In this document: positions 1 through 64,000 of the stretch, piece after piece
Layout of the letters: each line of letters starts with the position of its first letter
Numbering within the stretch: position 1 is the stretch's first letter
Origin: Pseudomonadota bacterium
GTDB taxonomy: Bacteria > Pseudomonadota > Alphaproteobacteria > Sphingomonadales > Sphingomonadaceae
Direction of reading: 5' to 3'
Length of the DNA stretch: 64,000 nucleotides
Assembly (NCBI GenBank): GCA_040387595.1
Contig: JAZKDN010000014.1
Coordinates: 9,082 to 73,081, forward strand
Notes under the pieces: generated by a model
Told to the model about the DNA's origin: nothing
The model's input: only the letters and a program-made list of their open reading frames with translations
The model's database searches: none
Program-made: the position numbers and the translations under genes

Positions 1-1
1 A

Positions 2-310
2 GCCAACTGGGCGTTTCACGACGCGATAAACCAGGCCTGCGGCAATCGTTTCCTCGCCCACGACTGTTCGAAAATGCTGCGCGGCGTGATGCGCTTGTCG
101 CTGCTTGCCTTCCGCCAGAACAACACCCAATTTGCCAGTTACGGCGATGTCGTCGTGCAGCATCGCGAGCTGATCGAGGCGATCCGCGCGGCCGATGCGG
201 AATTGGCCGAACGGCTGGTCTACGCGCATTCGGACGAGTTCCGCGAACGGATGAAGGCCTTCGTCGCCGGCGTCGCGACACATGACTTCTCGCTCGTCGC
301 ACGCGGCTGA
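2..310 (+). CDS. GntR-family transcriptional regulator, C-terminal FCD (FadR-type) domain; 5' end lies outside the window
   Basis: Frame 2 is open from the window edge to the TGA at 308-310. The translation (ANWAFHDAINQACGNRFL...HRELIEAIRAADAELAERLVYAHSDEF) has the helical pattern of FCD ligand-binding domains. Confidence 0.6.
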   Translation, partial: ANWAFHDAINQACGNRFLAHDCSKMLRGVMRLSLLAFRQNNTQFASYGDVVVQHRELIEAIRAADAELAERLVYAHSDEFRERMKAFVAGVATHDFSLVARG

Positions 311-321
311 GCAGCCGCCGC

Positions 322-1602
322 CTACTCTTCCAGGTCGGCAATGATCCGTCGTCCCGAGGCTGCCATCAGCAACGCCGTCGGGAGCAGTAGCGCCATCACT
401 ATCATCAGCGCATAGCGCAGGCCGGTCGGCCCCTCGGTCGCGCTGAAATGGTCGCTGAGCGCCCCCGTCACGACGGGTCCAAGCCCGAAGCCGAGCAGGT
501 TGCCGAAGAACAGGACGATCGCGATCGCGGTCGCGCGCCGGGCATTGCCACACACGGCGTGGATCGCAGTGAAGGCCGCCGGCAGCGCGGCGTATAGCAA
601 TACCCCACCAAAGGTGCTCACCACCAGGAACCAGGTCAGATCGTCGATCATGAACATCGCCACATTGGGGACGATCGCCAGCCCGAAACCCAGGGCCGGG
701 AACCAGCCGATCCAGCGGCGGTCCCGCGCGGTGAGCCAGTCGCACAGCGCGCCGCCCGCGAGGCTGCCGACCAGCACGGCCATCGCCGACGTCAGGCCGA
801 AGATCGGGCCTGACTCCGCGATCGGGCTGCCGATCACCCGCACCAGATAGGAGGGCACGAAGACCAGCGCGCCATAGGCCGCGAAATGGTAGGTGGTGAA
901 CCCGATCAGCAGCAGTACGAAGGACCGCTTTGACGCCAGGGCGCGGATCGATGCGCCGAAAGGCTCGATCACCCGGGCGCGGGCAGCGGCCGGGTCGATC
1001 TGGCGCGGCTCGACCAGCAGCAGCATGACCAGCACGGCGATCAGCAGCCCCGGCAGGCCGAAGGCGACCAGCGTTATCCGCCAGCCATATGCTGCCACGA
1101 GCTGCGATCCGATCGTCAGGCCGATCAGATAGCCCGCCGTTCCCGACGTCGCGAAAATTCCGATCGCCCGGGCACGCTGGGCGGCGGGAAAATAGTCGAC
1201 GATCAGCGACTGGGCCGGCGGCGTCGCCCCCGCCTCGCCCACACCGACGCCGATCCGCGCGAGCAGCAGGTGCCAGAAGCTCCCTGCCGCCGCGCAGAGC
1301 ATCGTCATGCCGCTCCACACCGTGATCGCTCCTGCGATCAGTAGCTTGCGGTTGCCGCGGTCGGCCCAGCGGGCGATCGGCAGGCCGAGCACCGAGTATA
1401 GCAGCGCGAAGGACAGCCCGCTCAGCAGGCCGAGCTGGGTGTCGGAAACGCCGAACTCCTGCTTGATCGGCTCGAGCAGGACCGAGATCACGACCCGATC
1501 GACCGAACTGGACGTGCCGACCAGGAACAGGATGGCGAGAAGCCCCCAGCGCCGCGCCGGCGAGGGAACGAACCGCAGCGGATCGCCCGTCTGGTCAACC
1601 AC
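322..1602 (-). CDS. MFS transporter
   Basis: Multi-TM hydrophobic pattern and MFS loop motif GLPIARWADRGNRK. Start set at GTG 1602 (VVDQTGDPL...), which overlaps the upstream peptidase stop (GTGGTTGA). ATG 1680 is the alternative start. Confidence 0.8.
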   Translation of the reverse strand: MVDQTGDPLRFVPSPARRWGLLAILFLVGTSSSVDRVVISVLLEPIKQEFGVSDTQLGLLSGLSFALLYSVLGLPIARWADRGNRKLLIAGAITVWSGMTMLCAAAGSFWHLLLARIGVGVGEAGATPPAQSLIVDYFPAAQRARAIGIFATSGTAGYLIGLTIGSQLVAAYGWRITLVAFGLPGLLIAVLVMLLLVEPRQIDPAAARARVIEPFGASIRALASKRSFVLLLIGFTTYHFAAYGALVFVPSYLVRVIGSPIAESGPIFGLTSAMAVLVGSLAGGALCDWLTARDRRWIGWFPALGFGLAIVPNVAMFMIDDLTWFLVVSTFGGVLLYAALPAAFTAIHAVCGNARRATAIAIVLFFGNLLGFGLGPVVTGALSDHFSATEGPTGLRYALMIVMALLLPTALLMAASGRRIIADLEE

Positions 1603-3595
1603 GATGCTGGTCTTCGGCCGGCCGATCCCATTGCCCGAACCAGCGCAGAATGCGGATGCCCTGGTCCACCTGCGCCTCATAGCGGAGCGGGGCGTGCCCC
1701 TCCTCCGGATACAGGGCAAGCTCGGTCGGCACCCCGCGCAGCGCCAGCGCCCGATAGAATTGGGTAGCCTGGCTCGACGGCGTCGTGTGGTCGGCTTCGC
1801 CGGCGATCAGCAGAGTCGGGGTGGCGACTTTGTCAGCATGGCGCAACGGGCTGCGCGCGTCGAAGATCCCGCCGATCTCATAGGGCGACCCCTCAGTGTA
1901 AAGCGCCAGGAACTCGGGATGATGCGCGGTGAAATATTGGCTGCGCATGTCGGTGACCGGCGCCATCGCGCAGGCTGCACGGAATCGGTCGGTGCGCGTC
2001 ACCAGCCAGCTGGTCATATAGCCGCCATAGCTGCCGCCGATCACGAACAGACGATCGGGATCGACGCCATGGCTGGCTACAACATGATCGACGCCGGCCA
2101 GCAGGTCGCGATGATCCGCCCCGCCCCAGTCGCCGATCACGCGCGACGCGAAGTCGAGCCCCCGACCCGAGCTGCCGCGCGGATTGGCGGCAAGCACCGC
2201 ATAGCCCGCACTCACGAGCAGCGCCGCGAAGGGATTGTCGAACGTCCAGCTGTCGCGGAACAGGTGTGAGGGGCCGCCATGGACGAACAACACCAGAGGC
2301 GGCCGCTCGACTCCGGCGGGCTTGGCCAGATAGCCCTTGATCGGCAAGCCCTCGGCGCCCTGCCATTCGATCGCCTGGGCGGCGCCCAGCCGCTGCTGCA
2401 ATGCCAGGATCGGTGCGTCGGCCAGATCGAGCGCCGTGCTCGCGATCCCCGCGCCGTCGATCCGCCGAAGTTGCTGATAGGTGCCGAAGCCGTGGGCGGG
2501 CATGATCAGGCCCTGCCGCCCTATCGGCGCCGCGAACGGCACCTTGCGTCCCGCCGTGCCCGGCGTGCGCCATTCGATTTCGACATTCCCGCTGGCGACA
2601 TCGAGCGTCCCCGCCACCGTTTCAGGAGCGTCGAAACCCGCGAAGAACAGGCGGCCCGGGGCCCGCCAGGCCAAGGCGGACAGCTGGATGCCGATATCGG
2701 GCCGCGTCACTTCCCCGCTCATGCCATCGACCAGGACAAGACTGCCGAGTTGCACGGTGCGGTGGAAGCGCCCTTCGATCAGGGCGACCTGCCGGCCATC
2801 GGGTGATCCCTTCACACCCGCCAGCTCGAGATTCGATTCGGCGATGGTGGCGAAGGCGCCTCCGGTCGCCGGTGCCACGCCGACATGGGTCTGATACCAG
2901 CCGCCCTCGCCGGGATTGGCGGACAGGATTGCGACGATCCGGTCGTCGCCGAGCCAGTCGCATTCCCAGACATTCTGTCCGGCGGCGCCTATGTCGACGA
3001 GGCAGCCGGTCGCCACCTCCCAGATGCGGGCGCGGCGCCACTTCTCGGGACTGTCACTGGTCTCGACGGTCGGCATCCAGCTCGGGCGATCGGCTTCGGC
3101 CGCATGGCCGATACGGGCGGTAGCGGCCGATCCCGCCGCATCGGATCCCGCATCGGCGCTTTGCAGTAGGATGCGGGTGCCATCAGGCGACCAGGCGAAG
3201 CTTTCGACCGCCTCACCTGCGAGCACGACCGTGCCGCGCTGCCGTTCGGGTGTCGCCGCATCGGCGATGACGAGCTGGAAATTGCCGCCCCCCTGATCTC
3301 GGTCCGACAGAAAGGCGATGAGGCGTCCGTCGGGCGACCAGCGCGGATCCGACAGACTGGCGGCCGCGGAGCCGATCCACTGTGGCGCCTGCCCCTCGGC
3401 CAGCAGCATCGATCGCGTCGATGGGAAGCCGCCACCGGCATCATAGACAGGCCCCGAAAGGGCGATACGTCCATCGGTCGGATGCGGTGAAACATGGACG
3501 ATTGCATGGAGCCGGTCGGCGCCGGGCCGATAGATGGTCTCGAAATAATCCGCGACATGCCGCTCGATAGCGCCGAGCGCTTGCTGGTCGATCAT
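1595..3595 (-). CDS. S9-family serine peptidase (prolyl oligopeptidase / acylaminoacyl-peptidase type), no obvious signal peptide
   Basis: Nucleophile elbow VIGGSYGGYMTSW, then GEADHTTP and EEGHAP (Asp and His). N-terminal beta-propeller-like WSPDG repeats. ATG 3595 is preceded by AAGGTGGGA. The 175 upstream residues of the track ORF are R/S/A-rich and overlap the receptor gene. Confidence 0.85.
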   Translation of the reverse strand: MIDQQALGAIERHVADYFETIYRPGADRLHAIVHVSPHPTDGRIALSGPVYDAGGGFPSTRSMLLAEGQAPQWIGSAAASLSDPRWSPDGRLIAFLSDRDQGGGNFQLVIADAATPERQRGTVVLAGEAVESFAWSPDGTRILLQSADAGSDAAGSAATARIGHAAEADRPSWMPTVETSDSPEKWRRARIWEVATGCLVDIGAAGQNVWECDWLGDDRIVAILSANPGEGGWYQTHVGVAPATGGAFATIAESNLELAGVKGSPDGRQVALIEGRFHRTVQLGSLVLVDGMSGEVTRPDIGIQLSALAWRAPGRLFFAGFDAPETVAGTLDVASGNVEIEWRTPGTAGRKVPFAAPIGRQGLIMPAHGFGTYQQLRRIDGAGIASTALDLADAPILALQQRLGAAQAIEWQGAEGLPIKGYLAKPAGVERPPLVLFVHGGPSHLFRDSWTFDNPFAALLVSAGYAVLAANPRGSSGRGLDFASRVIGDWGGADHRDLLAGVDHVVASHGVDPDRLFVIGGSYGGYMTSWLVTRTDRFRAACAMAPVTDMRSQYFTAHHPEFLALYTEGSPYEIGGIFDARSPLRHADKVATPTLLIAGEADHTTPSSQATQFYRALALRGVPTELALYPEEGHAPLRYEAQVDQGIRILRWFGQWDRPAEDQHRG

Positions 3596-3671
3596 CGTCC
3601 CACCTTCATGCCTTTGCCACGTCGTCGCCGCGGACCGCCCGTCGGGGCGATCCGCGGCATCGCTGGTCGGC

Positions 3672-5792
3672 TTAGAGGCCGAACTCCAATTGCAGGCCGA
3701 ACGTCCGGGGACGCAACCGATATTGGAGGGCGCCGAGCTCGACCGCCGGCTGGAGGACGCCTTGCCAATTGTTGGCATTGTCCATGAACAGCGTCGCGGT
3801 CCACTGACTGTCCGCCGCCTTGAGCGCGAAACTGGCCCGGGTCGTAAGCGGATCGCCGCTGACGAAGCGGCGGACAACGCCCGCGCTGAGGATCTGCGCC
3901 GGGATCTTCGAGCGGTAGTTGATCGATCCGGACAGCTTGCCCTCCATCGACCCGACCGGGAAGCTGATGTCGACGAAGCCGCTCGCGGTATATTCGGGCG
4001 AGAAGGCGAGGCGATCGCCGCGGTTGTAGACCGTGATCGGCCCGCCTGCGGTCTGGGTGACGACCGGATCGTCGAGATCCAGACCGTTCCAGCTGAAAGT
4101 TCCGCCGATGTCGAGCCCACGCACCGGCCGCGCCGTCATGGTCAGATCGACGCCGAAACCGCTCGCACCCGACCCGTTGACCGTTGCCGCATAGATGACG
4201 TTGTTCAGATTGACGTTCAGATTCTGCTGAATGTCCTTCCACTTGATATAGTAGAGCGCGGCATCGAAAGTCAGCGCGCCGTCGAGGGTGATGCCCTTGG
4301 CGCCGACCTCGAAATTGTGGAGCCTGTCAGCCTTCACCGGCGGAATGCCGGGCGCCGAACGAATGATCGTCGGGCTCTGGTTGAAACCGCTGCGGAAGCC
4401 CTGCGAGTAGGACGCATAGGCGGTGAAGCTGCGGCTGGGCAGATAGGTGATCACCGCGCGGGGGGTGATGGCGTCGAAGGTTTCGGTACGGCTGGCGAGG
4501 ACCTGCGCCGGATTGCCCGTCACCGGGGTGACCTCGACCTGCGAGACACGGTCGTTGAAGTAGCGCAGGCCGCCGGTGAGCTCGAGCTTGCCGTCGAACA
4601 GGGCCTTGGTCAGCTGGCCGAACACCGCATAGGAGCGCGACTTGTCGCGGAAGTTGATCGGGGCCGGCAGCAGGAACAGCGTCTGGTTGAGATCGTCCTG
4701 CGCGTCGCGATAGAAGGCGCCTGCGGACCAGCGCCAGCTGCCCTCACTGGTCGAGTTGAGCAACAGCTCCTCGGTAAAGATCTTCGAGCGCAGGTCGGTG
4801 TGCAGCGTCTGCAACGCGCCGAGGCTGGTATAATCGCGCTCGCCGACATTGGTGAATTTCAGATAGCTGGTCGCGCTGGTCGCCGTGAAGCCGTCGAAGT
4901 CGTAGCCGATGCGGCCGCTATAGGAGTCATAATCGAGCCGCTGCGGCAGTTTCACAGTCGTCGTCTGGACGCCGCTCGCATTCACGTAATTGGGCGAACC
5001 CTGGTCGATGCGCGAGATCGACACGCCGAGGCCGATGTTGAGGCGCTCGGTCGGCTGGGCGTTGAGCTTGACGCGGACATTGCGGCTCTTGGTGTCATTG
5101 GCATCCTTGACGCCGCGATTGGGCTGGTCGATCCAGCCGCCGGCGTTCTCGAAGCCAGCGACGACGCGGACTGCAAGCTTGTCCTCGACGATCGGCACGT
5201 TGATGGCGGCGTCGCCGCGGTAGCTGGCCTCGCCGCCCTTGGTGGTGGATACCCCGGCGCGGCCCTTCACTTCGAAGCGGTCGAGCCGTGCTTCGTTGGT
5301 CAGCAGCCGGACCACGCCGTTGAGTGCGTTCGCGCCGTACAGCGTGCCCTGCGGGCCGCGGAGCACCTCGATCCGCTCCATATCATAGGCATTGGTGTCG
5401 GGGAGGATCGCCGACTTCACCAGGCCGAAAGGCACCGAGTCGATATAGAAGGCCGAGGTGCTCGACCCGGCAAGCGTGGCGCCATTGGCGGCGACGCCGC
5501 GGATAGCGATCTGGCTGCCGCCGCCTTGCGCGGTGGTGGTCAGGGAGAGGCCCGCGACGTTACGCAGCGCTTCGGTGACACCGCCATTGGATTGCGCGTC
5601 GAGCCGGGCGCCGCCGAGCACGGCAACCGAGATGGGAACATCCTGCAGTCGCTCCTGGCGCTTCTGCGCCGTGACCACGATGTCGCCATCCGCCGCGGCG
5701 TCTGAATCAACCGCGTTCTGAGCATATGCCGCGCCGGCGAGCAGCCAAGCGATGGCCAGCGTCGCCACACCGAATCGCACGCTGCGCTTCAT
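3672..5792 (-). CDS. TonB-dependent outer-membrane receptor
   Basis: Signal peptide MKRSVRFGVATLAIAWLLAGAAYAQ, plug region (DIVVTAQKRQERLQDVPISV, IEVLRGPQGTLYGANA) and a long beta-barrel body. Start at ATG 5792, residue 34 of the track ORF. Confidence 0.85.
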   Translation of the reverse strand: MKRSVRFGVATLAIAWLLAGAAYAQNAVDSDAAADGDIVVTAQKRQERLQDVPISVAVLGGARLDAQSNGGVTEALRNVAGLSLTTTAQGGGSQIAIRGVAANGATLAGSSTSAFYIDSVPFGLVKSAILPDTNAYDMERIEVLRGPQGTLYGANALNGVVRLLTNEARLDRFEVKGRAGVSTTKGGEASYRGDAAINVPIVEDKLAVRVVAGFENAGGWIDQPNRGVKDANDTKSRNVRVKLNAQPTERLNIGLGVSISRIDQGSPNYVNASGVQTTTVKLPQRLDYDSYSGRIGYDFDGFTATSATSYLKFTNVGERDYTSLGALQTLHTDLRSKIFTEELLLNSTSEGSWRWSAGAFYRDAQDDLNQTLFLLPAPINFRDKSRSYAVFGQLTKALFDGKLELTGGLRYFNDRVSQVEVTPVTGNPAQVLASRTETFDAITPRAVITYLPSRSFTAYASYSQGFRSGFNQSPTIIRSAPGIPPVKADRLHNFEVGAKGITLDGALTFDAALYYIKWKDIQQNLNVNLNNVIYAATVNGSGASGFGVDLTMTARPVRGLDIGGTFSWNGLDLDDPVVTQTAGGPITVYNRGDRLAFSPEYTASGFVDISFPVGSMEGKLSGSINYRSKIPAQILSAGVVRRFVSGDPLTTRASFALKAADSQWTATLFMDNANNWQGVLQPAVELGALQYRLRPRTFGLQLEFGL

Positions 5793-5859
5793 AGGATCAC
5801 CCACGTTTTTCCCCTTTTCAAACCTTCGCTTGCTGCGACGGACCTTGCTTGAACACACT

Positions 5860-5880
5860 TTGTATAATCTGTGTAGACAA
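5860..5880. promoter_or_regulatory. Operator copy 1: TTGTATAATCTGTGTAGACAA (dyad TTGTnTA-N7-TAnACAA)
   Basis: Exact 21-bp repeat of 5979-5999. Seven of ten arm positions are self-complementary. It lies 68 nt upstream of the receptor start. Confidence 0.6.
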
Positions 5881-5978
5881 GTCAAGAGCACAGCAAAGCG
5901 CCCCGTTCTTCAGCCCTAAATCTTCCTATCGATGCCGAGAATGCGCGCAGCCAGCGCGACTGGAACGCGCAACGCATA

Positions 5979-5999
5979 TTGTATAATCTGTGTAGACAA
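5979..5999. promoter_or_regulatory. Operator copy 2: TTGTATAATCTGTGTAGACAA, containing a perfect TATAAT hexamer
   Basis: Identical to 5860-5880 and 119 bp from it. It ends 22 nt before the thioesterase ATG (6022). TATAAT at 5982-5987 is a plausible -10 element for the + strand operon. Confidence 0.6.
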
Positions 6000-6021
6000 T
6001 ACGATTTCAGACGATTAGGCC

Positions 6022-6507
6022 ATGATCTCCGAGGCAGAGTGGGAGCGTCCGGTGAATCAGGTGGATCTGAGCGAAAAGGGCGTCGAAACTTTCCGAGGGG
6101 TCGTGCATCCCTGGCTGTGCGACGCGATGGGCCATATGTCCGTCCAGCATCAAATGCCCCTGCTCGACAACGCCGTCTATCATCTGCTCGGCGAGTTCGG
6201 ACCGGTCACCGAGACGATCGATGGCCGCCGCTTTGGCTGGGCCGATGTCCGCCACGAGATTCAGTATGCCGATGAACTGGTGTGCGGCGACCTGCTCATG
6301 CTGCATTCGGGCCTGCTCTCGGTGGGCCGCTCTTCGATCCGCCACCGCACCATCCTGTCACGACGATCCGACGGCCGCGCATGCACGATCATGGAAGGTG
6401 TGACGGTGCGCTTCGATCTCGACGCGCGCGCCTCCGTCCCGCTGACCGATGCCCAGCGCGCCTGTGCGGAGGCGCTGATGCTGCCTTCCCTTCCCAACCC
6501 CCTGTGA
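6022..6507 (+). CDS. Hotdog-fold acyl-CoA thioesterase (4HBT/YbgC-like)
   Basis: 161 aa. The pattern FRGVVHPWLCDAMGHMSVQHQMPLLDNAVYHLL is typical of 4HBT-type thioesterases. Confidence 0.7.
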   Translation: MISEAEWERPVNQVDLSEKGVETFRGVVHPWLCDAMGHMSVQHQMPLLDNAVYHLLGEFGPVTETIDGRRFGWADVRHEIQYADELVCGDLLMLHSGLLSVGRSSIRHRTILSRRSDGRACTIMEGVTVRFDLDARASVPLTDAQRACAEALMLPSLPNPL

Positions 6508-6525
6508 TGTGAGGTTCTGCCAACG

Positions 6526-7284
6526 ATGGAACGGGTACTCGTAACCGGAGCCGGCGACAGCGTCGGCCGCGCCATTGCCGAGCGCTTTCTGGGCCGCGGC
6601 GACAAGGTCCATATCTGCGACGTCCGCGCCGATGCGGTGGCGGCGACCCTGGCGGCCAATCCGGGCCTGACCGGCAGCGTGACCGACGTCGGCGTTCGCA
6701 CCGATGTCGAAAGGCTGTTCGACGACGCGCGCGCCGCGCTCGGCGGGCTGTCCATCCTCGTCAATGTCGTCGGCATGGCCGGTCCGCGCGGTCCGATCGA
6801 AGATCTGGACGAAGACGAATGGGACAAGACCATCGCCGTCAATCTGAGCGGCATGTTCTATTGCATGAAGCGCGCCGTGCCGCTGCTGAAGGCCAATGGC
6901 GGCGGCTCGATCGTCAATTTCTCGACCTGCTCCACCCGCACCGGCATCCCGTTCCGCGCGCCCTATATCGCGTCGAAGGCGGGGGTCGAGGGGCTCACCA
7001 AGAATAGCGCGCGCGAACTGGGACCGTCCGGCATCCGCTGCAACGCGATCCTGCCGGGCATCATCGATAACGATCGGTTCCGCTTCGTCGTGAACCGCAA
7101 CGTCGAAGCGACGGGGCGGAGCTTCGAAGACATCGAGGCGGACTACCTTCGCTACGTGTCGCTGCGCTGCAAGGTCCAGGTCCCGGAATTTGCCGACATG
7201 GTCGAGTTCCTCACTTCGCCCGCCGGCGCGAAGATAACCGGCGAAACGATCGCCCTGAGCGGCAACATGGAATGGGAAGAATAA
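6526..7284 (+). CDS. SDR-family oxidoreductase
   Basis: Rossmann motif VLVTGAGDSVGRAI, an NVVG segment, catalytic YIASKAG (YxxxK). 252 aa. Confidence 0.9.
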   Translation: MERVLVTGAGDSVGRAIAERFLGRGDKVHICDVRADAVAATLAANPGLTGSVTDVGVRTDVERLFDDARAALGGLSILVNVVGMAGPRGPIEDLDEDEWDKTIAVNLSGMFYCMKRAVPLLKANGGGSIVNFSTCSTRTGIPFRAPYIASKAGVEGLTKNSARELGPSGIRCNAILPGIIDNDRFRFVVNRNVEATGRSFEDIEADYLRYVSLRCKVQVPEFADMVEFLTSPAGAKITGETIALSGNMEWEE

Positions 7285-7285
7285 G

Positions 7286-8188
7286 ATGAGCGGGCAGAAG
7301 ACAATCCTGACCTGCGCCGTGACCGGCGGAGCGCCCTATAACCGCAAGCATCCGAGCATGCCGATCACGCCGAAGCAGATCGCCGACGCGTGCATCGAAG
7401 CCGCCTCTGCCGGCGCCAGCATCGTGCACGTCCACGTTCGCGATCCGCAAACCGGCGAGGGCAATCGCGACCGCGCCCATTTCCGCGAGGTGGTCGACCG
7501 CGTCCGCCAGACCGGCACCGACATCGTTCTCAACCTGACCTGCGGCATGGGAGCCTATTTCCTGCCTGACCCTAAGCGCGAGGGGCATATGCTGCCCGGC
7601 AGCGACGTCGTCGGCGTCGACGAGCGCGTCGCGCATGTCGAGGAACTGCTCCCCGAGATCGCGACGCTCGACATCGTCACCAACAACCAGGTCGAGGGGC
7701 CGACCGAATATATCTATTTCAGCCCGACCCATACGCTGCGTGCGATGGCGAAGCGCTTCCAGGCGGCGGGGGTGAAACCCGAGCTGGAGGTGTTCGGCGC
7801 AGGCGACATCCTGTTCGGCAACAAGCTGGTCGAGGAAGGGCTGATCGACGGCCCTGCGATGATGCAGATGGTGCTGGGCGTGCAATGGGCCGCCCCGCAC
7901 GGCGTCGATACCATCCTTTACCAGCGCGGATTGATGGCGCCCGGCACGATCTGGGGCGCCTTTGGCATCGGCCGCGAGCAGATGCCGATGCTGGCCCAGA
8001 CCCTTCTGCTAGGCGGAAATATCCGCGTCGGGCTGGAGGATAATCTCTACATGTCGCGCGGCGTGTGGGCGACCAACGGACAGCTCGTCGAGCGCGCCTA
8101 CTCGGTCGTGGAGGCGATCGGCGGTTACAGCGTTGCCACCCCGGCGGAAACGCGCGAGCTATTGAAGTTGCGTACCCCTGGCAGTTGA
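7286..8188 (+). CDS. BKACE-family (DUF849) beta-keto acid cleavage enzyme
   Basis: N-terminus ILTCAVTGGAPYNRKHPSMPITPKQIADACIEAASAGASIVHVHVRD matches the BKACE TIM-barrel signature, including the HxH zinc ligands. Confidence 0.85.
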   Translation: MSGQKTILTCAVTGGAPYNRKHPSMPITPKQIADACIEAASAGASIVHVHVRDPQTGEGNRDRAHFREVVDRVRQTGTDIVLNLTCGMGAYFLPDPKREGHMLPGSDVVGVDERVAHVEELLPEIATLDIVTNNQVEGPTEYIYFSPTHTLRAMAKRFQAAGVKPELEVFGAGDILFGNKLVEEGLIDGPAMMQMVLGVQWAAPHGVDTILYQRGLMAPGTIWGAFGIGREQMPMLAQTLLLGGNIRVGLEDNLYMSRGVWATNGQLVERAYSVVEAIGGYSVATPAETRELLKLRTPGS

Positions 8189-8194
8189 GGCCCG

Positions 8195-9124
8195 ATGACG
8201 ACCGGTTCGATCCCCTATCTCGATGGCGCGGCGGTTGCCGAGGCAACACCCTTTCCGGCGCTGATCGCAGCGCTGCGCTCGGCCTTTGCCGCGCGCAGCA
8301 CTCACGCGCCTGAACGGCTCAATACCGACATGGACGGCGCGACGCTGCTGCTGATGCCGGCCTGGCGCGACGATCGGGCCGGCGGGGTCAAGATCGTCTC
8401 CGTCGATCCGCGCGAGCGCCCATCGATCCGATCGACCTATATCTTGTCCGATCATCTGGGCGGACCGCCGCGCGCGATCCTCGATGGGACGATGCTTACC
8501 CGCCGTCGCACCGCCGCCGCCTCGGCACTCGCCGCTTCCTATCTCGCCCGGCCGGATTCGCGGACGCTGCTGCTGATCGGCACAGGCGCGCTGATCGCGC
8601 CGCTGGTCGAGGCCTATGGTTGCAGCTTCGCGCTCGACCGCATCCTGATCTGGGGCCGCGATCCCGAGAAGACGGCCGCCGCCGTCGAGGCCAACCGTCC
8701 TTCGGGCTATCCGGTCGAAGCCTGCAGCGATCTCGATGCGGCCATCGCCACGGCCGATATCGTCAGCACCGCGACCTTGGCAACGAAACCGCTGATCCTG
8801 GGCGCGGCGTTACGGCCAGGCATGCATGTCGATCTTATCGGCGCCTTCCGCCCCGATATGTGCGAGGCGGACGGCGCCTGTTTCGCCCGCGCGCGGACCT
8901 TCGTCGACACGCGGCACGGTGCGCTTGCCGAAGCGGGCGACCTGATCCAGGCGATCGCCGCCGGCCATCTCTCCGCCGCTGCGATCGAAGCCGATCTGGC
9001 GGCGCTATGCGACGGATCGCATCGCGGCCGCGACGGCGATGGAAACGCGATCACCCTGTTCAAGTCTGTCGGAACCGGGCTTGAAGACCTTGCCGCCGCG
9101 CGCCTGGCGTTGGGGCTATCATGA
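8195..9124 (+). CDS. Ornithine cyclodeaminase / mu-crystallin family protein (candidate cyclic imine reductase)
   Basis: 309 aa. Family-typical TMLTRRRTAAASALAASYLAR and a GTGALI Rossmann segment. The stop overlaps the next start. Confidence 0.85.
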   Translation: MTTGSIPYLDGAAVAEATPFPALIAALRSAFAARSTHAPERLNTDMDGATLLLMPAWRDDRAGGVKIVSVDPRERPSIRSTYILSDHLGGPPRAILDGTMLTRRRTAAASALAASYLARPDSRTLLLIGTGALIAPLVEAYGCSFALDRILIWGRDPEKTAAAVEANRPSGYPVEACSDLDAAIATADIVSTATLATKPLILGAALRPGMHVDLIGAFRPDMCEADGACFARARTFVDTRHGALAEAGDLIQAIAAGHLSAAAIEADLAALCDGSHRGRDGDGNAITLFKSVGTGLEDLAAARLALGLS

Positions 9125-10347
9125 TCCTTGCCCCCATCGACCAGGCACTGCTCGACGGCGAGCACGGCCCCGCCGCGCGTCGGGCCATGGAGATATTGCT
9201 GCGCTATGGCGAGGTCAGCGAGGCCGAGCGTTTCATCCCGATCGGCTCGGCCCATATCGACGGCTGCCTTTATCACGGCCCGTCGAGCATCGATTTCGTC
9301 AAGCGTTTCGTCGATTTGGGCGGCAGGGTGCGGGTGCCGACCACGCTCAACGTTGCCGCGGTCGATACCGTCCATCCGGGCTGGCATTGCGGGCCGCCCG
9401 AGATTCTCGACGCGCAGCGAGAGCTAACCGAATTGCACGAGCGGCTCGGCTGCCTGGCAACCCTGACGTGCGCGCCTTATCAGCGGATCGCCCGCCCCCT
9501 GCCCGGCGAGGATGTCGCCTGGGCAGAATCCAACGCCATCGTCTTCGTCAACAGCGTGCTCGGCGCGCGCACCGACCGCTATGGCGACTTCGCCGACCTG
9601 TGCGCCGCCCTCACCGGTCGCGTTCCGCTCGCCGGTTTGCATATCCAGGCCAACCGGCGGCCCCGCGCCATAGTCGAACTTCCCGCTGCGATCGACATGC
9701 CGCGCGACCTCCTGTTCGGTGCCATCGGCTATGTCGTCGGCGAGCGACTGCGTGGCGAAGTCACCTTCATCCGCGGCCTTCCCGCTGACGCCCATGAAGA
9801 TGAACTGAAGGCGCTCGGCGCGTCCGGGGCATCGGGCGGGGCGATGGCGCTGTTCCACGCCGACGGTATCACGCCCGAAGCGGACTGGGCCGCGGCTCTT
9901 ACAGATGACCTGCCGATCCTGCGGATCGATACCGCCGCGCTCCACGCCGCCGTCGAAACGCTGTGCCCGGTCGCCCCTGGCGAGGCGGTCGCTGCGGTCT
10001 GCCTGGGCACACCGCATTTCTCGATCGACGAATTCCGCGGGCTCAACGCCGCCATCGCCGGCCGCGCCCGCGCTCCCGCGACCGAGGTCTATGTGTCGAC
10101 GTCGCGCGCGATCGCGGCGATGGTCGATAGCGATCCCGCTTTCGCTCCACTGCGCGCTTATGGCGCAAAGATCGTGGTCGACACCTGCACCTATCTGGCG
10201 CCCGTCGTACGCGAGCGCGATGGCGCGATCCTCACCAACTCGGTGAAATACGCGCATTACGGGCCCGGCAATCTTGGCCGCCGGATCGGGCTGATGACGC
10301 TCGAACGCTGCCTGCGCTCGGCCGAAACCGGGCGGGTGACGGCATGA
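9121..10347 (+). CDS. Aconitase X catalytic (large) subunit, DUF521
   Basis: The N-terminus LLDGEHGPAARRAMEILLRYGEVSEAERFIPIGSAHIDGC is characteristic of AcnX. 4-nt overlaps with both neighbours. Confidence 0.85.
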   Translation: MILAPIDQALLDGEHGPAARRAMEILLRYGEVSEAERFIPIGSAHIDGCLYHGPSSIDFVKRFVDLGGRVRVPTTLNVAAVDTVHPGWHCGPPEILDAQRELTELHERLGCLATLTCAPYQRIARPLPGEDVAWAESNAIVFVNSVLGARTDRYGDFADLCAALTGRVPLAGLHIQANRRPRAIVELPAAIDMPRDLLFGAIGYVVGERLRGEVTFIRGLPADAHEDELKALGASGASGGAMALFHADGITPEADWAAALTDDLPILRIDTAALHAAVETLCPVAPGEAVAAVCLGTPHFSIDEFRGLNAAIAGRARAPATEVYVSTSRAIAAMVDSDPAFAPLRAYGAKIVVDTCTYLAPVVRERDGAILTNSVKYAHYGPGNLGRRIGLMTLERCLRSAETGRVTA

Positions 10348-10763
10348 CCATCGCCGCGAAATCGCTCGTCCCTGGTCGGGCATCGGGTCCGCTGCTGGTG
10401 CTCGACGTCCCGCTCAGCCTGTGGGGCGGCGTCGATCTCGCCGACGGCCGGATCGTCGACCGCACCCATCCGCAGGCGGGCGCCTGCATCGCCGGCCATG
10501 TCCTCGCCATGCCTGCCGCGCGGGGCTCCTCTTCCTCGTCGAGCGCGCTGGTCGAACTGGCTCGCGCCGGTCGCGCGCCGGCCGCCATCATCCTGACGCA
10601 ACGCGACCCCATTCTGGTCGTCGGTGCCATCGTCGCCGATGATCTCTATGGCATCGCAATCCCCATCGTGACGATCGCCATGGCGGACTGGCCAGACCTT
10701 CGCCCTGGCACGCAGCTGACGGTCGATGCGGCGTCAGCCAGTGCCTGCTGTCGGGTCGGATAG
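10344..10763 (+). CDS. Aconitase X swivel (small) subunit, DUF126
   Basis: GRASGPLLVLDVPLSLWGGVD...MPAARGSSSSSSALVELARAGRAPAAIIL matches the DUF126 swivel-domain pattern. Confidence 0.85.
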   Translation: MTIAAKSLVPGRASGPLLVLDVPLSLWGGVDLADGRIVDRTHPQAGACIAGHVLAMPAARGSSSSSSALVELARAGRAPAAIILTQRDPILVVGAIVADDLYGIAIPIVTIAMADWPDLRPGTQLTVDAASASACCRVG

Positions 10764-10994
10764 TCGGACTGGTTGCTTAGAGAGCGGGGGGCGTCGTCAT
10801 GGGCTGGTGACGGCGGCCGCCAGACGGCTTGAACGGCCGGCCTCTCGCGAACCGTTGCCGTTCGCCAATTGTTCGTGACGATGCTCGAATATGTCAGATT
10901 TTCGAGGACAGACCACGGCCCGCAAGACTATATCCAGTACCACGATGTCCCTGGCTGCACGATACGTCAGGCGCGCAACGGGGATGCCGCGCGG

Positions 10995-12374
10995 TCAACA
11001 TTCGACGACGTTGACGGCCAGCCCTCCTTCCGAGGTCTCCTTGTATCTGCGGTGCATGTCGCGGCCGGTTTCGCGCATCGTAGCGATGACTTTGTCGAGG
11101 CTGACGAAATGGGTGCCGTCCCCGAGCAACGCCAGGCGCGACGCGTCGAGCGCCTTGATCGCGCCCATCGCGTTACGCTCGATGCAGGGGATCTGGACCA
11201 GCCCGCCGATCGGATCGCAGGTCAGGCCGAGATTATGCTCCATTCCGATTTCCGCGGCGTTTTCAATCTGGGCGTTGGTGCCGCCGAGCGCAGCCGTCAT
11301 GCCCGCCGCCGCCATCGAACAGGCGACACCCACTTCGCCCTGGCAGCCGACCTCGGCGCCGGATAGCGAGGCGTTGCGCTTGTACAATGCGCCGATGGCC
11401 CCGGCCGTCAGCAGGAAAGTCCGCACGCCCGCATCGGTGCCACCGCGGAAGCGCCGGAAATACATCAATACGGCCGGGATAATGCCCGCGGCGCCATTGG
11501 TGGGTGCGGTGACGACCGCGCCGCCGGCCGCATTCTCCTCGTTCACCGCCAGCGCCCAGACATTGACGAAGTCCATTGCAGCCAGCGGATCGGCAATCAG
11601 CGTTTCGGGCTTGGCCGTCAGCATCTCGTGCACGCGCTTCGCGCGCCGCGGGACCCGCAGCCCGCCGGGCAGTTCGCCGTCCCGCTGCAGTCCGCGGCCG
11701 ATACAGGCCTCCATCCGCGCCCAGATTGCGTCGAGCCGCTGGTCGATCTGCCCATCGGTCATGCCTTGCGCCCGTTCATTGGCGCGCATCAGATCGGCAA
11801 TCGTAAGATCCGCCTTTTCAGCCAAGGTCAGCAATTCAGCGGCCGAGGTGAAAGCATGAGGAACGGTCGTCGCTGAGGCGTCGCTCGCCGTCGGAGCCTT
11901 GAGATCGGCCTCATCGGCAATGAAACCGCCACCCGTGGAGAAGTACAGCCGCTGCTCCAGCACCGATTGCGGACCGGTGAGAGCGGTGAAGCGCAGGGCG
12001 TTGGGATGGCCGGGATGGGGTGTCTTCGACCAGAGGATATCGACGACTGGGTCGAAGTCGACCGCATGGCGACCACCCAGCAGGATGCGCCGATCGATCG
12101 CGATCGTCGCCAGGGCGCTCGCCATGTCGTCGGGCTGAACGGTCGCGGGATCGAAACCGGCAAGGCCCATCTGAACCGCCGTGTCGGTGGCATGTCCCCG
12201 ACCGGTCGCCGCCAGTGAACCAAGCAGTTCGACTTCGACGCGCATCACTGACCCCAGCGTCCCCGCTTGCTCCAGCAATCGCACGAAGCGCAAGCCGGCG
12301 AGCATGGGCCCCATCGTATGCGAGGACGAAGGGCCTACGCCGGGCTTGAAGATGTCGAAGGTACTGACAACCAT
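10995..12374 (-). CDS. sdaA: L-serine ammonia-lyase (iron-sulfur, single-chain)
   Basis: N-terminus [21 protein letters not shown]. 459 aa with a fused alpha/beta arrangement. Confidence 0.95.
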
Positions 12375-12516
12375 GTGGACTGATCTGCTTCATTCGGTGG
12401 GGCCGGCGGCAACCGGACGCGGGATAGACATCCCGTGTTAGCCAAGCGAAAGGCGCGGCACCAGCGAGCTGCGAAGATTGCCAAGATGAAGGATGTGCCA
12501 CCGTGCAAGACCGCAC

Positions 12517-13242
12517 TCAGCGCATCGCGACGCTGTCCAGGCTTTCGATGAGATGCTGGTAAAGGCCATCGGCGTCGCGGCGAAGCGGATGTCCGCCCGG
12601 CATGACGATCACCCTCACATTCGGTTGATGAAGCAGGGGACAGAGACTGTTCTCTTCTTCCCGTCCGTGGACACAGAGCAGCGGAACCCAGTCGAGCCGC
12701 CGCCCGGTATCGACGGCGGCGGCATCGGCCGGAACCAGATCGAGCATCTCGGCGGGAGACGCCTGGTACATCACCGTATCGGTCGGAACGACCAGCGCGA
12801 CCATCGCCAGCTTCGCGCGCAGCGGGGGCGGTAGCCCGACCAGCCCGACATGCACCATGTCCGCACCATAGGATTGTCCGATCAGCAGCAGGCGGTCGGC
12901 ATGGCCGAAGGCGAGGCCGCGTCGCACGGCGTCGGTCAGCAGAAATCGCACCTCCGCGGGTGAGCGCCGCGTGCGGAAATAGACCAGCGAGTTGACGCCC
13001 AGAACGGGGATGCCGTCGGCGGCCAGCCGATCGGCGATCCGCCGCCCCATCCCGACCTTGAAGCCCATGTCGCCGGATATGATGACGGCCGCGAGCCCCC
13101 GATGCGCGGGCGCTGGTGTCCCCTGCGCCTTGACCGGCACGTAGAGATCGCCACCGAAATAGCCGAGCCTGCCCCAATAGACCGTCAGCCCCGCGCCGAT
13201 TAGCATGATCGCCAACACCGCACTTGTCAGGAAGCGCTTCAC
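12517..13242 (-). CDS. Single-domain VirJ/AcvB-family alpha/beta hydrolase, membrane-anchored or secreted
   Basis: The GTG at 13242 overlaps the upstream stop (GTGA). N-terminal hydrophobic segment KRFLTSAVLAIMLIGAGL. VirJ pattern IISGDMGF...GIPVLGVNSLVYF...IGQSYGAD...CVHGREEENSLCP...PGGH. Confidence 0.75.
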   Translation of the reverse strand: MKRFLTSAVLAIMLIGAGLTVYWGRLGYFGGDLYVPVKAQGTPAPAHRGLAAVIISGDMGFKVGMGRRIADRLAADGIPVLGVNSLVYFRTRRSPAEVRFLLTDAVRRGLAFGHADRLLLIGQSYGADMVHVGLVGLPPPLRAKLAMVALVVPTDTVMYQASPAEMLDLVPADAAAVDTGRRLDWVPLLCVHGREEENSLCPLLHQPNVRVIVMPGGHPLRRDADGLYQHLIESLDSVAMR

Positions 13243-14723
13243 AGCACGCCCCGCAGAATGGCGGAGGCCAGACCCTCGCCATTGTCGTCGAAATGATGAC
13301 CTCCGGGCAGCACGACCTGTTCGACGAGGCCGTTCGGGATCGTCGGACAGGCGCTGTGCTTCTCCTCTTCGCCACGGATGCATTGCATCGGCGTGCCGCG
13401 CAGACGCGCGATTGCGGGCAGCGTCGGCAGCGCATTGCCACCGCCGATGTCGAGCCAGGAGGCAAGGTGGAACTGAAAGTCGGCGGTACCGCTCAAGCCC
13501 AACATGCTCACCCGGCTCACCATCGGCCGGATCGCAGGCGGCAGGTTCCCGACAATATAGGGGATGTCGTCGGCTCCGAAGGAATAGCCGACGAAGATCA
13601 CCTTCGGCCGATGCCACACGCGTGAGAAATGCTCGACGATCCGGCCCGCGTCCCGCCCGCCCTCTGCCGGAGTTTTGGCATTCCAGAAATAGCTGAGGCT
13701 ATCGATGCCGACGACGGGCACGCCCGCCGCCGCGAGGCGCGCCGCGAGATCACGGTCGATCCCCGCCCAACCGCCGTCGCCAGAGTACATCACCGCCATC
13801 ACATCGGTGTGGCGTGCCGTCGGATCGGCGACGATCGTCAGCGGCAGATCCGCAACATCCGCCAGAGGGGGACCGAGCGCGGGGGCAGCGCTCTGCTGCG
13901 GTTCGAGCATCGGCGCGAAGGCTTGCATGAACTGGGGCATCCAGTTGGCTTCGACCGAAAAGCCGTGCCCGACCTTGGGCAGTTCGATCAGGCGCGCCTG
14001 CGGCACCTGGCGCGTGAACGTCTGCGCGGCGGCAGGGCTGACGACCTGATCGGTCATGCCCTGCAGCACCAGCCAGGGCGCCGACAGATGCGGCGCGGCC
14101 GAGAATATCCAGCCGGCTTCAGGCTTGGTGATGCGCGATACCGTCACGCCGGGGATCGAGCACCAGGCCTTGCTGCCGCCGATATCGGGACTGAAGCCGA
14201 GCGACACCGCCCCGCGCCATGTCCCGGCCGGTGCCTGCGCAAGCGCCGCATAGGCGATGGTTGCGCCTGAGGAATAGCCTGTCAGGATCGGCTTGATGTA
14301 GCGCGGCAGGCCGAGCCGATGCTCATAATCCTGCGCCAGTGCCTGCAATGCATAATTGGGGTTCACGCATTTCTCACCGTCGCTATCGAGGCTTTCAAGG
14401 AGGGCCGGCGTCGATATCCCGGCGACCGCGACACCTTGGCCGGCCAGCGCCTTCGCCATGTCGACCACGCCGAGATTCCAGCCGCCGTCGCCCGAGAGGA
14501 AGATCGCCACGCCCCTGATCGAGCCGGCGGCTCGATAGGTGCTCACCTCGTGCGTGCCGCCGAACTGAAACACGCCCGTCGTTGTGGAACCCACCTTCAC
14601 CTCAGCGGGCAGACGACGCGCGGGCGTCTGCGCGGCAACCCGGCTGGCCGTCAACGAGACGGCAGAAAGAATAATGGCGGCCGATCCGACGGTGATGGCC
14701 AACGAGAAACAGAGCCTGCGCAT
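13239..14723 (-). CDS. acvB: AcvB/VirJ-family protein with two VirJ-like halves (candidate lysyl-phosphatidylglycerol hydrolase)
   Basis: Signal peptide MRRLCFSLAITVGSAAIILSAVSL. Two repeats of the SGDGGW...GYSxGA pattern. C-terminus CIRGEEEKHSACP...PGGHHF. Start ATG 14723; ATG 14738 is the alternative. Confidence 0.75.
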   Translation of the reverse strand: MRRLCFSLAITVGSAAIILSAVSLTASRVAAQTPARRLPAEVKVGSTTTGVFQFGGTHEVSTYRAAGSIRGVAIFLSGDGGWNLGVVDMAKALAGQGVAVAGISTPALLESLDSDGEKCVNPNYALQALAQDYEHRLGLPRYIKPILTGYSSGATIAYAALAQAPAGTWRGAVSLGFSPDIGGSKAWCSIPGVTVSRITKPEAGWIFSAAPHLSAPWLVLQGMTDQVVSPAAAQTFTRQVPQARLIELPKVGHGFSVEANWMPQFMQAFAPMLEPQQSAAPALGPPLADVADLPLTIVADPTARHTDVMAVMYSGDGGWAGIDRDLAARLAAAGVPVVGIDSLSYFWNAKTPAEGGRDAGRIVEHFSRVWHRPKVIFVGYSFGADDIPYIVGNLPPAIRPMVSRVSMLGLSGTADFQFHLASWLDIGGGNALPTLPAIARLRGTPMQCIRGEEEKHSACPTIPNGLVEQVVLPGGHHFDDNGEGLASAILRGVL

Positions 14724-14843
14724 ATACACCCCAAGCAAGGGACATCCTGCGCACGCGTTACTCCCCCACGCCAGACATCGGCGTGAGGGCGAAGTTAAAC
14801 ATCGGTAATGTCGGGCCGTGCGGTATCGCCAGCCGCGGCGGAC

Positions 14844-16202
14844 TCAGACGGAGCGGTCGCATCCCAAATGCAGCTCGACCCGCAGCCCCGGCGTATTGTC
14901 GTGCAGGTCGAGCACCCCGCCGTGCAGCCGCGCCACCGCCGCCGCGAGCGCCAGGCCCAGCCCTGCCCCCGCCTTGCTCCGCGCAGCATCGAGCCGGCCG
15001 AACCGCCGCAGCGCTTCCGGCCGCTGATCGTCCGGAATACCCGGACCGTCGTCGGCGACGCTGATCGCAACGCCGTCGGGGGTTTCCCGCGCCGCGACGA
15101 CGATCCGCCCGGCACCATATTTCATCGCATTGTCGATCAGGTTGGCAAGCGCCTGGCCAAGCAGTTCGCGGTGGACATGGCCCCTGATGCCCCCGGGCGC
15201 ATCGGCCTTGACGGTGAAGCCGTTGTCTTCGGCCAGCGGACCATAGACCTCGACCATGTCCTCGACCATTACCGACAGATCGGTATCGACGAAGCTCTCG
15301 CGCCCCAGTCCGGCTTCGGCCCGGCTGATCCGCAGCGCGGTGTCGAGCATCGTGAGGAGACGGTCGCCCTCGTCGATCGCGCGGTCGATCGCGATGCGGG
15401 CATCCTCGCTGTCACTGGAGACCAGCGCCCGCTCGAGGGTCGATCGCAGCCGTGTGAGCGGCGACCGCAGATCATGGGCTAACCCATCGGTCGCGATCTT
15501 CAATTCGGTCATCAGCCCGGCGATGCGATCGAGCATCGCGTTGATCGTCCCGCCGAGCGCATCGAACGCGTCGCCGCTGTCGTCGATCGGCACGCGCCGG
15601 TCGAGATCGCCCGCAGTCACGGATCGCGCCGTGTCGACGGTCGCCGCCAGCCGCCTATGGATCAATTGGACTGAGCCCCATGCAGCGAAAGCCGCGAGCG
15701 CGACCGCCACGGCGAACGCACTGACCATCGCTTCCTCGAGGATGACGGTGAATCGCAACGCACTTTCGACCACATGGCCGGTCAACAATCGTCCTCCGTC
15801 AGGAAGCGGCGTTGCGAGCAAATAGATTTGCTCCGACGCCTCATGCCCGATCCTGAACAGGTCGATCGTCGCCGTGGCCGATGACGGCGGCAGCAACGGG
15901 GGCCATTCGGCGATATTGCCCGCCACCGGCCGTCCGGTGCGGTCGACCAGCAACACGGCTGCGCCTGGCGATCGTCCAGGGCGCGCAAGCGCTGCGACCG
16001 CATCGCTGAGCGCGGCGAAGCCGCCTTGCCGATAGCCGCGGAGCAGATCGTCGCGGATCGTTTCTGCCTGCGCCTCCGCCTCGTCGCCGATCTGGTCGCG
16101 GGTCAGTTGGCGGACCGTGCCCAACAGCATGGCCGCCCCCGCTATCTGCAGCAGGAAGACCAGCGCCGCGAAGCGGAGGAAGGTCGATCGCGTGAACCGC
16201 AT
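14844..16202 (-). CDS. Sensor histidine kinase (two TM segments, HAMP, HisKA, HATPase)
   Basis: H-box LAHDLRSPLTRL, N-box LANLIDNAMKY, G-boxes DDGPGIP and GAGLGLAL. ATGA overlap with the regulator gene. Confidence 0.9.
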   Translation of the reverse strand: MRFTRSTFLRFAALVFLLQIAGAAMLLGTVRQLTRDQIGDEAEAQAETIRDDLLRGYRQGGFAALSDAVAALARPGRSPGAAVLLVDRTGRPVAGNIAEWPPLLPPSSATATIDLFRIGHEASEQIYLLATPLPDGGRLLTGHVVESALRFTVILEEAMVSAFAVAVALAAFAAWGSVQLIHRRLAATVDTARSVTAGDLDRRVPIDDSGDAFDALGGTINAMLDRIAGLMTELKIATDGLAHDLRSPLTRLRSTLERALVSSDSEDARIAIDRAIDEGDRLLTMLDTALRISRAEAGLGRESFVDTDLSVMVEDMVEVYGPLAEDNGFTVKADAPGGIRGHVHRELLGQALANLIDNAMKYGAGRIVVAARETPDGVAISVADDGPGIPDDQRPEALRRFGRLDAARSKAGAGLGLALAAAVARLHGGVLDLHDNTPGLRVELHLGCDRSV

Positions 16203-16204
16203 CC

Positions 16205-16897
16205 TCAGGCGTCGAAGCCGAGCCGATAGCCGGACCCGCGTACGGTATGGAGCAACGGCTGCGCATGGCCTTCGTCGATTTTCTTGCGCAGCCGGCTGAC
16301 ATGAACGTCGATGACGTTGGTGCCGGGATCGAAATGATAGTCCCAGACGCCCTCGAGCAGCATGGTGCGCGTCACCACCTGATCCGCATGGCGCAGCAGG
16401 AATTCGAGCAGGCGGAATTCGCGCGGCTGCAACTCGATCGCCTGCCCGCCGCGCCGTACCCTGCGCGACAACAGGTCCATCTCCAGATCGCCACAGGCCA
16501 ATCGCGTTTCAGGACCGCTGCTGCTGCGGCCCTGGGTATGGCGGATCAGCAGGCGGACCCGCGCCAGCAGTTCGGCGAACGCGAAGGGCTTGGTCAGATA
16601 ATCGTCGGAGCCGCTTTCGAGCCCCTTGATCCGGTCTTCTGCCGAACTGAGCGCGGAGAGGATGATAACGGGCGTCTCGATCCCGGCCGCGCGCATTGCG
16701 CCGAGCACCGCCATGCCGTCCAATCCGGGCAACATGCGATCGAGGATCACGCAGTCATAGCTGCCGTCAGTGGCGTGGAAGAGCCCGTCGCGACCATTGT
16801 CGGCGCGATCGACGACGAAGCCATGCTCGGTCAGGCCGGTGGCGACGAAGTCCGCAGTGGTGCCATCATCCTCGACCAGCAGAATCTTCTGACTCAT
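16205..16897 (-). CDS. OmpR-family DNA-binding response regulator
   Basis: Receiver domain (ILLVEDD, VILDRMLPGLDG, LTKPF) plus a winged-helix C-terminus (LQPREFRLLEFLLRH, VHVSRLRKKI). Confidence 0.95.
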   Translation of the reverse strand: MSQKILLVEDDGTTADFVATGLTEHGFVVDRADNGRDGLFHATDGSYDCVILDRMLPGLDGMAVLGAMRAAGIETPVIILSALSSAEDRIKGLESGSDDYLTKPFAFAELLARVRLLIRHTQGRSSSGPETRLACGDLEMDLLSRRVRRGGQAIELQPREFRLLEFLLRHADQVVTRTMLLEGVWDYHFDPGTNVIDVHVSRLRKKIDEGHAQPLLHTVRGSGYRLGFDA

Positions 16898-17289
16898 CCG
16901 TGGTTGCCTCCGCCGTCGCGCTTCATGTGGATGTCGAGCAGCACACCATGACGCAACACACGTAGATCCACCACGTCATAAGAACCACTGGCGACATCGC
17001 GATCGAACGCGGCCAGGCCGGGTGCCGGCAATCCGTCGACATCCTCGATCTCGTCGCCCACCTTGAGCCCCGCGAGCGCGCCGGAACCGCCGGTCTGCAG
17101 GCTCGTGACCACCAGCCGGGGCGGGCTCGAACCCTCGACGACGGCCAGGGTCGCGCCCGTCGGCAACGAATCCCCGGCCTGCGCCGCCGGCGTGCGATAG
17201 GGGCGGATGAGTTGATGCGTGACGATCAGTACGGCAAACACCGCACACAGCAGCGCCGACCAGCCGAGCCAGGACAGGTTCTTTGTCAC
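16894..17289 (-). CDS. Small membrane-anchored PDZ-domain protein
   Basis: One TM segment (LSWLGWSALLCAVFAVLIV), then a PDZ-like LVVTSLQTGGSGALAGLKVGDEIEDVDG. GTG 17289 lies one nt after the DUF1003 stop. The stop overlaps the regulator start (ATGA). Confidence 0.6.
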   Translation of the reverse strand: MTKNLSWLGWSALLCAVFAVLIVTHQLIRPYRTPAAQAGDSLPTGATLAVVEGSSPPRLVVTSLQTGGSGALAGLKVGDEIEDVDGLPAPGLAAFDRDVASGSYDVVDLRVLRHGVLLDIHMKRDGGGNHG

Positions 17290-17290
17290 A

Positions 17291-17818
17291 TCAGGCCTCG
17301 CTTCGCTCGATACAGACGGCGCCGATGATCCGGTCCAGCCGATCGACGATCGCCTGGTCGAGTTTCTCATGAAGCCGCAATATTTCAAGCTCGGCGCGCA
17401 GATTGACCTCGTAATCGAGGCTAGCGGCGAGCCGATCCCGCGCGGACTGGCGATTTTGGCTCATCATGATCACCGGCGCCTGGATCGCCGCCACGGTCGA
17501 CAGCATCAGGTTGAGGAAGATGTAGGGAAAAGGATCGAAGGCCATTCCCCACCGCGACAATATGTCGCTGTTGAGCAGCATCCAGCCGAACAGCACCACC
17601 GAGAAGAAGATGATGAAGCCCCAGCTGCCGCCGACCGCCGCGACCCTGTCGGCGAGCCGGTCACCAAAGCTTTCCCGCGCATCGGCAACGTCGGCCGCAT
17701 CCTGCGAGATAGGCAGACCCGCTGCGATCCGCTCGAAGACTCGCGCTTCCTCGGGCTCGAGATGGTGCCGGCCGAACAGACGATGGGCCATGCCGTGATG
17801 AGGGTGTTCGGTTGCCAT
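17291..17818 (-). CDS. DUF1003-family membrane protein with a His-rich N-terminus
   Basis: Two TM segments and the conserved FDPFPYIFLNLMLSTVAAIQAPVIMMSQNRQ core. The N-terminus is MATEHPHHGMAHRLFGRHH. Confidence 0.8.
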   Translation of the reverse strand: MATEHPHHGMAHRLFGRHHLEPEEARVFERIAAGLPISQDAADVADARESFGDRLADRVAAVGGSWGFIIFFSVVLFGWMLLNSDILSRWGMAFDPFPYIFLNLMLSTVAAIQAPVIMMSQNRQSARDRLAASLDYEVNLRAELEILRLHEKLDQAIVDRLDRIIGAVCIERSEA

Positions 17819-17991
17819 TCCCTATCCTTTCCCGGCGCAATAGCGACCAAGACCATGACGGAGGATGAGCGCCGCATGACCATTTCGTCATGTTCGGCCC
17901 CGCATGGCGGTAGCCGCTTCCATTCCCGAAGCTTAATGTTTGCAGCATTGCCGCGCGCTCTGCGTGCCCGCGTGCAACTGACGTCCTCATC

Positions 17992-18273
17992 GTGCCCCCC
18001 GATACGATCTCTGTACCGTGCCTCGCCGGCCGCTCTTTCGATTTCGGCCAGGCCGCCATTCCCGCCGCGCCAGCGGCGCGCGGCCTGAGCGGAGCGCCGG
18101 TGCTGTGCATCCAGGGGATCGAAGAAGACGACAGCCTCTGCCCGTCCATGACCATGACGAACGTCACACGCGTCAGCCTGCCCAGGGGACATATGCTCAA
18201 TTTCGATCCCGACCGGCTCTACGCCGCGATCGCCCCGGCGCTGCGCCGCGTCGCCGCCGCACATTACCGATAG
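17992..18273 (+). pseudogene. Remnant of a VirJ/AcvB-family gene (C-terminal ~70 residues only)
   Basis: APVLCIQGIEEDDSLCPSMTMTNVTRVSLPRGHMLNFDPDRLYAAIAPAL aligns by eye with VPLLCVHGREEENSLCPLLHQPNVRVIVMPGGHPLRRDADGLYQHLIESL of 12517-13242. No GxSxG nucleophile region lies upstream in any frame. Confidence 0.55.
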
Positions 18274-18344
18274 TTCAGACGGTGCCCACGCGCCTGCCAT
18301 GCGGGGTCGCCTATCGCTGACAGTCCAAGCCGATGGAATATACG

Positions 18345-18779
18345 ATGCGGAAACTGATCTCGATGCTGGCCACCGGCACGCTCTTCGCCGTTGCACCGCC
18401 CGTTCCGGCGCAAACGCCCGGCCCCCTGCCAGCGATCGAGGGCCTCTCGCTCAACCCGCACGGCACCGTCGCGGTCAGGACCGGGGACTGCGCGGGACGA
18501 TTGTGCGGGTGGGTCGCTTGGGCGAGCCCGAAGGCGCTTCGCGATGCGAAGGACAGCGGCGTCGATCATCTGATCGGCACCGAGTTGCTCGAGAACTACA
18601 AGAACGACGGTTCGGAACGGTGGTCGGGATCGGTCTTCGTCCCGGACATGGGCCACCATTTTTCGTCCACCATTACCCGGCCGAACCCCAACGAACTCAA
18701 AGTCCAGGGATGCCTGATCGGCGGCTTTTTCTGCAAATCCCAAGTCTGGCAGCGCATCGAGAAAGTGCCCAATGCATAG
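18345..18779 (+). CDS. DUF2147-family secreted protein
   Basis: Signal peptide MRKLISMLATGTLFAVAPPVPAQ. Pattern GRLCGWVAWASP...YKNDGSERWSGSVFVPDMGHHFSSTI...LKVQGC. 8-nt overlap with the mprF start. Confidence 0.75.
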   Translation: MRKLISMLATGTLFAVAPPVPAQTPGPLPAIEGLSLNPHGTVAVRTGDCAGRLCGWVAWASPKALRDAKDSGVDHLIGTELLENYKNDGSERWSGSVFVPDMGHHFSSTITRPNPNELKVQGCLIGGFFCKSQVWQRIEKVPNA

Positions 18780-21396
18780 CATCGTCGACTTCATCCCACG
18801 GCACCGCCGTGTCCTTTCGATCGCAGCGGTAATGGCACTCATAGCGCTCGGCTTCGCGGCGCTCCACCACCTGACCGAGACGCTCACCCCGCGCGACATC
18901 CAGGCGGCCTTCCATGCCATCGCACCACGACAAATCGTCCTTGCAATCGGGTTCACCATCGTCAGCTATGTCGCGCTCACCTTCTATGACCTGCTCGCGC
19001 TGCGCATCATCGGAAAGCCGCTGCCCTGGCGGACTGCGGCGCTCGCGTCCTTTACCAGCTATACGATCAGCCATAATCTCGGACTATCGCTGATCACTGG
19101 AGGATCGGCGCGCTACCGCGTCTATACCGGTGCAGGCCTGGGCGGGAGCGACGTCGCGCGGATCGTCGCGATCGCCTCCGCCACCTTCTGGATGGGCGTG
19201 TTCGCAGTCACCGGCCTGGCGCTTGCCTTTCACCGGGACACCGCCCGCATCGCAGGATTCGCACTGCCCCCCGGTATCGCGCATGCCGTCAGCACCGCCA
19301 TCCTCGTCGGAGCAGCGGCCTTCGTCCTGCTCTGTGCCTCCGGCCCCCGCCAGATCAGCGTCAACGGTTGGACGATGCCGTTGCCAGGTGCGGGGCAAGC
19401 GCTCGGGCAGATCGCCATCGCCGCGATAGACCTCGCCGCCGCCGCCGCCGCGCTGTTCGTCCTGGTTCCCGGCGCCGACCCCGGACTGCTGCCGACCTTC
19501 GTGCTTGCCTATGCGCTTGGCATCATCGTCGCGCTGGCCAGCCATGTCCCCGGCGGCATCGGCGTATTCGAGGCGGTGGTGCTCGCCACCATCCCCGCCG
19601 ACAAGCCCGAACTGGCCGCCGCCCTGATTGCCTATCGGCTGATCTACTATCTGCTGCCGCTCGCGCTCGGGATCGTCGCGCTCGTCCTGCATGAAGGCCG
19701 CCAGCGCCGACTGGGCCGCGCCCTGGCCAGCGCCCGCGTCGTCGCGAGCGGGCTGGCACCGCTGCTGATGAGCGCCGCCAGTTTCCTCGGCGGCGCTGTG
19801 CTGCTGCTTTCGGGATCGACCCCGGCAATTCCCGATCGGCTGCATATGCTGCATGCCATCGTGCCCCTGCCCTTCATCGAGGCATCGCACCTCGCGGCCA
19901 GTCTCGTCGGCACCGGCCTGCTGCTGCTTGCGCCCGGCCTATACCGACGCCTCGACGGCGCTTTCGTCACGGCCCGAGCGCTGCTGATCGCGGGTGCTGT
20001 CTTCTCGCTCGCCAAGGGTATCGATTATGAGGAAGCGATCGTCTGTCTAACGATCGCCGGGCTGCTGCAATGGACCAGCCCGGCTTTCTACCGGACCACG
20101 GCCTTCGTTGCCCGGGCCTTTTCACCCAGTTGGATGGGCTGCGTCGCCGCGGTTGGCGGACTGAGCCTGTGGATCGGGCTCTTTTCCTACAAGCACATCG
20201 ATTACGACAACAGCCTGTGGTGGGATTTCGCACTGCACGGCGACGCCTCCCGCTATCTGCGGGCCAGCCTCGGCATGGGGGTGCTGCTCGCCGGTGTGGC
20301 GCTGTGGCGGCTGTTCGCGCCGGCCGCGCCGGGCCGCGCCGGAACCGCACTGCCGGCCGAGATCGCCGACGCGATCGAGACCGCCGACCGGACCGATGCG
20401 ATGCTCGCCTACACCGGCGACAAGCGCTTCCTGTTTTCGCCCGACGGCGAAGCCTTCCTGATGTACCAAATCCGGGGAGCGAGTTGGATCGTCATGGCCG
20501 ATCCGGTCGGCCCGCGCGCCGCCTGGAGCGCGTTGCTGTGGACGATCCGCTCGATGGCGGACGCAGCGCAAGGGCGGCTGATGCTGTATCAGATCAGCAG
20601 CGATATGCTCGAACTGGCGATCGCGCTGGGCCTCCAGATCGTCAAATATGGCGAAGAAGCGGTCGTCGACGTGCCCGGCTTTACGATCGAAGGACCGCGG
20701 ATGCGGTCGCTCCGCCAGGCCGTCCGGCGGGCAGAACGCGAGGGCGCGACGTTCGACATGATCCCGGCCGAACATGTGCCGGCGATCCTCGCCGACCTCA
20801 CCGCCATCTCCGATGAATGGCTCGAAACGAAGGGCCAGCGGGAAAAGGGCTTCAGCCTCGGCCGCTTCGATCCCGATTACATCGATCGCTTCGACTGCGC
20901 GATCATCCGGGTCGAGGGACGGATCGTCGCCTTCGCCAACATCTGGCGGACGGCGAACCGGCGCGAATTTTCGGTCGATCTGATGCGCCACGGTGCGGAT
21001 GCGCCCCCCGGCGTGATGGACTATCTTTTCGCCAGACTGATCCAGTGGGGACAGTCGCAGGGCTATGCCCGCTTCTCCTTGGGACTTGCGCCGCTGTCGG
21101 GCATCGAGGCGCACCGCTTGTCGCCTCTATGGTCCAAGGCGGCCGCCGTGATCTTCAAACATGGCGAGCGCTTCTATGGCTTTCGAGGCCTGCGCGCCTA
21201 CAAGGAAAAGTTCGCCCCCGCGTGGGAACCCCGCTACATCGCGGCGCCGCGTGGCCTTGGCCTCGTCCGTGCAATGCGCGACCTCAACCTGCTGATCGGA
21301 CGCCCCGGCGCATTGCTCCCCGTCACCGCACCGCACGCGGAGGAAGTCCCGATACCGATCGTCGCCAAGGGCCATCAGCCCCTGCTCGCCGCTTGA
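18772..21396 (+). CDS. mprF: Bifunctional aminoacyl-phosphatidylglycerol flippase/synthase
   Basis: 874 aa. N-terminal polytopic membrane domain and C-terminal synthase domain (FLMYQIRGASWIVMADPVGP...DLMRHGADAPPGVMDYLF...GLRAYKEKFAP). Confidence 0.9.
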   Translation: MHSIVDFIPRHRRVLSIAAVMALIALGFAALHHLTETLTPRDIQAAFHAIAPRQIVLAIGFTIVSYVALTFYDLLALRIIGKPLPWRTAALASFTSYTISHNLGLSLITGGSARYRVYTGAGLGGSDVARIVAIASATFWMGVFAVTGLALAFHRDTARIAGFALPPGIAHAVSTAILVGAAAFVLLCASGPRQISVNGWTMPLPGAGQALGQIAIAAIDLAAAAAALFVLVPGADPGLLPTFVLAYALGIIVALASHVPGGIGVFEAVVLATIPADKPELAAALIAYRLIYYLLPLALGIVALVLHEGRQRRLGRALASARVVASGLAPLLMSAASFLGGAVLLLSGSTPAIPDRLHMLHAIVPLPFIEASHLAASLVGTGLLLLAPGLYRRLDGAFVTARALLIAGAVFSLAKGIDYEEAIVCLTIAGLLQWTSPAFYRTTAFVARAFSPSWMGCVAAVGGLSLWIGLFSYKHIDYDNSLWWDFALHGDASRYLRASLGMGVLLAGVALWRLFAPAAPGRAGTALPAEIADAIETADRTDAMLAYTGDKRFLFSPDGEAFLMYQIRGASWIVMADPVGPRAAWSALLWTIRSMADAAQGRLMLYQISSDMLELAIALGLQIVKYGEEAVVDVPGFTIEGPRMRSLRQAVRRAEREGATFDMIPAEHVPAILADLTAISDEWLETKGQREKGFSLGRFDPDYIDRFDCAIIRVEGRIVAFANIWRTANRREFSVDLMRHGADAPPGVMDYLFARLIQWGQSQGYARFSLGLAPLSGIEAHRLSPLWSKAAAVIFKHGERFYGFRGLRAYKEKFAPAWEPRYIAAPRGLGLVRAMRDLNLLIGRPGALLPVTAPHAEEVPIPIVAKGHQPLLAA

Positions 21397-21443
21397 TACC
21401 CCTTCGTCTTCCTCCGCATTGCCTAACGAAAGTGTCGTTGCGT

Positions 21444-21818
21444 ATGGCGTCCCCATCCCTGCTGCTGGTCGAAAACAATCCGCGCATCCGCGCCCTGCTC
21501 CGCCTATCGCTCGAAGATCTCGGCTTCGCGGTCAGCGTTGCCGAGAGCGGCCAAGCGGCCTTGCGCCTCATCGCCGATCGCGCCGACCGCTTCGATGCTC
21601 TGATCTCGGACATCCGCCTCGGCGACGATGTCAGCGGGTGGGACGTCGCCCGATCGGCAAGGGCGAATGATAGCGCCATCGCCGTGCTCTACATGAGCGG
21701 CGATAGCGGCGATGCGTGGGAAAGCCAGGGCGTTCCGGGCAGCCGTTTTTTAGCCAAGCCCTTCGGTATCCGCGCGATACCGGAAGCGCTGACCATCCTG
21801 CTGCTTTCGCAGGAGTAA
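21444..21818 (+). CDS. Stand-alone receiver-domain response regulator
   Basis: 124 aa. LLLVENNPRIR, phospho-acceptor context ALISDIRLGDD, YMSGD, FLAKPF. The acidic pocket reads EN rather than DD or ED. Confidence 0.8.
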   Translation: MASPSLLLVENNPRIRALLRLSLEDLGFAVSVAESGQAALRLIADRADRFDALISDIRLGDDVSGWDVARSARANDSAIAVLYMSGDSGDAWESQGVPGSRFLAKPFGIRAIPEALTILLLSQE

Positions 21819-22075
21819 ACCGGTCACTGGGCCGATCCTATGGTGGAAAAGGGGGCGACGCCCGGCCGGGAAGGGAAGGCCGGGCGCCGCGGGAAGGGTC
21901 ACCGGAGGAGGAAACCGGTAACAGGATTCCGTCTAAGCACCCCTCCATGGCGGGAAGCTGCCCGCGGCATGAACTCTCCGTAACCTCCCGCCCCCGCCGA
22001 CATGACCGATTGTTCATGATCCCGTCACCGCCTTTCAAGCCGTCCGCAGGCAGGATCGCGACATTCCTGGAGACG

Positions 22076-22306
22076 ATGATGTCGCACGATCATACCGCCC
22101 CGCTACTCGCCAAACCGCGCAAGAAGCGCCAGCCGCGCCTGATCGCGACGATCTCGGCCGACTGCCGCGCCGGCCGTCACATCGTCGCATCGGAGGTGCG
22201 CACCGACAGCCGGGGCGTCCAGCACGGCCACTGCCGCCATTGCGGATGCGAGTTGAGCCGAATGCCGGTACTGCGCCGCTGGTTCAGGACCGGCGAAATG
22301 GGCTGA
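22076..22306 (+). CDS. Small Cys/His-containing hypothetical protein (76 aa)
   Basis: GGAG lies 6-9 nt upstream of the ATGATG start. Third codon positions are strongly G/C-rich. It contains HGHCRHCGC. No family recognised. Confidence 0.4.
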   Translation: MMSHDHTAPLLAKPRKKRQPRLIATISADCRAGRHIVASEVRTDSRGVQHGHCRHCGCELSRMPVLRRWFRTGEMG

Positions 22307-22332
22307 CGCGTCGCCCCTCCCAACGCGCCACA

Positions 22333-22719
22333 TCACCGTGGCTGCAGCTTTTCCAGATAACCGACGATCGCCGGAACGTCCTCCGCGGCCACTGGCGCGC
22401 GATAGACATCGAGCATCTTGCGAACGATCCCTTCCCACTGTCCGCGCGACAGCTTCGGCTGAAGCAGCACCATGCTCGCCGAATGGCAGCCGGCGCAATT
22501 CGCATTCATCACCTCAGCACCCGGGCCGTCGGGATAGGGCTGCTCGTCATAGGGGAGATCGACCGAGGTCGACCGCAGCGTAAAACCCTCCCTACTCACG
22601 GACTTGCGCGGCGCGGCGTTCAAAGGTCCCGATGCGACGTCCGTGCCAACCGCGAGCGCGATGATGCTGCCGATCGCGACCGCAAGCACCGCCGGCGAAG
22701 AGGAGTATCGCTTATGCAT
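22333..22719 (-). CDS. sorB: Monohaem c-type cytochrome, sulfite dehydrogenase electron-acceptor subunit
   Basis: Signal peptide and haem motif CAGCHS. 8-nt overlap with the sorA stop. Confidence 0.8.
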   Translation of the reverse strand: MHKRYSSSPAVLAVAIGSIIALAVGTDVASGPLNAAPRKSVSREGFTLRSTSVDLPYDEQPYPDGPGAEVMNANCAGCHSASMVLLQPKLSRGQWEGIVRKMLDVYRAPVAAEDVPAIVGYLEKLQPR

Positions 22720-23965
22720 CGGTCCGCACCTCGATGGTCAGCGTCTCAACGGTGTTCCGCATGAACCCGCTGGGGTTCCAGATTGGTTGCATCGGCTGGG
22801 CGAGCCCGGCGGCGTTGGTGCAGCGAACCATCAGCGTCTGCCGACCCACCTGGCCCGTCGACAGTGGCGCATCCCATCGCCGGAAGCTGTATTTGCCATG
22901 ATCCGGGCCGAGAATTGCGACACGCCAACTACGCCCACCATCGTCCGATATCTCGACCTTGGCGACCCCGCTATCACCCCCAAAGGCAATGCCCCCGACG
23001 GCGACACCCGGACCTTGACCCACCACCTGTCCTTCACGGTGGCTGGTTATGAAGGATCGCGGTACCATCCGCGTGATCGGCACCGTCGGAAAATCCTTGC
23101 TTCCCGGCGCGACATCGGCACCCGGCGTTGCCGGGATCCGGTAGGCCTTGCTCGTCCAATAGCGGTCGTCGGGAGCAGCCAGAACTTCGATATCGGACAG
23201 CATCTTGACCCAATAGGTCGAATACCAGCCCGGCACGACCAGCCGGATCGGAAAGCCATTGAGGAGCGGCAATTGTTCGCCGTTCATGCCGAAGGCGATC
23301 ATCACTTCGCCATCGCGGGCATGATCGATGGCCAGCGCCTTTTCGAAGCGTGGCGCACCGGGCACGGTTAAGCCGTCGAGGCCCCCGAACCGAACCGCGA
23401 CGGCATCGGCCAGCACCCCCGCCTGATCGAGAACATCGCGCAGGCGCACGCCCATCCACCGGGCATTGCCCATCGCACCATTCGCCCATTGCGCTCCGGG
23501 AACGCGCGGCTGGAACAGTCCGCGCGAGTTGCCCGAACATTGATTGACCGCCGCCATCTCGATCCGCGGCATGCGAAGCAATTGGGCGAGGCTGAGCATC
23601 AGTGGCGTGCGGACATGACCATGGATGGCCAGGCGAAAGCTGGCCACGTCGATCATTGTCGGGATATCCCCCCAATGCCACCGCACGAAAAAGCGATCGT
23701 TGGGCGTGAAGACGTCGCGATCGAATACGTCCATCGCAGTTTCGAGCAGCGGTGGATGAACGCGTTGAACGATCATCGGCCCCTTGCCGGGAAAACCGCC
23801 GGTCAGCGGGCGATCCGACGGGCCGCCGGGGAGTTGAAGGTCGATGCGCTGCTGCGCGCTCGCCGGGATCGCCAGCGCCGTCGCAGCACCCGCCAACAAC
23901 CCGCGCCGGTCCAGTGGCGCCCGCATCAGCGCATCGAGGCGATCCATTTTCCGCTCCTGTTCCAT
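22712..23965 (-). CDS. sorA: Molybdopterin sulfite dehydrogenase (sulfite-oxidase family), Tat-exported
   Basis: Twin-arginine leader LDRRGLLAGAATALAIPASA. Molybdenum-ligand cysteine context AAVNQCSGNSRG. Dimerisation domain at the C-terminus. ATG 23965 overlaps the yeiH stop (ATGA); ATG 23947 is the alternative start. The upstream 309 residues of the track ORF are spurious. Confidence 0.85.
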   Translation of the reverse strand: MEQERKMDRLDALMRAPLDRRGLLAGAATALAIPASAQQRIDLQLPGGPSDRPLTGGFPGKGPMIVQRVHPPLLETAMDVFDRDVFTPNDRFFVRWHWGDIPTMIDVASFRLAIHGHVRTPLMLSLAQLLRMPRIEMAAVNQCSGNSRGLFQPRVPGAQWANGAMGNARWMGVRLRDVLDQAGVLADAVAVRFGGLDGLTVPGAPRFEKALAIDHARDGEVMIAFGMNGEQLPLLNGFPIRLVVPGWYSTYWVKMLSDIEVLAAPDDRYWTSKAYRIPATPGADVAPGSKDFPTVPITRMVPRSFITSHREGQVVGQGPGVAVGGIAFGGDSGVAKVEISDDGGRSWRVAILGPDHGKYSFRRWDAPLSTGQVGRQTLMVRCTNAAGLAQPMQPIWNPSGFMRNTVETLTIEVRTDA

Positions 23966-25014
23966 CAGCCGCTCCAGGCGAGGCCCGTGGCCCATAGCAC
24001 GGCCAGGGAGATCCCGCCGAGCAGGCACAGCGACAAGGTCACCACCATCGTCACGCGCGGTCCGGCAGCCGCAATGCTGCGCAGATCGACCCCGAGCCCC
24101 AGGGCCGCCATCGCGACAAGGGTGAGCAGCCCGGTCACATGGCCGGCAGAGCCGACGATAGGACTCGGCAGCAAATCCATCGACCGCAGTGCTGCCAACA
24201 GCAGGAAGGCGATGATGAACCAGGGAACGACCAGCCCCAGACGCCACATGTCGGACGCGGGAGAACGCTCGGCGGCGGCCCTGCGCGGGAAAAAGAAGGA
24301 CAGGAGCAACAAGACCGGTCCGAGCATCAGCACACGGGTCAGCTTCACCAGAGTGCCGACCTCCACCGCCGCGCTCCCCATCGGCGCCGCCGCCGCCAGA
24401 ACCTGGGGAACGGCATAGACGGTCAGTCCGGCCAGCGTTCCGCCCGCAGCCGGCGACAGGTGCAGTAAGCCCGCACCGACCGGCAGAACCAGCACCACGC
24501 CGACACCCAGTACCGCGGTAAATGCGATAGCCGTCGCCACGTCCTCGCTGTCGGCATCGATCACCGGCGCGACGGCGGCAATCGCAGAATTGCCGCAGAT
24601 CGCATTGCCACAGGCGATCAGCGCCGCCATCTTCGTTGGCAGGCCGAAGGCGCGACCGATCAGGAAGGTCAGGCCGATCGCACTCACGACCGTAGCGACG
24701 ATGCCGATAAGCAGCGGCACGCCGGTCGCCGCCAGCGCGCCCAGGCTGACCGTCGCCCCGATCAGCGCCACCGCGATCTCGAGCACGGTCCTCGCCGCCC
24801 AGTCTATCCCCGGCCCAAAGAACGGCGGTGGCGCTCCTGTCGTGCGGATTGCCGTGCCGAGCAGGATGGCGATCACCAGCGGCTCGATCCACGAACGGCC
24901 TGCGACTGCGAGCTCAATCCGCCCCAGCAGGAGCGCGAGCAACGCGATCGCAACGCTCAGGCAAAGGCCCGGAATCAATCGCCATACCGACTGGGCTGAA
25001 AGTTGCTCTATCAC
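23965..25014 (-). CDS. yeiH: YeiH/UPF0324-family membrane protein (putative sulfate exporter)
   Basis: About 10 TM segments with a family-typical pattern. Start set at GTG 25014 (VIEQLSAQSVWRLIPGL), because the track ORF otherwise runs across the divergent LysR gene. Confidence 0.75.
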   Translation of the reverse strand: MIEQLSAQSVWRLIPGLCLSVAIALLALLLGRIELAVAGRSWIEPLVIAILLGTAIRTTGAPPPFFGPGIDWAARTVLEIAVALIGATVSLGALAATGVPLLIGIVATVVSAIGLTFLIGRAFGLPTKMAALIACGNAICGNSAIAAVAPVIDADSEDVATAIAFTAVLGVGVVLVLPVGAGLLHLSPAAGGTLAGLTVYAVPQVLAAAAPMGSAAVEVGTLVKLTRVLMLGPVLLLLSFFFPRRAAAERSPASDMWRLGLVVPWFIIAFLLLAALRSMDLLPSPIVGSAGHVTGLLTLVAMAALGLGVDLRSIAAAGPRVTMVVTLSLCLLGGISLAVLWATGLAWSG

Positions 25015-25049
25015 CAGCCATAGATCGGCTTTGCCTATATAAAAATCCA

Positions 25050-25077
25050 ATCGATTGAATATAGTGTAACGATCGAT
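25050..25077. promoter_or_regulatory. Putative LTTR operator: ATCGAT-N16-ATCGAT in the yeiH/LysR divergent region
   Basis: Two palindromic ATCGAT hexamers (25050-25055, 25072-25077) plus ATCGAA at 25085-25090. The spacer is AT-rich. Confidence 0.35.
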
Positions 25078-25089
25078 TATTTCTATCGA

Positions 25090-25971
25090 ATGACCCTCGA
25101 CCAGCTCCGCATCTTCGTGACGGTCGCCGAGGCCTCGACAATGACGCGTGCTGCGGTGTCGCTGCATCTTTCTCAACCAGCGGTCAGCGCTGCCGTGGCC
25201 GCGCTGGAGGGGCGCCACGGCAGTCGGTTGTTCGATCGGATCGGACGCCGGCTGGAATTGACCCATGCGGGTCGGCTCTTCCTCCCAGAAGCGAAAGCGG
25301 TGCTGGCCCGCGCCAAGGAAGCTCTGCAGGTGCTCGAAGACCTGTCCGGACTTGTCCGCGGCGAGGTTCGCGTGGCCGCGAGCCAGACCGTCGCGACGTA
25401 CTGGCTTCCGCCTCACCTCGCGCGCTTTGCCGTCGCCCAGCCGGGCATCATCCTATCGATGATCGACGGCAACACCGCGCAGGCGGCATCGGCGGTACTG
25501 GCGGGCGATGCCGACATGGCCGTGGTGGAGGGTCGGATGGATCATCCACTGCTCGAACGTCGAACGGTGGGGCATGACCGACTGGGCCTCTATGCCGCGA
25601 TGGGACACAGGCTCGGCGGCTTGGCGATCGGCAAGGCCGAAATGCTCGAGGCGGTCTGGACGATGCGCGAGCCGGGATCGGGAACGCGCGACCATTTCGC
25701 GGCGGTGCTGCCGAGCCACGGCCTGACGATCGGCGATCTCGATATCCGTCTCGAATTGCCCTCGAACGGTGCAGTCCTCGCCGCGGTCGAAGGCAGCGAG
25801 ATGATAGCGCCGATTTCCGATGTCGCCGCCGCGCCACGCCGCAAGGCACAGCTGATCCAGCGGCTCGACTGCACGCTGCCGGAACGCAACTTCAGCCTGT
25901 TGCTGCACCGCGAACGCCATCTCAGCCGTGCGGTACGGGCGTTCCTCGACGTCCTTCCGGCAGCCAGTTAG
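25090..25971 (+). CDS. LysR-family transcriptional regulator (YeiE-like by position)
   Basis: HTH LDQLRIFVTVAEASTMTRAAVSLHLSQPAVSAAVAALE. It lies divergent to yeiH, as yeiE does in E. coli. Confidence 0.9.
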   Translation: MTLDQLRIFVTVAEASTMTRAAVSLHLSQPAVSAAVAALEGRHGSRLFDRIGRRLELTHAGRLFLPEAKAVLARAKEALQVLEDLSGLVRGEVRVAASQTVATYWLPPHLARFAVAQPGIILSMIDGNTAQAASAVLAGDADMAVVEGRMDHPLLERRTVGHDRLGLYAAMGHRLGGLAIGKAEMLEAVWTMREPGSGTRDHFAAVLPSHGLTIGDLDIRLELPSNGAVLAAVEGSEMIAPISDVAAAPRRKAQLIQRLDCTLPERNFSLLLHRERHLSRAVRAFLDVLPAAS

Positions 25972-25983
25972 ACGTTCACCGGG

Positions 25984-26760
25984 CTAGGATTTCCGTCGGA
26001 AGAGATGGATCATCCCTTTATCGCCAAGCGGCACGGGATCTCCGGACAGCTCGAAACCGGCCTTCTCGGCATAGGGCCGCGGATCGGCATGGAAATAGGT
26101 CAACCGCTCGCGGCTGCGATGGATTTCGATTCCAGTCGAGGTGGATGTCACATAATCGAGGGTCAGGTCGAAGCGGCCGGTCGCGCGGTTCATCACCTGC
26201 CCCGCAACATAGAGCGTGAGCAGCCGGTCGCCATCCAGTGCCCTGCGGAACACCGGACGCGAGGGATCGGGTGCTGGCCGGTCCATCTTCTCGGCGACCG
26301 GTAGATGAATAGCCAACGGTCCGCCGGGCACGAGATGCCGTGCCATGCCCGCAAAGGCCTTCTTCCATGTCGAAGCCGGCTGGAGGTGAGCGAGCGTGAA
26401 GTAGGTGACGATGATAGCATCGAACCGCCTGCCGAGCGCGAGCGAGACCAGGTCGCCGCGCACGAAGCGCACGCGTTCAGCGACATCGGGAGCGAGCCTG
26501 AGCCGCTTCGCGTCAGCTTGCGCGAGCATCGGCGCTGCGACATCGATACCGGTGACCCTGTAGCCGCGCTCGGCAAGGGCTATCGCCACCCGTCCCGTTC
26601 CCGCGCCCAGTTCCAGAATATGGGCGCCGGCCGGCACCAGTCCGGCATAGATGTCGACATCGTCCCGGATCGAGCCGTCGGCGTCGGTTAGCAGATCGTA
26701 AAACTCTGCCGATGCGCCATCAGCCGCATAATATGGGCGCACAGCCACAGACGTCGCCAT
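25984..26760 (-). CDS. Class I SAM-dependent methyltransferase
   Basis: Motif I ILELGAGTGRVAIALA, followed by VTGIDVAAPML. Confidence 0.85.
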   Translation of the reverse strand: MATSVAVRPYYAADGASAEFYDLLTDADGSIRDDVDIYAGLVPAGAHILELGAGTGRVAIALAERGYRVTGIDVAAPMLAQADAKRLRLAPDVAERVRFVRGDLVSLALGRRFDAIIVTYFTLAHLQPASTWKKAFAGMARHLVPGGPLAIHLPVAEKMDRPAPDPSRPVFRRALDGDRLLTLYVAGQVMNRATGRFDLTLDYVTSTSTGIEIHRSRERLTYFHADPRPYAEKAGFELSGDPVPLGDKGMIHLFRRKS

Positions 26761-26886
26761 CAGGCCATCGCTCCCACGGCAGCAGCGATATTACCCGGTC
26801 TATCAGCCATTCCTATCGTCCGCGTCCTCATGCTCCAGCCAACATAATGCGGCGTGGGAACGAATGTCACCCCCGCGGCAAGACGA

Positions 26887-27642
26887 TCAGCGCGCTCGCT
26901 TTTCCAGGAACAGATAGTCGGCACTGAATTCGGCCACGTCGCGCAATCCGGCAGGATCGGAGACTGTCACATGTCCCCCGCGAAAGGTAACCAGGCCCCG
27001 CTCGCGAAGGTCGCGCAACACCCGGTTGACGTGGACCGCCGTCAGCCCAAGGCAATTGGCCAGGTCATTTTGGGTGAGCGGTAGGGCATAGCCGCCCGGG
27101 TCGGCGAGTCCTACGATCTCAAGGCGCACATGCAGTTCGCACAGGAGATGCGCCAGCCGCGCCATGGCGTCGCGTCGCCCGAGCGAAACCGTCCAGGCAC
27201 GATGGATCGACGCGTCCAAATTGGTCGAGAACCACAGCATCCGGCCGAGATGTGGGAACGCCTCGATCACCTCGCGCAATAGATCGTGCTGGACCCAACT
27301 GATCCGGCAGTCGGTGAGCGCCAATATTCCATGATCGAGGCGCTTCAGGGTGAAGCTGTGCAGATCGGCGAAGTCGCCTGGGACATGCAGCTCACTGATC
27401 TGCTGCTGCCCGTCACGCATATCCTTGAAACGCCCGAGGATGCCGTCGGTGAGAAGGGCTGACCGATCGAGCGGAACCCCCTCCTCGATCACCACCTTGC
27501 GCGCGGGATAGGGCCGCGGCGGTTGCATGATCGACAGGAGCGCCGCTTCTTCCTCGACGCTGATGTCGTCGCGTTGCCGAAGCTTCATCATCAATGTCGC
27601 GGTGATCACGGCAGATCGCGCAGACGGCTCGATATCAGACAT
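26887..27642 (-). CDS. Crp/Fnr-family transcriptional regulator (no FNR cysteine cluster)
   Basis: cNMP-binding-like beta-roll and a C-terminal HTH LTQNDLANCLGLTAVHVNRVLRDLRERGLV. Confidence 0.85.
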   Translation of the reverse strand: MSDIEPSARSAVITATLMMKLRQRDDISVEEEAALLSIMQPPRPYPARKVVIEEGVPLDRSALLTDGILGRFKDMRDGQQQISELHVPGDFADLHSFTLKRLDHGILALTDCRISWVQHDLLREVIEAFPHLGRMLWFSTNLDASIHRAWTVSLGRRDAMARLAHLLCELHVRLEIVGLADPGGYALPLTQNDLANCLGLTAVHVNRVLRDLRERGLVTFRGGHVTVSDPAGLRDVAEFSADYLFLEKRAR

Positions 27643-27889
27643 ATCGATTGGCCAGCCGGAGCTCGACGGCGGTCTCGAACGGCACTTCTATCAGCATCCG
27701 TCCCTGCTCGTCGGTGACACGAATCATCCCGCCGAAATCCAGCAGACCACGGCTGAGCTCGTCACACAGGATCGAACGGATGCCGGACGTTGCCCGGTCT
27801 ATGGCAGCGGCAAGGTCCGGAAGGTCGACACCCTCCTCGTCACGCGTTTCGCCAGAGCCGTTGAAGACGTGAAAATAGAAATGCGGCAT
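27635..27889 (-). CDS. DUF6894-family small protein
   Basis: MPHFYFHVFNGSGETRDEEGVDLPDLAAAIDRA...IRVTDEQGRMLIEVPF matches the family pattern. 8-nt overlap with the downstream Crp gene. Confidence 0.7.
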   Translation of the reverse strand: MPHFYFHVFNGSGETRDEEGVDLPDLAAAIDRATSGIRSILCDELSRGLLDFGGMIRVTDEQGRMLIEVPFETAVELRLANRYV

Positions 27890-28108
27890 ATCTCCCGCAT
27901 AACTCCCCAATGGCCGTATCGGTCCACAAGGGGACCCGCAGGCGGTTGCACCACTGCCCAAACCCGGTGGCCCGAAGGAAGTTGCAGAAGCTCTGTCAAA
28001 ACTAACTTGCGGCAATCTCGTTCGGGCCGTTCGTCGTTAGGAGGAGCGCCATCGATCTTGCGCGGTGGCCGGTTGGCCCTCGCGCCCGGGGGGACGGCGA
28101 CACGCGGA

Positions 28109-28825
28109 ATGATTACGGACAGGTTCCTAAAGGGGCGTCGGGGCGTGACGCTCACCCCCGCCGAACGCAGCGCGATCGAAAAGGCCGTCAGCGAGATCAA
28201 GGATGTCACGCCGCGGACGGTCATGGTCGAGGCAGGGGAAACACTGCATCACAGCGCATTGATCATCGACGGACTGCTGTGCCGCACAATTTCCGATCGC
28301 GATGGCCTTCGGCAGTTCGTCGGCTTGCACCTGCCCGGCGATTTCGTCGATCTGCACAGCTATGCGCTGTCCCATCTGGAACATGACATATCGTCGGTCA
28401 CGCAGGCGCGTGTTGCGATCGTTCCGCACGACCGGATGGACATGTTGGTCACTGATACCGCCCTCGCCCGCAAGCTCTGGTTTTCGACCCTGCTCGACGC
28501 AGCGATGCACCGCGCGTGGCTGTTCCGTCTCGGCCGGCTTGATGCGATGGGTCGGGTGGCGCATTTCCTGTGCGAGACCAATGCGCGCATGCGCGCTGTC
28601 GGCCTGAGCGATGGGAAGCGTTTTCCGCTCGACCTGACACAGAATGATCTTGCCGAAATCTGCGGCGTTACGAACATCCACATGAACCGAATCCTGCGGC
28701 AGCTGCGCGAGGAAGGGCTTTGCCTGGTGCGATCCTCCTACGTCGAGATCAATCAGCTCGACCGGCTGATCCAGCGCGGTCAGTTCGACGATGCCTATCT
28801 TTATCTCGATGGGGGCCGGGACTGA
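28109..28825 (+). CDS. Crp/Fnr-family transcriptional regulator, paralog of 26887-27642
   Basis: Same architecture, with HTH LTQNDLAEICGVTNIHMNRILRQLREEGL. Start at ATG 28109, residue 195 of the track ORF. Confidence 0.85.
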   Translation: MITDRFLKGRRGVTLTPAERSAIEKAVSEIKDVTPRTVMVEAGETLHHSALIIDGLLCRTISDRDGLRQFVGLHLPGDFVDLHSYALSHLEHDISSVTQARVAIVPHDRMDMLVTDTALARKLWFSTLLDAAMHRAWLFRLGRLDAMGRVAHFLCETNARMRAVGLSDGKRFPLDLTQNDLAEICGVTNIHMNRILRQLREEGLCLVRSSYVEINQLDRLIQRGQFDDAYLYLDGGRD

Positions 28826-28940
28826 GCGCCTCGCCACCGACGATTAACCTGGATCATATCGGTACGACAACGGAATAGGCTAGATCAGATCCACTGCTTG
28901 AAGGGTACCGCCACGGTATTCCCAAATGATGGGATCGATC

Positions 28941-29204
28941 ATGCCGCTGACGCTTGGCTCTCGTATCGAAGGGGCACCCTGCCCCAGCTTCCACGCCTCT
29001 CTCGATGGCGAGCCGGTGATCATCCAACTCGACAATGGGGCTATTTCCAAGCTCACGGCGCGTGCCAGCGCCACCAGGACGAACATGATCCTCGAGGACA
29101 AGAAGGATCTGATCGGCGATGCGGCGAAGCGGCTGGCGGAAAGCGGGTTCATTACGCGGAACGGCAACGGCGTGGAAATCCTCGTCACCGCACTCGACCT
29201 TTAG
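28941..29204 (+). CDS. Small hypothetical protein (possibly DUF1488-like)
   Basis: ORF in a lower-GC stretch. MPLTLGSRIEG...ISKLTARASATRTNMILEDKKDLIGDAAKRLAESG resembles DUF1488 proteins only loosely. Confidence 0.4.
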   Translation: MPLTLGSRIEGAPCPSFHASLDGEPVIIQLDNGAISKLTARASATRTNMILEDKKDLIGDAAKRLAESGFITRNGNGVEILVTALDL

Positions 29205-29327
29205 AGCGGGGGACGGCACGCCGGTCGCTCCATAGACCGTATCTATATGGTGCCTTGCGGTCTTTCGATTTTCATATGATCGCGGCTTGCGATACATCGC
29301 CTCGGGTTCTGAGCGAGAGGATGTGCA

Positions 29328-29780
29328 ATGGCCGGCCGATGGTTTGACGAATGGGCGGTGGGCGACAGCCTGCAGCATGAAATCCGCCGCACCGTCACCG
29401 AGACCGACAACCTCCTCTTCTCGACGATGACGCACAATCCACAGCCGCTGCACATCGACCTGGAAGCGGCCAAGGCCAGCGAGTTCGGCCAGATTCTCGT
29501 CAACGGCACCTTTACTTTTGCGCTGATGGTCGGCCTTTCGGTCAGCGACACCACGCTCGGTACGATCGTCGCCAATCTGGGCTATGACAAGCTGGTGATG
29601 CCCAAGCCGGTGTTCATCGGCGATACGATGCGCGCGCAATCCGAAGTCGTCGAATTGCGCGACTCGCGTTCGCGTCCCGACGCCGGCATCGTCACCTTCC
29701 GTCACCAATTGATCAATCAGCGCGATGAAGTCGTCTGCGATTGTTTGCGCTTGGCATTGCTGCGCAGAAAACCTGCTTGA
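29328..29780 (+). CDS. MaoC-family (R-specific) enoyl-CoA hydratase/dehydratase
   Basis: Hotdog motif FSTMTHNPQPLHIDLEAAKASEFGQILVNG. Confidence 0.85.
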   Translation: MAGRWFDEWAVGDSLQHEIRRTVTETDNLLFSTMTHNPQPLHIDLEAAKASEFGQILVNGTFTFALMVGLSVSDTTLGTIVANLGYDKLVMPKPVFIGDTMRAQSEVVELRDSRSRPDAGIVTFRHQLINQRDEVVCDCLRLALLRRKPA

Positions 29781-29870
29781 AGGACCTTAGCGGATTGCTC
29801 GCAGCGCGAAAGCCGAGCGATGTGAACGCTGCCTCACAGGCACGTGGGTATCGATCAACGGATCATCGGC

Positions 29871-30134
29871 CTACGGCGCCTGGCCGTCCGCTTTCCGGTC
29901 GCGTTCGAGAGCTACCGCCAGGTCGCCGGGATCGACGGTAACCGTTCGCGTCATGCCGACGCTGCGGATATAAAGAAGCGTGGCGACGCGAACATAAACG
30001 GTTCGGTGGAGGGTCTCGATGACCTCCTCTTCGGTATCCACATCATAGATGCCGGCCTGCTGCGGCCCATCGAGGCCCCTGATCTCGAACGGATGAACGA
30101 AGCGAACCGTGGATCTTGTGGTGCGAAGGTCCAT
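29871..30134 (-). CDS. Conserved hypothetical protein (87 aa)
   Basis: A clean ORF with coding-like G/C third positions. It resembles a small alphaproteobacterial family of unknown function (VRFVHPFEIRGLDGPQQAGIYDVDTEEE). Confidence 0.5.
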   Translation of the reverse strand: MDLRTTRSTVRFVHPFEIRGLDGPQQAGIYDVDTEEEVIETLHRTVYVRVATLLYIRSVGMTRTVTVDPGDLAVALERDRKADGQAP

Positions 30135-30179
30135 AACCTCTAGACGCTCAGGCGGATGAGCGATTGGGTCATCCTGCGA

Positions 30180-30434
30180 TCACCCGTTAGGAATGCTGCG
30201 ATCGGGGTTACCGCCAAAATAATGGTCTGTGGACCGGGAGACGGGCGGGTGCGCCAAACGATGCAGACGAACGCTCTCGCCTCGCGCCTCGCGCGCCTCT
30301 GCGGCAAGCGCTTCGATGCCCCAGGCCTTCGCCGCCTTCACAGCTATCGCGCGCACATTTTCAAGCGCTGAACCGTTCGCGCGATCGAGATGGATGGCTT
30401 CCTGGGCCCGGCAAAGAGTGGCTGACGGATACAT
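30180..30434 (-). CDS. Small hypothetical protein (84 aa)
   Basis: ATG 30434 is the first start downstream of the groEL stop. No recognised domain. Confidence 0.4.
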   Translation of the reverse strand: MYPSATLCRAQEAIHLDRANGSALENVRAIAVKAAKAWGIEALAAEAREARGESVRLHRLAHPPVSRSTDHYFGGNPDRSIPNG

Positions 30435-30522
30435 GAAAATGTCCTTTCTCGATCGGGAAACGGAAATGAATTGTGCCTGTCCGCCTCGGCGGCATCGTCT
30501 TCGTGCAAAGGCGCTTAACCGT

Positions 30523-32245
<1,723 letters not shown>

Positions 32246-32270
32246 AGGCCGATTGGTCCCATCGCTGGTC

Positions 32271-32288
32271 AGCGACAATATTGTCGCT
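32271..32288. promoter_or_regulatory. Perfect 18-bp palindrome AGCGACAATATTGTCGCT in the groES-remnant leader
   Basis: Exactly self-complementary. It lies between the sigma32-like promoter and ATG 32245. It is not a CIRCE sequence. Confidence 0.45.
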
Positions 32289-32357
32289 TTCACAAGCGGG
32301 GAGCCAGCGCTGCCGATTTGCGATCCGGCGGTTGCAAGGGCAACAGCCAACACCCTT

Positions 32358-32387
32358 TAAATGGGGATATTACGCGCTCAATACAAG
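32358..32387 (-). promoter_or_regulatory. Sigma32 (RpoH)-type heat-shock promoter
   Basis: The minus strand reads CTTGTAT-N14-CCCCATTTA, against the consensus CTTGAAA-N13-15-CCCCATnTA. It lies about 113 nt upstream of the groES-remnant start. Confidence 0.6.
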
Positions 32388-32401
32388 GTCTGGCAGAGCG
32401 G

Positions 32402-32440
32402 CAAAAGATAAGGCCCCGGCCGTACGACCGAGGCCTTATC
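32402..32440 (-). terminator. Rho-independent terminator of the scoAB operon
   Basis: 9-bp stem GATAAGGCC/GGCCTTATC (32407-32415 / 32432-32440), followed on the minus strand by CTTTTG. It starts 21 nt after the scoB stop. Confidence 0.65.
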
Positions 32441-32460
32441 GATCTGTCGGAGCGATCCGG

Positions 32461-33096
32461 TCAGCTCAGATAATGCGCCGTCGTCTTGGCGGCGATTTCC
32501 TCGGCGGTGACCCCGGGGGCGATTTCGATCATCTTGAACGGCGCGCTGTGATCGGGGCGCTGGAAGACCGCAAGGTCGGTCACGATCATGTCGACCACAT
32601 TCTTGCCGGTGAGCGGCAAGGTGCAGGCCGGGATGAACTTGGGGCTGCCGTCCTTGGCGTTGTGCTCCATGACGACGATGATCTTCTTCACGCCGGCGAC
32701 GAGATCCATCGCGCCGCCCATGCCCTTGATCATCTTGCCGGGGATCATCCAGTTGGCGATGTCGCCGCCCTCGGACACTTCCATCGCGCCGAGCACGGTC
32801 AGGTCGATATGCCCGCCACGGATCATCGCGAAGCTGTCCGCCGACGAGAAATAGCTCGTCGAGGGAAGCTGGCTGATCGTCTGCTTGCCCGCGTTGATCA
32901 GGTCCGGATCGACCTCGTCGTCATAGGGAAACGGGCCGATGCCGAGCATGCCGTTTTCCGACTGCAGCGTGACGGTCATCCCCTCAGGAATATTGTTGGC
33001 CACAAGAGTCGGGATGCCGATGCCCAGATTGACGTAAAAGCCGTCCTGGAGTTCGCGGGCGGCGCGCGCCGCCATCTGATTGCGGTCCCAAGCCAT
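32461..33096 (-). CDS. scoB: 3-oxoacid CoA-transferase subunit B
   Basis: Active-site [13 protein letters not shown]. 211 aa. Confidence 0.9.
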
Positions 33097-33803
33097 TACG
33101 CAGCCTCCCTCGAACGGGTCGTCCGGAATTCGATCTTCTTGTCGTAAGGCGCCCCCAGGATGAGGCGCTTCACATAGATGCTCGGCAGGTGGATGTGGTC
33201 GGGGTCGATGCTGCCGACCGGCACGATCTCCTCCACCTCGGCCACGCAGACTTTGCCCGACGTCGCCGCCGGCTGGTTGAAGTTGCGCGCGGTCTTGTTG
33301 AAGATCAGGTTGCCGGCCTCGTCGGCCTTCCAGCCCTTGATGATCGCCAGGTCGGAGCGGATGCCGCGTTCGAGCACATAGGTCTCGCCGTCGAACTCCT
33401 TGGTCTCCTTGCCTTCCGCAACGAGCGTGCCGACGCCGGTCTTGGTATAGAAACCCGGAATGCCGGCGCCGCCGGCGCGCATCCGCTCGGCCAGCGTGCC
33501 CTGCGGACAGAACTCGACCTCGAGCTCTCCCGCCAGATATTGCCGCTCGAACTCCTTGTTCTCGCCGACATAGGAACTGATCATCTTGCGGATCTGATGG
33601 GTGCGCAGCAACTTGCCGAGCCCTTCGCCATCGATGCCGGCATTGTTGGACGCGACCGTCAGGTCCTTGGTGCCGGCCGCGACGATCGCATCGATCAGAC
33701 GCTCCGGTATCCCGCAGAGGCCGAAGCCACCGGCGGAGATAGTCATTCCGTCAAACAACAGTCCGTCGAGCGCCTCTTTGGCGGTCGAATAAATCTTGGT
33801 CAT
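33096..33803 (-). CDS. scoA: 3-oxoacid CoA-transferase subunit A
   Basis: [31 protein letters not shown]. 1-nt overlap with scoB. Confidence 0.9.
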
Positions 33804-33833
33804 GGAAGGCTCCTCCCTGACGACAGGGGCTAG

Positions 33834-33870
33834 AGAAAGAAACTCATAAAATCCAATTGTAGTTTTCTTT
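33834..33870. promoter_or_regulatory. Imperfect inverted repeat AGAAAGAAAC-N18-GTTTTCTTT in the scoA/LysR divergent region
   Basis: AT-rich 88-bp intergenic region. The arms are nearly complementary. Candidate LTTR site. Confidence 0.3.
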
Positions 33871-33891
33871 GGTTATTCATAACCGACATAT

Positions 33892-34782
33892 ATGAGACGG
33901 ATTTCACTCTACCATCTCGAAACGCTGTTGTGGATCAGCCGTCTCGGCACGTTCGGCGCGGCGGCAGAACGGCTCAACACCACCCAGCCCGCCGTATCGG
34001 CCCGCATCCGCGAGATGGAAAACCAGATCGGCTTTCGCCTGTTCGAACGCGCCGGACGCAATATGGCGCTGACCGTGCGCGGCCGCGATCTCGTCCGCGA
34101 ATGCGAACCGCTCTGGGCGTCGATCGAGCGCACCTTCCTGCAATCGGGCCGCTTCGAGGGCGCGTCGGGCATCGTCCGGATCGGCGCGGGCGAGATCGCC
34201 GCGGCGACCTGCCTGCCGCCCTTCTTCGCCAGTCTGAAGGCGGACATGCCGCGCGTGACGTTCGAGGTCGAGATCGACCTGTCACACGGCCTGCTCCAGA
34301 AACTGCTCGGCGCCACCTGCGATCTGGTGTTCCTGGCCGGACCCGTCGCGAGTCCCAATATCGAGACCGCGCCGATCGGGGCGGTCGATCTCGTCTGGAT
34401 CGGCAGCCCGTCGCTGGCACATGACCGCGGTCTCGACAGCGCCTCCCCCGTGCTTTGGCTGCTGCACCGACATTCCCCGATCCATCGCGTCGCCCGCACA
34501 AGCCTGGAAGAGGCCGGGCATGGCGCCGCGACGATCAACAGCTGCAACAATGTCCGCTCGCTGATCGATATCGTCCTTGCGGGCGGCGGGATCAGCTTCG
34601 TGCCCGAGATCATGGCGCGCGACCATCTGCAGAGTGGCGCGCTGGTCCGCCTGCGCCCCGATCTGGACCGCGCGATCCCCTTCCATGCCGCGATCCGGGC
34701 GCAGGAGCGCGACCCTCTCGTCCGCGACATTTTCGAACGGGCGGCGACCCTTAGCATGGCTCGTGTCAGCCCCGATCCATGA
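33892..34782 (+). CDS. LysR-family transcriptional regulator
   Basis: HTH LETLLWISRLGTFGAAAERLNTTQPAVSARIREME. Confidence 0.9.
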   Translation: MRRISLYHLETLLWISRLGTFGAAAERLNTTQPAVSARIREMENQIGFRLFERAGRNMALTVRGRDLVRECEPLWASIERTFLQSGRFEGASGIVRIGAGEIAAATCLPPFFASLKADMPRVTFEVEIDLSHGLLQKLLGATCDLVFLAGPVASPNIETAPIGAVDLVWIGSPSLAHDRGLDSASPVLWLLHRHSPIHRVARTSLEEAGHGAATINSCNNVRSLIDIVLAGGGISFVPEIMARDHLQSGALVRLRPDLDRAIPFHAAIRAQERDPLVRDIFERAATLSMARVSPDP

Positions 34783-35233
34783 TGTTCAGGATCACCCATT
34801 CGGCGACGAGCGCCGGCCTGGGTTCGTCCTCGATCTCGATGGTGACGGTGAAGGTGGACTGCCACTGGCCGGGTTCGCGCTCGACCACCTTCGCGAGGAT
34901 AAAGCTGCCGCGCACCCGCCTGCCCGACCGGACGGGCTGGAGGAAGCGAACGGCATTGAGGCCGTAGTTCAGGCCCATTCGCGATCCTGCGATCAGCGGC
35001 ACCGCCGTATAGATCATGCCGCTGATCAACGAGAGGGTCAGGAAGCCGTGCGCGATCGTCCCGCCGAATGGCGTGGCCGCCGCCGCGACGGGATCGACAT
35101 GGACGAACTGATGATCGCGGGTGATGTCGGCGAAACCATCGATCATCGCCTGGTCGACGAGGATCCAGTCGGACCGGCCCACTTCGGCCCCGACAAGCCC
35201 GATATAGCGTCCCAGGTCGATTCTCGCGGTCAT
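34766..35233 (-). CDS. MaoC-like dehydratase (hotdog fold)
   Basis: FADITRDHQFVHVDPVAAAATPFGGTIAHG. Confidence 0.85.
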   Translation of the reverse strand: MTARIDLGRYIGLVGAEVGRSDWILVDQAMIDGFADITRDHQFVHVDPVAAAATPFGGTIAHGFLTLSLISGMIYTAVPLIAGSRMGLNYGLNAVRFLQPVRSGRRVRGSFILAKVVEREPGQWQSTFTVTIEIEDEPRPALVAEWVILNIMDRG

Positions 35234-35242
35234 GTCTCCCGC

Positions 35243-36148
35243 CTAGCTGTCGATGTTGTCGGCGTGAAGCTCACAGCTGATCTCGATCAGCCGCGCCAGT
35301 TCGCTGGAAATATCGCCCGACCGGTGGATCATCATGATCGGGGAGCGTGCGGCTTTATCGACGATAGGCACATAGGCGACGTCGTCGCGCTTCAGCCTCT
35401 GCACCGATTCCGGAACGATGCTCAGCCCGGCATGCGCGGCGACCAGACCGATGGCGGTCTGCAGTTCGCGCACTTCCTGAACGACCTCGGGCTGCAGGCC
35501 CAAATCATGGAAAATGCTCAATATCTGGTCGGCATAGCTCGGGCGCGCGGGGCGTGGATAGATGATCAGCGGTTCTTCGAGCAGGTCGGCGAGATGCAGC
35601 GGGCGGTCCAGAGTGGTCAATCGGTGATCGACCGGCACAACCGCGACCAAAGCCTCTTCGGCCAGGACGATCCGGCGGATCGCCGCATCCTCGAACCGCA
35701 ACCGACCGAAGCCGACATCGATCCGCCCCTCCTTCAACGCCGCGATCTGCTCGACCGTCGAGCATTCGATCACCGAAACCTCGACATGGGCGGCGGCGGC
35801 CCGAAACCGGCGGATCACCTCGGGCAAAAGCCCGAACAGGGTCGATCCGACGAAGCCGATGACGAAGCGGCGACGCCCCTTCCCCGCAATCTCGCGCATC
35901 ATGACGCGCAACTGATCCACCCCCGCCAGAACATGCACGGCATGTTCGTAGAGCAGCCGTCCGGCCTCGGTCAGCCGCAAGGGCCGGGAGTCGCGGTCGA
36001 ACAGCTCGACGCTGACCTCGTCCTCGAGCTGGCGGATCTGGCGGCTCAGCGGCGGCTGGGCGATGTTGAGGACCTCGGCCGCGCGGGTGAAGTTCCGCTC
36101 ATTGGCGACGGCGACGAAGTAGCGAAGGTGGCGCAATTCCATAACCAT
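35243..36148 (-). CDS. catR: LysR-type regulator of the cat operon (CatR/BenM-like)
   Basis: HTH LRHLRYFVAVANERNFTRAAEVLNIAQPPLSRQIRQLE. It lies divergent to catB. Confidence 0.85.
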   Translation of the reverse strand: MVMELRHLRYFVAVANERNFTRAAEVLNIAQPPLSRQIRQLEDEVSVELFDRDSRPLRLTEAGRLLYEHAVHVLAGVDQLRVMMREIAGKGRRRFVIGFVGSTLFGLLPEVIRRFRAAAAHVEVSVIECSTVEQIAALKEGRIDVGFGRLRFEDAAIRRIVLAEEALVAVVPVDHRLTTLDRPLHLADLLEEPLIIYPRPARPSYADQILSIFHDLGLQPEVVQEVRELQTAIGLVAAHAGLSIVPESVQRLKRDDVAYVPIVDKAARSPIMMIHRSGDISSELARLIEISCELHADNIDS

Positions 36149-36161
36149 ACCTACCGGGTAT
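36147..36161. promoter_or_regulatory. LTTR recognition site ATAC-N7-GTAT (ATACCTACCGGGTAT)
   Basis: A perfect match to the ATAC-N7-GTAT consensus of CatR/CatM/BenM-type regulators. It lies at the catR start, 85 nt upstream of catB. Confidence 0.6.
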
Positions 36162-36245
36162 CATGACGGACCGAAACAGTCCTGTGCTACCGTATCCGAC
36201 CATTTTAGAAAATCGTGGCATTCAAAGAAAACGATAAGAGAGAGC

Positions 36246-37397
36246 ATGGCTTTCAAGGTCGAGACAATTGATACCTGGATCGTCGATATTCCGACGATCC
36301 GTCCGCATGTCCTGTCGATGATCGCGATCAACAAGCAGGTTATGGTGATCGTGCGCGTCCATTGTAGTGACGGCATCGTCGGCATGGGCGAAGGCACGAC
36401 GATCGGCGGTCTCAGCTATGGCGACGAAAGTCCCGAAGGCATGAAGCTGACGATCGACGAATATGTCGCGCCGCTGGTCATCGGGCGCGAGGCGACCAAT
36501 ACCGCCTCGCTGATGGCGCTCGTCCGCCAATATGTCGTTGGCAATCATTTCGCGAAGAACGCGATCGAAACCGCACTGCTCGACGCCGAGGCGCAGCGCG
36601 CCGGCCTGCCGCTCAGCGAGTTGCTCGGCGGCCGCCTGCGCGATCGCCTTCCCGTATTGTGGACGCTCGCCAGCGGCGACACCGGCCGCGACATCGAGGA
36701 AGCCGAGGACATGCTGGCGCAGCGCCGCCACAACGTCTTCAAGCTCAAGATCGGCAAGCGCGCGCTCAAGGACGACGTCGCGCATGTCGCCGCGATCAAG
36801 CGCGCGATGGGCGACCGCGCATCGGTCCGCGTGGACGTGAACCAGGCCTGGGACGAGCCGACCGCACGGCTCGGCGCGCGCATGCTGGGCGATGCCGGCG
36901 TCGACCTGATCGAACAGCCGCTCCCCCGCGCCGACCGTGAAGGCATGCGCCGGCTCACCGCCTATTCACCGATCGCGATCATGGCCGACGAAGCGCTGCG
37001 CGGCCCGTCTGACGCGATGGACTTCGCGCGCGACCGCGGCGCCGACGCCTTCTCGATCAAGCCGCCGCAGGCCGGCGGCCTGTTCGCGGGCGGGCAGCTC
37101 GCTTCGATCGCCGCGGCGGCGCATATCGGCGTTTATGGCGGCACGATGCTGGAAGGCAGCGTTGGCACGATCGCCTGCGCCCATCTTTACGCCACCTTCG
37201 CCAAGCTGGAATGGGGCACCGAACTGTTCGGCCCACTCCTGCAGACCGAAGAGATCCTGACCGAGCGTCCGGTGTTCCGCGAGTTCGGGCTCGACCTTCC
37301 CACCGGTCCCGGCCTCGGCGTTGCGCTCGACATGGACAAGGTCCACCATTTCCGCCGTGACGGGCCCAATCGCACCGTCGTCGGCCAGTCCAGCTAA
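36246..37397 (+). CDS. catB: Muconate cycloisomerase
   Basis: Enolase-superfamily MLE pattern (FKLKIGKR, DVNQAW, IEQP, IMADE). Confidence 0.9.
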   Translation: MAFKVETIDTWIVDIPTIRPHVLSMIAINKQVMVIVRVHCSDGIVGMGEGTTIGGLSYGDESPEGMKLTIDEYVAPLVIGREATNTASLMALVRQYVVGNHFAKNAIETALLDAEAQRAGLPLSELLGGRLRDRLPVLWTLASGDTGRDIEEAEDMLAQRRHNVFKLKIGKRALKDDVAHVAAIKRAMGDRASVRVDVNQAWDEPTARLGARMLGDAGVDLIEQPLPRADREGMRRLTAYSPIAIMADEALRGPSDAMDFARDRGADAFSIKPPQAGGLFAGGQLASIAAAAHIGVYGGTMLEGSVGTIACAHLYATFAKLEWGTELFGPLLQTEEILTERPVFREFGLDLPTGPGLGVALDMDKVHHFRRDGPNRTVVGQSS

Positions 37398-37409
37398 GGA
37401 GTCTGCCTG

Positions 37410-37700
37410 ATGCTCTTTCAGGTTCATATGAACGTCAATGTTCCGGACCATATCGATCCGGCCGAGTTCGACGAGATCAAGGCCCGCGAGAAGGCCTATG
37501 CTGCGGAGCTGCAGAAAGAAGGAAAGTGGCGCCACCTGTGGCGGCACGTCGGCCATTATTCCAACACGAGCATTTTCGACGTGGAAAGCAACGAAGCGCT
37601 CCACAACCTGCTGACCGGCCTTCCGCTGTTCCCGTTCATGGATATCGAGGTGATCGCGCTGTGCCGCCATCCCTCTTCCATCCGTGACGACGACCGCTAA
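37410..37700 (+). CDS. catC: Muconolactone delta-isomerase
   Basis: MLFQVHMNVNVP...REKAYAAELQKEGKWRHLWR. 96 aa. Confidence 0.9.
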   Translation: MLFQVHMNVNVPDHIDPAEFDEIKAREKAYAAELQKEGKWRHLWRHVGHYSNTSIFDVESNEALHNLLTGLPLFPFMDIEVIALCRHPSSIRDDDR

Positions 37701-37725
37701 AAACACCCTTCCAAGGAGAGACGTG

Positions 37726-38655
37726 ATGGCATCCGAATTGGTGCAAAGCCGAGAAATCCAAGCTTATCTCGATCGTATCGCAGGCCTTGATCAGGACGGT
37801 GGCGACGCGCGCATGAAGCAGATCCTGCGCCGGATCGTCTCGGACGTCTTCACCACGATCGACGATTTCGACGTCAGCGCGGAAGAGTTCTGGGCGGCGC
37901 TCCACTTCATGCAGCAGGCGGCCCCCGAGTTCGGCCTGATCGCGCCGGGCCTGGGCTTCGACCATTTCCTCGACGTCCGCATGGACCTGGCCGACAAGAA
38001 GGCCGGCCTCACCGGCGGCACGCCGCGCACGATCGAAGGCCCGCTCTACGTTCCCGGCGCTCCGATGGAAGAGGGCCGCGCGCGTCTCGACGACGGTGAG
38101 GATACCGGCGAAGTGCTGATCATGGGCGGCACCATCAAGGATCTCGACGGCAAGCCGGTCGCCGGTGCGATCGTCGATGTCTGGCACGCCAACAGCCAGG
38201 GCGGCTATTCGGGCTTCGATCCGTCGCAGAAGGCGTACAACAACCGCCGCCGCATCAAGACCGGGGCTGATGGCCGCTATGTCTTCCGCAGCATCGTCCC
38301 GTCGGGCTATTCCGTGCCGCCGCAGGGCAGCTCGGACAAGCTGCTCCAGTCGGTCGGCCGTCACGGCAATCGCCCGGCGCACATTCACTTCTTCGTCTCG
38401 GCCGATGGCTATCGTCACCTGACGACGCAGATCAACATCGACGGCGATCCCTATCTGCATGACGATTTCGCCTTCGCGACCCATGACGACCTGATCCCGG
38501 AAGTCGTCCGCCAGGAAGATCCGGAGGTGATCCGCGCCGAACAGCTCAACGGGCCGTTCAGCCAGATCGACTTCGACTTCACCCTGCAGAAAGCAGCCGA
38601 TCCGACCGAAGCCGAACTGATGGCCCGCAGCCGGGCCCCGGCGCCGGCGGTCTGA
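37726..38655 (+). CDS. catA: Catechol 1,2-dioxygenase
   Basis: Intradiol dioxygenase pattern (GGTPRTIEGPLYV, RPAHIHFFVSADGY). AAGGAGA lies upstream of ATG 37726. Confidence 0.9.
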   Translation: MASELVQSREIQAYLDRIAGLDQDGGDARMKQILRRIVSDVFTTIDDFDVSAEEFWAALHFMQQAAPEFGLIAPGLGFDHFLDVRMDLADKKAGLTGGTPRTIEGPLYVPGAPMEEGRARLDDGEDTGEVLIMGGTIKDLDGKPVAGAIVDVWHANSQGGYSGFDPSQKAYNNRRRIKTGADGRYVFRSIVPSGYSVPPQGSSDKLLQSVGRHGNRPAHIHFFVSADGYRHLTTQINIDGDPYLHDDFAFATHDDLIPEVVRQEDPEVIRAEQLNGPFSQIDFDFTLQKAADPTEAELMARSRAPAPAV

Positions 38656-39371
38656 TGCCCGACAAGATCTACGCCAGCCCCGAAGCGGCGCTCGACGGCC
38701 TGCTGTTCGACGGCATGACCATCATGTCGGGCGGCTTCGGCCTGACCGGTAACCCCGAGACCCTGATCCCCGCGATCAAGGCCTCGGGCGTACGGGATCT
38801 GACCGTCATCTCCAACAATTGCGGGGCCGACGGTTATGGTCTCTGGACGCTCCTCGCGAACGGCCAGATCAAGAAGATGGTGTCGTCCTATATCGGCGAG
38901 AACAAGCTGTTCGAGCAGCTCTATCTGGAGGGTAAGCTCGAGCTGGAACTGGTGCCGCAGGGCACCCTCGCCGAGCGGATTCGCGCCGGAGGGGCCGGGA
39001 TTCCGGCCTTCTACACCCCGACTGGGGTCGGCACCGTCGTCGCGGAGGGCAAGCCGGTCGAGGAGTTCGACGGGCGACGCTATGTCCGCGAACGCTGGCT
39101 GCGTGCGGATCTGTCGATCATCAAGGCGTGGAAGGCGGACAGCGAAGGCAATCTGGTGTTCCGCAAGACATCGCGGAACTTCAATCCGGTCATGGCCACC
39201 GCCGGCAAGGTGACTGTGGTAGAGGTCGAGGAAATCGTGCCCGACGGCGCGCTGGAAGCCGACCACATCCACACCCCGGGAATCTTCGTCGATCGTATCA
39301 TCAAGGGCGAGGGCTATGCGCGTCTCATCGAGAAGCGCACCACCCGCCCCCGTCCGGTGGAGGCAAACTGA
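38655..39371 (+). CDS. pcaI: 3-oxoadipate CoA-transferase subunit A
   Basis: A paralog of scoA, with many identical blocks by eye. Position within the cat/pca operon. Confidence 0.85.
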
Positions 39372-40018
39372 TGCCGTGGACCCGCGATGAAATGGCGGCG
39401 CGCGCCGCGCGCGAGCTGCAGGACGGCTATTACGTAAACCTCGGCATCGGTATCCCGACGATGGTCGCCAATCACATCCCCGAGGGTGTGAAGGTCACGC
39501 TCCAGAGCGAGAACGGCATGCTCGGCATGGGCCCCTACCCCTATGAAGGGGAAGAGGACGCCGATCTCGTCAACGCCGGCAAGGAAACGATCACCGAACT
39601 GCCGACGTCGAGCTACTTCTCCTCGGCGGACAGCTTCGGCATGATCCGCGGCGGCCATATCGACCTGGCGGTGCTCGGCGCGATGGAAGTCAGCGCCAAG
39701 GGCGACATCGCCAACTGGACGATCCCCGGCAAGATGCTGAAAGGCATGGGCGGCGCGATGGACCTGGTCGCCGGCGTTCGCCGCGTCGTCGTGGTGATGG
39801 AGCATGTCAGCCGCAACGGCACGCCGAAAATCCTGCCCGAATGCACCCTGCCGCTCACCGGCGAGGGCGTGGTCGACCTGATCGTCACCGACCTGTGTGT
39901 GCTCGCCTGTGACAAGCAGAATGGCGGCCTCACCCTGATCGAATGCGCCCCCGGCGTGACGGTCGACGAAGTCGTCGCCAAGACCGGTGCGCCGCTGACG
40001 ATCGCGGACGGGCTATGA
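39371..40018 (+). CDS. pcaJ: 3-oxoadipate CoA-transferase subunit B
   Basis: [13 protein letters not shown]. The ATG overlaps the pcaI stop (TGATG). Confidence 0.85.
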
Positions 40019-40803
40019 CCGACCAGGGCTTTGCCACGGTCGGCGATGGTTGCCGCCTCGCCTGGCGCATGGACGGGGCCGATGGCGCGCCGGTGCTGCT
40101 GCTGTCCAACTCGCTGGGCACCGCCATGGATATGTGGCTGCCGCAGTTGCCCGCACTGACGGCGCGGTTCCGCGTGCTGCGCTACGACCAGCGCGGCCAC
40201 GGGGCATCGGATGCTCCGGCGGGCGCCTACAGCCTCGACCGGCTCGGTCGCGACGTCGTCGAACTGCTCGACGCTCTGGGACTGGACAAGGTCGATTTCT
40301 GCGGCCTTTCGCTGGGTGGCATGACCGGCCAGTGGCTGGGCGTCCACGCGCCGGAGCGTTTCAACCGCATCGTCCTCGCCAACACCGCCGCCTATATGGG
40401 GCCGCCTGCGGGCTGGCAGGGGCGGATCGGCGTGGTGCTCGACAAGGGCATGTCGGCGATCGCCGCGGCGGTGCTGGACCGCTGGTTCACGCCCGAGTTT
40501 CTGGCGGGATCGCCAGAGGCGGTCGCATCGGTCGGCGCCTTCATCAATGCGACCAATCCGGTCGGCTATGCCGGCTGCTGCGCGGCGATCCGTGACATGG
40601 ACATGCGTCCTGTGATCGGCCTGATCCGCAATCCGGTGCTGGTGATCATCGGCGGCCGCGACCCCGCCACCCCGCCCGCACAAGGCCAGGAAATCGTCGA
40701 TGCGATCGCCGGCGCAAAGGGCGTCACGTTCGACGCGGCGCATCTCTCGAATGTCGAACAGCCGGAGAAGTTCGCGGCAGCGCTGCTGGAGTTTCTGGGC
40801 TAA
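40015..40803 (+). CDS. pcaD: 3-oxoadipate enol-lactonase
   Basis: Alpha/beta hydrolase with nucleophile GLSLGG. ATGA overlap with pcaJ. Confidence 0.85.
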
Positions 40804-41144
40804 CCCCCACCTCTGCCCACTCTTCCAGCGAAGGGGGAAGCATCGTTCGACGATGTACCGTCGCGCCCTATCTGCAGTCCGGGCGCACGCTGGGTCGAGA
40901 GTGCCGCTTTGCCGAGCCGATAACAATCGGCCGCTAACGGCCAAATGCATTGGCCGCGAGTAAACTCCTTAGTTGACAAAGAATTATTACATCAACCCGC
41001 ATAGTTACGGGTGGCAGCGCGGGCTGCCGGCGGTTCGGCACAACCGACAGACGAATCAAGGCTGGCCAAAGTCGGGAACGGACGGAATAACAGGCGCACC
41101 GCGCGTTATAATGCGGCCGGATGTGATCGGAGGGATGCTTATCA

Positions 41145-43292
41145 ATGGGGCAATCCGTCGCCAACGGATCCGAGGCGGACGTGGGCGCGCCTGCCGATCA
41201 ATCGTCCAGACCCCGCGAAACTACCGAGCGAATTACGCGCATCTACGAAGCCCGGTGCAATATCCATCGGGTCATCGTCCGGGCAAGTCGGCGGCAGGAT
41301 CTGCTCGACGACGTCTGTCGTGCATTGGTCGAGCATGGCGGCTTCACGATGGCCTGGATCGGCTGGCACATACCGGAAACCCGCGAATTGGTGCCAGTGG
41401 CCGAATATGGCGACGATCACGCGACCTTGCACGATTTCCGCATCTCCATTGATGATCGAATCGAACAGCTCGGCCCTTCCGGCCGCGCGTTTCGGGAGCA
41501 GTCACCCTGCCTGACCAACGATCTCCTGGCTGATTTACATGGGCTGCCCTCGCAAAAGAAGGCCCGCCAGAGCAGCCTTCGCTCGGCAGCCGCCTTCCCC
41601 CTCCATATCGGGAGCGGCCCTTGCGGCACGTTGACCGTCTATTCCCGTTGTAAGGACTATTTCAGTGAGGACGCAAAATCGCTGCTTAGCGATACGGCGG
41701 ACGATATCTGCTTCGCGCTCGGGCGCTTCGCCAGCGAGGAGGCGCTCGATGACGCTCAGGCTCTAGCCCGCCGCGAGCGCATGCTTTCCGAAGCCATGAC
41801 GGAAAGTATTCCCGGCATTCTCTATCTTTACGACGAGGATAGAAAGTTTCTGAAATGGAACAGAAACTTCGAACGGGTTTCAGGCTATAGTGCCGACGAG
41901 ATCTCCCGTTTGAAACCTCAGGATTTTTTCCAGGGACAGGATCAACAGAATCTCGGTCGTACGGTACGCAAAGTCTTCGAAGAAGGTGACGGCATTCTCG
42001 AAGCATCTTTTCTGACCAAGTCGGGTCAGACCATTCCCTATTATTTCACGGGCACGCGTGTGATGTTCAACGCGGTACGCTGTTTGATCGGTGTCGGCAT
42101 CGATATCTCAGAGGTCAAGCAGGCTCAGGTCGCGCTCGAGAAGAGCGAACGGCACTACCGGACTACGCTCGAACGGATTCTCGAGGGTGTTCAGATATTC
42201 GATTTCGACTGGCGCTACAGCTACATGAATCAGACGGCCGAACGCTTCTGCCGCAGGCCAAGAGAGGAACTTCTCGGCCGGACCCTCCAGGAGTGCTGGC
42301 CGGGTATAGAAGAGTCCGACCTGTTCAAGCTTTTGCACGGCTGCATGGTATCGCGCGAACCGGCCCAGCAGGAGGTTCCTTTCAGCTTTCCTGATGGGAC
42401 GGAGGGTTGGTACGACATCCGCGTACGGGCTGTGCCGGAAGGAATTTTCGTGATGTCACTGGACATCACGGCAAGACATGCAGCTGAGATGGACCTCCAT
42501 CGGCTCAATAGCCGCCTTGAGCAAACCGTCGCCGAGCAGACCGAAGATCTCCGGATCGCCATGCTCCGCGCCGAGGCCTCGGATCGGCTCAAGTCCACCT
42601 TCCTGGCTACGATGTCACACGAATTGCGGACCCCGCTCAACTCCATCATCGGGTTCACCGGCATTCTGATGCAAGAGTTGCCGGGGCCGCTCAATCCTGA
42701 GCAGCGCAAGCAACTTGGAATGGTGCAAGGTAGCGCGAGACACTTGCTTGAACTCGTCAACGACGTACTCGACATATCCAAGATCGAGGCCGGAGAACTC
42801 GACGTCTATCCCCGCTCCTTCGAATTGCGACCTTCGGTGGAGAAGATAATCGGCTTGCTCTTGCCGGCCGCAGGCAAAAAGGGCCTTTTCCTGCAGACGC
42901 GGTGGCAAAGCTCGGCGCGCGAGATCATCAGCGATCAGCGGCGGGTGGAGCAAGTGCTTCTCAACGTTATCGGTAACGGGGTGAAATTCACCGAGCAGGG
43001 CGGCGTCACCGTGACAATCGACGATGCCCGAATTGCCGCAGAGCCGATGATCAGAATTCGTGTCTCCGACACCGGCATCGGCATTCGACCCGAGGATTTC
43101 GAGAATCTATTTCTACCTTTCCGCCAGCTCGACACGGGACTGACCCGCCAGCACGAGGGCACTGGACTGGGCCTCGCGATATGTGATCGGCTGCTGCGCT
43201 TATTGGGCGGGTCCATTTCCGCCGAAGCGCGGGAGGGCGGGGGTGTCATATTCAGCATTCTCCTGCCCGTGAACTCGGGGAGTGAATCATGA
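41145..43292 (+). CDS. Cytoplasmic GAF-PAS-PAS sensor histidine kinase
   Basis: GAF-like N-terminus, two PAS repeats, H-box MSHELRTPLNSIIG, N-box LNVIGNGVKFT, G-boxes DTGIGI and GTGLGLAI. Confidence 0.9.
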   Translation: MGQSVANGSEADVGAPADQSSRPRETTERITRIYEARCNIHRVIVRASRRQDLLDDVCRALVEHGGFTMAWIGWHIPETRELVPVAEYGDDHATLHDFRISIDDRIEQLGPSGRAFREQSPCLTNDLLADLHGLPSQKKARQSSLRSAAAFPLHIGSGPCGTLTVYSRCKDYFSEDAKSLLSDTADDICFALGRFASEEALDDAQALARRERMLSEAMTESIPGILYLYDEDRKFLKWNRNFERVSGYSADEISRLKPQDFFQGQDQQNLGRTVRKVFEEGDGILEASFLTKSGQTIPYYFTGTRVMFNAVRCLIGVGIDISEVKQAQVALEKSERHYRTTLERILEGVQIFDFDWRYSYMNQTAERFCRRPREELLGRTLQECWPGIEESDLFKLLHGCMVSREPAQQEVPFSFPDGTEGWYDIRVRAVPEGIFVMSLDITARHAAEMDLHRLNSRLEQTVAEQTEDLRIAMLRAEASDRLKSTFLATMSHELRTPLNSIIGFTGILMQELPGPLNPEQRKQLGMVQGSARHLLELVNDVLDISKIEAGELDVYPRSFELRPSVEKIIGLLLPAAGKKGLFLQTRWQSSAREIISDQRRVEQVLLNVIGNGVKFTEQGGVTVTIDDARIAAEPMIRIRVSDTGIGIRPEDFENLFLPFRQLDTGLTRQHEGTGLGLAICDRLLRLLGGSISAEAREGGGVIFSILLPVNSGSES

Positions 43293-43666
43293 AAGCAAGG
43301 GTTCTTCTCATCGAAGACAATGAGCAGAACCGTTATCTGGCCACGTTTCTGCTCGAGCGGAACGGCTTCGAGGTGATTTCCGCCCAGGACGGGGTCCGGG
43401 GCATCGAACTCGCCCGCGAAATCGACCCCGATGTCATCCTGCTCGACATCCAGCTTCCGGGGATGAATGGGTATCAGGTCGCAGAAGCGCTTCGCCGCCT
43501 GCCACAGCTCGACGCCCGCGCCATCGTTGCGGTCACATCCTATGCGATGGTCGGCGATCGCGAAAAGGCGATCGACGCCGGCTGCAACGGGTATATCGAA
43601 AAACCTATCGATCCGGACAATTTCGTCGCGCAGGTCATGCACTTCGTGAAAGAGCAAAGTTCGTGA
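43289..43666 (+). CDS. Single-domain CheY-like response regulator
   Basis: VLLIEDNEQN, ILLDIQLPGMNG, IEKP. 4-nt overlaps on both sides. Confidence 0.9.
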   Translation: MKARVLLIEDNEQNRYLATFLLERNGFEVISAQDGVRGIELAREIDPDVILLDIQLPGMNGYQVAEALRRLPQLDARAIVAVTSYAMVGDREKAIDAGCNGYIEKPIDPDNFVAQVMHFVKEQSS

Positions 43667-45684
43667 CGGCAAGGATCTTGATCGTCGATGACAGGGAAGA
43701 AAATCTGTACCTGCTCTCGACGCTTTTGACCGGGCACGGCTATATCGTCGAGGTTGCAGCGGACGGGGCGCAGGCCCTGACGGCCGCCCGGTCGGCGCCA
43801 CCCGACTTGGTTGTTTCCGATTTGCTGATGCCGGTCATGGACGGATATACGCTGCTGCGGAACTGGCGCGAGGATCCGCAACTGCGGTCCATCGGCTTTG
43901 TCGTCTACACCGCCACCTTCACCAGCGCCGAGGATGAAAAGCTCGCGCTGGAAATCGGCGCGGACGCATTTCTGCTGAAGCCCAGCGAACCGGACGTCCT
44001 TCTGGCGGTCGTAAAGAGGTTGCTTCAAGAACCTTCCCCCTATTCAGCTCTGGTGGGTTCCAGGCCGGACTGGGACGATATCGCCGTGCAAAAGCGATAC
44101 TCGGCTGCGCTGTTTCGCAAGCTGGAATCGCGAATGCTGGAGCTCGAAGCTGGAAACACTGTGATCCAGCGAACCAACAGCCAGCTCGAAACGCTGGTGT
44201 CACAGGCGCCGATCGGGATTCTCGTCCACCGCAATTTTGAACCGCTCGTCGCGAATAACGCTTTCGCCCGCATATTCGGCTGGGCTGACAGAGGGCACGT
44301 CATTGCCCTTGCCGAGTGCGGTCACCTCTTCGACGAAGAGGAACACGCCCGCATCATTGCGTGTCAAAATGGCGAGCCGGGCGATTACCGACGGACCGAT
44401 ATCATCGCAACGAAAGGCAAGCACATCAGCGGGGGGATGCTGGACATCGAAATCCGCGCCTTTCCGATTGAATGGACGGGGCAGAACGCCGTTTGCATGA
44501 TGGTGACCGATGTGACCAGCCAGCGCGCCACGGAGGCCGCATTACGGCAATCGCAGCGGATCGATGCCATCGGGCAGCTGACGGGGGGCGTCGCCCATGA
44601 CTTCAACAACCTGCTCACGGTTGTTATCGGCAGTTCGGAGACATTGTTCGACCAGGCCGAAAGCCCTGGCCAGCGCGAGTTGGCGGCCTTGATCCTGCAG
44701 GCCGCCGAGCAGGCGAGCAGTCTGACCCGGCAGCTACTCGCTTTTTCACGAAGACAACCGCTTGCTCCGCAACCGTTCGATATCAACGCCCTGATCACGC
44801 AAAATATGGCGTTGATCCGTAGGACGTTGGGTGCGCAGATCGAAATCGTGGTCAATCTGATGGCCGAGATCGAGCCGGTATATGCCGATCCGGCTCAGAC
44901 GGCCGCCGCGCTGCTCAATCTCTGCATAAACGCGCGAGATGCCATGCCAGAGGGAGGGCGGCTGACCATCACCGGCGAAAGCCGGAGGCTCACCGAGGAC
45001 TTCTGCGAGACTCATCCGGGGGCGAGGCTGGGCAACTATGCCATGATCGTCGTCACCGACAACGGGACGGGGATCGCTCCCGACATCATCGACCGGGTTT
45101 TCGACCCGTTTTTCACCACCAAGGATGCCGGCCGGGGAACCGGGCTGGGCTTGTCGATGGTGTACGGTTTCGTGAAACAGTCGGCTGGCTATATCGACCT
45201 GAGATCGGACGTCGGCGCGGGAAGCAGTTTCACCTTATATCTGCCCATTGCACCGGCAGATGCGGTCGCTGCACCTCTGCCTGTTGGCGAGGCGCCGGAG
45301 GAGCAAGGCGGATCCGAGACGATATTGCTGGTCGAGGATAATGCGCTGGTGAGGACGCATGTAAAATCGCTGTGCGAGGGGCTCGGCTACGGGATCGTGA
45401 CGGCCGGCTCGGGAGTGGAGGCTATGCAGATCCTTGAATCGCGGAACGACATCGATCTCGTGTTCACCGATGTCGTCATGCCTGGCGGTCTCAATGGCCA
45501 GGAGCTCGGCGAAAGGGCGCGCGCGCGCTGGCCTTCTCTTCGGATACTCCTGACGTCGGGATATGCGCACGATGCGCTTGTCGGCGAAGGTCGGGCGATG
45601 ACCGGCGCAAAGCTGCTGACGAAGCCATATTCGAAGCGTCAGCTTGCACGACGGATCCGCCAGGTCCTGGATGAGGTGCCCTGA
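43663..45684 (+). CDS. Hybrid histidine kinase: REC-PAS-HisKA-HATPase-REC
   Basis: N-terminal receiver ([22 protein letters not shown]), H-box [15 protein letters not shown]-boxes DNGTGI and GTGLGLSM, C-terminal receiver ([22 protein letters not shown]). Confidence 0.9.
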
Positions 45685-45685
45685 C

Positions 45686-46294
45686 ATGGGACAAGAGATT
45701 TCAAACGCGGTTCACATCGTCGACGATGATCCAGCGGTACGTCATACCATCGCCACCATATTGCGTGCGGCCGGTTTCTCGCCGCATCAATATGCCACGG
45801 CTGACGAACTGCTCGGGACAATCGACAGCTTGGAGCCGGGCTGCATCATCACCGATGTCAACATGCCGGGTCTTAGCGGGATCGAACTGCTCTTGTCTCT
45901 CAAGGAGAGCGGGGTCGAATTGCCTGTCATCGTCATTTCCGGGCAAGCCGACATTCCGATGGCCGTCGAGGCGATAAAGGCCGGCGCGGTCGAATTCCTC
46001 GAAAAGCCGCTCCACTCGGACACGCTACGGGCAGCCGTCCAGGGCGCGGCACTTCGTCATACCCCGACACCCGCAGACGAGACGATCCACTATGTGCGCA
46101 TCGTCGAATCGCTCACCCGCCGGCAGCGCGAGGTGCTCGCGGGGATCCTCGATGGCCAGCCCAACAAGATCATCGCCTACCAGCTTGGATTAAGCATCCG
46201 TACCGTGGAGGCATATCGCGCGGCTATCATGGAGCGGACCCGCGCGCGCAACCTGAGCGAGCTTGTCCGGATGGGTATCAAGGCCGGACTATAG
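45686..46294 (+). CDS. FixJ/NarL-type (LuxR HTH) response regulator
   Basis: Receiver (VHIVDDDPAVR, IITDVNMPGLSG, LEKP) plus LuxR HTH (LTRRQREVLAGILDGQPNKIIAYQLGLSIRTVEAYR). Confidence 0.9.
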   Translation: MGQEISNAVHIVDDDPAVRHTIATILRAAGFSPHQYATADELLGTIDSLEPGCIITDVNMPGLSGIELLLSLKESGVELPVIVISGQADIPMAVEAIKAGAVEFLEKPLHSDTLRAAVQGAALRHTPTPADETIHYVRIVESLTRRQREVLAGILDGQPNKIIAYQLGLSIRTVEAYRAAIMERTRARNLSELVRMGIKAGL

Positions 46295-46712
46295 GACCGC
46301 CGGTGTGCAGGCGGCCGCTGCGATCGGGCGTGTCCTGCACACGCCGCATCGCCACCCGCACATCGGGAAAGCCGGGTCGCCGCAACCGGCCCTCGATGAC
46401 ATCGATGCTTATGATTTCGGCGATGCATTCAAGCTGGTATGTGCGGTCATTGGTCCCGAGCAGCGTCGGCATGCTCGGATCGTTGCCGTGGCGGAAGATG
46501 CTGAGGGTCGCTCTGAGTTCGCTGCCTTCCAACGTCCAGCGGCCATGGTACGCGAACTGACTGTCGCCGCCCATCAGACGACCTTCGTCGACTACCGCGA
46601 TGCCCCCGCGCGTCTCGGAGTCGAGACAGCCGAAGAGGCCGAAGCGCAACTGCCACATGCCCCATAGCGCCGCTGGATCGAGATCAATGCAGGCCGGGCC
46701 AGTGGCGGGCAT
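46278..46712 (-). CDS. GrlR-family (lipocalin-like) small protein
   Basis: ALWGMWQLRFG...GGIAVVDEGRLMGGDSQFAYHGRWTLEGSELRATLSIFRH matches the GrlR-family pattern (GlW..F...GGvvvl..G.i.GGDs..y.G.y...g..f.a.l...rh). The start is uncertain: ATG 46712, 46658 or 46913. Confidence 0.55.
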   Translation of the reverse strand: MPATGPACIDLDPAALWGMWQLRFGLFGCLDSETRGGIAVVDEGRLMGGDSQFAYHGRWTLEGSELRATLSIFRHGNDPSMPTLLGTNDRTYQLECIAEIISIDVIEGRLRRPGFPDVRVAMRRVQDTPDRSGRLHTGGPIVRP

Positions 46713-47052
46713 CGCCAACGGAAAGACCTTCCCCTGGTCCGGAAGTGCTCGTCGGCCCGTGTCCTGGGCGCATAAACCATGCTGCATGTACATAACTGCC
46801 TCGAAGCCGGACGACCGAACGATCGCTGCCGGCGCATCGGATGTGAATGTGAAAACACCGCCACCTTCCCGGCGCGATGATTCGTGGCGGCCTTCTGGCT
46901 CAGGGACGCCCAACCCTCAACTTGTGGAGGTTACTACAGTAGTCGCCACAATATGGCTCGCCATCGCCGCTCGGCGGCCGGTCAATCCGCGGGGTCGAAA
47001 GCGCACCGGCAACGCGGAATCGTGCGATCTTGCCGCAGTTAAGTCGATGAGC

Positions 47053-47076
47053 CAGGTTCGAATCCCGTGGTGGCAA
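47053..47076 (+). other. tRNA T-arm-like motif (CAGGTTCGAATCCCGTGGTGGCAA) without a foldable cloverleaf
   Basis: It contains the canonical GGTTCGAATCC T-loop sequence. The flanking stem has two mismatches. No matching 5' acceptor strand lies 70-90 nt upstream. Confidence 0.3.
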
Positions 47077-47499
47077 AGGATCGCCATGCGCTGCCGCCCG
47101 CAATGCGTCGACGCTTGCCGATTATATCTCAAGCCTGAACGATCCTGCTGCGAGTCTCCTGCTCGCGTGACCGTGCATGGCCTCGAGATTCAACAATGAT
47201 TGGCTGATGTTCGTGCGGAGCAGCGAACGATCTCATAGATCGCGATCGGCAGTCCATCATGGTCCAGCATCGCGCCGCGCGTGGGCAGCTTCGATCCGTG
47301 CTGCTTCACGATATGGCTGAACACGCGGGCCGAAAGGTGCTCGCCGCTCCGCGTCCATGCAATCATGAACGTAGCAACCCATTGCGTCCAAAACACGCAA
47401 TCCCGTGAGATTACTATAGTCTTGCGGCGCGAGCGTCGAACGATTCCGCCCTATCCTGCGCTCGATACGAGCGGCGCCATAGCTGAGCGGCGCCCCCCC

Positions 47500-48795
47500 C
47501 TACCCCGCTTTCTGCATCAGCCTTTCCACCGCGCTCATATGCGCTTCGATCGGCTCGGCCGCAGCCGGTGGACCGCCGATGCTCGTCTCGACCGCCGCCG
47601 CACTTTCCAGCGTACGATGCACCGGGCAGCGGTCGGCGATCTCCAGCAACCGGGCCCGCCGCTCCGCATCGACATCGCCATCGAACGCAATCCGCCGGAC
47701 GAACAGGTCGGCGGGCGTCTCCCCCTTGCGCTTGGCATGGCCGACAGCCGTGCGGACGCGGCCGATTTCCCAGCCTTTCTGATCGGCATACATGCGCAGG
47801 GTCATCGTCGTGCAGGCCGCCAGGCCCGCCGATAGCAAATCATAGGGCGTGGGGCCCGATCCCAGGCCGCCGACAGTCGCCGGTTCGTCGGCGAGAAAGC
47901 GGATGCCGCCCGCCTGGATCGCGACCTGGAAGCGCCCGGCCCCGGTTTCCTCGGCCACGACATCGGCGGCCCCGTCGTCGCGCGTCACAGCGAGGTCGGG
48001 CAGATAGGGCGCGGCCCAGGCGGCGATCAGCCCGGCGACATGCTCCGCCTCCCCCGCCCCGGTCAGCAGATGATCGGCCTTGTCGAGCGAGACGAAGCTT
48101 TTGGGATGGCGCGCCGCCAGGAAGATGCGGGTCGCATTTTCGATGTCGACCACCGCGTCGAACGGCGCATGGAGGATCAGCAGCGGCCGGTGCAGCGCCG
48201 CGATACGGGCGCCCTGGTCATGACGGCGCAGATCGTCGAGGAAGCTCTTGCCGACGCGAAAGGTCCGCCCGGCCAGAACGACGTCGGCCGCGCCTTCGCT
48301 CTCGATCGCCGCGACCGCATCGTCGTCGAAATGGCGCAGGACATGGCTGATGTCGAACGGCGCACCGATGGTCGCGACGGCCTCGACCGACCCGATCTCG
48401 CCGGCGGCGGCGAGAGACGCCGCCCCGCCCAGGCTATGCCCGATCAGCAGCGCGGGCGCACGACCGGCCGCCGCCATCGCTCCCGCCGCCGCGACAAGAT
48501 CGCCGACATCCGCGGCGAAGCTGCTCTCCGCCAGTGATCCTTCGCTCGCGCCGATCCCGGCGAAGTCGAAGCGCAGCGTGCCGATCCCGACCGCGGCCAG
48601 CCCGCGCGCGATCCGCACCGCCACCTGCTGGTCCTTGCCGCAGGTAAAGCAGTGCGCGAACAGCGCCCAGCCGCGCGGTGGGCCATCGGGCAGTTCGAAC
48701 CTGCCGGAAAGGCGGTGATGGCCACCGTCGAAGTCGAAGATCTCGGTCGGCACGATGGGTCTCCCGTCAGGCGAAGCTGGTATCGATGCCGACAC
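47500..48795 (-). CDS. Bifunctional alpha/beta hydrolase - OsmC fusion protein
   Basis: N-terminal hydrolase with IGHSLGG. C-terminal OsmC domain with both cysteines (GLAACTTMTL and ADRCPVHRTL). Confidence 0.85.
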   Translation of the reverse strand: MSASIPASPDGRPIVPTEIFDFDGGHHRLSGRFELPDGPPRGWALFAHCFTCGKDQQVAVRIARGLAAVGIGTLRFDFAGIGASEGSLAESSFAADVGDLVAAAGAMAAAGRAPALLIGHSLGGAASLAAAGEIGSVEAVATIGAPFDISHVLRHFDDDAVAAIESEGAADVVLAGRTFRVGKSFLDDLRRHDQGARIAALHRPLLILHAPFDAVVDIENATRIFLAARHPKSFVSLDKADHLLTGAGEAEHVAGLIAAWAAPYLPDLAVTRDDGAADVVAEETGAGRFQVAIQAGGIRFLADEPATVGGLGSGPTPYDLLSAGLAACTTMTLRMYADQKGWEIGRVRTAVGHAKRKGETPADLFVRRIAFDGDVDAERRARLLEIADRCPVHRTLESAAAVETSIGGPPAAAEPIEAHMSAVERLMQKAG

Positions 48796-49150
48796 CCGCT
48801 TTCAGCGTCAATGTGACCGGCGTCCGCTCGGCGATCTCGGCGAGACGGGCGGCCTGTTCGGCGTTCAGCCCCTTGGGCGTGATCATCCGCACGATGCGGC
48901 GATCCTCCGCCCCGCCGGTCAGGCGCAACGAGACTTCGAGCGAGTCCAGCGGCCATTGCTTGCGATCGGCGTACATACGCAGGGTGATCGCGGTGCAGGC
49001 GCCCAGGCTGGCGAGCAGCAGGTCGTAGGGCGCCGGCCCGGCATTGGCCCCGCCGAGCTTGGCAGGCTCGTCGGCCGTGAGGAGGTGGCCGCTCGCCTCG
49101 ATCTGGGTGGCATAGCGGTCGCGGCCGATGCTGGCGGTGGTAATGGCCAT
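48767..49150 (-). CDS. OsmC-family protein retaining only the first conserved cysteine
   Basis: PYDLLLASLGACTAITLRMY is present, but the second motif reads AERTPVTLTL (Thr in place of the CPV cysteine). Confidence 0.8.
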   Translation of the reverse strand: MAITTASIGRDRYATQIEASGHLLTADEPAKLGGANAGPAPYDLLLASLGACTAITLRMYADRKQWPLDSLEVSLRLTGGAEDRRIVRMITPKGLNAEQAARLAEIAERTPVTLTLKAGVGIDTSFA

Positions 49151-49165
49151 GGTGCGGAGTCCTTC

Positions 49166-50092
49166 TTACGGATAGCGGACGGGCTTGGGGTCGTCGGGCA
49201 GCGGGATGAACTCGTCCTCGTCGGGCACCGGAGCGAAGCGCTGCTCGCGCCAGTCCTCCTTGGCCTGTTCGATCCGGTCGCGCGAGGAGGAAACGAAGTT
49301 CCAGTAGATGTTGCGCCCCTCGGGAAAGGGCTCGCCGCCGATCAGCATCAGCCGCGCCCCGCCCTTCGCCTTCAGGACGATCTCCGCTCCGGGTTTGAAC
49401 ACGACCAGTTCGCCCGTCGCGAAACCGCCGGTCTGCCCCGCCACCTCGATCTCGCCCTCGACGACATACACCGCACGTTCGACATGCTCGGCCTTGAGCT
49501 GGTAGCGCGCGCCGTCGATCAGGACGATGTCGGCATAGACCATGTCGGACAGCGTCTTCACCGGCGAACGCAGCCCGTCCGATGTACCGACGATCAAGGT
49601 CAGCTTGGTGCCATCGGCCTCGACGCTGGGAATCTCATGCGCCTTGTGGTGGACGAAGGATGGGTCGATCTCCTCCTGATCGGTGGGCAGCGCGATCCAA
49701 GTCTGGAGGCCGAACAGGCGGCTGCCCGTGGGGCGCAGTTCGTCGGGGGTGCGCTCGGAATGGACGATGCCCGATCCGGCGGTCATCCAGTTCACCTCGC
49801 CGGGGCGGATCGCCTGCACGCTGCCGACAGAGTCGCGGTGCATGATCTCGCCGTCGAGCAGATAGGTGATCGTCGCGAGGCCGATATGCGGATGCGGGCG
49901 AACATCGAGCCCCTCACCGCCGCGGAAGGCGGCCGGGCCCATCTGATCGAAGAAGATGAAGGGGCCGACCATCCGGCGATGCGCCGACGGCAGCGCCCGG
50001 CGGACCGAGAAGCCATCGCCCAAATCGCGGACCGGGGGCAGGATCACCATGTCGACGCCGTCGACTTCGCTCGTGCGGATGCTCATGTTCAC
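49166..50092 (-). CDS. Pirin-family protein (long form, ~300 aa)
   Basis: Bicupin with [22 protein letters not shown] and [15 protein letters not shown] start at 50092. Confidence 0.9.
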
Positions 50093-50109
50093 GTCCTTCT
50101 GAAAGGGGT

Positions 50110-50149
50110 GCCGCCGGGCCCTCGTGGGGAGGGGAACGGGCCCGGCGGC
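50110..50149 (-). terminator. Strong GC hairpin downstream of the short pirin gene
   Basis: 12-bp perfect stem GCCGCCGGGCCC / GGGCCCGGCGGC with a 16-nt loop. The minus strand continues ACCCCTTTC. Confidence 0.5.
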
Positions 50150-50220
50150 TGCCGGTCAGGATCAGGGGAAGATCCTCTGACGACCGGCCATGGGGTGCAA
50201 GTGGTGTTGCGTTGGGAGGA

Positions 50221-50919
50221 TCAGGCGGCGTCGACCAGGACGATCTCGCTGTCCTCGATCGCGGTCACCCGGATCACATCGAGGTCGCTGATCGCCGCGC
50301 CGTCGCGGGCATTGACCCGCAGGCCGTCGATCTCGATCGCGCCGATGGCGGGAACAAGATAGCCGCGCCGATCCTTGCCGATCCTGTACTCGGCGGTCTC
50401 GCCGGCCTTCAGGGTCGCCCCGACGACACGAGCCTCGGCCCGGATCGGCAACGCGCCGTTGTCGTTGGCGAAGCCGCTTGCCAGCACCACGAACTGTCCG
50501 CTGTGCGCGCCGCGGGGAAACGGCTTGGCGCCCCAGTGCGGCGTGCCGCCGGTCTTCGTCGGGATGATCCAGATCTGGAAGATGCGGGTCGTCACGTCCT
50601 CCAGATTATATTCGGAGTGCTGAATGCCCGTGCCTGCCGACATCACCTGGACGTCGCCCGCCTCGGTGCGGCCCTTGTTGCCCAGATTGTCCTGGTGCGA
50701 GATCGCGCCTTCGCGGACATAGGTGATGATCTCCATGTCGCGGTGCGGGTGCGGCGGGAAGCCGGTCTTCGGGGCGATCGTGTCGTCGTTCCACACGCGC
50801 AGGTCGCCCCAGTTGGTGCGGGCATCGTCATGATAGCTGGCGAAAGAGAAGTGATGCTTGGCGTCGAGCCAGCCATGGTTGGCGCCGCCGAGGCTATCAT
50901 AAGGGCGAAGGTCGATCAT
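50221..50919 (-). CDS. Pirin-family protein (short form, YhhW/quercetinase-like)
   Basis: HPHRDMEIITYVREGAISHQDN and MSAGTGIQHSE. ATG 50919 is residue 43 of the track ORF. Confidence 0.9.
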   Translation of the reverse strand: MIDLRPYDSLGGANHGWLDAKHHFSFASYHDDARTNWGDLRVWNDDTIAPKTGFPPHPHRDMEIITYVREGAISHQDNLGNKGRTEAGDVQVMSAGTGIQHSEYNLEDVTTRIFQIWIIPTKTGGTPHWGAKPFPRGAHSGQFVVLASGFANDNGALPIRAEARVVGATLKAGETAEYRIGKDRRGYLVPAIGAIEIDGLRVNARDGAAISDLDVIRVTAIEDSEIVLVDAA

Positions 50920-50936
50920 TGTCTGTCTCCAGGGGG

Positions 50937-51245
50937 TCAGGCGGAAAGAAGGGCGAGTGCGTCGACCTGCGAGCGATTGAAGCCGAGCGCCATCAGCGCC
51001 GGCACCTGCCGCTCGTCCGGCCGGCGCGTGCGCCGCACCGTGCAAACGAAGCGCCGCAGCGCCTCGCGCCGGGGATCGGCGGCGGGAAGCTCGGGCCGAT
51101 GGCCGGTGAGCTTGCCGATCGCCTGCCGAAGCAGCGAAGGCCGCGCCGGCACGAAGCGATAGGTCTCCGCATCGTCATAGGCGGTCGCGACGACCTTCCA
51201 TTCGGTGCTGCTGAGGTGCGGTGCGCTGTCGGACCTGGTCGTCAT
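50937..51245 (-). CDS. Hypothetical protein (102 aa), first gene of the pirin transcription unit
   Basis: Clean ORF divergent from the LysR gene, 17 nt upstream of the pirin start. No domain recognised. Confidence 0.45.
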   Translation of the reverse strand: MTTRSDSAPHLSSTEWKVVATAYDDAETYRFVPARPSLLRQAIGKLTGHRPELPAADPRREALRRFVCTVRRTRRPDERQVPALMALGFNRSQVDALALLSA

Positions 51246-51288
51246 ATCGTCCTCCTTCCCTGTTGGAGACGATATAGCCGCGCTCGAC

Positions 51289-51308
51289 TTATCCGTTCAG
51301 GTGGATAA
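51289..51308. promoter_or_regulatory. LTTR-type dyad TTATCC-N8-GGATAA
   Basis: Perfect 6-bp arms in the 92-bp LysR / pirin-unit divergent region. Confidence 0.5.
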
Positions 51309-51337
51309 AATCGGTCGAAACGTTCTAGGGAGTTGAA

Positions 51338-52267
51338 ATGTCAAACCCGGGCATGCCCACCTTCGATCAGCTGCGCATCTTTCTGGCTGTGGTCGAAACC
51401 GGCAGCTTCGCGGCGGCGGGGCGCAAGCTCCACCGGGCTGTGTCGGTGATCAGCTACGGCATCGGCAATCTCGAAATGCAGCTGGGCCTGACCTTGTTCG
51501 ACCGCGAAGGCACCCGCAAGCCGACGCTCACCACCGCCGGTCGCGCGGTGCTGGCCGAGGCGCGAATGGTGTCGCAGGGGATCGACGGCCTGCGCGCCAA
51601 GGTGAAGGGGCTTCTGGATGGACTGGAAGCAGAGGTCGATCTGGCCGTCGACGTGATGTTGCCTGCCGAACGCCTCGGCCGGGTGCTGCGTGCCTTTGCC
51701 GAGCAGTTCCCGACGGTGGCGCTGCGCCTCCATGTCGAGGCACTGGGCGCGGTCACGGCGATGGTGCTCGACGGCGTCGCGGCGATCGGCATCTCGGGCC
51801 CGCTGGCGGCGGGCGTGGCGGGGATTGAGCTAGTCTCGGCCGGCTCGGTGCCGATGATCCCCGTCGCCGCCCCCGATCATCCGCTCGGCCGCACCGCGAA
51901 GATACCGCCCGGAATGGGCCGCGAGCATGTCCAGATCGTGCTGACCGACCGGTCTCGCTTTACCGACGGCCAGGACTTTTCGGTGATGAGCCCCCGCACC
52001 TGGCGCCTCGCCGACCTCGGCGCCAAGCACCAGCTGCTCCGCCAGGGCATCGGCTGGGGCAATATGCCGCTGCACATGATCGAGCCCGACCTGATGGCCG
52101 GAACGCTGGTGCGCCTCCACATGCCCGACCATATCGGCGGTACCTACCGCTTCAACGGCATCTGGCGCAGCGACACCCCGCCGGGGCCGGCGGGGGCATG
52201 GCTGCTCGACCAGCTTGTGGCGCTAGGAAGGGATGACGAGGAAATGGAAGGTTTTGGGGATGTCTAG
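51338..52267 (+). CDS. LysR-family transcriptional regulator
   Basis: HTH FDQLRIFLAVVETGSFAAAGRKLHRAVSVISYGIGNLE. Confidence 0.9.
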   Translation: MSNPGMPTFDQLRIFLAVVETGSFAAAGRKLHRAVSVISYGIGNLEMQLGLTLFDREGTRKPTLTTAGRAVLAEARMVSQGIDGLRAKVKGLLDGLEAEVDLAVDVMLPAERLGRVLRAFAEQFPTVALRLHVEALGAVTAMVLDGVAAIGISGPLAAGVAGIELVSAGSVPMIPVAAPDHPLGRTAKIPPGMGREHVQIVLTDRSRFTDGQDFSVMSPRTWRLADLGAKHQLLRQGIGWGNMPLHMIEPDLMAGTLVRLHMPDHIGGTYRFNGIWRSDTPPGPAGAWLLDQLVALGRDDEEMEGFGDV

Positions 52268-52277
52268 CTAAGGGCGC

Positions 52278-52892
52278 TCAGACCGATCCACGCTTGCCCA
52301 GAATAGGCGGCATCTCGCGCGCCATCTGATCCTCTATGAAGGGCAGCAGCATGCTCTGCACGCCCGCAACGCCGATGACCTTCACGATCAGGTTTCCGGG
52401 AATATCGTTCGGCCAATATTTGAGATGGATGGCGAAGGTGGCCGGGTGCGCCTCGACCAGATGCTGGCGCAGGCGGCCGGCGGCCTTTTCGGACTGGCCG
52501 ACATAGAGGCATCGACTGCCCAGGCAGCCCTTGCGCTTGTTGACGCGTGCGAAGGCGCGGCGTTGGTCGACCGGGAGCGTCTTGTTCTCGGCTTTCTTGC
52601 CGTCGACCACTTCATAGACACGCTCGAGCGGCACCGCGTCGTCGAAACAGATCGCGTAGACCGCCAGATGCTTCTTGCCCAGCCGCGCGGCGATGGCGTC
52701 GCAATGCGCGTCCATGCGATCGGTGCCGATGTCGGCCATCGGGATGACCCACTCGACCGGATCGATCAGCGTTCCCTGCTCCAGCTGCTCCGCCAGATCC
52801 CTAAGCGAGGTGGCTGTGCGCGCGATGAGATTGGGAAGGGCGGTGACATCCTCCGAAGCCGGCAACTGAACATCGTCTTGCACGTCAAACAT
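52278..52892 (-). CDS. GIY-YIG-like nuclease-superfamily protein (orphan)
   Basis: LAVYAICF (GIY-like), then about 45 residues later RCLYVGQSEKAAGRLRQHL (YIG...R..H-like) and FIEDQMA. ATG 52892 is residue 54 of the track ORF. The local sequence is lower in GC. Confidence 0.45.
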   Translation of the reverse strand: MFDVQDDVQLPASEDVTALPNLIARTATSLRDLAEQLEQGTLIDPVEWVIPMADIGTDRMDAHCDAIAARLGKKHLAVYAICFDDAVPLERVYEVVDGKKAENKTLPVDQRRAFARVNKRKGCLGSRCLYVGQSEKAAGRLRQHLVEAHPATFAIHLKYWPNDIPGNLIVKVIGVAGVQSMLLPFIEDQMAREMPPILGKRGSV

Positions 52893-53013
52893 CCCAACCA
52901 AATGATTCTGTGGCGGCGTCCATAGACGACTCTCGGATATTATACAGAATTGAGTCTCCAGAATGGATGAGATGCCCCCCCATTGCATTGCGGGGCGGCC
53001 GCCACCGCCTCTA

Positions 53014-53379
53014 ATGTCGAAGCGACGTGGAGGAACTGCCTTTGGGAGCAAGCCTCTTGCCTACACATATCTCATGCTGCTGATGCTGGCACTGGCGGAC
53101 GCAATCGCCTCTCTCCCCGCGACGGATTTTGATCTAGCCAAAGCGTCGCCACGGCCGGAATCCTGCCTCGGCCATGGCAATGACGGCATTGTGGTGTGCG
53201 CCAGACGCAGGACCGAAGACATCCAACGGCCCTATAGCGGTCCCGACATTGTCGAGGCGCTGCCAAAGGCGGAGGTCGGCTTGCTCGGCACCGCCCGCGG
53301 CAGCCTGGGCGTACGGCAGGGGGCGGTCGGAGGTTTCCCGAGTAACAGGGTGATGGCGACCATCTCGATACCTTTCTGA
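53014..53379 (+). CDS. Hypothetical secreted or membrane-anchored protein
   Basis: Hydrophobic leader YTYLMLLMLALADAIASL. No domain recognised. The start is uncertain (52963 or 53014). Confidence 0.35.
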   Translation: MSKRRGGTAFGSKPLAYTYLMLLMLALADAIASLPATDFDLAKASPRPESCLGHGNDGIVVCARRRTEDIQRPYSGPDIVEALPKAEVGLLGTARGSLGVRQGAVGGFPSNRVMATISIPF

Positions 53380-53436
53380 GAGGTCTTGGCAGCATCTCAC
53401 GTCAGCGATGGGACCACGGAAAATGCAAGGCCCGCT

Positions 53437-53709
53437 TCACCTATCCCGAACATCCTCGGCCAGATCTGAGCGAAGATGCCCACCCTCATTTTCCCAGACG
53501 GCTTCCGCTATGGCGACACGTTGTCGCAGGCCTTTGATCCGGCTCTTCTCGGCATTGCCGGGGGAGCGGTGCGGATAGCTGCTCGCACCGAGCAGCTTGC
53601 CGTAAGCCACAGCAAACGCGCTGTGGACGGCCCGAGCAGCCCTGGACGGCGAGGATTTCGATCGAGCCAGGCATTCCTGCTCTCGCCGCAACAGATAGTT
53701 GAGGTCCAT
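53437..53709 (-). CDS. Small hypothetical protein (90 aa)
   Basis: MDLNYLLRREQECLARSKSSPSRAARAVHSAFAVAYGKLL. The helical pattern is loosely similar to 30180-30434. Confidence 0.35.
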   Translation of the reverse strand: MDLNYLLRREQECLARSKSSPSRAARAVHSAFAVAYGKLLGASSYPHRSPGNAEKSRIKGLRQRVAIAEAVWENEGGHLRSDLAEDVRDR

Positions 53710-53835
53710 GATCATGCTCCTTGGGAGCGGGAGCACAAGACTCTCAGGCGTGCGTTGCTCGGGGCGGGTGGCACGATGCCGATACCTTATCAGGTCCGCC
53801 CCTGTCTGTCATGCGGATCGGCCGTCCCGCGCCCG

Positions 53836-54474
53836 TCAGGGAGCCTTGACCGCCATTGCCGAAGCACATTTCTCGCTGGTGTCCTTCGATCCGCCGCCCA
53901 GGAAGGCGATCGCCAGGAAGCCGGCCAACACGAGCAGGACGAAGCCTATTGTCACCTTGCCCAGATGCTTGTCGATCACGGATTTTATCGGCGCACCGAA
54001 CAGGCGGAACAGCACGCCGACGATCATGAAGCTGATCGAGCGCGACACGATCGAGGCGCCGATGAAGACCATCAGGCTCATGCCGATGAAGCCCGCTGTG
54101 ATCGTCAGCAGCTTGAACGGGATCGGCGTCGCGCCCTTCACGATGATGATTTCCGCGCCGTAGTCCCGCAGGTAGCAGGCGGCCCGCGGGAAGCTCTCGG
54201 CCAGCCCCAACGCGCGCAGCATCGCCTCTCCGAATGCCTCATAGGCGAAATAGCCGATCGCATAGCCGAGCAGGCCGCCCACCACCGAGGCGATCGTCGC
54301 GATCGCGGCGAAGCGGATCGCCTTCTTGGGTTCGGCCAGACACATCAGGCCCAGCAGCGGATGCGGCGGCACCGGGAAGAAGCTGGCCTCCATGAAGGCG
54401 AAAGCGGCCAGCCACCATTCGGCGTGGCGGTGCGCCGCCTTGGCCATGGTCCAGTCGTAAAGGCGGCGCAGCAT
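53836..54474 (-). CDS. YqaA/DedA-related membrane protein
   Basis: AEWWLAAFAFMEASFFPVPPHPLL...GATPIPFKLLTITAG pattern. Four to five TM segments. Confidence 0.7.
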   Translation of the reverse strand: MLRRLYDWTMAKAAHRHAEWWLAAFAFMEASFFPVPPHPLLGLMCLAEPKKAIRFAAIATIASVVGGLLGYAIGYFAYEAFGEAMLRALGLAESFPRAACYLRDYGAEIIIVKGATPIPFKLLTITAGFIGMSLMVFIGASIVSRSISFMIVGVLFRLFGAPIKSVIDKHLGKVTIGFVLLVLAGFLAIAFLGGGSKDTSEKCASAMAVKAP

Positions 54475-54557
54475 CGAAGTCCCCCGGGGCAAGATTGGTG
54501 CCCTGATTAGGGGCCGCGCCGTGCCTCGGCAATCATGCGCTCCGCGATTCCCCCGCT

Positions 54558-55259
54558 CTATTCGATCGGTGCGGCCGATTCCGGGTGGAGCGCGCAGGCC
54601 ACGGTACCGGCCAAGGTCAGCAGCCCCGCCAGAACCAGCGGTGCGACCAGCCCGGTATGGATGACCATCGCTGCGCCGATCGCGGCCCCGCCGAAGATCG
54701 CGACCACGCCGCCGATCCGGCGCGCCCAGTTCGGGTTGGTGCCGCCGGCCAGGCGAGAATCCGCGGCAAGGCCGGTCAGGGTCAGGGTCAGCACCGTCGT
54801 CGTGAGATCGGGAATCTTGAGTTGGCGGATCGTCGCGTTGCGGAAACCCATGGCGAGACCGGTCAGGATGATGATCGCGAACAGGCTGGCCGAAGGCGAC
54901 TGGGTGGCGATATCGAATCCGATCGCGACGATCGCGGCAATCCAGAGCAGGGCCGCCTCGATCCCCGCCGCCGCCAATAGCCAGCGGCGCAAGGGCTGGC
55001 CGCGATGCATCTTGCCCGCCCTGCCCCCGACCATCGCGCCGCCGAGAAAGGCGAGCATCGCGACGAGATAGGGCAGCACCCGAAAGCCCGGTGCGCCTGC
55101 CGCGGCAAAGCCCAGAAAGACGACATTGCCGGTCATGTTGGCGGTAAAGACCTTGCCTAGCCCCAGCACGCTGATCGCATCGACGAGACCGGTGGTCACG
55201 GACAGCAACAGCAGCAGCCAGGGCAGCGGCGCGACGGAATGGGCTTTAGGGGCGGTCAT
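54558..55259 (-). CDS. YoaK/DUF1275-family membrane protein
   Basis: LLLLSVTTGLVDAISVLGLGKVFTANMTGNVVFLG is typical of DUF1275. Confidence 0.8.
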   Translation of the reverse strand: MTAPKAHSVAPLPWLLLLLSVTTGLVDAISVLGLGKVFTANMTGNVVFLGFAAAGAPGFRVLPYLVAMLAFLGGAMVGGRAGKMHRGQPLRRWLLAAAGIEAALLWIAAIVAIGFDIATQSPSASLFAIIILTGLAMGFRNATIRQLKIPDLTTTVLTLTLTGLAADSRLAGGTNPNWARRIGGVVAIFGGAAIGAAMVIHTGLVAPLVLAGLLTLAGTVACALHPESAAPIE

Positions 55260-55361
55260 GATGGTCTCCCGATAGAGGGTGCGGGACAGACGTAGGCGAT
55301 CGTGATCGGAGCAAATATCCGAATAAGATCATTCCTATCATTCCAGAAAATAGAAATGCGG

Positions 55362-56750
55362 TCAGATCCGGAAATTGGCCTCAAGCCCGAGCATTCCGAT
55401 CGTACGGGCCGGGCCGGTCTGTCGGATGAAGCCCCCCGCCTCGAACGCGGACAGCGATGTGGAAAGCTCGAGTTCGGGGGTCGCCTGCCAGCTCAGCGTC
55501 GCTTCGATTTCCTTGCCGATGAACCGGTCGCGGGCTGTACCGGCGGCGCGGATCAGGTTGCCTGGAATGTCGTAGACGCCGTCGGCGCGGAACGTACGCC
55601 AATAGGCCATCGCAGCGATACCGAGCGACAGGTCGCGCGCGACTGCGAGCGATACCGACGGATTGACGCTGATGATGTTGGTGGGGCCGACCGGCGACAG
55701 CTCGCCGAAATATTTTCCCTTGGGAAACAGCGCATTGAAGGTACCGAGCTTGGCGTCCGTAGGGTTCTTGTCGCCGCTGACGACGTTGAACCGGAGCAGC
55801 GCGTGCGGGGCGAGCGGCGCATCGGGAAAATGGCGCCCGACCTCGCTGCCGACCGTCCAGGCCGAGATGCGCCGCCCGGCGAAATGACCGAACTGGTAAA
55901 CGCCCTCGACATTCCAGTGCCAGTCGCCCGCATTGCCGTAGCTGCGCACGCCAAGGCTGTCGCGACGCTCGCGCCCGGCCCGCCCACCGAAGCTGGCGTC
56001 GCGGTTGCGATAGCCCAGATAATAGAGGTCGAGTCCGGGCAGCCGGGCATAGGCCCCCCACAGCTTCTTCGTGGGCGAGGAACGGTCGTCGAACGATCGT
56101 GTGCCGGGCCGGACCGGGTGCATCGTGAACAGGCTGACCGTGACGGTGCCGTGCACGATGTCGGCGCGCGCGCCGTCGAAGGCGAGCGGGACATTGGGGC
56201 CGTAGCGCGTGCCGATCAGCCGCTCGGTGCCCAGCGACAGCATCTGCCGCCCGCCGCGCAGCGTGACCTCCGTGTCGTCGCCGATCGGCAGCGAGATGTC
56301 GGCAAAGCCCTGCAACAGGTCGACGCGGGTCTGGTCGATCGGCCCGGCGCTCGGCGCGACGCCCCTGGCATAAGCGGCGACGGGCTGGACGAAGGCGCGC
56401 ACCCGGTCGACGTGAAGATCGGCATAAGGCAGGACGCGGGTCCAGAGATAGCTGTCGTCGGGCGCGGCCGCCCCGCCCCAAAGATTGTCGTCGAAGCTCT
56501 CCGAGCGCAGGCGGACCTCGATGCCGGTGGTCAGGAAGGCCGACCCGCTGTCGTCGAGCGGGATATATTTGAAGGCCTCGCTCCAATGGCCGGTGCGCGC
56601 GGCGGGGTCCGCCAGCTTCGACCAGTCCTCGTCATAGCGGGTATTTGTGAGCGTAGGCGGCTGCCACGCCTCGCGGACCTGCGCTGCGGCGGGGCCAGCG
56701 ACCGCGACTTGGCACAGACCGGCGACGACGGCGAACTTATGCCGGAGCAT
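55362..56750 (-). CDS. Alginate-export (AlgE-like) family outer-membrane beta-barrel
   Basis: Signal peptide MLRHKFAVVAGLCQVAVAGPAAAQ. TNTRYDEDWS...FLTTGIEVRLRSESF pattern. C-terminal ...GLEANFRI. Confidence 0.75.
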   Translation of the reverse strand: MLRHKFAVVAGLCQVAVAGPAAAQVREAWQPPTLTNTRYDEDWSKLADPAARTGHWSEAFKYIPLDDSGSAFLTTGIEVRLRSESFDDNLWGGAAAPDDSYLWTRVLPYADLHVDRVRAFVQPVAAYARGVAPSAGPIDQTRVDLLQGFADISLPIGDDTEVTLRGGRQMLSLGTERLIGTRYGPNVPLAFDGARADIVHGTVTVSLFTMHPVRPGTRSFDDRSSPTKKLWGAYARLPGLDLYYLGYRNRDASFGGRAGRERRDSLGVRSYGNAGDWHWNVEGVYQFGHFAGRRISAWTVGSEVGRHFPDAPLAPHALLRFNVVSGDKNPTDAKLGTFNALFPKGKYFGELSPVGPTNIISVNPSVSLAVARDLSLGIAAMAYWRTFRADGVYDIPGNLIRAAGTARDRFIGKEIEATLSWQATPELELSTSLSAFEAGGFIRQTGPARTIGMLGLEANFRI

Positions 56751-57168
56751 GCGATGCTCGGCGCGACAGCATCGCAACGAGGATGAAGCCGCCCACCAGC
56801 CCGAGATGCTCGAAGAAGGCGTTGGTCGCCATGAAACGCTCTGCGCCCGTCATCGTCCAGAAGGCATTGGCGACGATCGCCGCGGACAGCGTGAAGACGC
56901 CCAGCATCCCCGTACCCAGCCAGACGAAGCGGTTGGCGAGGATCAGCGCAGGCCCAAGCAGTTCGACCACGATCGTGATCGCCGCGAACAGCGCGGCGGG
57001 CTGGACGCCGAAATGCGCCTGTTCGGCGACCGCGCCCTGCCAGTCGATGAGCTTGGTCAGGCCACCGATGAGATAAGGACCGACGAGGGCCAGCCGCGCG
57101 ATCAGCGCGGTCACCGGCCAATCGAGGATCATGGCGACGAAGCGGGGCGTTTCGCGGTCTCGGATCAT
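56737..57168 (-). CDS. DoxX-family membrane protein
   Basis: Four TM segments with ARLALVGPYLIGGLTKL...ELLGPALIL. The stop overlaps the porin start by 14 nt. Confidence 0.75.
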   Translation of the reverse strand: MIRDRETPRFVAMILDWPVTALIARLALVGPYLIGGLTKLIDWQGAVAEQAHFGVQPAALFAAITIVVELLGPALILANRFVWLGTGMLGVFTLSAAIVANAFWTMTGAERFMATNAFFEHLGLVGGFILVAMLSRRASHAPA

Positions 57169-57199
57169 GGTGATTTTCCCTTCGGAACAGGACGAGCGA

Positions 57200-59131
57200 T
57201 CACACCGCCCAGCAGCCGCACCCCATCGTGCCCCAGAAGGTCTGGACGTCGGCGGTCGGCACAGTCGCGCCCAGCGCGGCGGCATGGTCATGCCCATGGA
57301 CGTTGCACGACGCGGCGCAGCCACAGGCCGAGGCCATCTTCACCCGCGCCTCGGGTGCCCGCCAATAGCCGCCGAAGGTGGCGACCGGGGACCAGTCGGG
57401 CATCGCCTTCGGGGCCTCCGGCGCGAGCGTGGCAAAGTCGCCTTCGCCGTAGACGATCCGGCCGCCGAGCATCGTCAGCACCGCGTTCAGGCCGACAATC
57501 TTGTCCTCGGGCACCGCGAAATAATCGTCGGAAAGGAGCGCGAGGTCGGCGAGCTGACCAGCCTTGATCTGCCCCTTCTTGCCCTGTTCGTTCGAGAACC
57601 AGGTGTTCGCCTCGGTCCAAAGCCGCAGCGCGGTCTCGCGGTCGAGGCGGTTGGCGACCGGATAGAGCCGCAATCCGCCGACCGTCTTCGAAGTGACCAG
57701 CCAGCTCAGCGAAACCCAGGGATTGTAGCTGGCGACGCGGGTCGCGTCGGTTCCGGCACCGACCGGCAGGCCGGCGGCCATCATCCGCTTGATCGGCGGG
57801 GTCCGCTCGGCGGCCTTCGCACCGTAGCGCTCGACGAAATATTCGCCCTGATAGGCCATGCGGTGCTGGACGGCGATGCCGCCGCCGAGCGCGGCGATCC
57901 GGTCTATGTTGCGCTCACTGATCGTCTCGGCATGGTCGAAGAACCAGTTGAGCCCCTGCAGCGGAATGTCGCGGTTGACCTTCTCGAACACATTGAGGGC
58001 GCGGTCGATCGTCTGATCGTAGGTCGCGTGCAACCGCCAGGGCCAGCGCCGCTCGGCGAGCAGGCGGATGACGGGCTCGAGGTCGCTTTCCATGTTCGCC
58101 GGCATGTCGGGCCGCTCGACGCGGAAATCCTCGAAATCGGCGGCCGAATAGACCAGCATCTCGCCAGCACCATTGTGGCGGTAGCTGTCGTCGCCATCGC
58201 CCGGCTTTACCTTGGTCGACCAGGTGGCGAAGTCCTTCAGCTCTTCCTTCGGCTTCTGGGTGAAGAGGTTATAGGCGATGCGCAGCGTCAGCTGGTCGTC
58301 CTGATGCAGCTTCTCGATGATCTCGTAATCGTCTGGATAATTCTGATAGCCGCCGCCCGCGTCGATCACGCTGGTGACGCCGAGGCTGTTGAGCTCGCGC
58401 ATGAAATGGCGGGTCGAGTTGACCTGATATTCGGGCGGGAGCTTCGGACCCTTGGCGAGGGTCGCATACAGAATCGTTGCGTTGGGCTGCGCCAGCAGCA
58501 GTCCGGTCGGATTGCCCTGCGCATCGCGGACGATTTCGCCGCCCGGCGGGTTCGGCGTGTCTCTGGTATAACCCACCGCGCGCAGGGCCGCGGCGTTAAG
58601 CAGGGCGCGGTCGTAAAGATGGAGAATGAACACCGGCGTTTCGGGCGCCGCGGCGTTGATCTCCTCGATCGTCGGCAGGCGCTTCTCGGCGAACTGATGC
58701 TCGGTGAAGCCGCCGACCACGCGCACCCATTGCGGCGGCGGGGTGTTCTCGGCCTGGGTCTTGAGCATCGCCATCGCATCGGCCAGGCTCGGCACGCCTT
58801 CCCAGCGCAGTTCCATATTATAGTTCAGTCCGCCGCGGATGACGTGGATGTGGCTGTCGATCAGGCCGGGGATCAGGCGGCGACCCTTCGCGTCGATCCG
58901 CGTTGCGTGGGGGGCGGCGGCGCGGACCTCGGCCTCGCTTCCAACCGCCAGGAACTTGCCATCGCGGATCGCCACCGCTTCCGCCACAGGATTGGCGCGG
59001 TCCAGCGTCGTGACCTTGGCGTTGGTGATGATGATGTCCTGGGGTTTCATGGCGAGAGCTTCCTTGGCGGCGGTTGTGGCGAAAGTGGCTGCTGCTGCGG
59101 CGAGGGCCTGGCGGCGGCTAAGGCGGGTCAT
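57200..59131 (-). CDS. Tat-exported amidohydrolase-3 family metal-dependent hydrolase
   Basis: Twin-arginine leader MTRLSRRQALAAAAATFATTA. Metal motif GLIDSHIHVIRGG. 643 aa. Confidence 0.85.
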   Translation of the reverse strand: MTRLSRRQALAAAAATFATTAAKEALAMKPQDIIITNAKVTTLDRANPVAEAVAIRDGKFLAVGSEAEVRAAAPHATRIDAKGRRLIPGLIDSHIHVIRGGLNYNMELRWEGVPSLADAMAMLKTQAENTPPPQWVRVVGGFTEHQFAEKRLPTIEEINAAAPETPVFILHLYDRALLNAAALRAVGYTRDTPNPPGGEIVRDAQGNPTGLLLAQPNATILYATLAKGPKLPPEYQVNSTRHFMRELNSLGVTSVIDAGGGYQNYPDDYEIIEKLHQDDQLTLRIAYNLFTQKPKEELKDFATWSTKVKPGDGDDSYRHNGAGEMLVYSAADFEDFRVERPDMPANMESDLEPVIRLLAERRWPWRLHATYDQTIDRALNVFEKVNRDIPLQGLNWFFDHAETISERNIDRIAALGGGIAVQHRMAYQGEYFVERYGAKAAERTPPIKRMMAAGLPVGAGTDATRVASYNPWVSLSWLVTSKTVGGLRLYPVANRLDRETALRLWTEANTWFSNEQGKKGQIKAGQLADLALLSDDYFAVPEDKIVGLNAVLTMLGGRIVYGEGDFATLAPEAPKAMPDWSPVATFGGYWRAPEARVKMASACGCAASCNVHGHDHAAALGATVPTADVQTFWGTMGCGCWAV

Positions 59132-59325
59132 GCGTTTCGGCCGATGGCAGCCGCCTCGATCCGGGTGACGATCCGCTTGGCGACCGGCGGCAATTGCTCG
59201 CCGATCAGGATGCCGAGCAGACCGATCAGGGCGATTGCGGGCGGCGCGGGGGAACGGACACCAAGCAGGCTGTAGAGCAGGCCTGCGAGAAGCCCGGCGC
59301 CCATCGAAAGCAGATAGGGTTTCAT
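59128..59325 (-). CDS. XapX-domain (DUF1427) small membrane protein
   Basis: MKPYLLSMGAGLLAGLLYSLLGVRSPAPPAIALIGLLGILIGEQ matches the XapX pattern. 4-nt overlap with the amidohydrolase start. Confidence 0.8.
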   Translation of the reverse strand: MKPYLLSMGAGLLAGLLYSLLGVRSPAPPAIALIGLLGILIGEQLPPVAKRIVTRIEAAAIGRNA

Positions 59326-59351
59326 GGCGTCCGTTCCTTCCGTCGCTCGGG

Positions 59352-60191
59352 TCAGGCCTGGATGAAGGCGAGGATGTCGGCGTTCAGAACGTCGGCATTC
59401 ACCGTAAGCATGCCGTGAGAATAGCCTTCGTAAACCTTGAGGGTCGCAGCGGGCAGCAGCTCTGCCTGAAGCAGGGCCGCATTCTTGTACGGAACGACCT
59501 GATCGTCGTCGCCGTGCAGCACCAGCGTTGGCACCGTGATCACTGTCAGGTCATCCGTCTGGTCGGTCTCGGAAAACGCCTTGATGCCTTCATAATGGGC
59601 CTGTGCGCTGCCCGTCATGCCCTGGCGCCACCAATTGTCGATGATCGCAGGCTTCACGTCGGCGCCTTCGCGGTTGAAGCCGTAGAAGGGGCCGGCTGCG
59701 ACGTCCCGGAAGAATTGCGAGCGATTGGCGGCGAGGCCGGCGCGCAGGCCGTCGAACACCTCGATCGGCAGGCCACCCGGATAGCGATCCGTCTTCAACA
59801 TGATCGGCGGAACCGCGCTCACCAGGACCGCCTTGGCGACACGCCCCTGGGGGATACCGTGGCGGGCGACATAGGCGGCCACTTCGCCACCGCCGGTCGA
59901 ATGCCCGATATGGACGGCGTTGCGCAGGTCGAGATGCTCGACCACCGCTGCCGCATCGGCGGCATAATGGGCCATGTCATGCCCGAAATCGACCTGTGCC
60001 GAGCGGCCATGGCCGCGACGGTCATGGGCGACGACCCGATAGCCCTTCGACAGAAAGAAGAGCATCTGCGTGTCCCAGTCGTCCGACGACAGCGGCCAGC
60101 CATGGTGGAACATGATCGGCTGGGCGTCCTTGGGGCCCCAGTCCTTGTAGAAGATCTGGACGCCGTCCTGGGTGGTGACGAAATTGCTCAT
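59352..60191 (-). CDS. Alpha/beta hydrolase (non-haem haloperoxidase / arylesterase type)
   Basis: QIFYKDWGPKDAQPIMFHHGWPLSSDDWD, nucleophile IGHSTGGGE. ATG 60191 is residue 44 of the track ORF. Confidence 0.9.
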   Translation of the reverse strand: MSNFVTTQDGVQIFYKDWGPKDAQPIMFHHGWPLSSDDWDTQMLFFLSKGYRVVAHDRRGHGRSAQVDFGHDMAHYAADAAAVVEHLDLRNAVHIGHSTGGGEVAAYVARHGIPQGRVAKAVLVSAVPPIMLKTDRYPGGLPIEVFDGLRAGLAANRSQFFRDVAAGPFYGFNREGADVKPAIIDNWWRQGMTGSAQAHYEGIKAFSETDQTDDLTVITVPTLVLHGDDDQVVPYKNAALLQAELLPAATLKVYEGYSHGMLTVNADVLNADILAFIQA

Positions 60192-60279
60192 GAGACGATC
60201 CTTTCGAGTTGGTAGGCCATCGGGAAAATCAGGTAAGCGGTGCGGCCGGCGAAGGTGAAGCGCCGGCCGCGGAACGATA

Positions 60280-60939
60280 TCAGTGATTGCCTTCGGATGC
60301 GTTGAACATCGCCTTGGCATAGGTGATGCCGAGGCCGTAGGATCCGCCCCATTTGCGGGCGACGCCCGTCGTCATGTCGTAGCTGTCGGTGCGGGCCCAA
60401 TCGCGCTGCAGTTCGAGCAGATATTGGAGCGAGGTGATCGGGCGGGCCCCGGCCTGGATCATCCGCGCGACCGCGCGCTCATGCGCCTCGTCGGAGATGT
60501 CGCCGCTGGCGTCGGTGATGACATAGACCTCGAAACCCTGGTCGAGCGCCGAGAGCGCAGGGCCGACGATGCAGACCGAGGTCCAGAGACCTGCGAAAAC
60601 GATGCGGTCCTTGCCGATCCGGTTCACTTCCTCGATCACGCCCGCGTCTTCCCAGGTGTTCATCGAGGTGCGGTCGAGCAGTTTCTGGCCTGGAAAGGCA
60701 TCGGTAATCTCGCTGAACATCGGGCCGGAGAAGCTCTTTTCGGCGACGGTGGTCAGGATGGTGGGGACGTTGAAACCGGCGGCTGCGTTCGACACCAGCG
60801 CGGCGTTGTTGCGAAGAAGCTCGGCGGAGATCGACTTGGTGGCGAAGGCCATCTGCGACTGGAAGTCGATCAGGACGAGGCTGTGGTTGGTCGGCGACAG
60901 CAGGGTCTTGCCGGGGGTCGCGGTGGCGGTGATGGTCAT
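60280..60939 (-). CDS. Isochorismatase-family cysteine hydrolase (YcaC-like)
   Basis: LVLIDFQ..., catalytic cysteine context FAGLWTSVCIVGPAL. Confidence 0.85.
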   Translation of the reverse strand: MTITATATPGKTLLSPTNHSLVLIDFQSQMAFATKSISAELLRNNAALVSNAAAGFNVPTILTTVAEKSFSGPMFSEITDAFPGQKLLDRTSMNTWEDAGVIEEVNRIGKDRIVFAGLWTSVCIVGPALSALDQGFEVYVITDASGDISDEAHERAVARMIQAGARPITSLQYLLELQRDWARTDSYDMTTGVARKWGGSYGLGITYAKAMFNASEGNH

Positions 60940-61009
60940 GATGTCGGTTCCCTTAGTTCGATCCAGCGCCCGGTTCGTTCGGGCTGAGAGGAGAATTAGG
61001 CCGACGCGA

Positions 61010-61027
61010 TCATTCTAAACAGAATGA
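61010..61027. promoter_or_regulatory. Perfect inverted repeat TCATTCT-N4-AGAATGA in an AT-rich divergent promoter region
   Basis: 7-bp perfect arms. A further AGAAT...ATTCT pair at 61021-61048 overlaps it. It sits between the isochorismatase-operon start (60939) and the serine-hydrolase start (61208). Confidence 0.45.
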
Positions 61028-61207
61028 TAAAATTTGTATAACTATTCTATAAAATCGAAAAGCAGATGATGCCGATTGCGGACTCATCGCGCCGCCCGCG
61101 CCTCCGTTTCCGAATTGGAAACATGTTGCCGTTCAGGACAACAAGTTCTAACCAGGACCAAATCAAAGCTATTGGCCGGTGGCGCATCCGGCGTCTGGGA
61201 GCGTGAA

Positions 61208-63184
61208 ATGAGGGCGAGGCATTGGGTCGCGGGCATTCTGGCCTGTATATTGGCGACGGCGGCATTCTCCACCGCGCAGAGGCGGTCGACCTCACTGCCC
61301 GCCCCCGCCGCCGCTCCCGTCCCTGCCCCGGCAGCCGACCGACCCTCGAATACGCCGCAGCTGACCGCAGCCGATGTCGGCGCCTGGGCGGACGGCTACA
61401 TGCCGGCTGCACTCCGGCAGGGAAAGATCGCGGGCGCACAGATCGTCGTCGTCAAGAACGGCCAAGTCCTTTTCAAGAAGGGCTATGGCTATGCCGACGT
61501 CGCCGCTCAGCGGCCGATGGACCCTGATGCCATTCTCATGCGGATCGGATCGACGTCGAAACTGCTGACCTGGACCGCCGTCCTGCAACAGGTCGAAGCC
61601 GGAAAGATCGACCTTACAGCCGATGTGAACCGCTATCTCGACTTCAGGATTCAGCCGAAAGACGGCGGGATGGTGACGATGAACGACCTGATGAACCATC
61701 GCGCCGGCTTCGAGGAAGGCCTGAAGGACGTGCTCGCGACCGATCCGGCAAAGCTGAAATCGACCGAACGCTATCTGAAGGAAAATGTCCGGCCGTTCCT
61801 GTTCGCGCCCGGCGAAGCCCCCGCCTATTCCAACTATGGCGTCGCGCTGGCCGGCTATATTGTCCAGCGAGTCTCGGGCGAGCGGTTCGAGGATTATGTC
61901 CAGCGGCACATCCTGGCCCCGCTGAAAATGACGCGGACGACGTTCGTCCAGCCGCTTCCCCCCACGCTCGCTCCATTCGCCTCTAAAGGCTATCGCCAGA
62001 GCGACCAGCCCGCGTCGAAATTCGAGCTGGTCGAAACCGCTCCAGCCGGCAGCGTCAGCGCCACGGGCGCCGACATGGCGAACTACATGATCGCCATGCT
62101 CCAAAATGGCCGGTTCGATACAAGCCGCATCCTTCGCCCCGAAACCGCGCGCCTGATCCGCACGCCCGGCATCGCGTCGGCACCGGGCTTCGATGCGATG
62201 GCGCACGGCTTTTTCCATCAGCAGCGCAACGGCCGGCTCGTCATCGGGCATGGCGGTGACACCATCGCCTTTCACACCGACCTGAATCTGCTGCCGGACG
62301 AGAATGTCGGAATCTTCGTCAGCTTCAACAGCCGCGGCGAAGACAATGCGGTCTATGGCGCACGCGAGCGACTGTTCGCGTTGTTCATGGACCGCTATTT
62401 CCCGGCCCCCTTCCCCACGACTCCCCCCGCCATCGCCACCGCGGCCGCCGATGCGCAGGCGATTGCCGGCCATTATGAAACGTCGCGCCGGGTCGAAACC
62501 GGTTTCATCAGCCTGTTCTACCTGATGCAGCAAGACCAGGTGGTGGCGAACGACGACGGGACGGTCAGTGTCTCATCGATCGAAGGCAAGCGCTTCCGGG
62601 AGATCGCGCCGAAGCTTTGGCGCGAGGTTGGCGGACGGCGGCAACTGGCCGTCACGACGCTCGCCGGGCGACGTGCGATCATCGACAGCGCCAATCCGGT
62701 CGGCATGATGCAGGCAGCGCCATTTTCCCGGAATTCCGCGGTGTTCCTGTCGATCGCCGGCGCTTCGGTCCTGGTGCTGCTGCTGACCGTCATCGTCTGG
62801 CCGATCGGCGCGTGGATCCGTCGGAGCTATCAGCAGCCGCCCCTGGCCACGGGCCGCACCGCACTGGCGCGCCGCCTAACGCGGTTCGCCGCCTTGGCCA
62901 ATCTCGCTTATCTCGCGGCCTGGTACACGATCGTCGCGCCGGTCCTGGAAACTCAGCTCGACGCCTATAATGCGGACCTCGACGGCGTCATCCGCACGCT
63001 GCAGGTCGCCGCGATCGTGCCGGTCGCCGCTCTGGCGATCGGGCTGTGGAACATGGCGCTGGCGTTCCGGGGGTCGTTCGCCTGGGGCGTGCGCATACGC
63101 AGCGTGATCATCGCACTGGCTCTGCTCGGCTTCCTGTGGACCGCGGCGATGTCGGGCTTCATCGGATGGAGTCTCAACTATTGA
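61208..63184 (+). CDS. Beta-lactamase-fold serine hydrolase with a C-terminal four-TM membrane domain
   Basis: Signal peptide. SxxK (GSTSKLLTW), YxN (YSNYG) and an HGG triad-like element (IGHGGDT). Hydrophobic C-terminal ~150 aa. Confidence 0.85.
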   Translation: MRARHWVAGILACILATAAFSTAQRRSTSLPAPAAAPVPAPAADRPSNTPQLTAADVGAWADGYMPAALRQGKIAGAQIVVVKNGQVLFKKGYGYADVAAQRPMDPDAILMRIGSTSKLLTWTAVLQQVEAGKIDLTADVNRYLDFRIQPKDGGMVTMNDLMNHRAGFEEGLKDVLATDPAKLKSTERYLKENVRPFLFAPGEAPAYSNYGVALAGYIVQRVSGERFEDYVQRHILAPLKMTRTTFVQPLPPTLAPFASKGYRQSDQPASKFELVETAPAGSVSATGADMANYMIAMLQNGRFDTSRILRPETARLIRTPGIASAPGFDAMAHGFFHQQRNGRLVIGHGGDTIAFHTDLNLLPDENVGIFVSFNSRGEDNAVYGARERLFALFMDRYFPAPFPTTPPAIATAAADAQAIAGHYETSRRVETGFISLFYLMQQDQVVANDDGTVSVSSIEGKRFREIAPKLWREVGGRRQLAVTTLAGRRAIIDSANPVGMMQAAPFSRNSAVFLSIAGASVLVLLLTVIVWPIGAWIRRSYQQPPLATGRTALARRLTRFAALANLAYLAAWYTIVAPVLETQLDAYNADLDGVIRTLQVAAIVPVAALAIGLWNMALAFRGSFAWGVRIRSVIIALALLGFLWTAAMSGFIGWSLNY

Positions 63185-63191
63185 GGCCCGG

Positions 63192-63665
63192 CTAGGCCGA
63201 TGTCAGCGGCAATTCGGTGGTGGACTTGATCTCCGACAGCGCGACGATCGAATTGATTTCCTGTATGCCGGGCACCCGTGACAGCTTGTCGAAGAAGAAG
63301 CGCTCATAGGCATCGACATCGGCGGCGACGATCCGCAGGAGGAAGTCGATCGGTCCCATGGTGACATAACAGTCGAGCACTTCGGGAAAGCCACGGATGG
63401 CCTCGCTGAACTCTTCGAGATGCGAGCGGCCATGCGCGTTGAGCTTGACCTGCGCAAAGATCTGGGTGTTCAGCCCTACCTTGCGGCGATCGACCAGCGC
63501 GACCTGCGCTTTGATGTAACCATCTTCCCGCAAGCGCTGGATACGCCGCCAGCATGGCGACGGCGAGAGGCCGACGGCCTCGGATATTTCGGCGGTCGAT
63601 TGATCGGCATTTCGTTGCAGCAAGGCCAGGATCTTCCGATCGAAGGCGTCGAGTTCTGCCGCCAT
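63192..63665 (-). CDS. Lrp/AsnC-family transcriptional regulator
   Basis: LDAFDRKILALLQRNADQSTAEISEAVGLSPSPCWRRIQRLREDGYI plus a RAM domain. Confidence 0.95.
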   Translation of the reverse strand: MAAELDAFDRKILALLQRNADQSTAEISEAVGLSPSPCWRRIQRLREDGYIKAQVALVDRRKVGLNTQIFAQVKLNAHGRSHLEEFSEAIRGFPEVLDCYVTMGPIDFLLRIVAADVDAYERFFFDKLSRVPGIQEINSIVALSEIKSTTELPLTSA

Positions 63666-63787
63666 ATTTCCGCGCTCCTTGGCTTTCCGCGAAAATCATA
63701 CCGCCAATTGCCAGATCAGAGCAAGAATGATGCGAGGACATAACGCAGAGGGAACAACTTTCCCGACTTCGGGCGCACATTCAGAAC

Positions 63788-64000
63788 CTAATTGTGGCGC
63801 GGCGCCATGCTGTTGCGCCACTCGCGCGGCGACATGCTGAAACGCGAGCGGAAGGCGCGGCTGAAATGCGCGGCGTCCTTGAAGCCGACGTCGAAGCCGA
63901 TCGCCGTTACCGACAGATGCGCCAGCAGCGGATCGGCCAGGTCGCTCTTCGCCTGCTCCAGGCGGCGCGACCAGATCCAGTCGGACACCGTCATCGACGA
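63788..64000 (-). CDS. AraC-family transcriptional regulator, C-terminal HTH (5' part outside the window)
   Basis: VTAIGFDVGFKDAAHFSRAFRSRFSMSPREWR is the second AraC HTH. The frame stays open to the window edge. Confidence 0.85.
   Translation of the reverse strand, partial: SSMTVSDWIWSRRLEQAKSDLADPLLAHLSVTAIGFDVGFKDAAHFSRAFRSRFSMSPREWRNSMAPRHN

Follow-up and report, generated by a model that had tools for sequence, protein, structure and literature searches.

A six-gene run in a 64,000-nt stretch of a Sphingomonadaceae contig (the window) joins a beta-keto acid cleavage (BKACE, DUF849) module to a two-subunit aconitase X (AcnX) module, which raises the question of what single pathway would use both. 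A sequence-only reading of this DNA had known of no described pathway that needs the two modules together, and our search likewise found no paper linking the BKACE and AcnX families among the papers searched. The six genes lie on the forward strand and encode a hotdog-fold (4HBT_2) acyl-CoA thioesterase (6022..6507, 161 aa; Pfam 4HBT_2, 3.6e-10), a classical short-chain dehydrogenase/reductase (SDR) (6526..7284, 252 aa; adh_short_C2, 3.5e-49), a BKACE enzyme of the 3C6C/BsfD-like clade (7286..8188, 300 aa; BKACE, 1.8e-84), an OCD/mu-crystallin-family Pyr2C/Pip2C reductase (8195..9124, 309 aa; OCD_Mu_crystall, 7.1e-49), the AcnX large subunit (9121..10347, 408 aa; AcnX, 3.1e-118) and the AcnX small (swivel) subunit (10344..10763, 139 aa; AcnX_swivel_put, 2e-26). 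Pfam, together with NCBIfam for the OCD protein, confirmed all six family calls of that reading, and the list of open reading frames gave exactly its gaps of 18, 1 and 6 nt and its two 4-nt overlaps. No forward-strand terminator-like sites scoring above chance were found inside 6022-10763, and the six genes can be taken as the single operon that had been claimed.

The full unit is larger than these six genes. A second operon (322-5792, reverse strand) diverges from the first and encodes a TonB-dependent outer-membrane receptor (TBDR) with a signal peptide (3672..5792; Pfam Plug and TonB_dep_Rec_b-barrel; N-terminus MKRSVRFGVATLAIAWLLAGAAYA, from the ATG at 5792), an S9-family serine hydrolase of the acyl-peptide-hydrolase/Dpp5-like type with a PD40 propeller (1595..3595; Peptidase_S9, 2.3e-47, and PD40) and an MFS transporter of the anion:cation-symporter/OATP-like type (322..1680; MFS_1, 5e-47, and OATP, 4e-13). 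The S9 hydrolase (N-terminus MIDQQALGAIERH..., ATG at 3595) is probably cytoplasmic because it has no signal peptide, and its closest solved structures were 8WT1 (an S9 peptidase) and 5YZM (an acyl-peptide hydrolase). The MFS protein, whose start is ambiguous (ATG 1680 or GTG 1602) and whose best NCBIfam match, the D-galactonate transporter subfamily, fell below the cut-off, is a probable inner-membrane importer. The window edge cuts a GntR/FCD-family regulator gene, of which only the 3' end (~99 codons) is left (1..301, forward strand; tblastn); the GntR/FCD protein of locus L001 (Pfam GntR and FCD) matched window positions 2-298 at 92% identity by tblastn. L001 and L002 each have a GntR/FCD gene beside that for the MFS transporter, and GntR-family genes also lie within the cluster in L051 and L053. 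On the forward strand of the window, a 21-bp motif, TTGTATAATCTGTGTAGACAA, occurs twice without mismatch, where shuffles predict no copies, once on the TBDR side (5860..5880) and once (5979..5999) 22 nt before the start codon of the thioesterase gene; both copies are candidate operator or promoter elements. Of 16 other loci, 14 have the motif between the corresponding genes, either exact or with one or two base changes, and the two copies flanking both divergent promoters are consistent with one regulon. The sequence-only reading had passed over the divergent operon, the regulator fragment and the duplicated motif. With these parts included, the best explanation is a catabolic locus of ~10 genes under GntR control, of which the six genes form one half.

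Close BKACE orthologues marked 16 full-length loci in a one-genome-per-species collection, and 18 full-length loci were examined overall; a nineteenth, L004, is a 1.9-kb fragment showing SDR, BKACE and OCD only. The MFS, S9, TBDR, thioesterase, SDR, BKACE and both AcnX genes occurred together in all 18 full-length loci, which span Sphingomonas, Sphingopyxis, Hyphococcus, Steroidobacter and a gamma MAG, with BKACE 86-96% identical there and across all 19 loci. Conservation of the six-gene order, a check that the sequence-only reading had proposed, held in 14 of the 16 loci of the one-genome-per-species collection, and the gene set stayed united in loci of scrambled order (L016 and L053); for both reasons, chance falls far short of explaining the arrangement. 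The OCD gene was absent from two of the 18 loci (L016 and L017), and in both of these the BKACE gene directly abuts that for the AcnX large subunit. Next-tier BKACEs (66-70% identity) and those below had other partners, and no AcnX was found beside them. Four orders or classes thus share the BKACE-AcnX linkage, a trait specific to this group of BKACE orthologues, in keeping with the earlier claim that the two modules serve one pathway. The SDR was 79-95% identical across loci, S9 and MFS orthologues (the latter at 60-84% identity) were found in every locus long enough to show the gene, and tblastn recovered the TBDR from 17 of 18 loci (45-83% identity), the adjacent TBDR of L051 being known from Pfam annotation only. 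Most relatives also carry an ArgE-like M20 deacylase gene, and single genomes carry a PF00756 esterase (L001) or a penicillin amidase (L015).

The AcnX large subunit matched the cis-3-hydroxy-L-proline (C3LHyp) dehydratase 7CNP at 1e-79, and the small subunit matched residues 23-131 of the same structure at 9.7e-24. In AtAcnX numbering, the large subunit retains D203, N233, C273, E292-S293-N294, K530 and Y534, with Leu at I206 and the C-x-C pair reduced to a single Cys, and the small subunit retains W35 and the catalytic S70, with Ser at both C71 and T72; nearly all C3LHyp contacts are retained. The single remaining Cys matches the two-cysteine pattern of Type-IIa AcnX, whose binding residues are described as 'completely conserved' (PMC8184944), whereas C71S, T72S and I206L set this AcnX apart from the Type-I enzyme, so its subclass placement is not proven. 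The archaeal mevalonate-5-phosphate AcnX was ruled out by the presence of D203 and W35 and by the lack of a Cys at the S449 equivalent. The signature was identical in the 20 sequences compared, except for Met in place of Leu at 206 in L053. Clusters with AcnX and OCD genes and no BKACE gene share the large-subunit signature, except for Met at 206 in L055, and contain DPP-IV, M24 prolidase-like, M2 and S10 peptidases; their AcnX branches among the BKACE-linked sequences, and AcnX is predicted to be a generic C3LHyp-type enzyme. The OCD protein passed the curated cut-off of the bifunctional Pyr2C/Pip2C reductase model NF004793 (329.8 bits; cut-off 322), scored only 102 against ornithine cyclodeaminase NF005762 (cut-off 350) and matched the Pyr2C reductase 6T3E at 1.4e-36. 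The proline or hydroxyproline chemistry suggested by the sequence-only reading was borne out.

The best PDB match of the BKACE was 3C6C (446 bits), and its His-x-His, E-x-E and GLED motifs are retained. The thioesterase belongs to a family of 112 members among 5.8 billion proteins, and the three distant relatives examined (40-46% identity) all lie in other BKACE clusters, which speaks for release of an acyl-CoA by the BKACE and its hydrolysis to the free acid; we propose the hotdog thioesterase as the enzyme that would hydrolyse this product. The SDR reached no NCBIfam equivalog at its cut-off, and its proposed role is that of a dehydrogenase converting a beta-hydroxy acid to a beta-keto acid.

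Taking gene content, families, active-site residues, co-occurrence and the shared motif as observed, we infer a substrate and an order of reactions in which the two modules would act in series, converting a proline-derived gamma-amino-beta-hydroxy acid of the detoxinine type, with an imported detoxin/rimosamide-like (DRL) depsipeptide as its source, through 3-hydroxyproline to L-proline, a reading to which we give a little under an even chance. The TBDR and the MFS permease would import a peptide-like compound, from which the cytoplasmic S9 acyl-peptide hydrolase, aided by the ArgE-like M20 deacylase in most relatives and by an esterase or penicillin-amidase-type acylase in single genomes, would free the hydroxy acid, 3-hydroxy-3-(3-hydroxypyrrolidin-2-yl)propanoate (detoxinine). 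The SDR would oxidise the side-chain beta-hydroxyl to give a beta-keto acid, the BKACE would transfer the C1-C2 unit to acetyl-CoA with acetoacetate and 3-hydroxyprolyl-CoA as products, and the thioesterase would free cis-3-hydroxy-L-proline, which the two-subunit AcnX would dehydrate to delta1-pyrroline-2-carboxylate and the OCD-family enzyme would reduce to L-proline. If AcnX uses C3LHyp and is fed by the BKACE module, oxidised detoxinine would be the only beta-keto acid that gives 3-hydroxyprolyl-CoA. With a ring of (2S,3R) configuration, detoxinine would give the cis-3-hydroxy-L isomer required by AcnX. In the Det residue, a proline bears a beta-hydroxyl on its ring and is extended by malonate, the extension being reduced to an alcohol; its nitrogen is acylated by Ile or Val, and the residue is also O-acetylated and joined through an ester bond to N-acyl-Phe (PMC9503745). 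Every DRL gene cluster has the ring dioxygenase, and Streptomyces, Pseudomonas, Chitinimonas and Pseudovibrio have been named as genera in which the DRL family is widespread (PMC12828459; bioRxiv 10.1101/445270). Since the proposed route is the exact reversal of the biosynthesis of the DRL hallmark residue, DRL compounds or their fragments would be the most likely natural substrates. The serial order accounts for all six genes by known chemistry, and the peptidase, deacylase and transport genes fit it too; that the S9C-like acyl-peptide hydrolases, ArgE-type deacylase, esterase and amidase suit an N-acylated, O-acylated depsipeptide is only plausible. These hydrolases are generic in type, which counts against the DRL assignment. 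Nor are DRL compounds known to occur in amounts that would select for so widespread a catabolic locus, which also counts against it. If true, this pathway, which is undescribed, may degrade detoxin- or rimosamide-like natural products.

The loss of the OCD gene from two of the 18 loci while the remaining genes stay counts against the serial pathway and favours parallel modules, an alternative that we consider unlikely but deserving of real weight, in which one imported compound yields two products under common regulation and transport with separate intermediates. AcnX and OCD would act on free 3-hydroxyproline, and SDR, BKACE and thioesterase would shorten another beta-hydroxy acid of the same compound, either a gamma-amino-beta-hydroxy acid (resembling statine, GABOB or carnitine, for example) or a 3-hydroxyacyl group, the latter being found also on known DRL-type compounds (PMC9503745). 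Each module does occur without the other, AcnX with OCD beside proline peptidases and the thioesterase-BKACE pair in other clusters. However, none of the 18 full-length loci has this BKACE orthologue without AcnX, and the two genes abut where OCD is missing; moreover, this alternative needs a compound class that combines cis-3-hydroxyproline with a second, unbranched beta-hydroxy acid, of which we know no common example, and a thioesterase acting on a fatty acyl-CoA product would waste energy.

Rather improbable, in our estimate, is a serial pathway on a different 2-amino-3-hydroxy acid (cis-3-hydroxypipecolate, or acyclic 3-hydroxyornithine or 3-hydroxylysine), which AcnX would convert to a cyclic imine and the reductase to pipecolate or proline. 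The model matched by the OCD protein is named for Pyr2C and Pip2C reduction alike, three substrate contacts differ from the crystallised AcnX (C71S, T72S and I206L, with Met in two loci), and the S9 and ArgE-like deacylases fail to discriminate among candidate substrates. Yet W35 and D203, which contact the ring and ring nitrogen, are invariant, the identical AcnX signature occurs in clusters rich in proline-specific peptidases (DPP-IV, M24), and, to our knowledge, no gamma-amino-beta-hydroxy acid with a 3-hydroxypipecolate or 3-hydroxyornithine core has been described from nature.

The BKACE carries Phe at the position of the canonical Tyr (CcaKce Y145, PdKce Y173), and its PELEVF resembles the PELELF of BsfD, unlike the PEVEVY and FEFECY of characterised cleavage enzymes. 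A BKACE acetylates R-CO-CH2-COO- at C2, after which R-CO-SCoA is released, whereas BsfD transfers the acetyl group and decarboxylates with no thiolytic cleavage, a divergence that its authors tie to the Phe (PMC12871164). This replacement counts against chain shortening, and on BsfD-like chemistry the enzyme would C-acetylate and decarboxylate a beta-keto acid to a 1,3-diketone with no acyl-CoA formed. We regard such chemistry as very improbable: Phe is not diagnostic because every sampled relative with an intact alignment there has it (35 to 96% identity), the dedicated acyl-CoA thioesterase family accompanies this and other BKACEs, and a diketone hydrolase gene is absent from the locus.

Least credible of all are the two alternative branches that the sequence-only reading had drawn from one 3-hydroxy imino acid, dehydration with reduction or oxidation to 3-oxoproline with BKACE cleavage, which suit gene content alone (3-hydroxyproline being formally a beta-hydroxy acid) but conflict with the R-CO-CH2-COO- substrate and R-CO-SCoA product of BKACE (PMC12871164): C2 of 3-oxoproline bears the ring nitrogen, ring opening would yield an N-substituted 2-aminoacetoacetate thioester that has no precedent known to us and for which no processing enzyme appears to be encoded, alpha-amino-beta-keto acids decarboxylate readily, and competing routes in one operon leave unexplained why both are so strictly conserved and why import and hydrolase genes accompany them. 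Apart from this mechanism, its families, operon, single pathway and proline chemistry stood.

The sequence-only reading had described a single operon of six genes, and an ORF listing recovered all six on the plus strand at the positions it had given and with the same spacing (gaps of 18, 1 and 6 nt followed by two 4-nt overlaps). All six of its family calls were likewise borne out by the profile check that it had proposed, a Pfam search that identified a thioesterase (TE, 6022-6507; 4HBT_2), a classical SDR (6526-7284), a BKACE (DUF849) protein (7286-8188; 1.8e-84 over the full profile), an OCD/mu-crystallin-family reductase (8195-9124; also assigned by NCBIfam NF004793), and the catalytic (9121-10347; 3.1e-118) and swivel (10344-10763) subunits of aconitase X (AcnX). 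A consensus scan of window 1-12500 found no internal plus-strand terminator above chance; with terminator and promoter counts at chance level, the scan is informative only as showing no evidence for a split of the operon. The unit extends beyond these six genes, with a divergent operon and a regulator upstream. The minus strand carries genes for a TonB-dependent receptor with a signal peptide (TBDR, 3672-5792), a PD40-propeller serine hydrolase of family S9 (1595-3595) and an anion:cation-symporter/OATP-like MFS permease (322 to about 1680). The closest relatives of the S9 hydrolase (8WT1, 5YZM and a Dpp5 model) are of the acyl-peptide-hydrolase type, and the protein has no signal peptide and is therefore probably cytoplasmic. 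A GntR/FCD regulator is represented by its C-terminal 99 residues (window 2-298), which match the complete gene of the closest genome, Sphingomonas sp. Root720, at 92% identity. At the 3' border of the six-gene operon is a convergent L-serine ammonia-lyase gene, which the comparison of loci showed not to travel with the cluster. Among the ten largest ORFs at 16-64 kb, none was an acetoacetate or proline catabolic gene. Two features unrelated to the locus were noted in the window, namely ORFs with VirJ/AcvB domains (12517-14738, minus strand) and an MprF-like protein with a phosphatidylglycerol lysyltransferase C-terminal domain (18718-21396, plus strand); we take this pair to be reminiscent of the alphaproteobacterial lpiA/acvB-type membrane-lipid modification genes.

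The intergenic region between the divergent operons is 229 nt long and contains the 21-bp sequence TTGTATAATCTGTGTAGACAA twice, exactly and in the same orientation (5860-5880 and 5979-5999), where no copy is expected by chance. Each copy has an internal TATAAT and ends of the form TTGT...ACAA, and the motif is conserved across genera: of 16 other loci, 14 have it, exactly or with one or two bases changed, in the corresponding intergenic region, that of Hyphococcus included. We read the motif as a candidate operator joining both operons in one regulon; it would overlap both promoters and is probably the operator of the adjacent GntR/FCD regulator.

In order to examine the conservation of the locus, the BKACE protein was searched against one genome per species, and the gene content of the loci was determined by tblastn with all window proteins. 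Seventeen loci carried a BKACE 88-96% identical to that of the window, and all remaining matches of the scan were at or below 52%; the hosts were Sphingomonas, Sphingopyxis, an erythrobacteraceal MAG, Hyphococcus and a gammaproteobacterial MAG. Conservation of the gene order, a further check suggested by the earlier reading, held for the divergent operon as well: the arrangement MFS-S9-TBDR (minus) / TE-SDR-BKACE-OCD-AcnXL-AcnXS (plus; AcnXL and AcnXS being the large and small AcnX subunits) is retained in 14 of the 16 full-length loci, and two truncated loci (L010 and L011) have the same order over the part present. Sphingomonas colocasiae (L017) is without the OCD gene, with nothing else missing; the gammaproteobacterial MAG (L016) also has no OCD gene, and its other eight genes are reshuffled yet clustered. 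Loss of this gene in two genomes is tolerable because delta1-pyrroline-2-carboxylate (Pyr2C) reductases of other families exist. Two additional loci, found through AcnX homologues in Steroidobacter cummioxidans (L051) and on a JGI metagenome contig (L053), carry all nine genes plus a GntR gene, the latter in a different arrangement and with an adjoining ArgE-like M20 deacylase. L001 and L002 likewise have M20 and GntR genes beside the cluster, L001 with a PF00756 esterase in addition, and in Hyphococcus (L015) a gene for a penicillin-amidase (Ntn-hydrolase) acylase (4100-6472, minus strand of that locus) lies between the S9 and TBDR genes of an otherwise syntenic cluster, which may reflect a different N-acyl decoration on the substrate. 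Amino-acid identity across loci was 86-96% for the BKACE (across Alpha- and Gammaproteobacteria), 79-95% for the SDR and 45-88% for the remaining genes, and this unevenness points to strong constraint on the BKACE and not to recent wholesale transfer. Overall, the locus is an uncharacterised catabolic regulon that comprises about 10 genes and shows strong conservation.

The AcnX sequence was aligned to the crystallised Agrobacterium enzyme (AtAcnX, 7CNP), whose chain numbering equals the paper numbering plus 10 (checked at W35 and S70-C71-T72). The residues of AtAcnX that bind cis-3-hydroxy-L-proline (C3LHyp) or act in catalysis are W35, S70, C71, T72, D203, I206, N233, E292, S293, N294, K530 and Y534 (PMC8184944). 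Nine of these 12 are identical in the window protein, which keeps the catalytic Ser70, W35, D203, N233, E292-S293-N294, K530 and Y534, and the other three are conservative changes (C71S, T72S and I206L); the signature is constant in all 20 sequences compared, except for Met in place of Leu at 206 in L053. Of the three cluster-binding cysteines of Type-I, two remain, namely C273 and the single Cys of the C508-W-C510 stretch, in which two residues are deleted; the third Cys of the archaeal enzyme, at the S449 position, is replaced by Thr. The large- and small-subunit genes are separate, adjacent and overlap by 4 nt. As described, Type-IIa is the two-subunit bacterial C3LHyp dehydratase, with two cluster cysteines and the substrate contacts retained (PMC8184944, section 14), its C3LHyp-binding sites being "completely conserved"; subclasses IIc-IIf miss the landmark residues (PMC8184944), and in archaeal Type-IIb, D203, W35, T72 and I206 are all exchanged for non-polar residues and the S449 equivalent is a third Cys (PMC8184944, sections 11-12). 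On residue signatures, the pattern of the window protein suggests a possible Type-IIa enzyme. The Type-IIb mevalonate-5-phosphate dehydratase was rejected on the retention of D203 and W35, the Thr at 449 and the weaker match to the archaeal TkAcnX (7CNR; 208.8 bits, against 271.7 bits for AtAcnX). The C3LHyp dehydratase model NF051439 gave 360.6 bits for the large and 129.5 bits for the small subunit; its cut-off of 700 comes from a model built on the fused Type-I enzyme and is unreachable for a split one. Since the contacts to the ring nitrogen (D203) and to C4-C5 (W35 and position 206) are preserved, the AcnX substrate is taken, from these residues, to be C3LHyp or a very close analogue. The neighbouring OCD protein scored 329.8 bits against NF004793 (cut-off 322), an equivalog model for the bifunctional reductase of Pyr2C and delta1-piperideine-2-carboxylate (Pip2C), and 102.3 bits against the ornithine cyclodeaminase model NF005762 (cut-off 350); on these scores, an ornithine cyclodeaminase partnering an ArgE-like deacylase in a route from N-acetylornithine through ornithine to proline was rejected.

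AcnXL/AcnXS pairs 62-67% identical to those of the window were also found without any BKACE. In Rhizorhabdus histidinilytica (L052) such a pair is accompanied by OCD, two TonB receptors, and M2 and M24 (prolidase-like) peptidases; of two metagenome contigs (L055 and L056), one has the order S9-OCD-AcnX and the other carries OCD, DPP-IV, two M24 peptidases and an S10 peptidase. All three have the same large-subunit signature save for Met at 206 in L055, and in a crude neighbour-joining tree they interleave with the BKACE-linked sequences. These modules, set among proline-specific peptidases, are candidate loci for the use of 3-hydroxyproline-containing peptides. The next tier of BKACEs (66-70% identity) has other neighbours, with no AcnX in any context examined: hydantoinase A/B, a gamma-carbonic anhydrase and two SDRs in Pseudomonas and in Cupriavidus, the organism of structure 3C6C; an ABC transporter, M20 and a 3-hydroxyacyl-CoA-dehydrogenase (3HCDH)-type dehydrogenase in Nitratireductor; and a tautomerase on one contig. 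The link between BKACE and AcnX is therefore specific from the BKACE side and generic from the AcnX side.

The TE, SDR and BKACE genes follow one another on the same strand. The thioesterase belongs to a hotdog family of only 112 members in a database of 5.8 billion proteins. About 80 of these (at least 58% identity) are apparently orthologues from this cluster type, and all three of the distant members looked up (40-46% identity) sit in other BKACE clusters, next to hydantoinase A/B, aminotransferase III, MaoC and acyl-CoA dehydrogenase in Leucobacter, to hydantoinase A/B, two SDRs and MFS in a proteobacterial MAG, and to aminotransferase III, an acetyltransferase and a deacetylase on a metagenome contig. 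That the family travels with BKACEs argues that the BKACEs with this thioesterase would release an acyl-CoA that is then hydrolysed to the free acid, and the neighbours point to nitrogen-containing substrates.

Proline is no beta-hydroxy acid, and therefore the BKACE module cannot follow AcnX and the OCD reductase; it would act either before them or alongside them. In the former case, the canonical BKACE reaction, R-CO-CH2-COO- + acetyl-CoA -> R-CO-SCoA + acetoacetate (PMC12871164), would make the acyl-CoA 3-hydroxyprolyl-CoA, so that the beta-keto acid would be 3-oxo-3-(3-hydroxypyrrolidin-2-yl)propanoate and the SDR substrate its 3-hydroxy form, i.e. detoxinine. Such a serial pathway, in which the BKACE module feeds AcnX and OCD, is the reading we favor, at somewhat short of an even chance. 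Each module exists independently in other clusters, a circumstance that speaks for the two running side by side, and we regard that arrangement as rather unlikely. The three AcnX substitutions leave room for an analogue and the reductase is annotated as bifunctional for Pyr2C and Pip2C, so a serial pathway could also act on another amino acid, six-membered or open-chain, which we consider improbable.

The serial pathway through detoxinine would point to the detoxin/rimosamide-like (DRL) depsipeptides. In miramides, rimosamides and detoxins, Det is a proline residue with a hydroxyl at the beta position (PMC9503745, section 13), the carboxyl of which is extended with malonate, the keto group being reduced to an alcohol and the terminal carboxylate left free; Ile or Val acylates the ring nitrogen, and of the two hydroxyls that of the ring carries an acetyl group and that of the side chain an ester bond to N-acyl-Phe (PMC9503745). 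A ring dioxygenase occurs in all DRL gene clusters, and the family is widespread in Streptomyces, Pseudomonas, Chitinimonas and Pseudovibrio (PMC12828459), with 152 related clusters in an actinomycete set (BiG-SCAPE preprint, 10.1101/445270); C3LHyp itself is reported only from telomycin, though its dehydratases are common (PMC8184944). In the proposed route, DRL compounds would be imported by the TonB receptor and the organic-anion MFS permease, and their acyl, ester and peptide decorations would be stripped after uptake: the S9 hydrolase could cut N-acyl-aminoacyl ester or amide bonds, an ArgE-type deacylase could take off N-acyl or aminoacyl groups, and the esterase or acylase of individual genomes would fit such decorations too. 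The polyketide extension of detoxinine would next be removed by the SDR, a BKACE of new specificity and the thioesterase, leaving C3LHyp, which AcnX and the Pyr2C reductase would convert to proline. We take the detoxinine ring to be (2S,3R), and the 3-hydroxyproline derived from it would for this reason have the cis configuration. The operon could thus be seen as a stepwise reversal of DRL biosynthesis, with the ketoreductase step reversed by the SDR, the ketosynthase step by the BKACE and loading by the thioesterase, and with the ring hydroxyl removed last by AcnX and OCD. It is a tentative proposal, and one that we hold to be doubtful, that sphingomonads and a few other Proteobacteria have in this locus the first pathway dedicated to the catabolism of these "anti-antibiotic" depsipeptides via detoxinine.

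The BKACE matched PF05853 with 283.8 bits (cut-off 24.8) over profile positions 1-274 of 274, and the closest solved structures were 3C6C (446 bits) and BsfD of flavophos biosynthesis (9ZSC, 247 bits), with both of which it shares some 20 inserted residues following strand 3. Its VHVHVR, PELEVF and RVGLED align with the motifs of 3C6C, BsfD, PdKce (8RIO), 3LOT and CcaKce. The His-x-His after strand 1 and the Glu of G-L-E-D are presumably the Zn2+ ligands. The Glu of the E-x-E motif is catalytic (PMC11961710), and an active-site Tyr (CcaKce Y145, PdKce Y173) is said to be universal in cleavage-type BKACEs (PMC12871164). The window protein has Phe in place of that Tyr (PELEVF, residues 165-170, window 7778-7795, versus PEVEVY in CcaKce and FEFECY in PdKce); Tyr occupies the position in CcaKce, PdKce, 3LOT and 3E49, and Phe in 3C6C, BsfD and all sampled relatives intactly aligned there (35-96% identity; L018-L049). 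Judged from these alignments, the published generalisation fails for a large part of the family. The flavophos authors suggested that the Phe contributes to the divergent acetyl-transfer and decarboxylation chemistry of BsfD (PMC12871164), and the same chemistry could on this account be ascribed to the window enzyme; however, because the Phe recurs in all sampled relatives that align intactly there, it is not diagnostic and is counted as a caveat only, and we think BsfD-like chemistry very improbable. The branching model of the sequence-only reading, in which one 3-hydroxy imino acid is either dehydrated and reduced or oxidised and cleaved, retains only a slight probability.

Bacterial L-carnitine catabolism via dehydrocarnitine, whose BKACE is placed in group G5 in the scheme of Bastard et al. 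2014 (as summarised in bioRxiv 10.1101/2023.02.15.528638), resembles the favored serial pathway in that a gamma-amino-beta-hydroxy acid is oxidised, a C2 exchange with acetyl-CoA gives acetoacetate and an alpha-aminoacyl-CoA, and the thioester is hydrolysed to the alpha-amino acid by a hotdog-fold thioesterase, which in the carnitine route acts on betainyl-CoA. Carnitine itself was rejected as the substrate: the dehydrogenase is an SDR and not of the 3HCDH type, the locus has a TonB receptor, peptidases and AcnX and no betaine/carnitine transporter, and the 66-70% BKACE relatives sit in varied non-carnitine contexts. The BKACE further differs from that of the carnitine route in its 3C6C-like clade, with the insertion and the Phe, and AcnX and OCD would process the product further. 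The C3LHyp pathway of Watanabe (PMC5144071, PMC8184944) likewise has a two-subunit AcnX beside an OCD-family Pyr2C reductase with L-proline as the predicted product, and nearly all C3LHyp contacts and the Type-IIa two-Cys pattern recur in the window; in contrast, the locus lies outside the classical Lhp cluster with its Hyp epimerase and dehydrogenase, its operon includes the BKACE module, and its AcnX bears the three substitutions. Oxidative 2-deoxy-D-ribonate catabolism (bioRxiv 10.1101/205583) also pairs an SDR with a BKACE, the former converting a 3-hydroxy acid to the 3-keto acid, which the latter splits to give an acyl-CoA with further hydroxyls (glyceryl-CoA), but that substrate is a nitrogen-free sugar acid, AcnX, OCD and peptidase are missing, and the BKACE is of another group. 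Both 3C6C and BsfD have the E-L-E-V/L-F motif of the locus BKACE; the former is a structural-genomics entry from Cupriavidus, where the C. pinatubonensis homologue lies with hydantoinase A/B, two SDRs and gamma-carbonic anhydrase and no AcnX, and the latter is biosynthetic, acts on a phosphonate and releases no acyl-CoA (PMC12871164). The earlier reading knew of no described pathway that needs both modules, and our literature search agreed, finding among the papers searched none that joins aconitase X/DUF521 with BKACE/DUF849 and none that pairs 3-keto-5-aminohexanoate with hydroxyproline or ornithine cyclodeaminase; the BKACE-AcnX context is also absent from those listed by the NetSyn re-analysis of BKACE. 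By analogy, the locus would work like a carnitine route feeding the Watanabe route, with all enzyme families known; we regard the pathway architecture, but not the type of system, as new, and the BKACE specificity as probably new.

If the serial pathway is correct, pyrrolidinyl beta-keto acids would be a new class of BKACE substrates in the 3C6C-like clade, which has a crystal structure and no assigned function, and the wide spread of C3LHyp dehydratases would gain a metabolic reason; under the DRL reading, a widespread natural source of C3LHyp would be identified. It would also be the first bacterial degradation route for the widespread detoxin/rimosamide family, and since these compounds modulate antibiotic action, the route would matter ecologically for the interplay of antibiotics in soils and waters. 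Should the detoxinine assignment prove mistaken, this regulon of about 10 genes, strictly conserved and with clear limits, would still offer an experimentally tractable target, and cultured strains carry it. The serial pathway would further make the hotdog thioesterase family a marker of acyl-CoA-releasing BKACEs, of help in annotating other DUF849 clusters. As a separate observation, the BKACE clusters of Leucobacter allii (L057) and of four other loci (L058, L059, L046 and L054) contain ATP-dependent hydantoinase/oxoprolinase A/B, class-III aminotransferases, SDRs and, in the case of L057-L059, a member of the small thioesterase family described above, which suggests undescribed lactam or amino-acid catabolic routes ending in BKACE cleavage.
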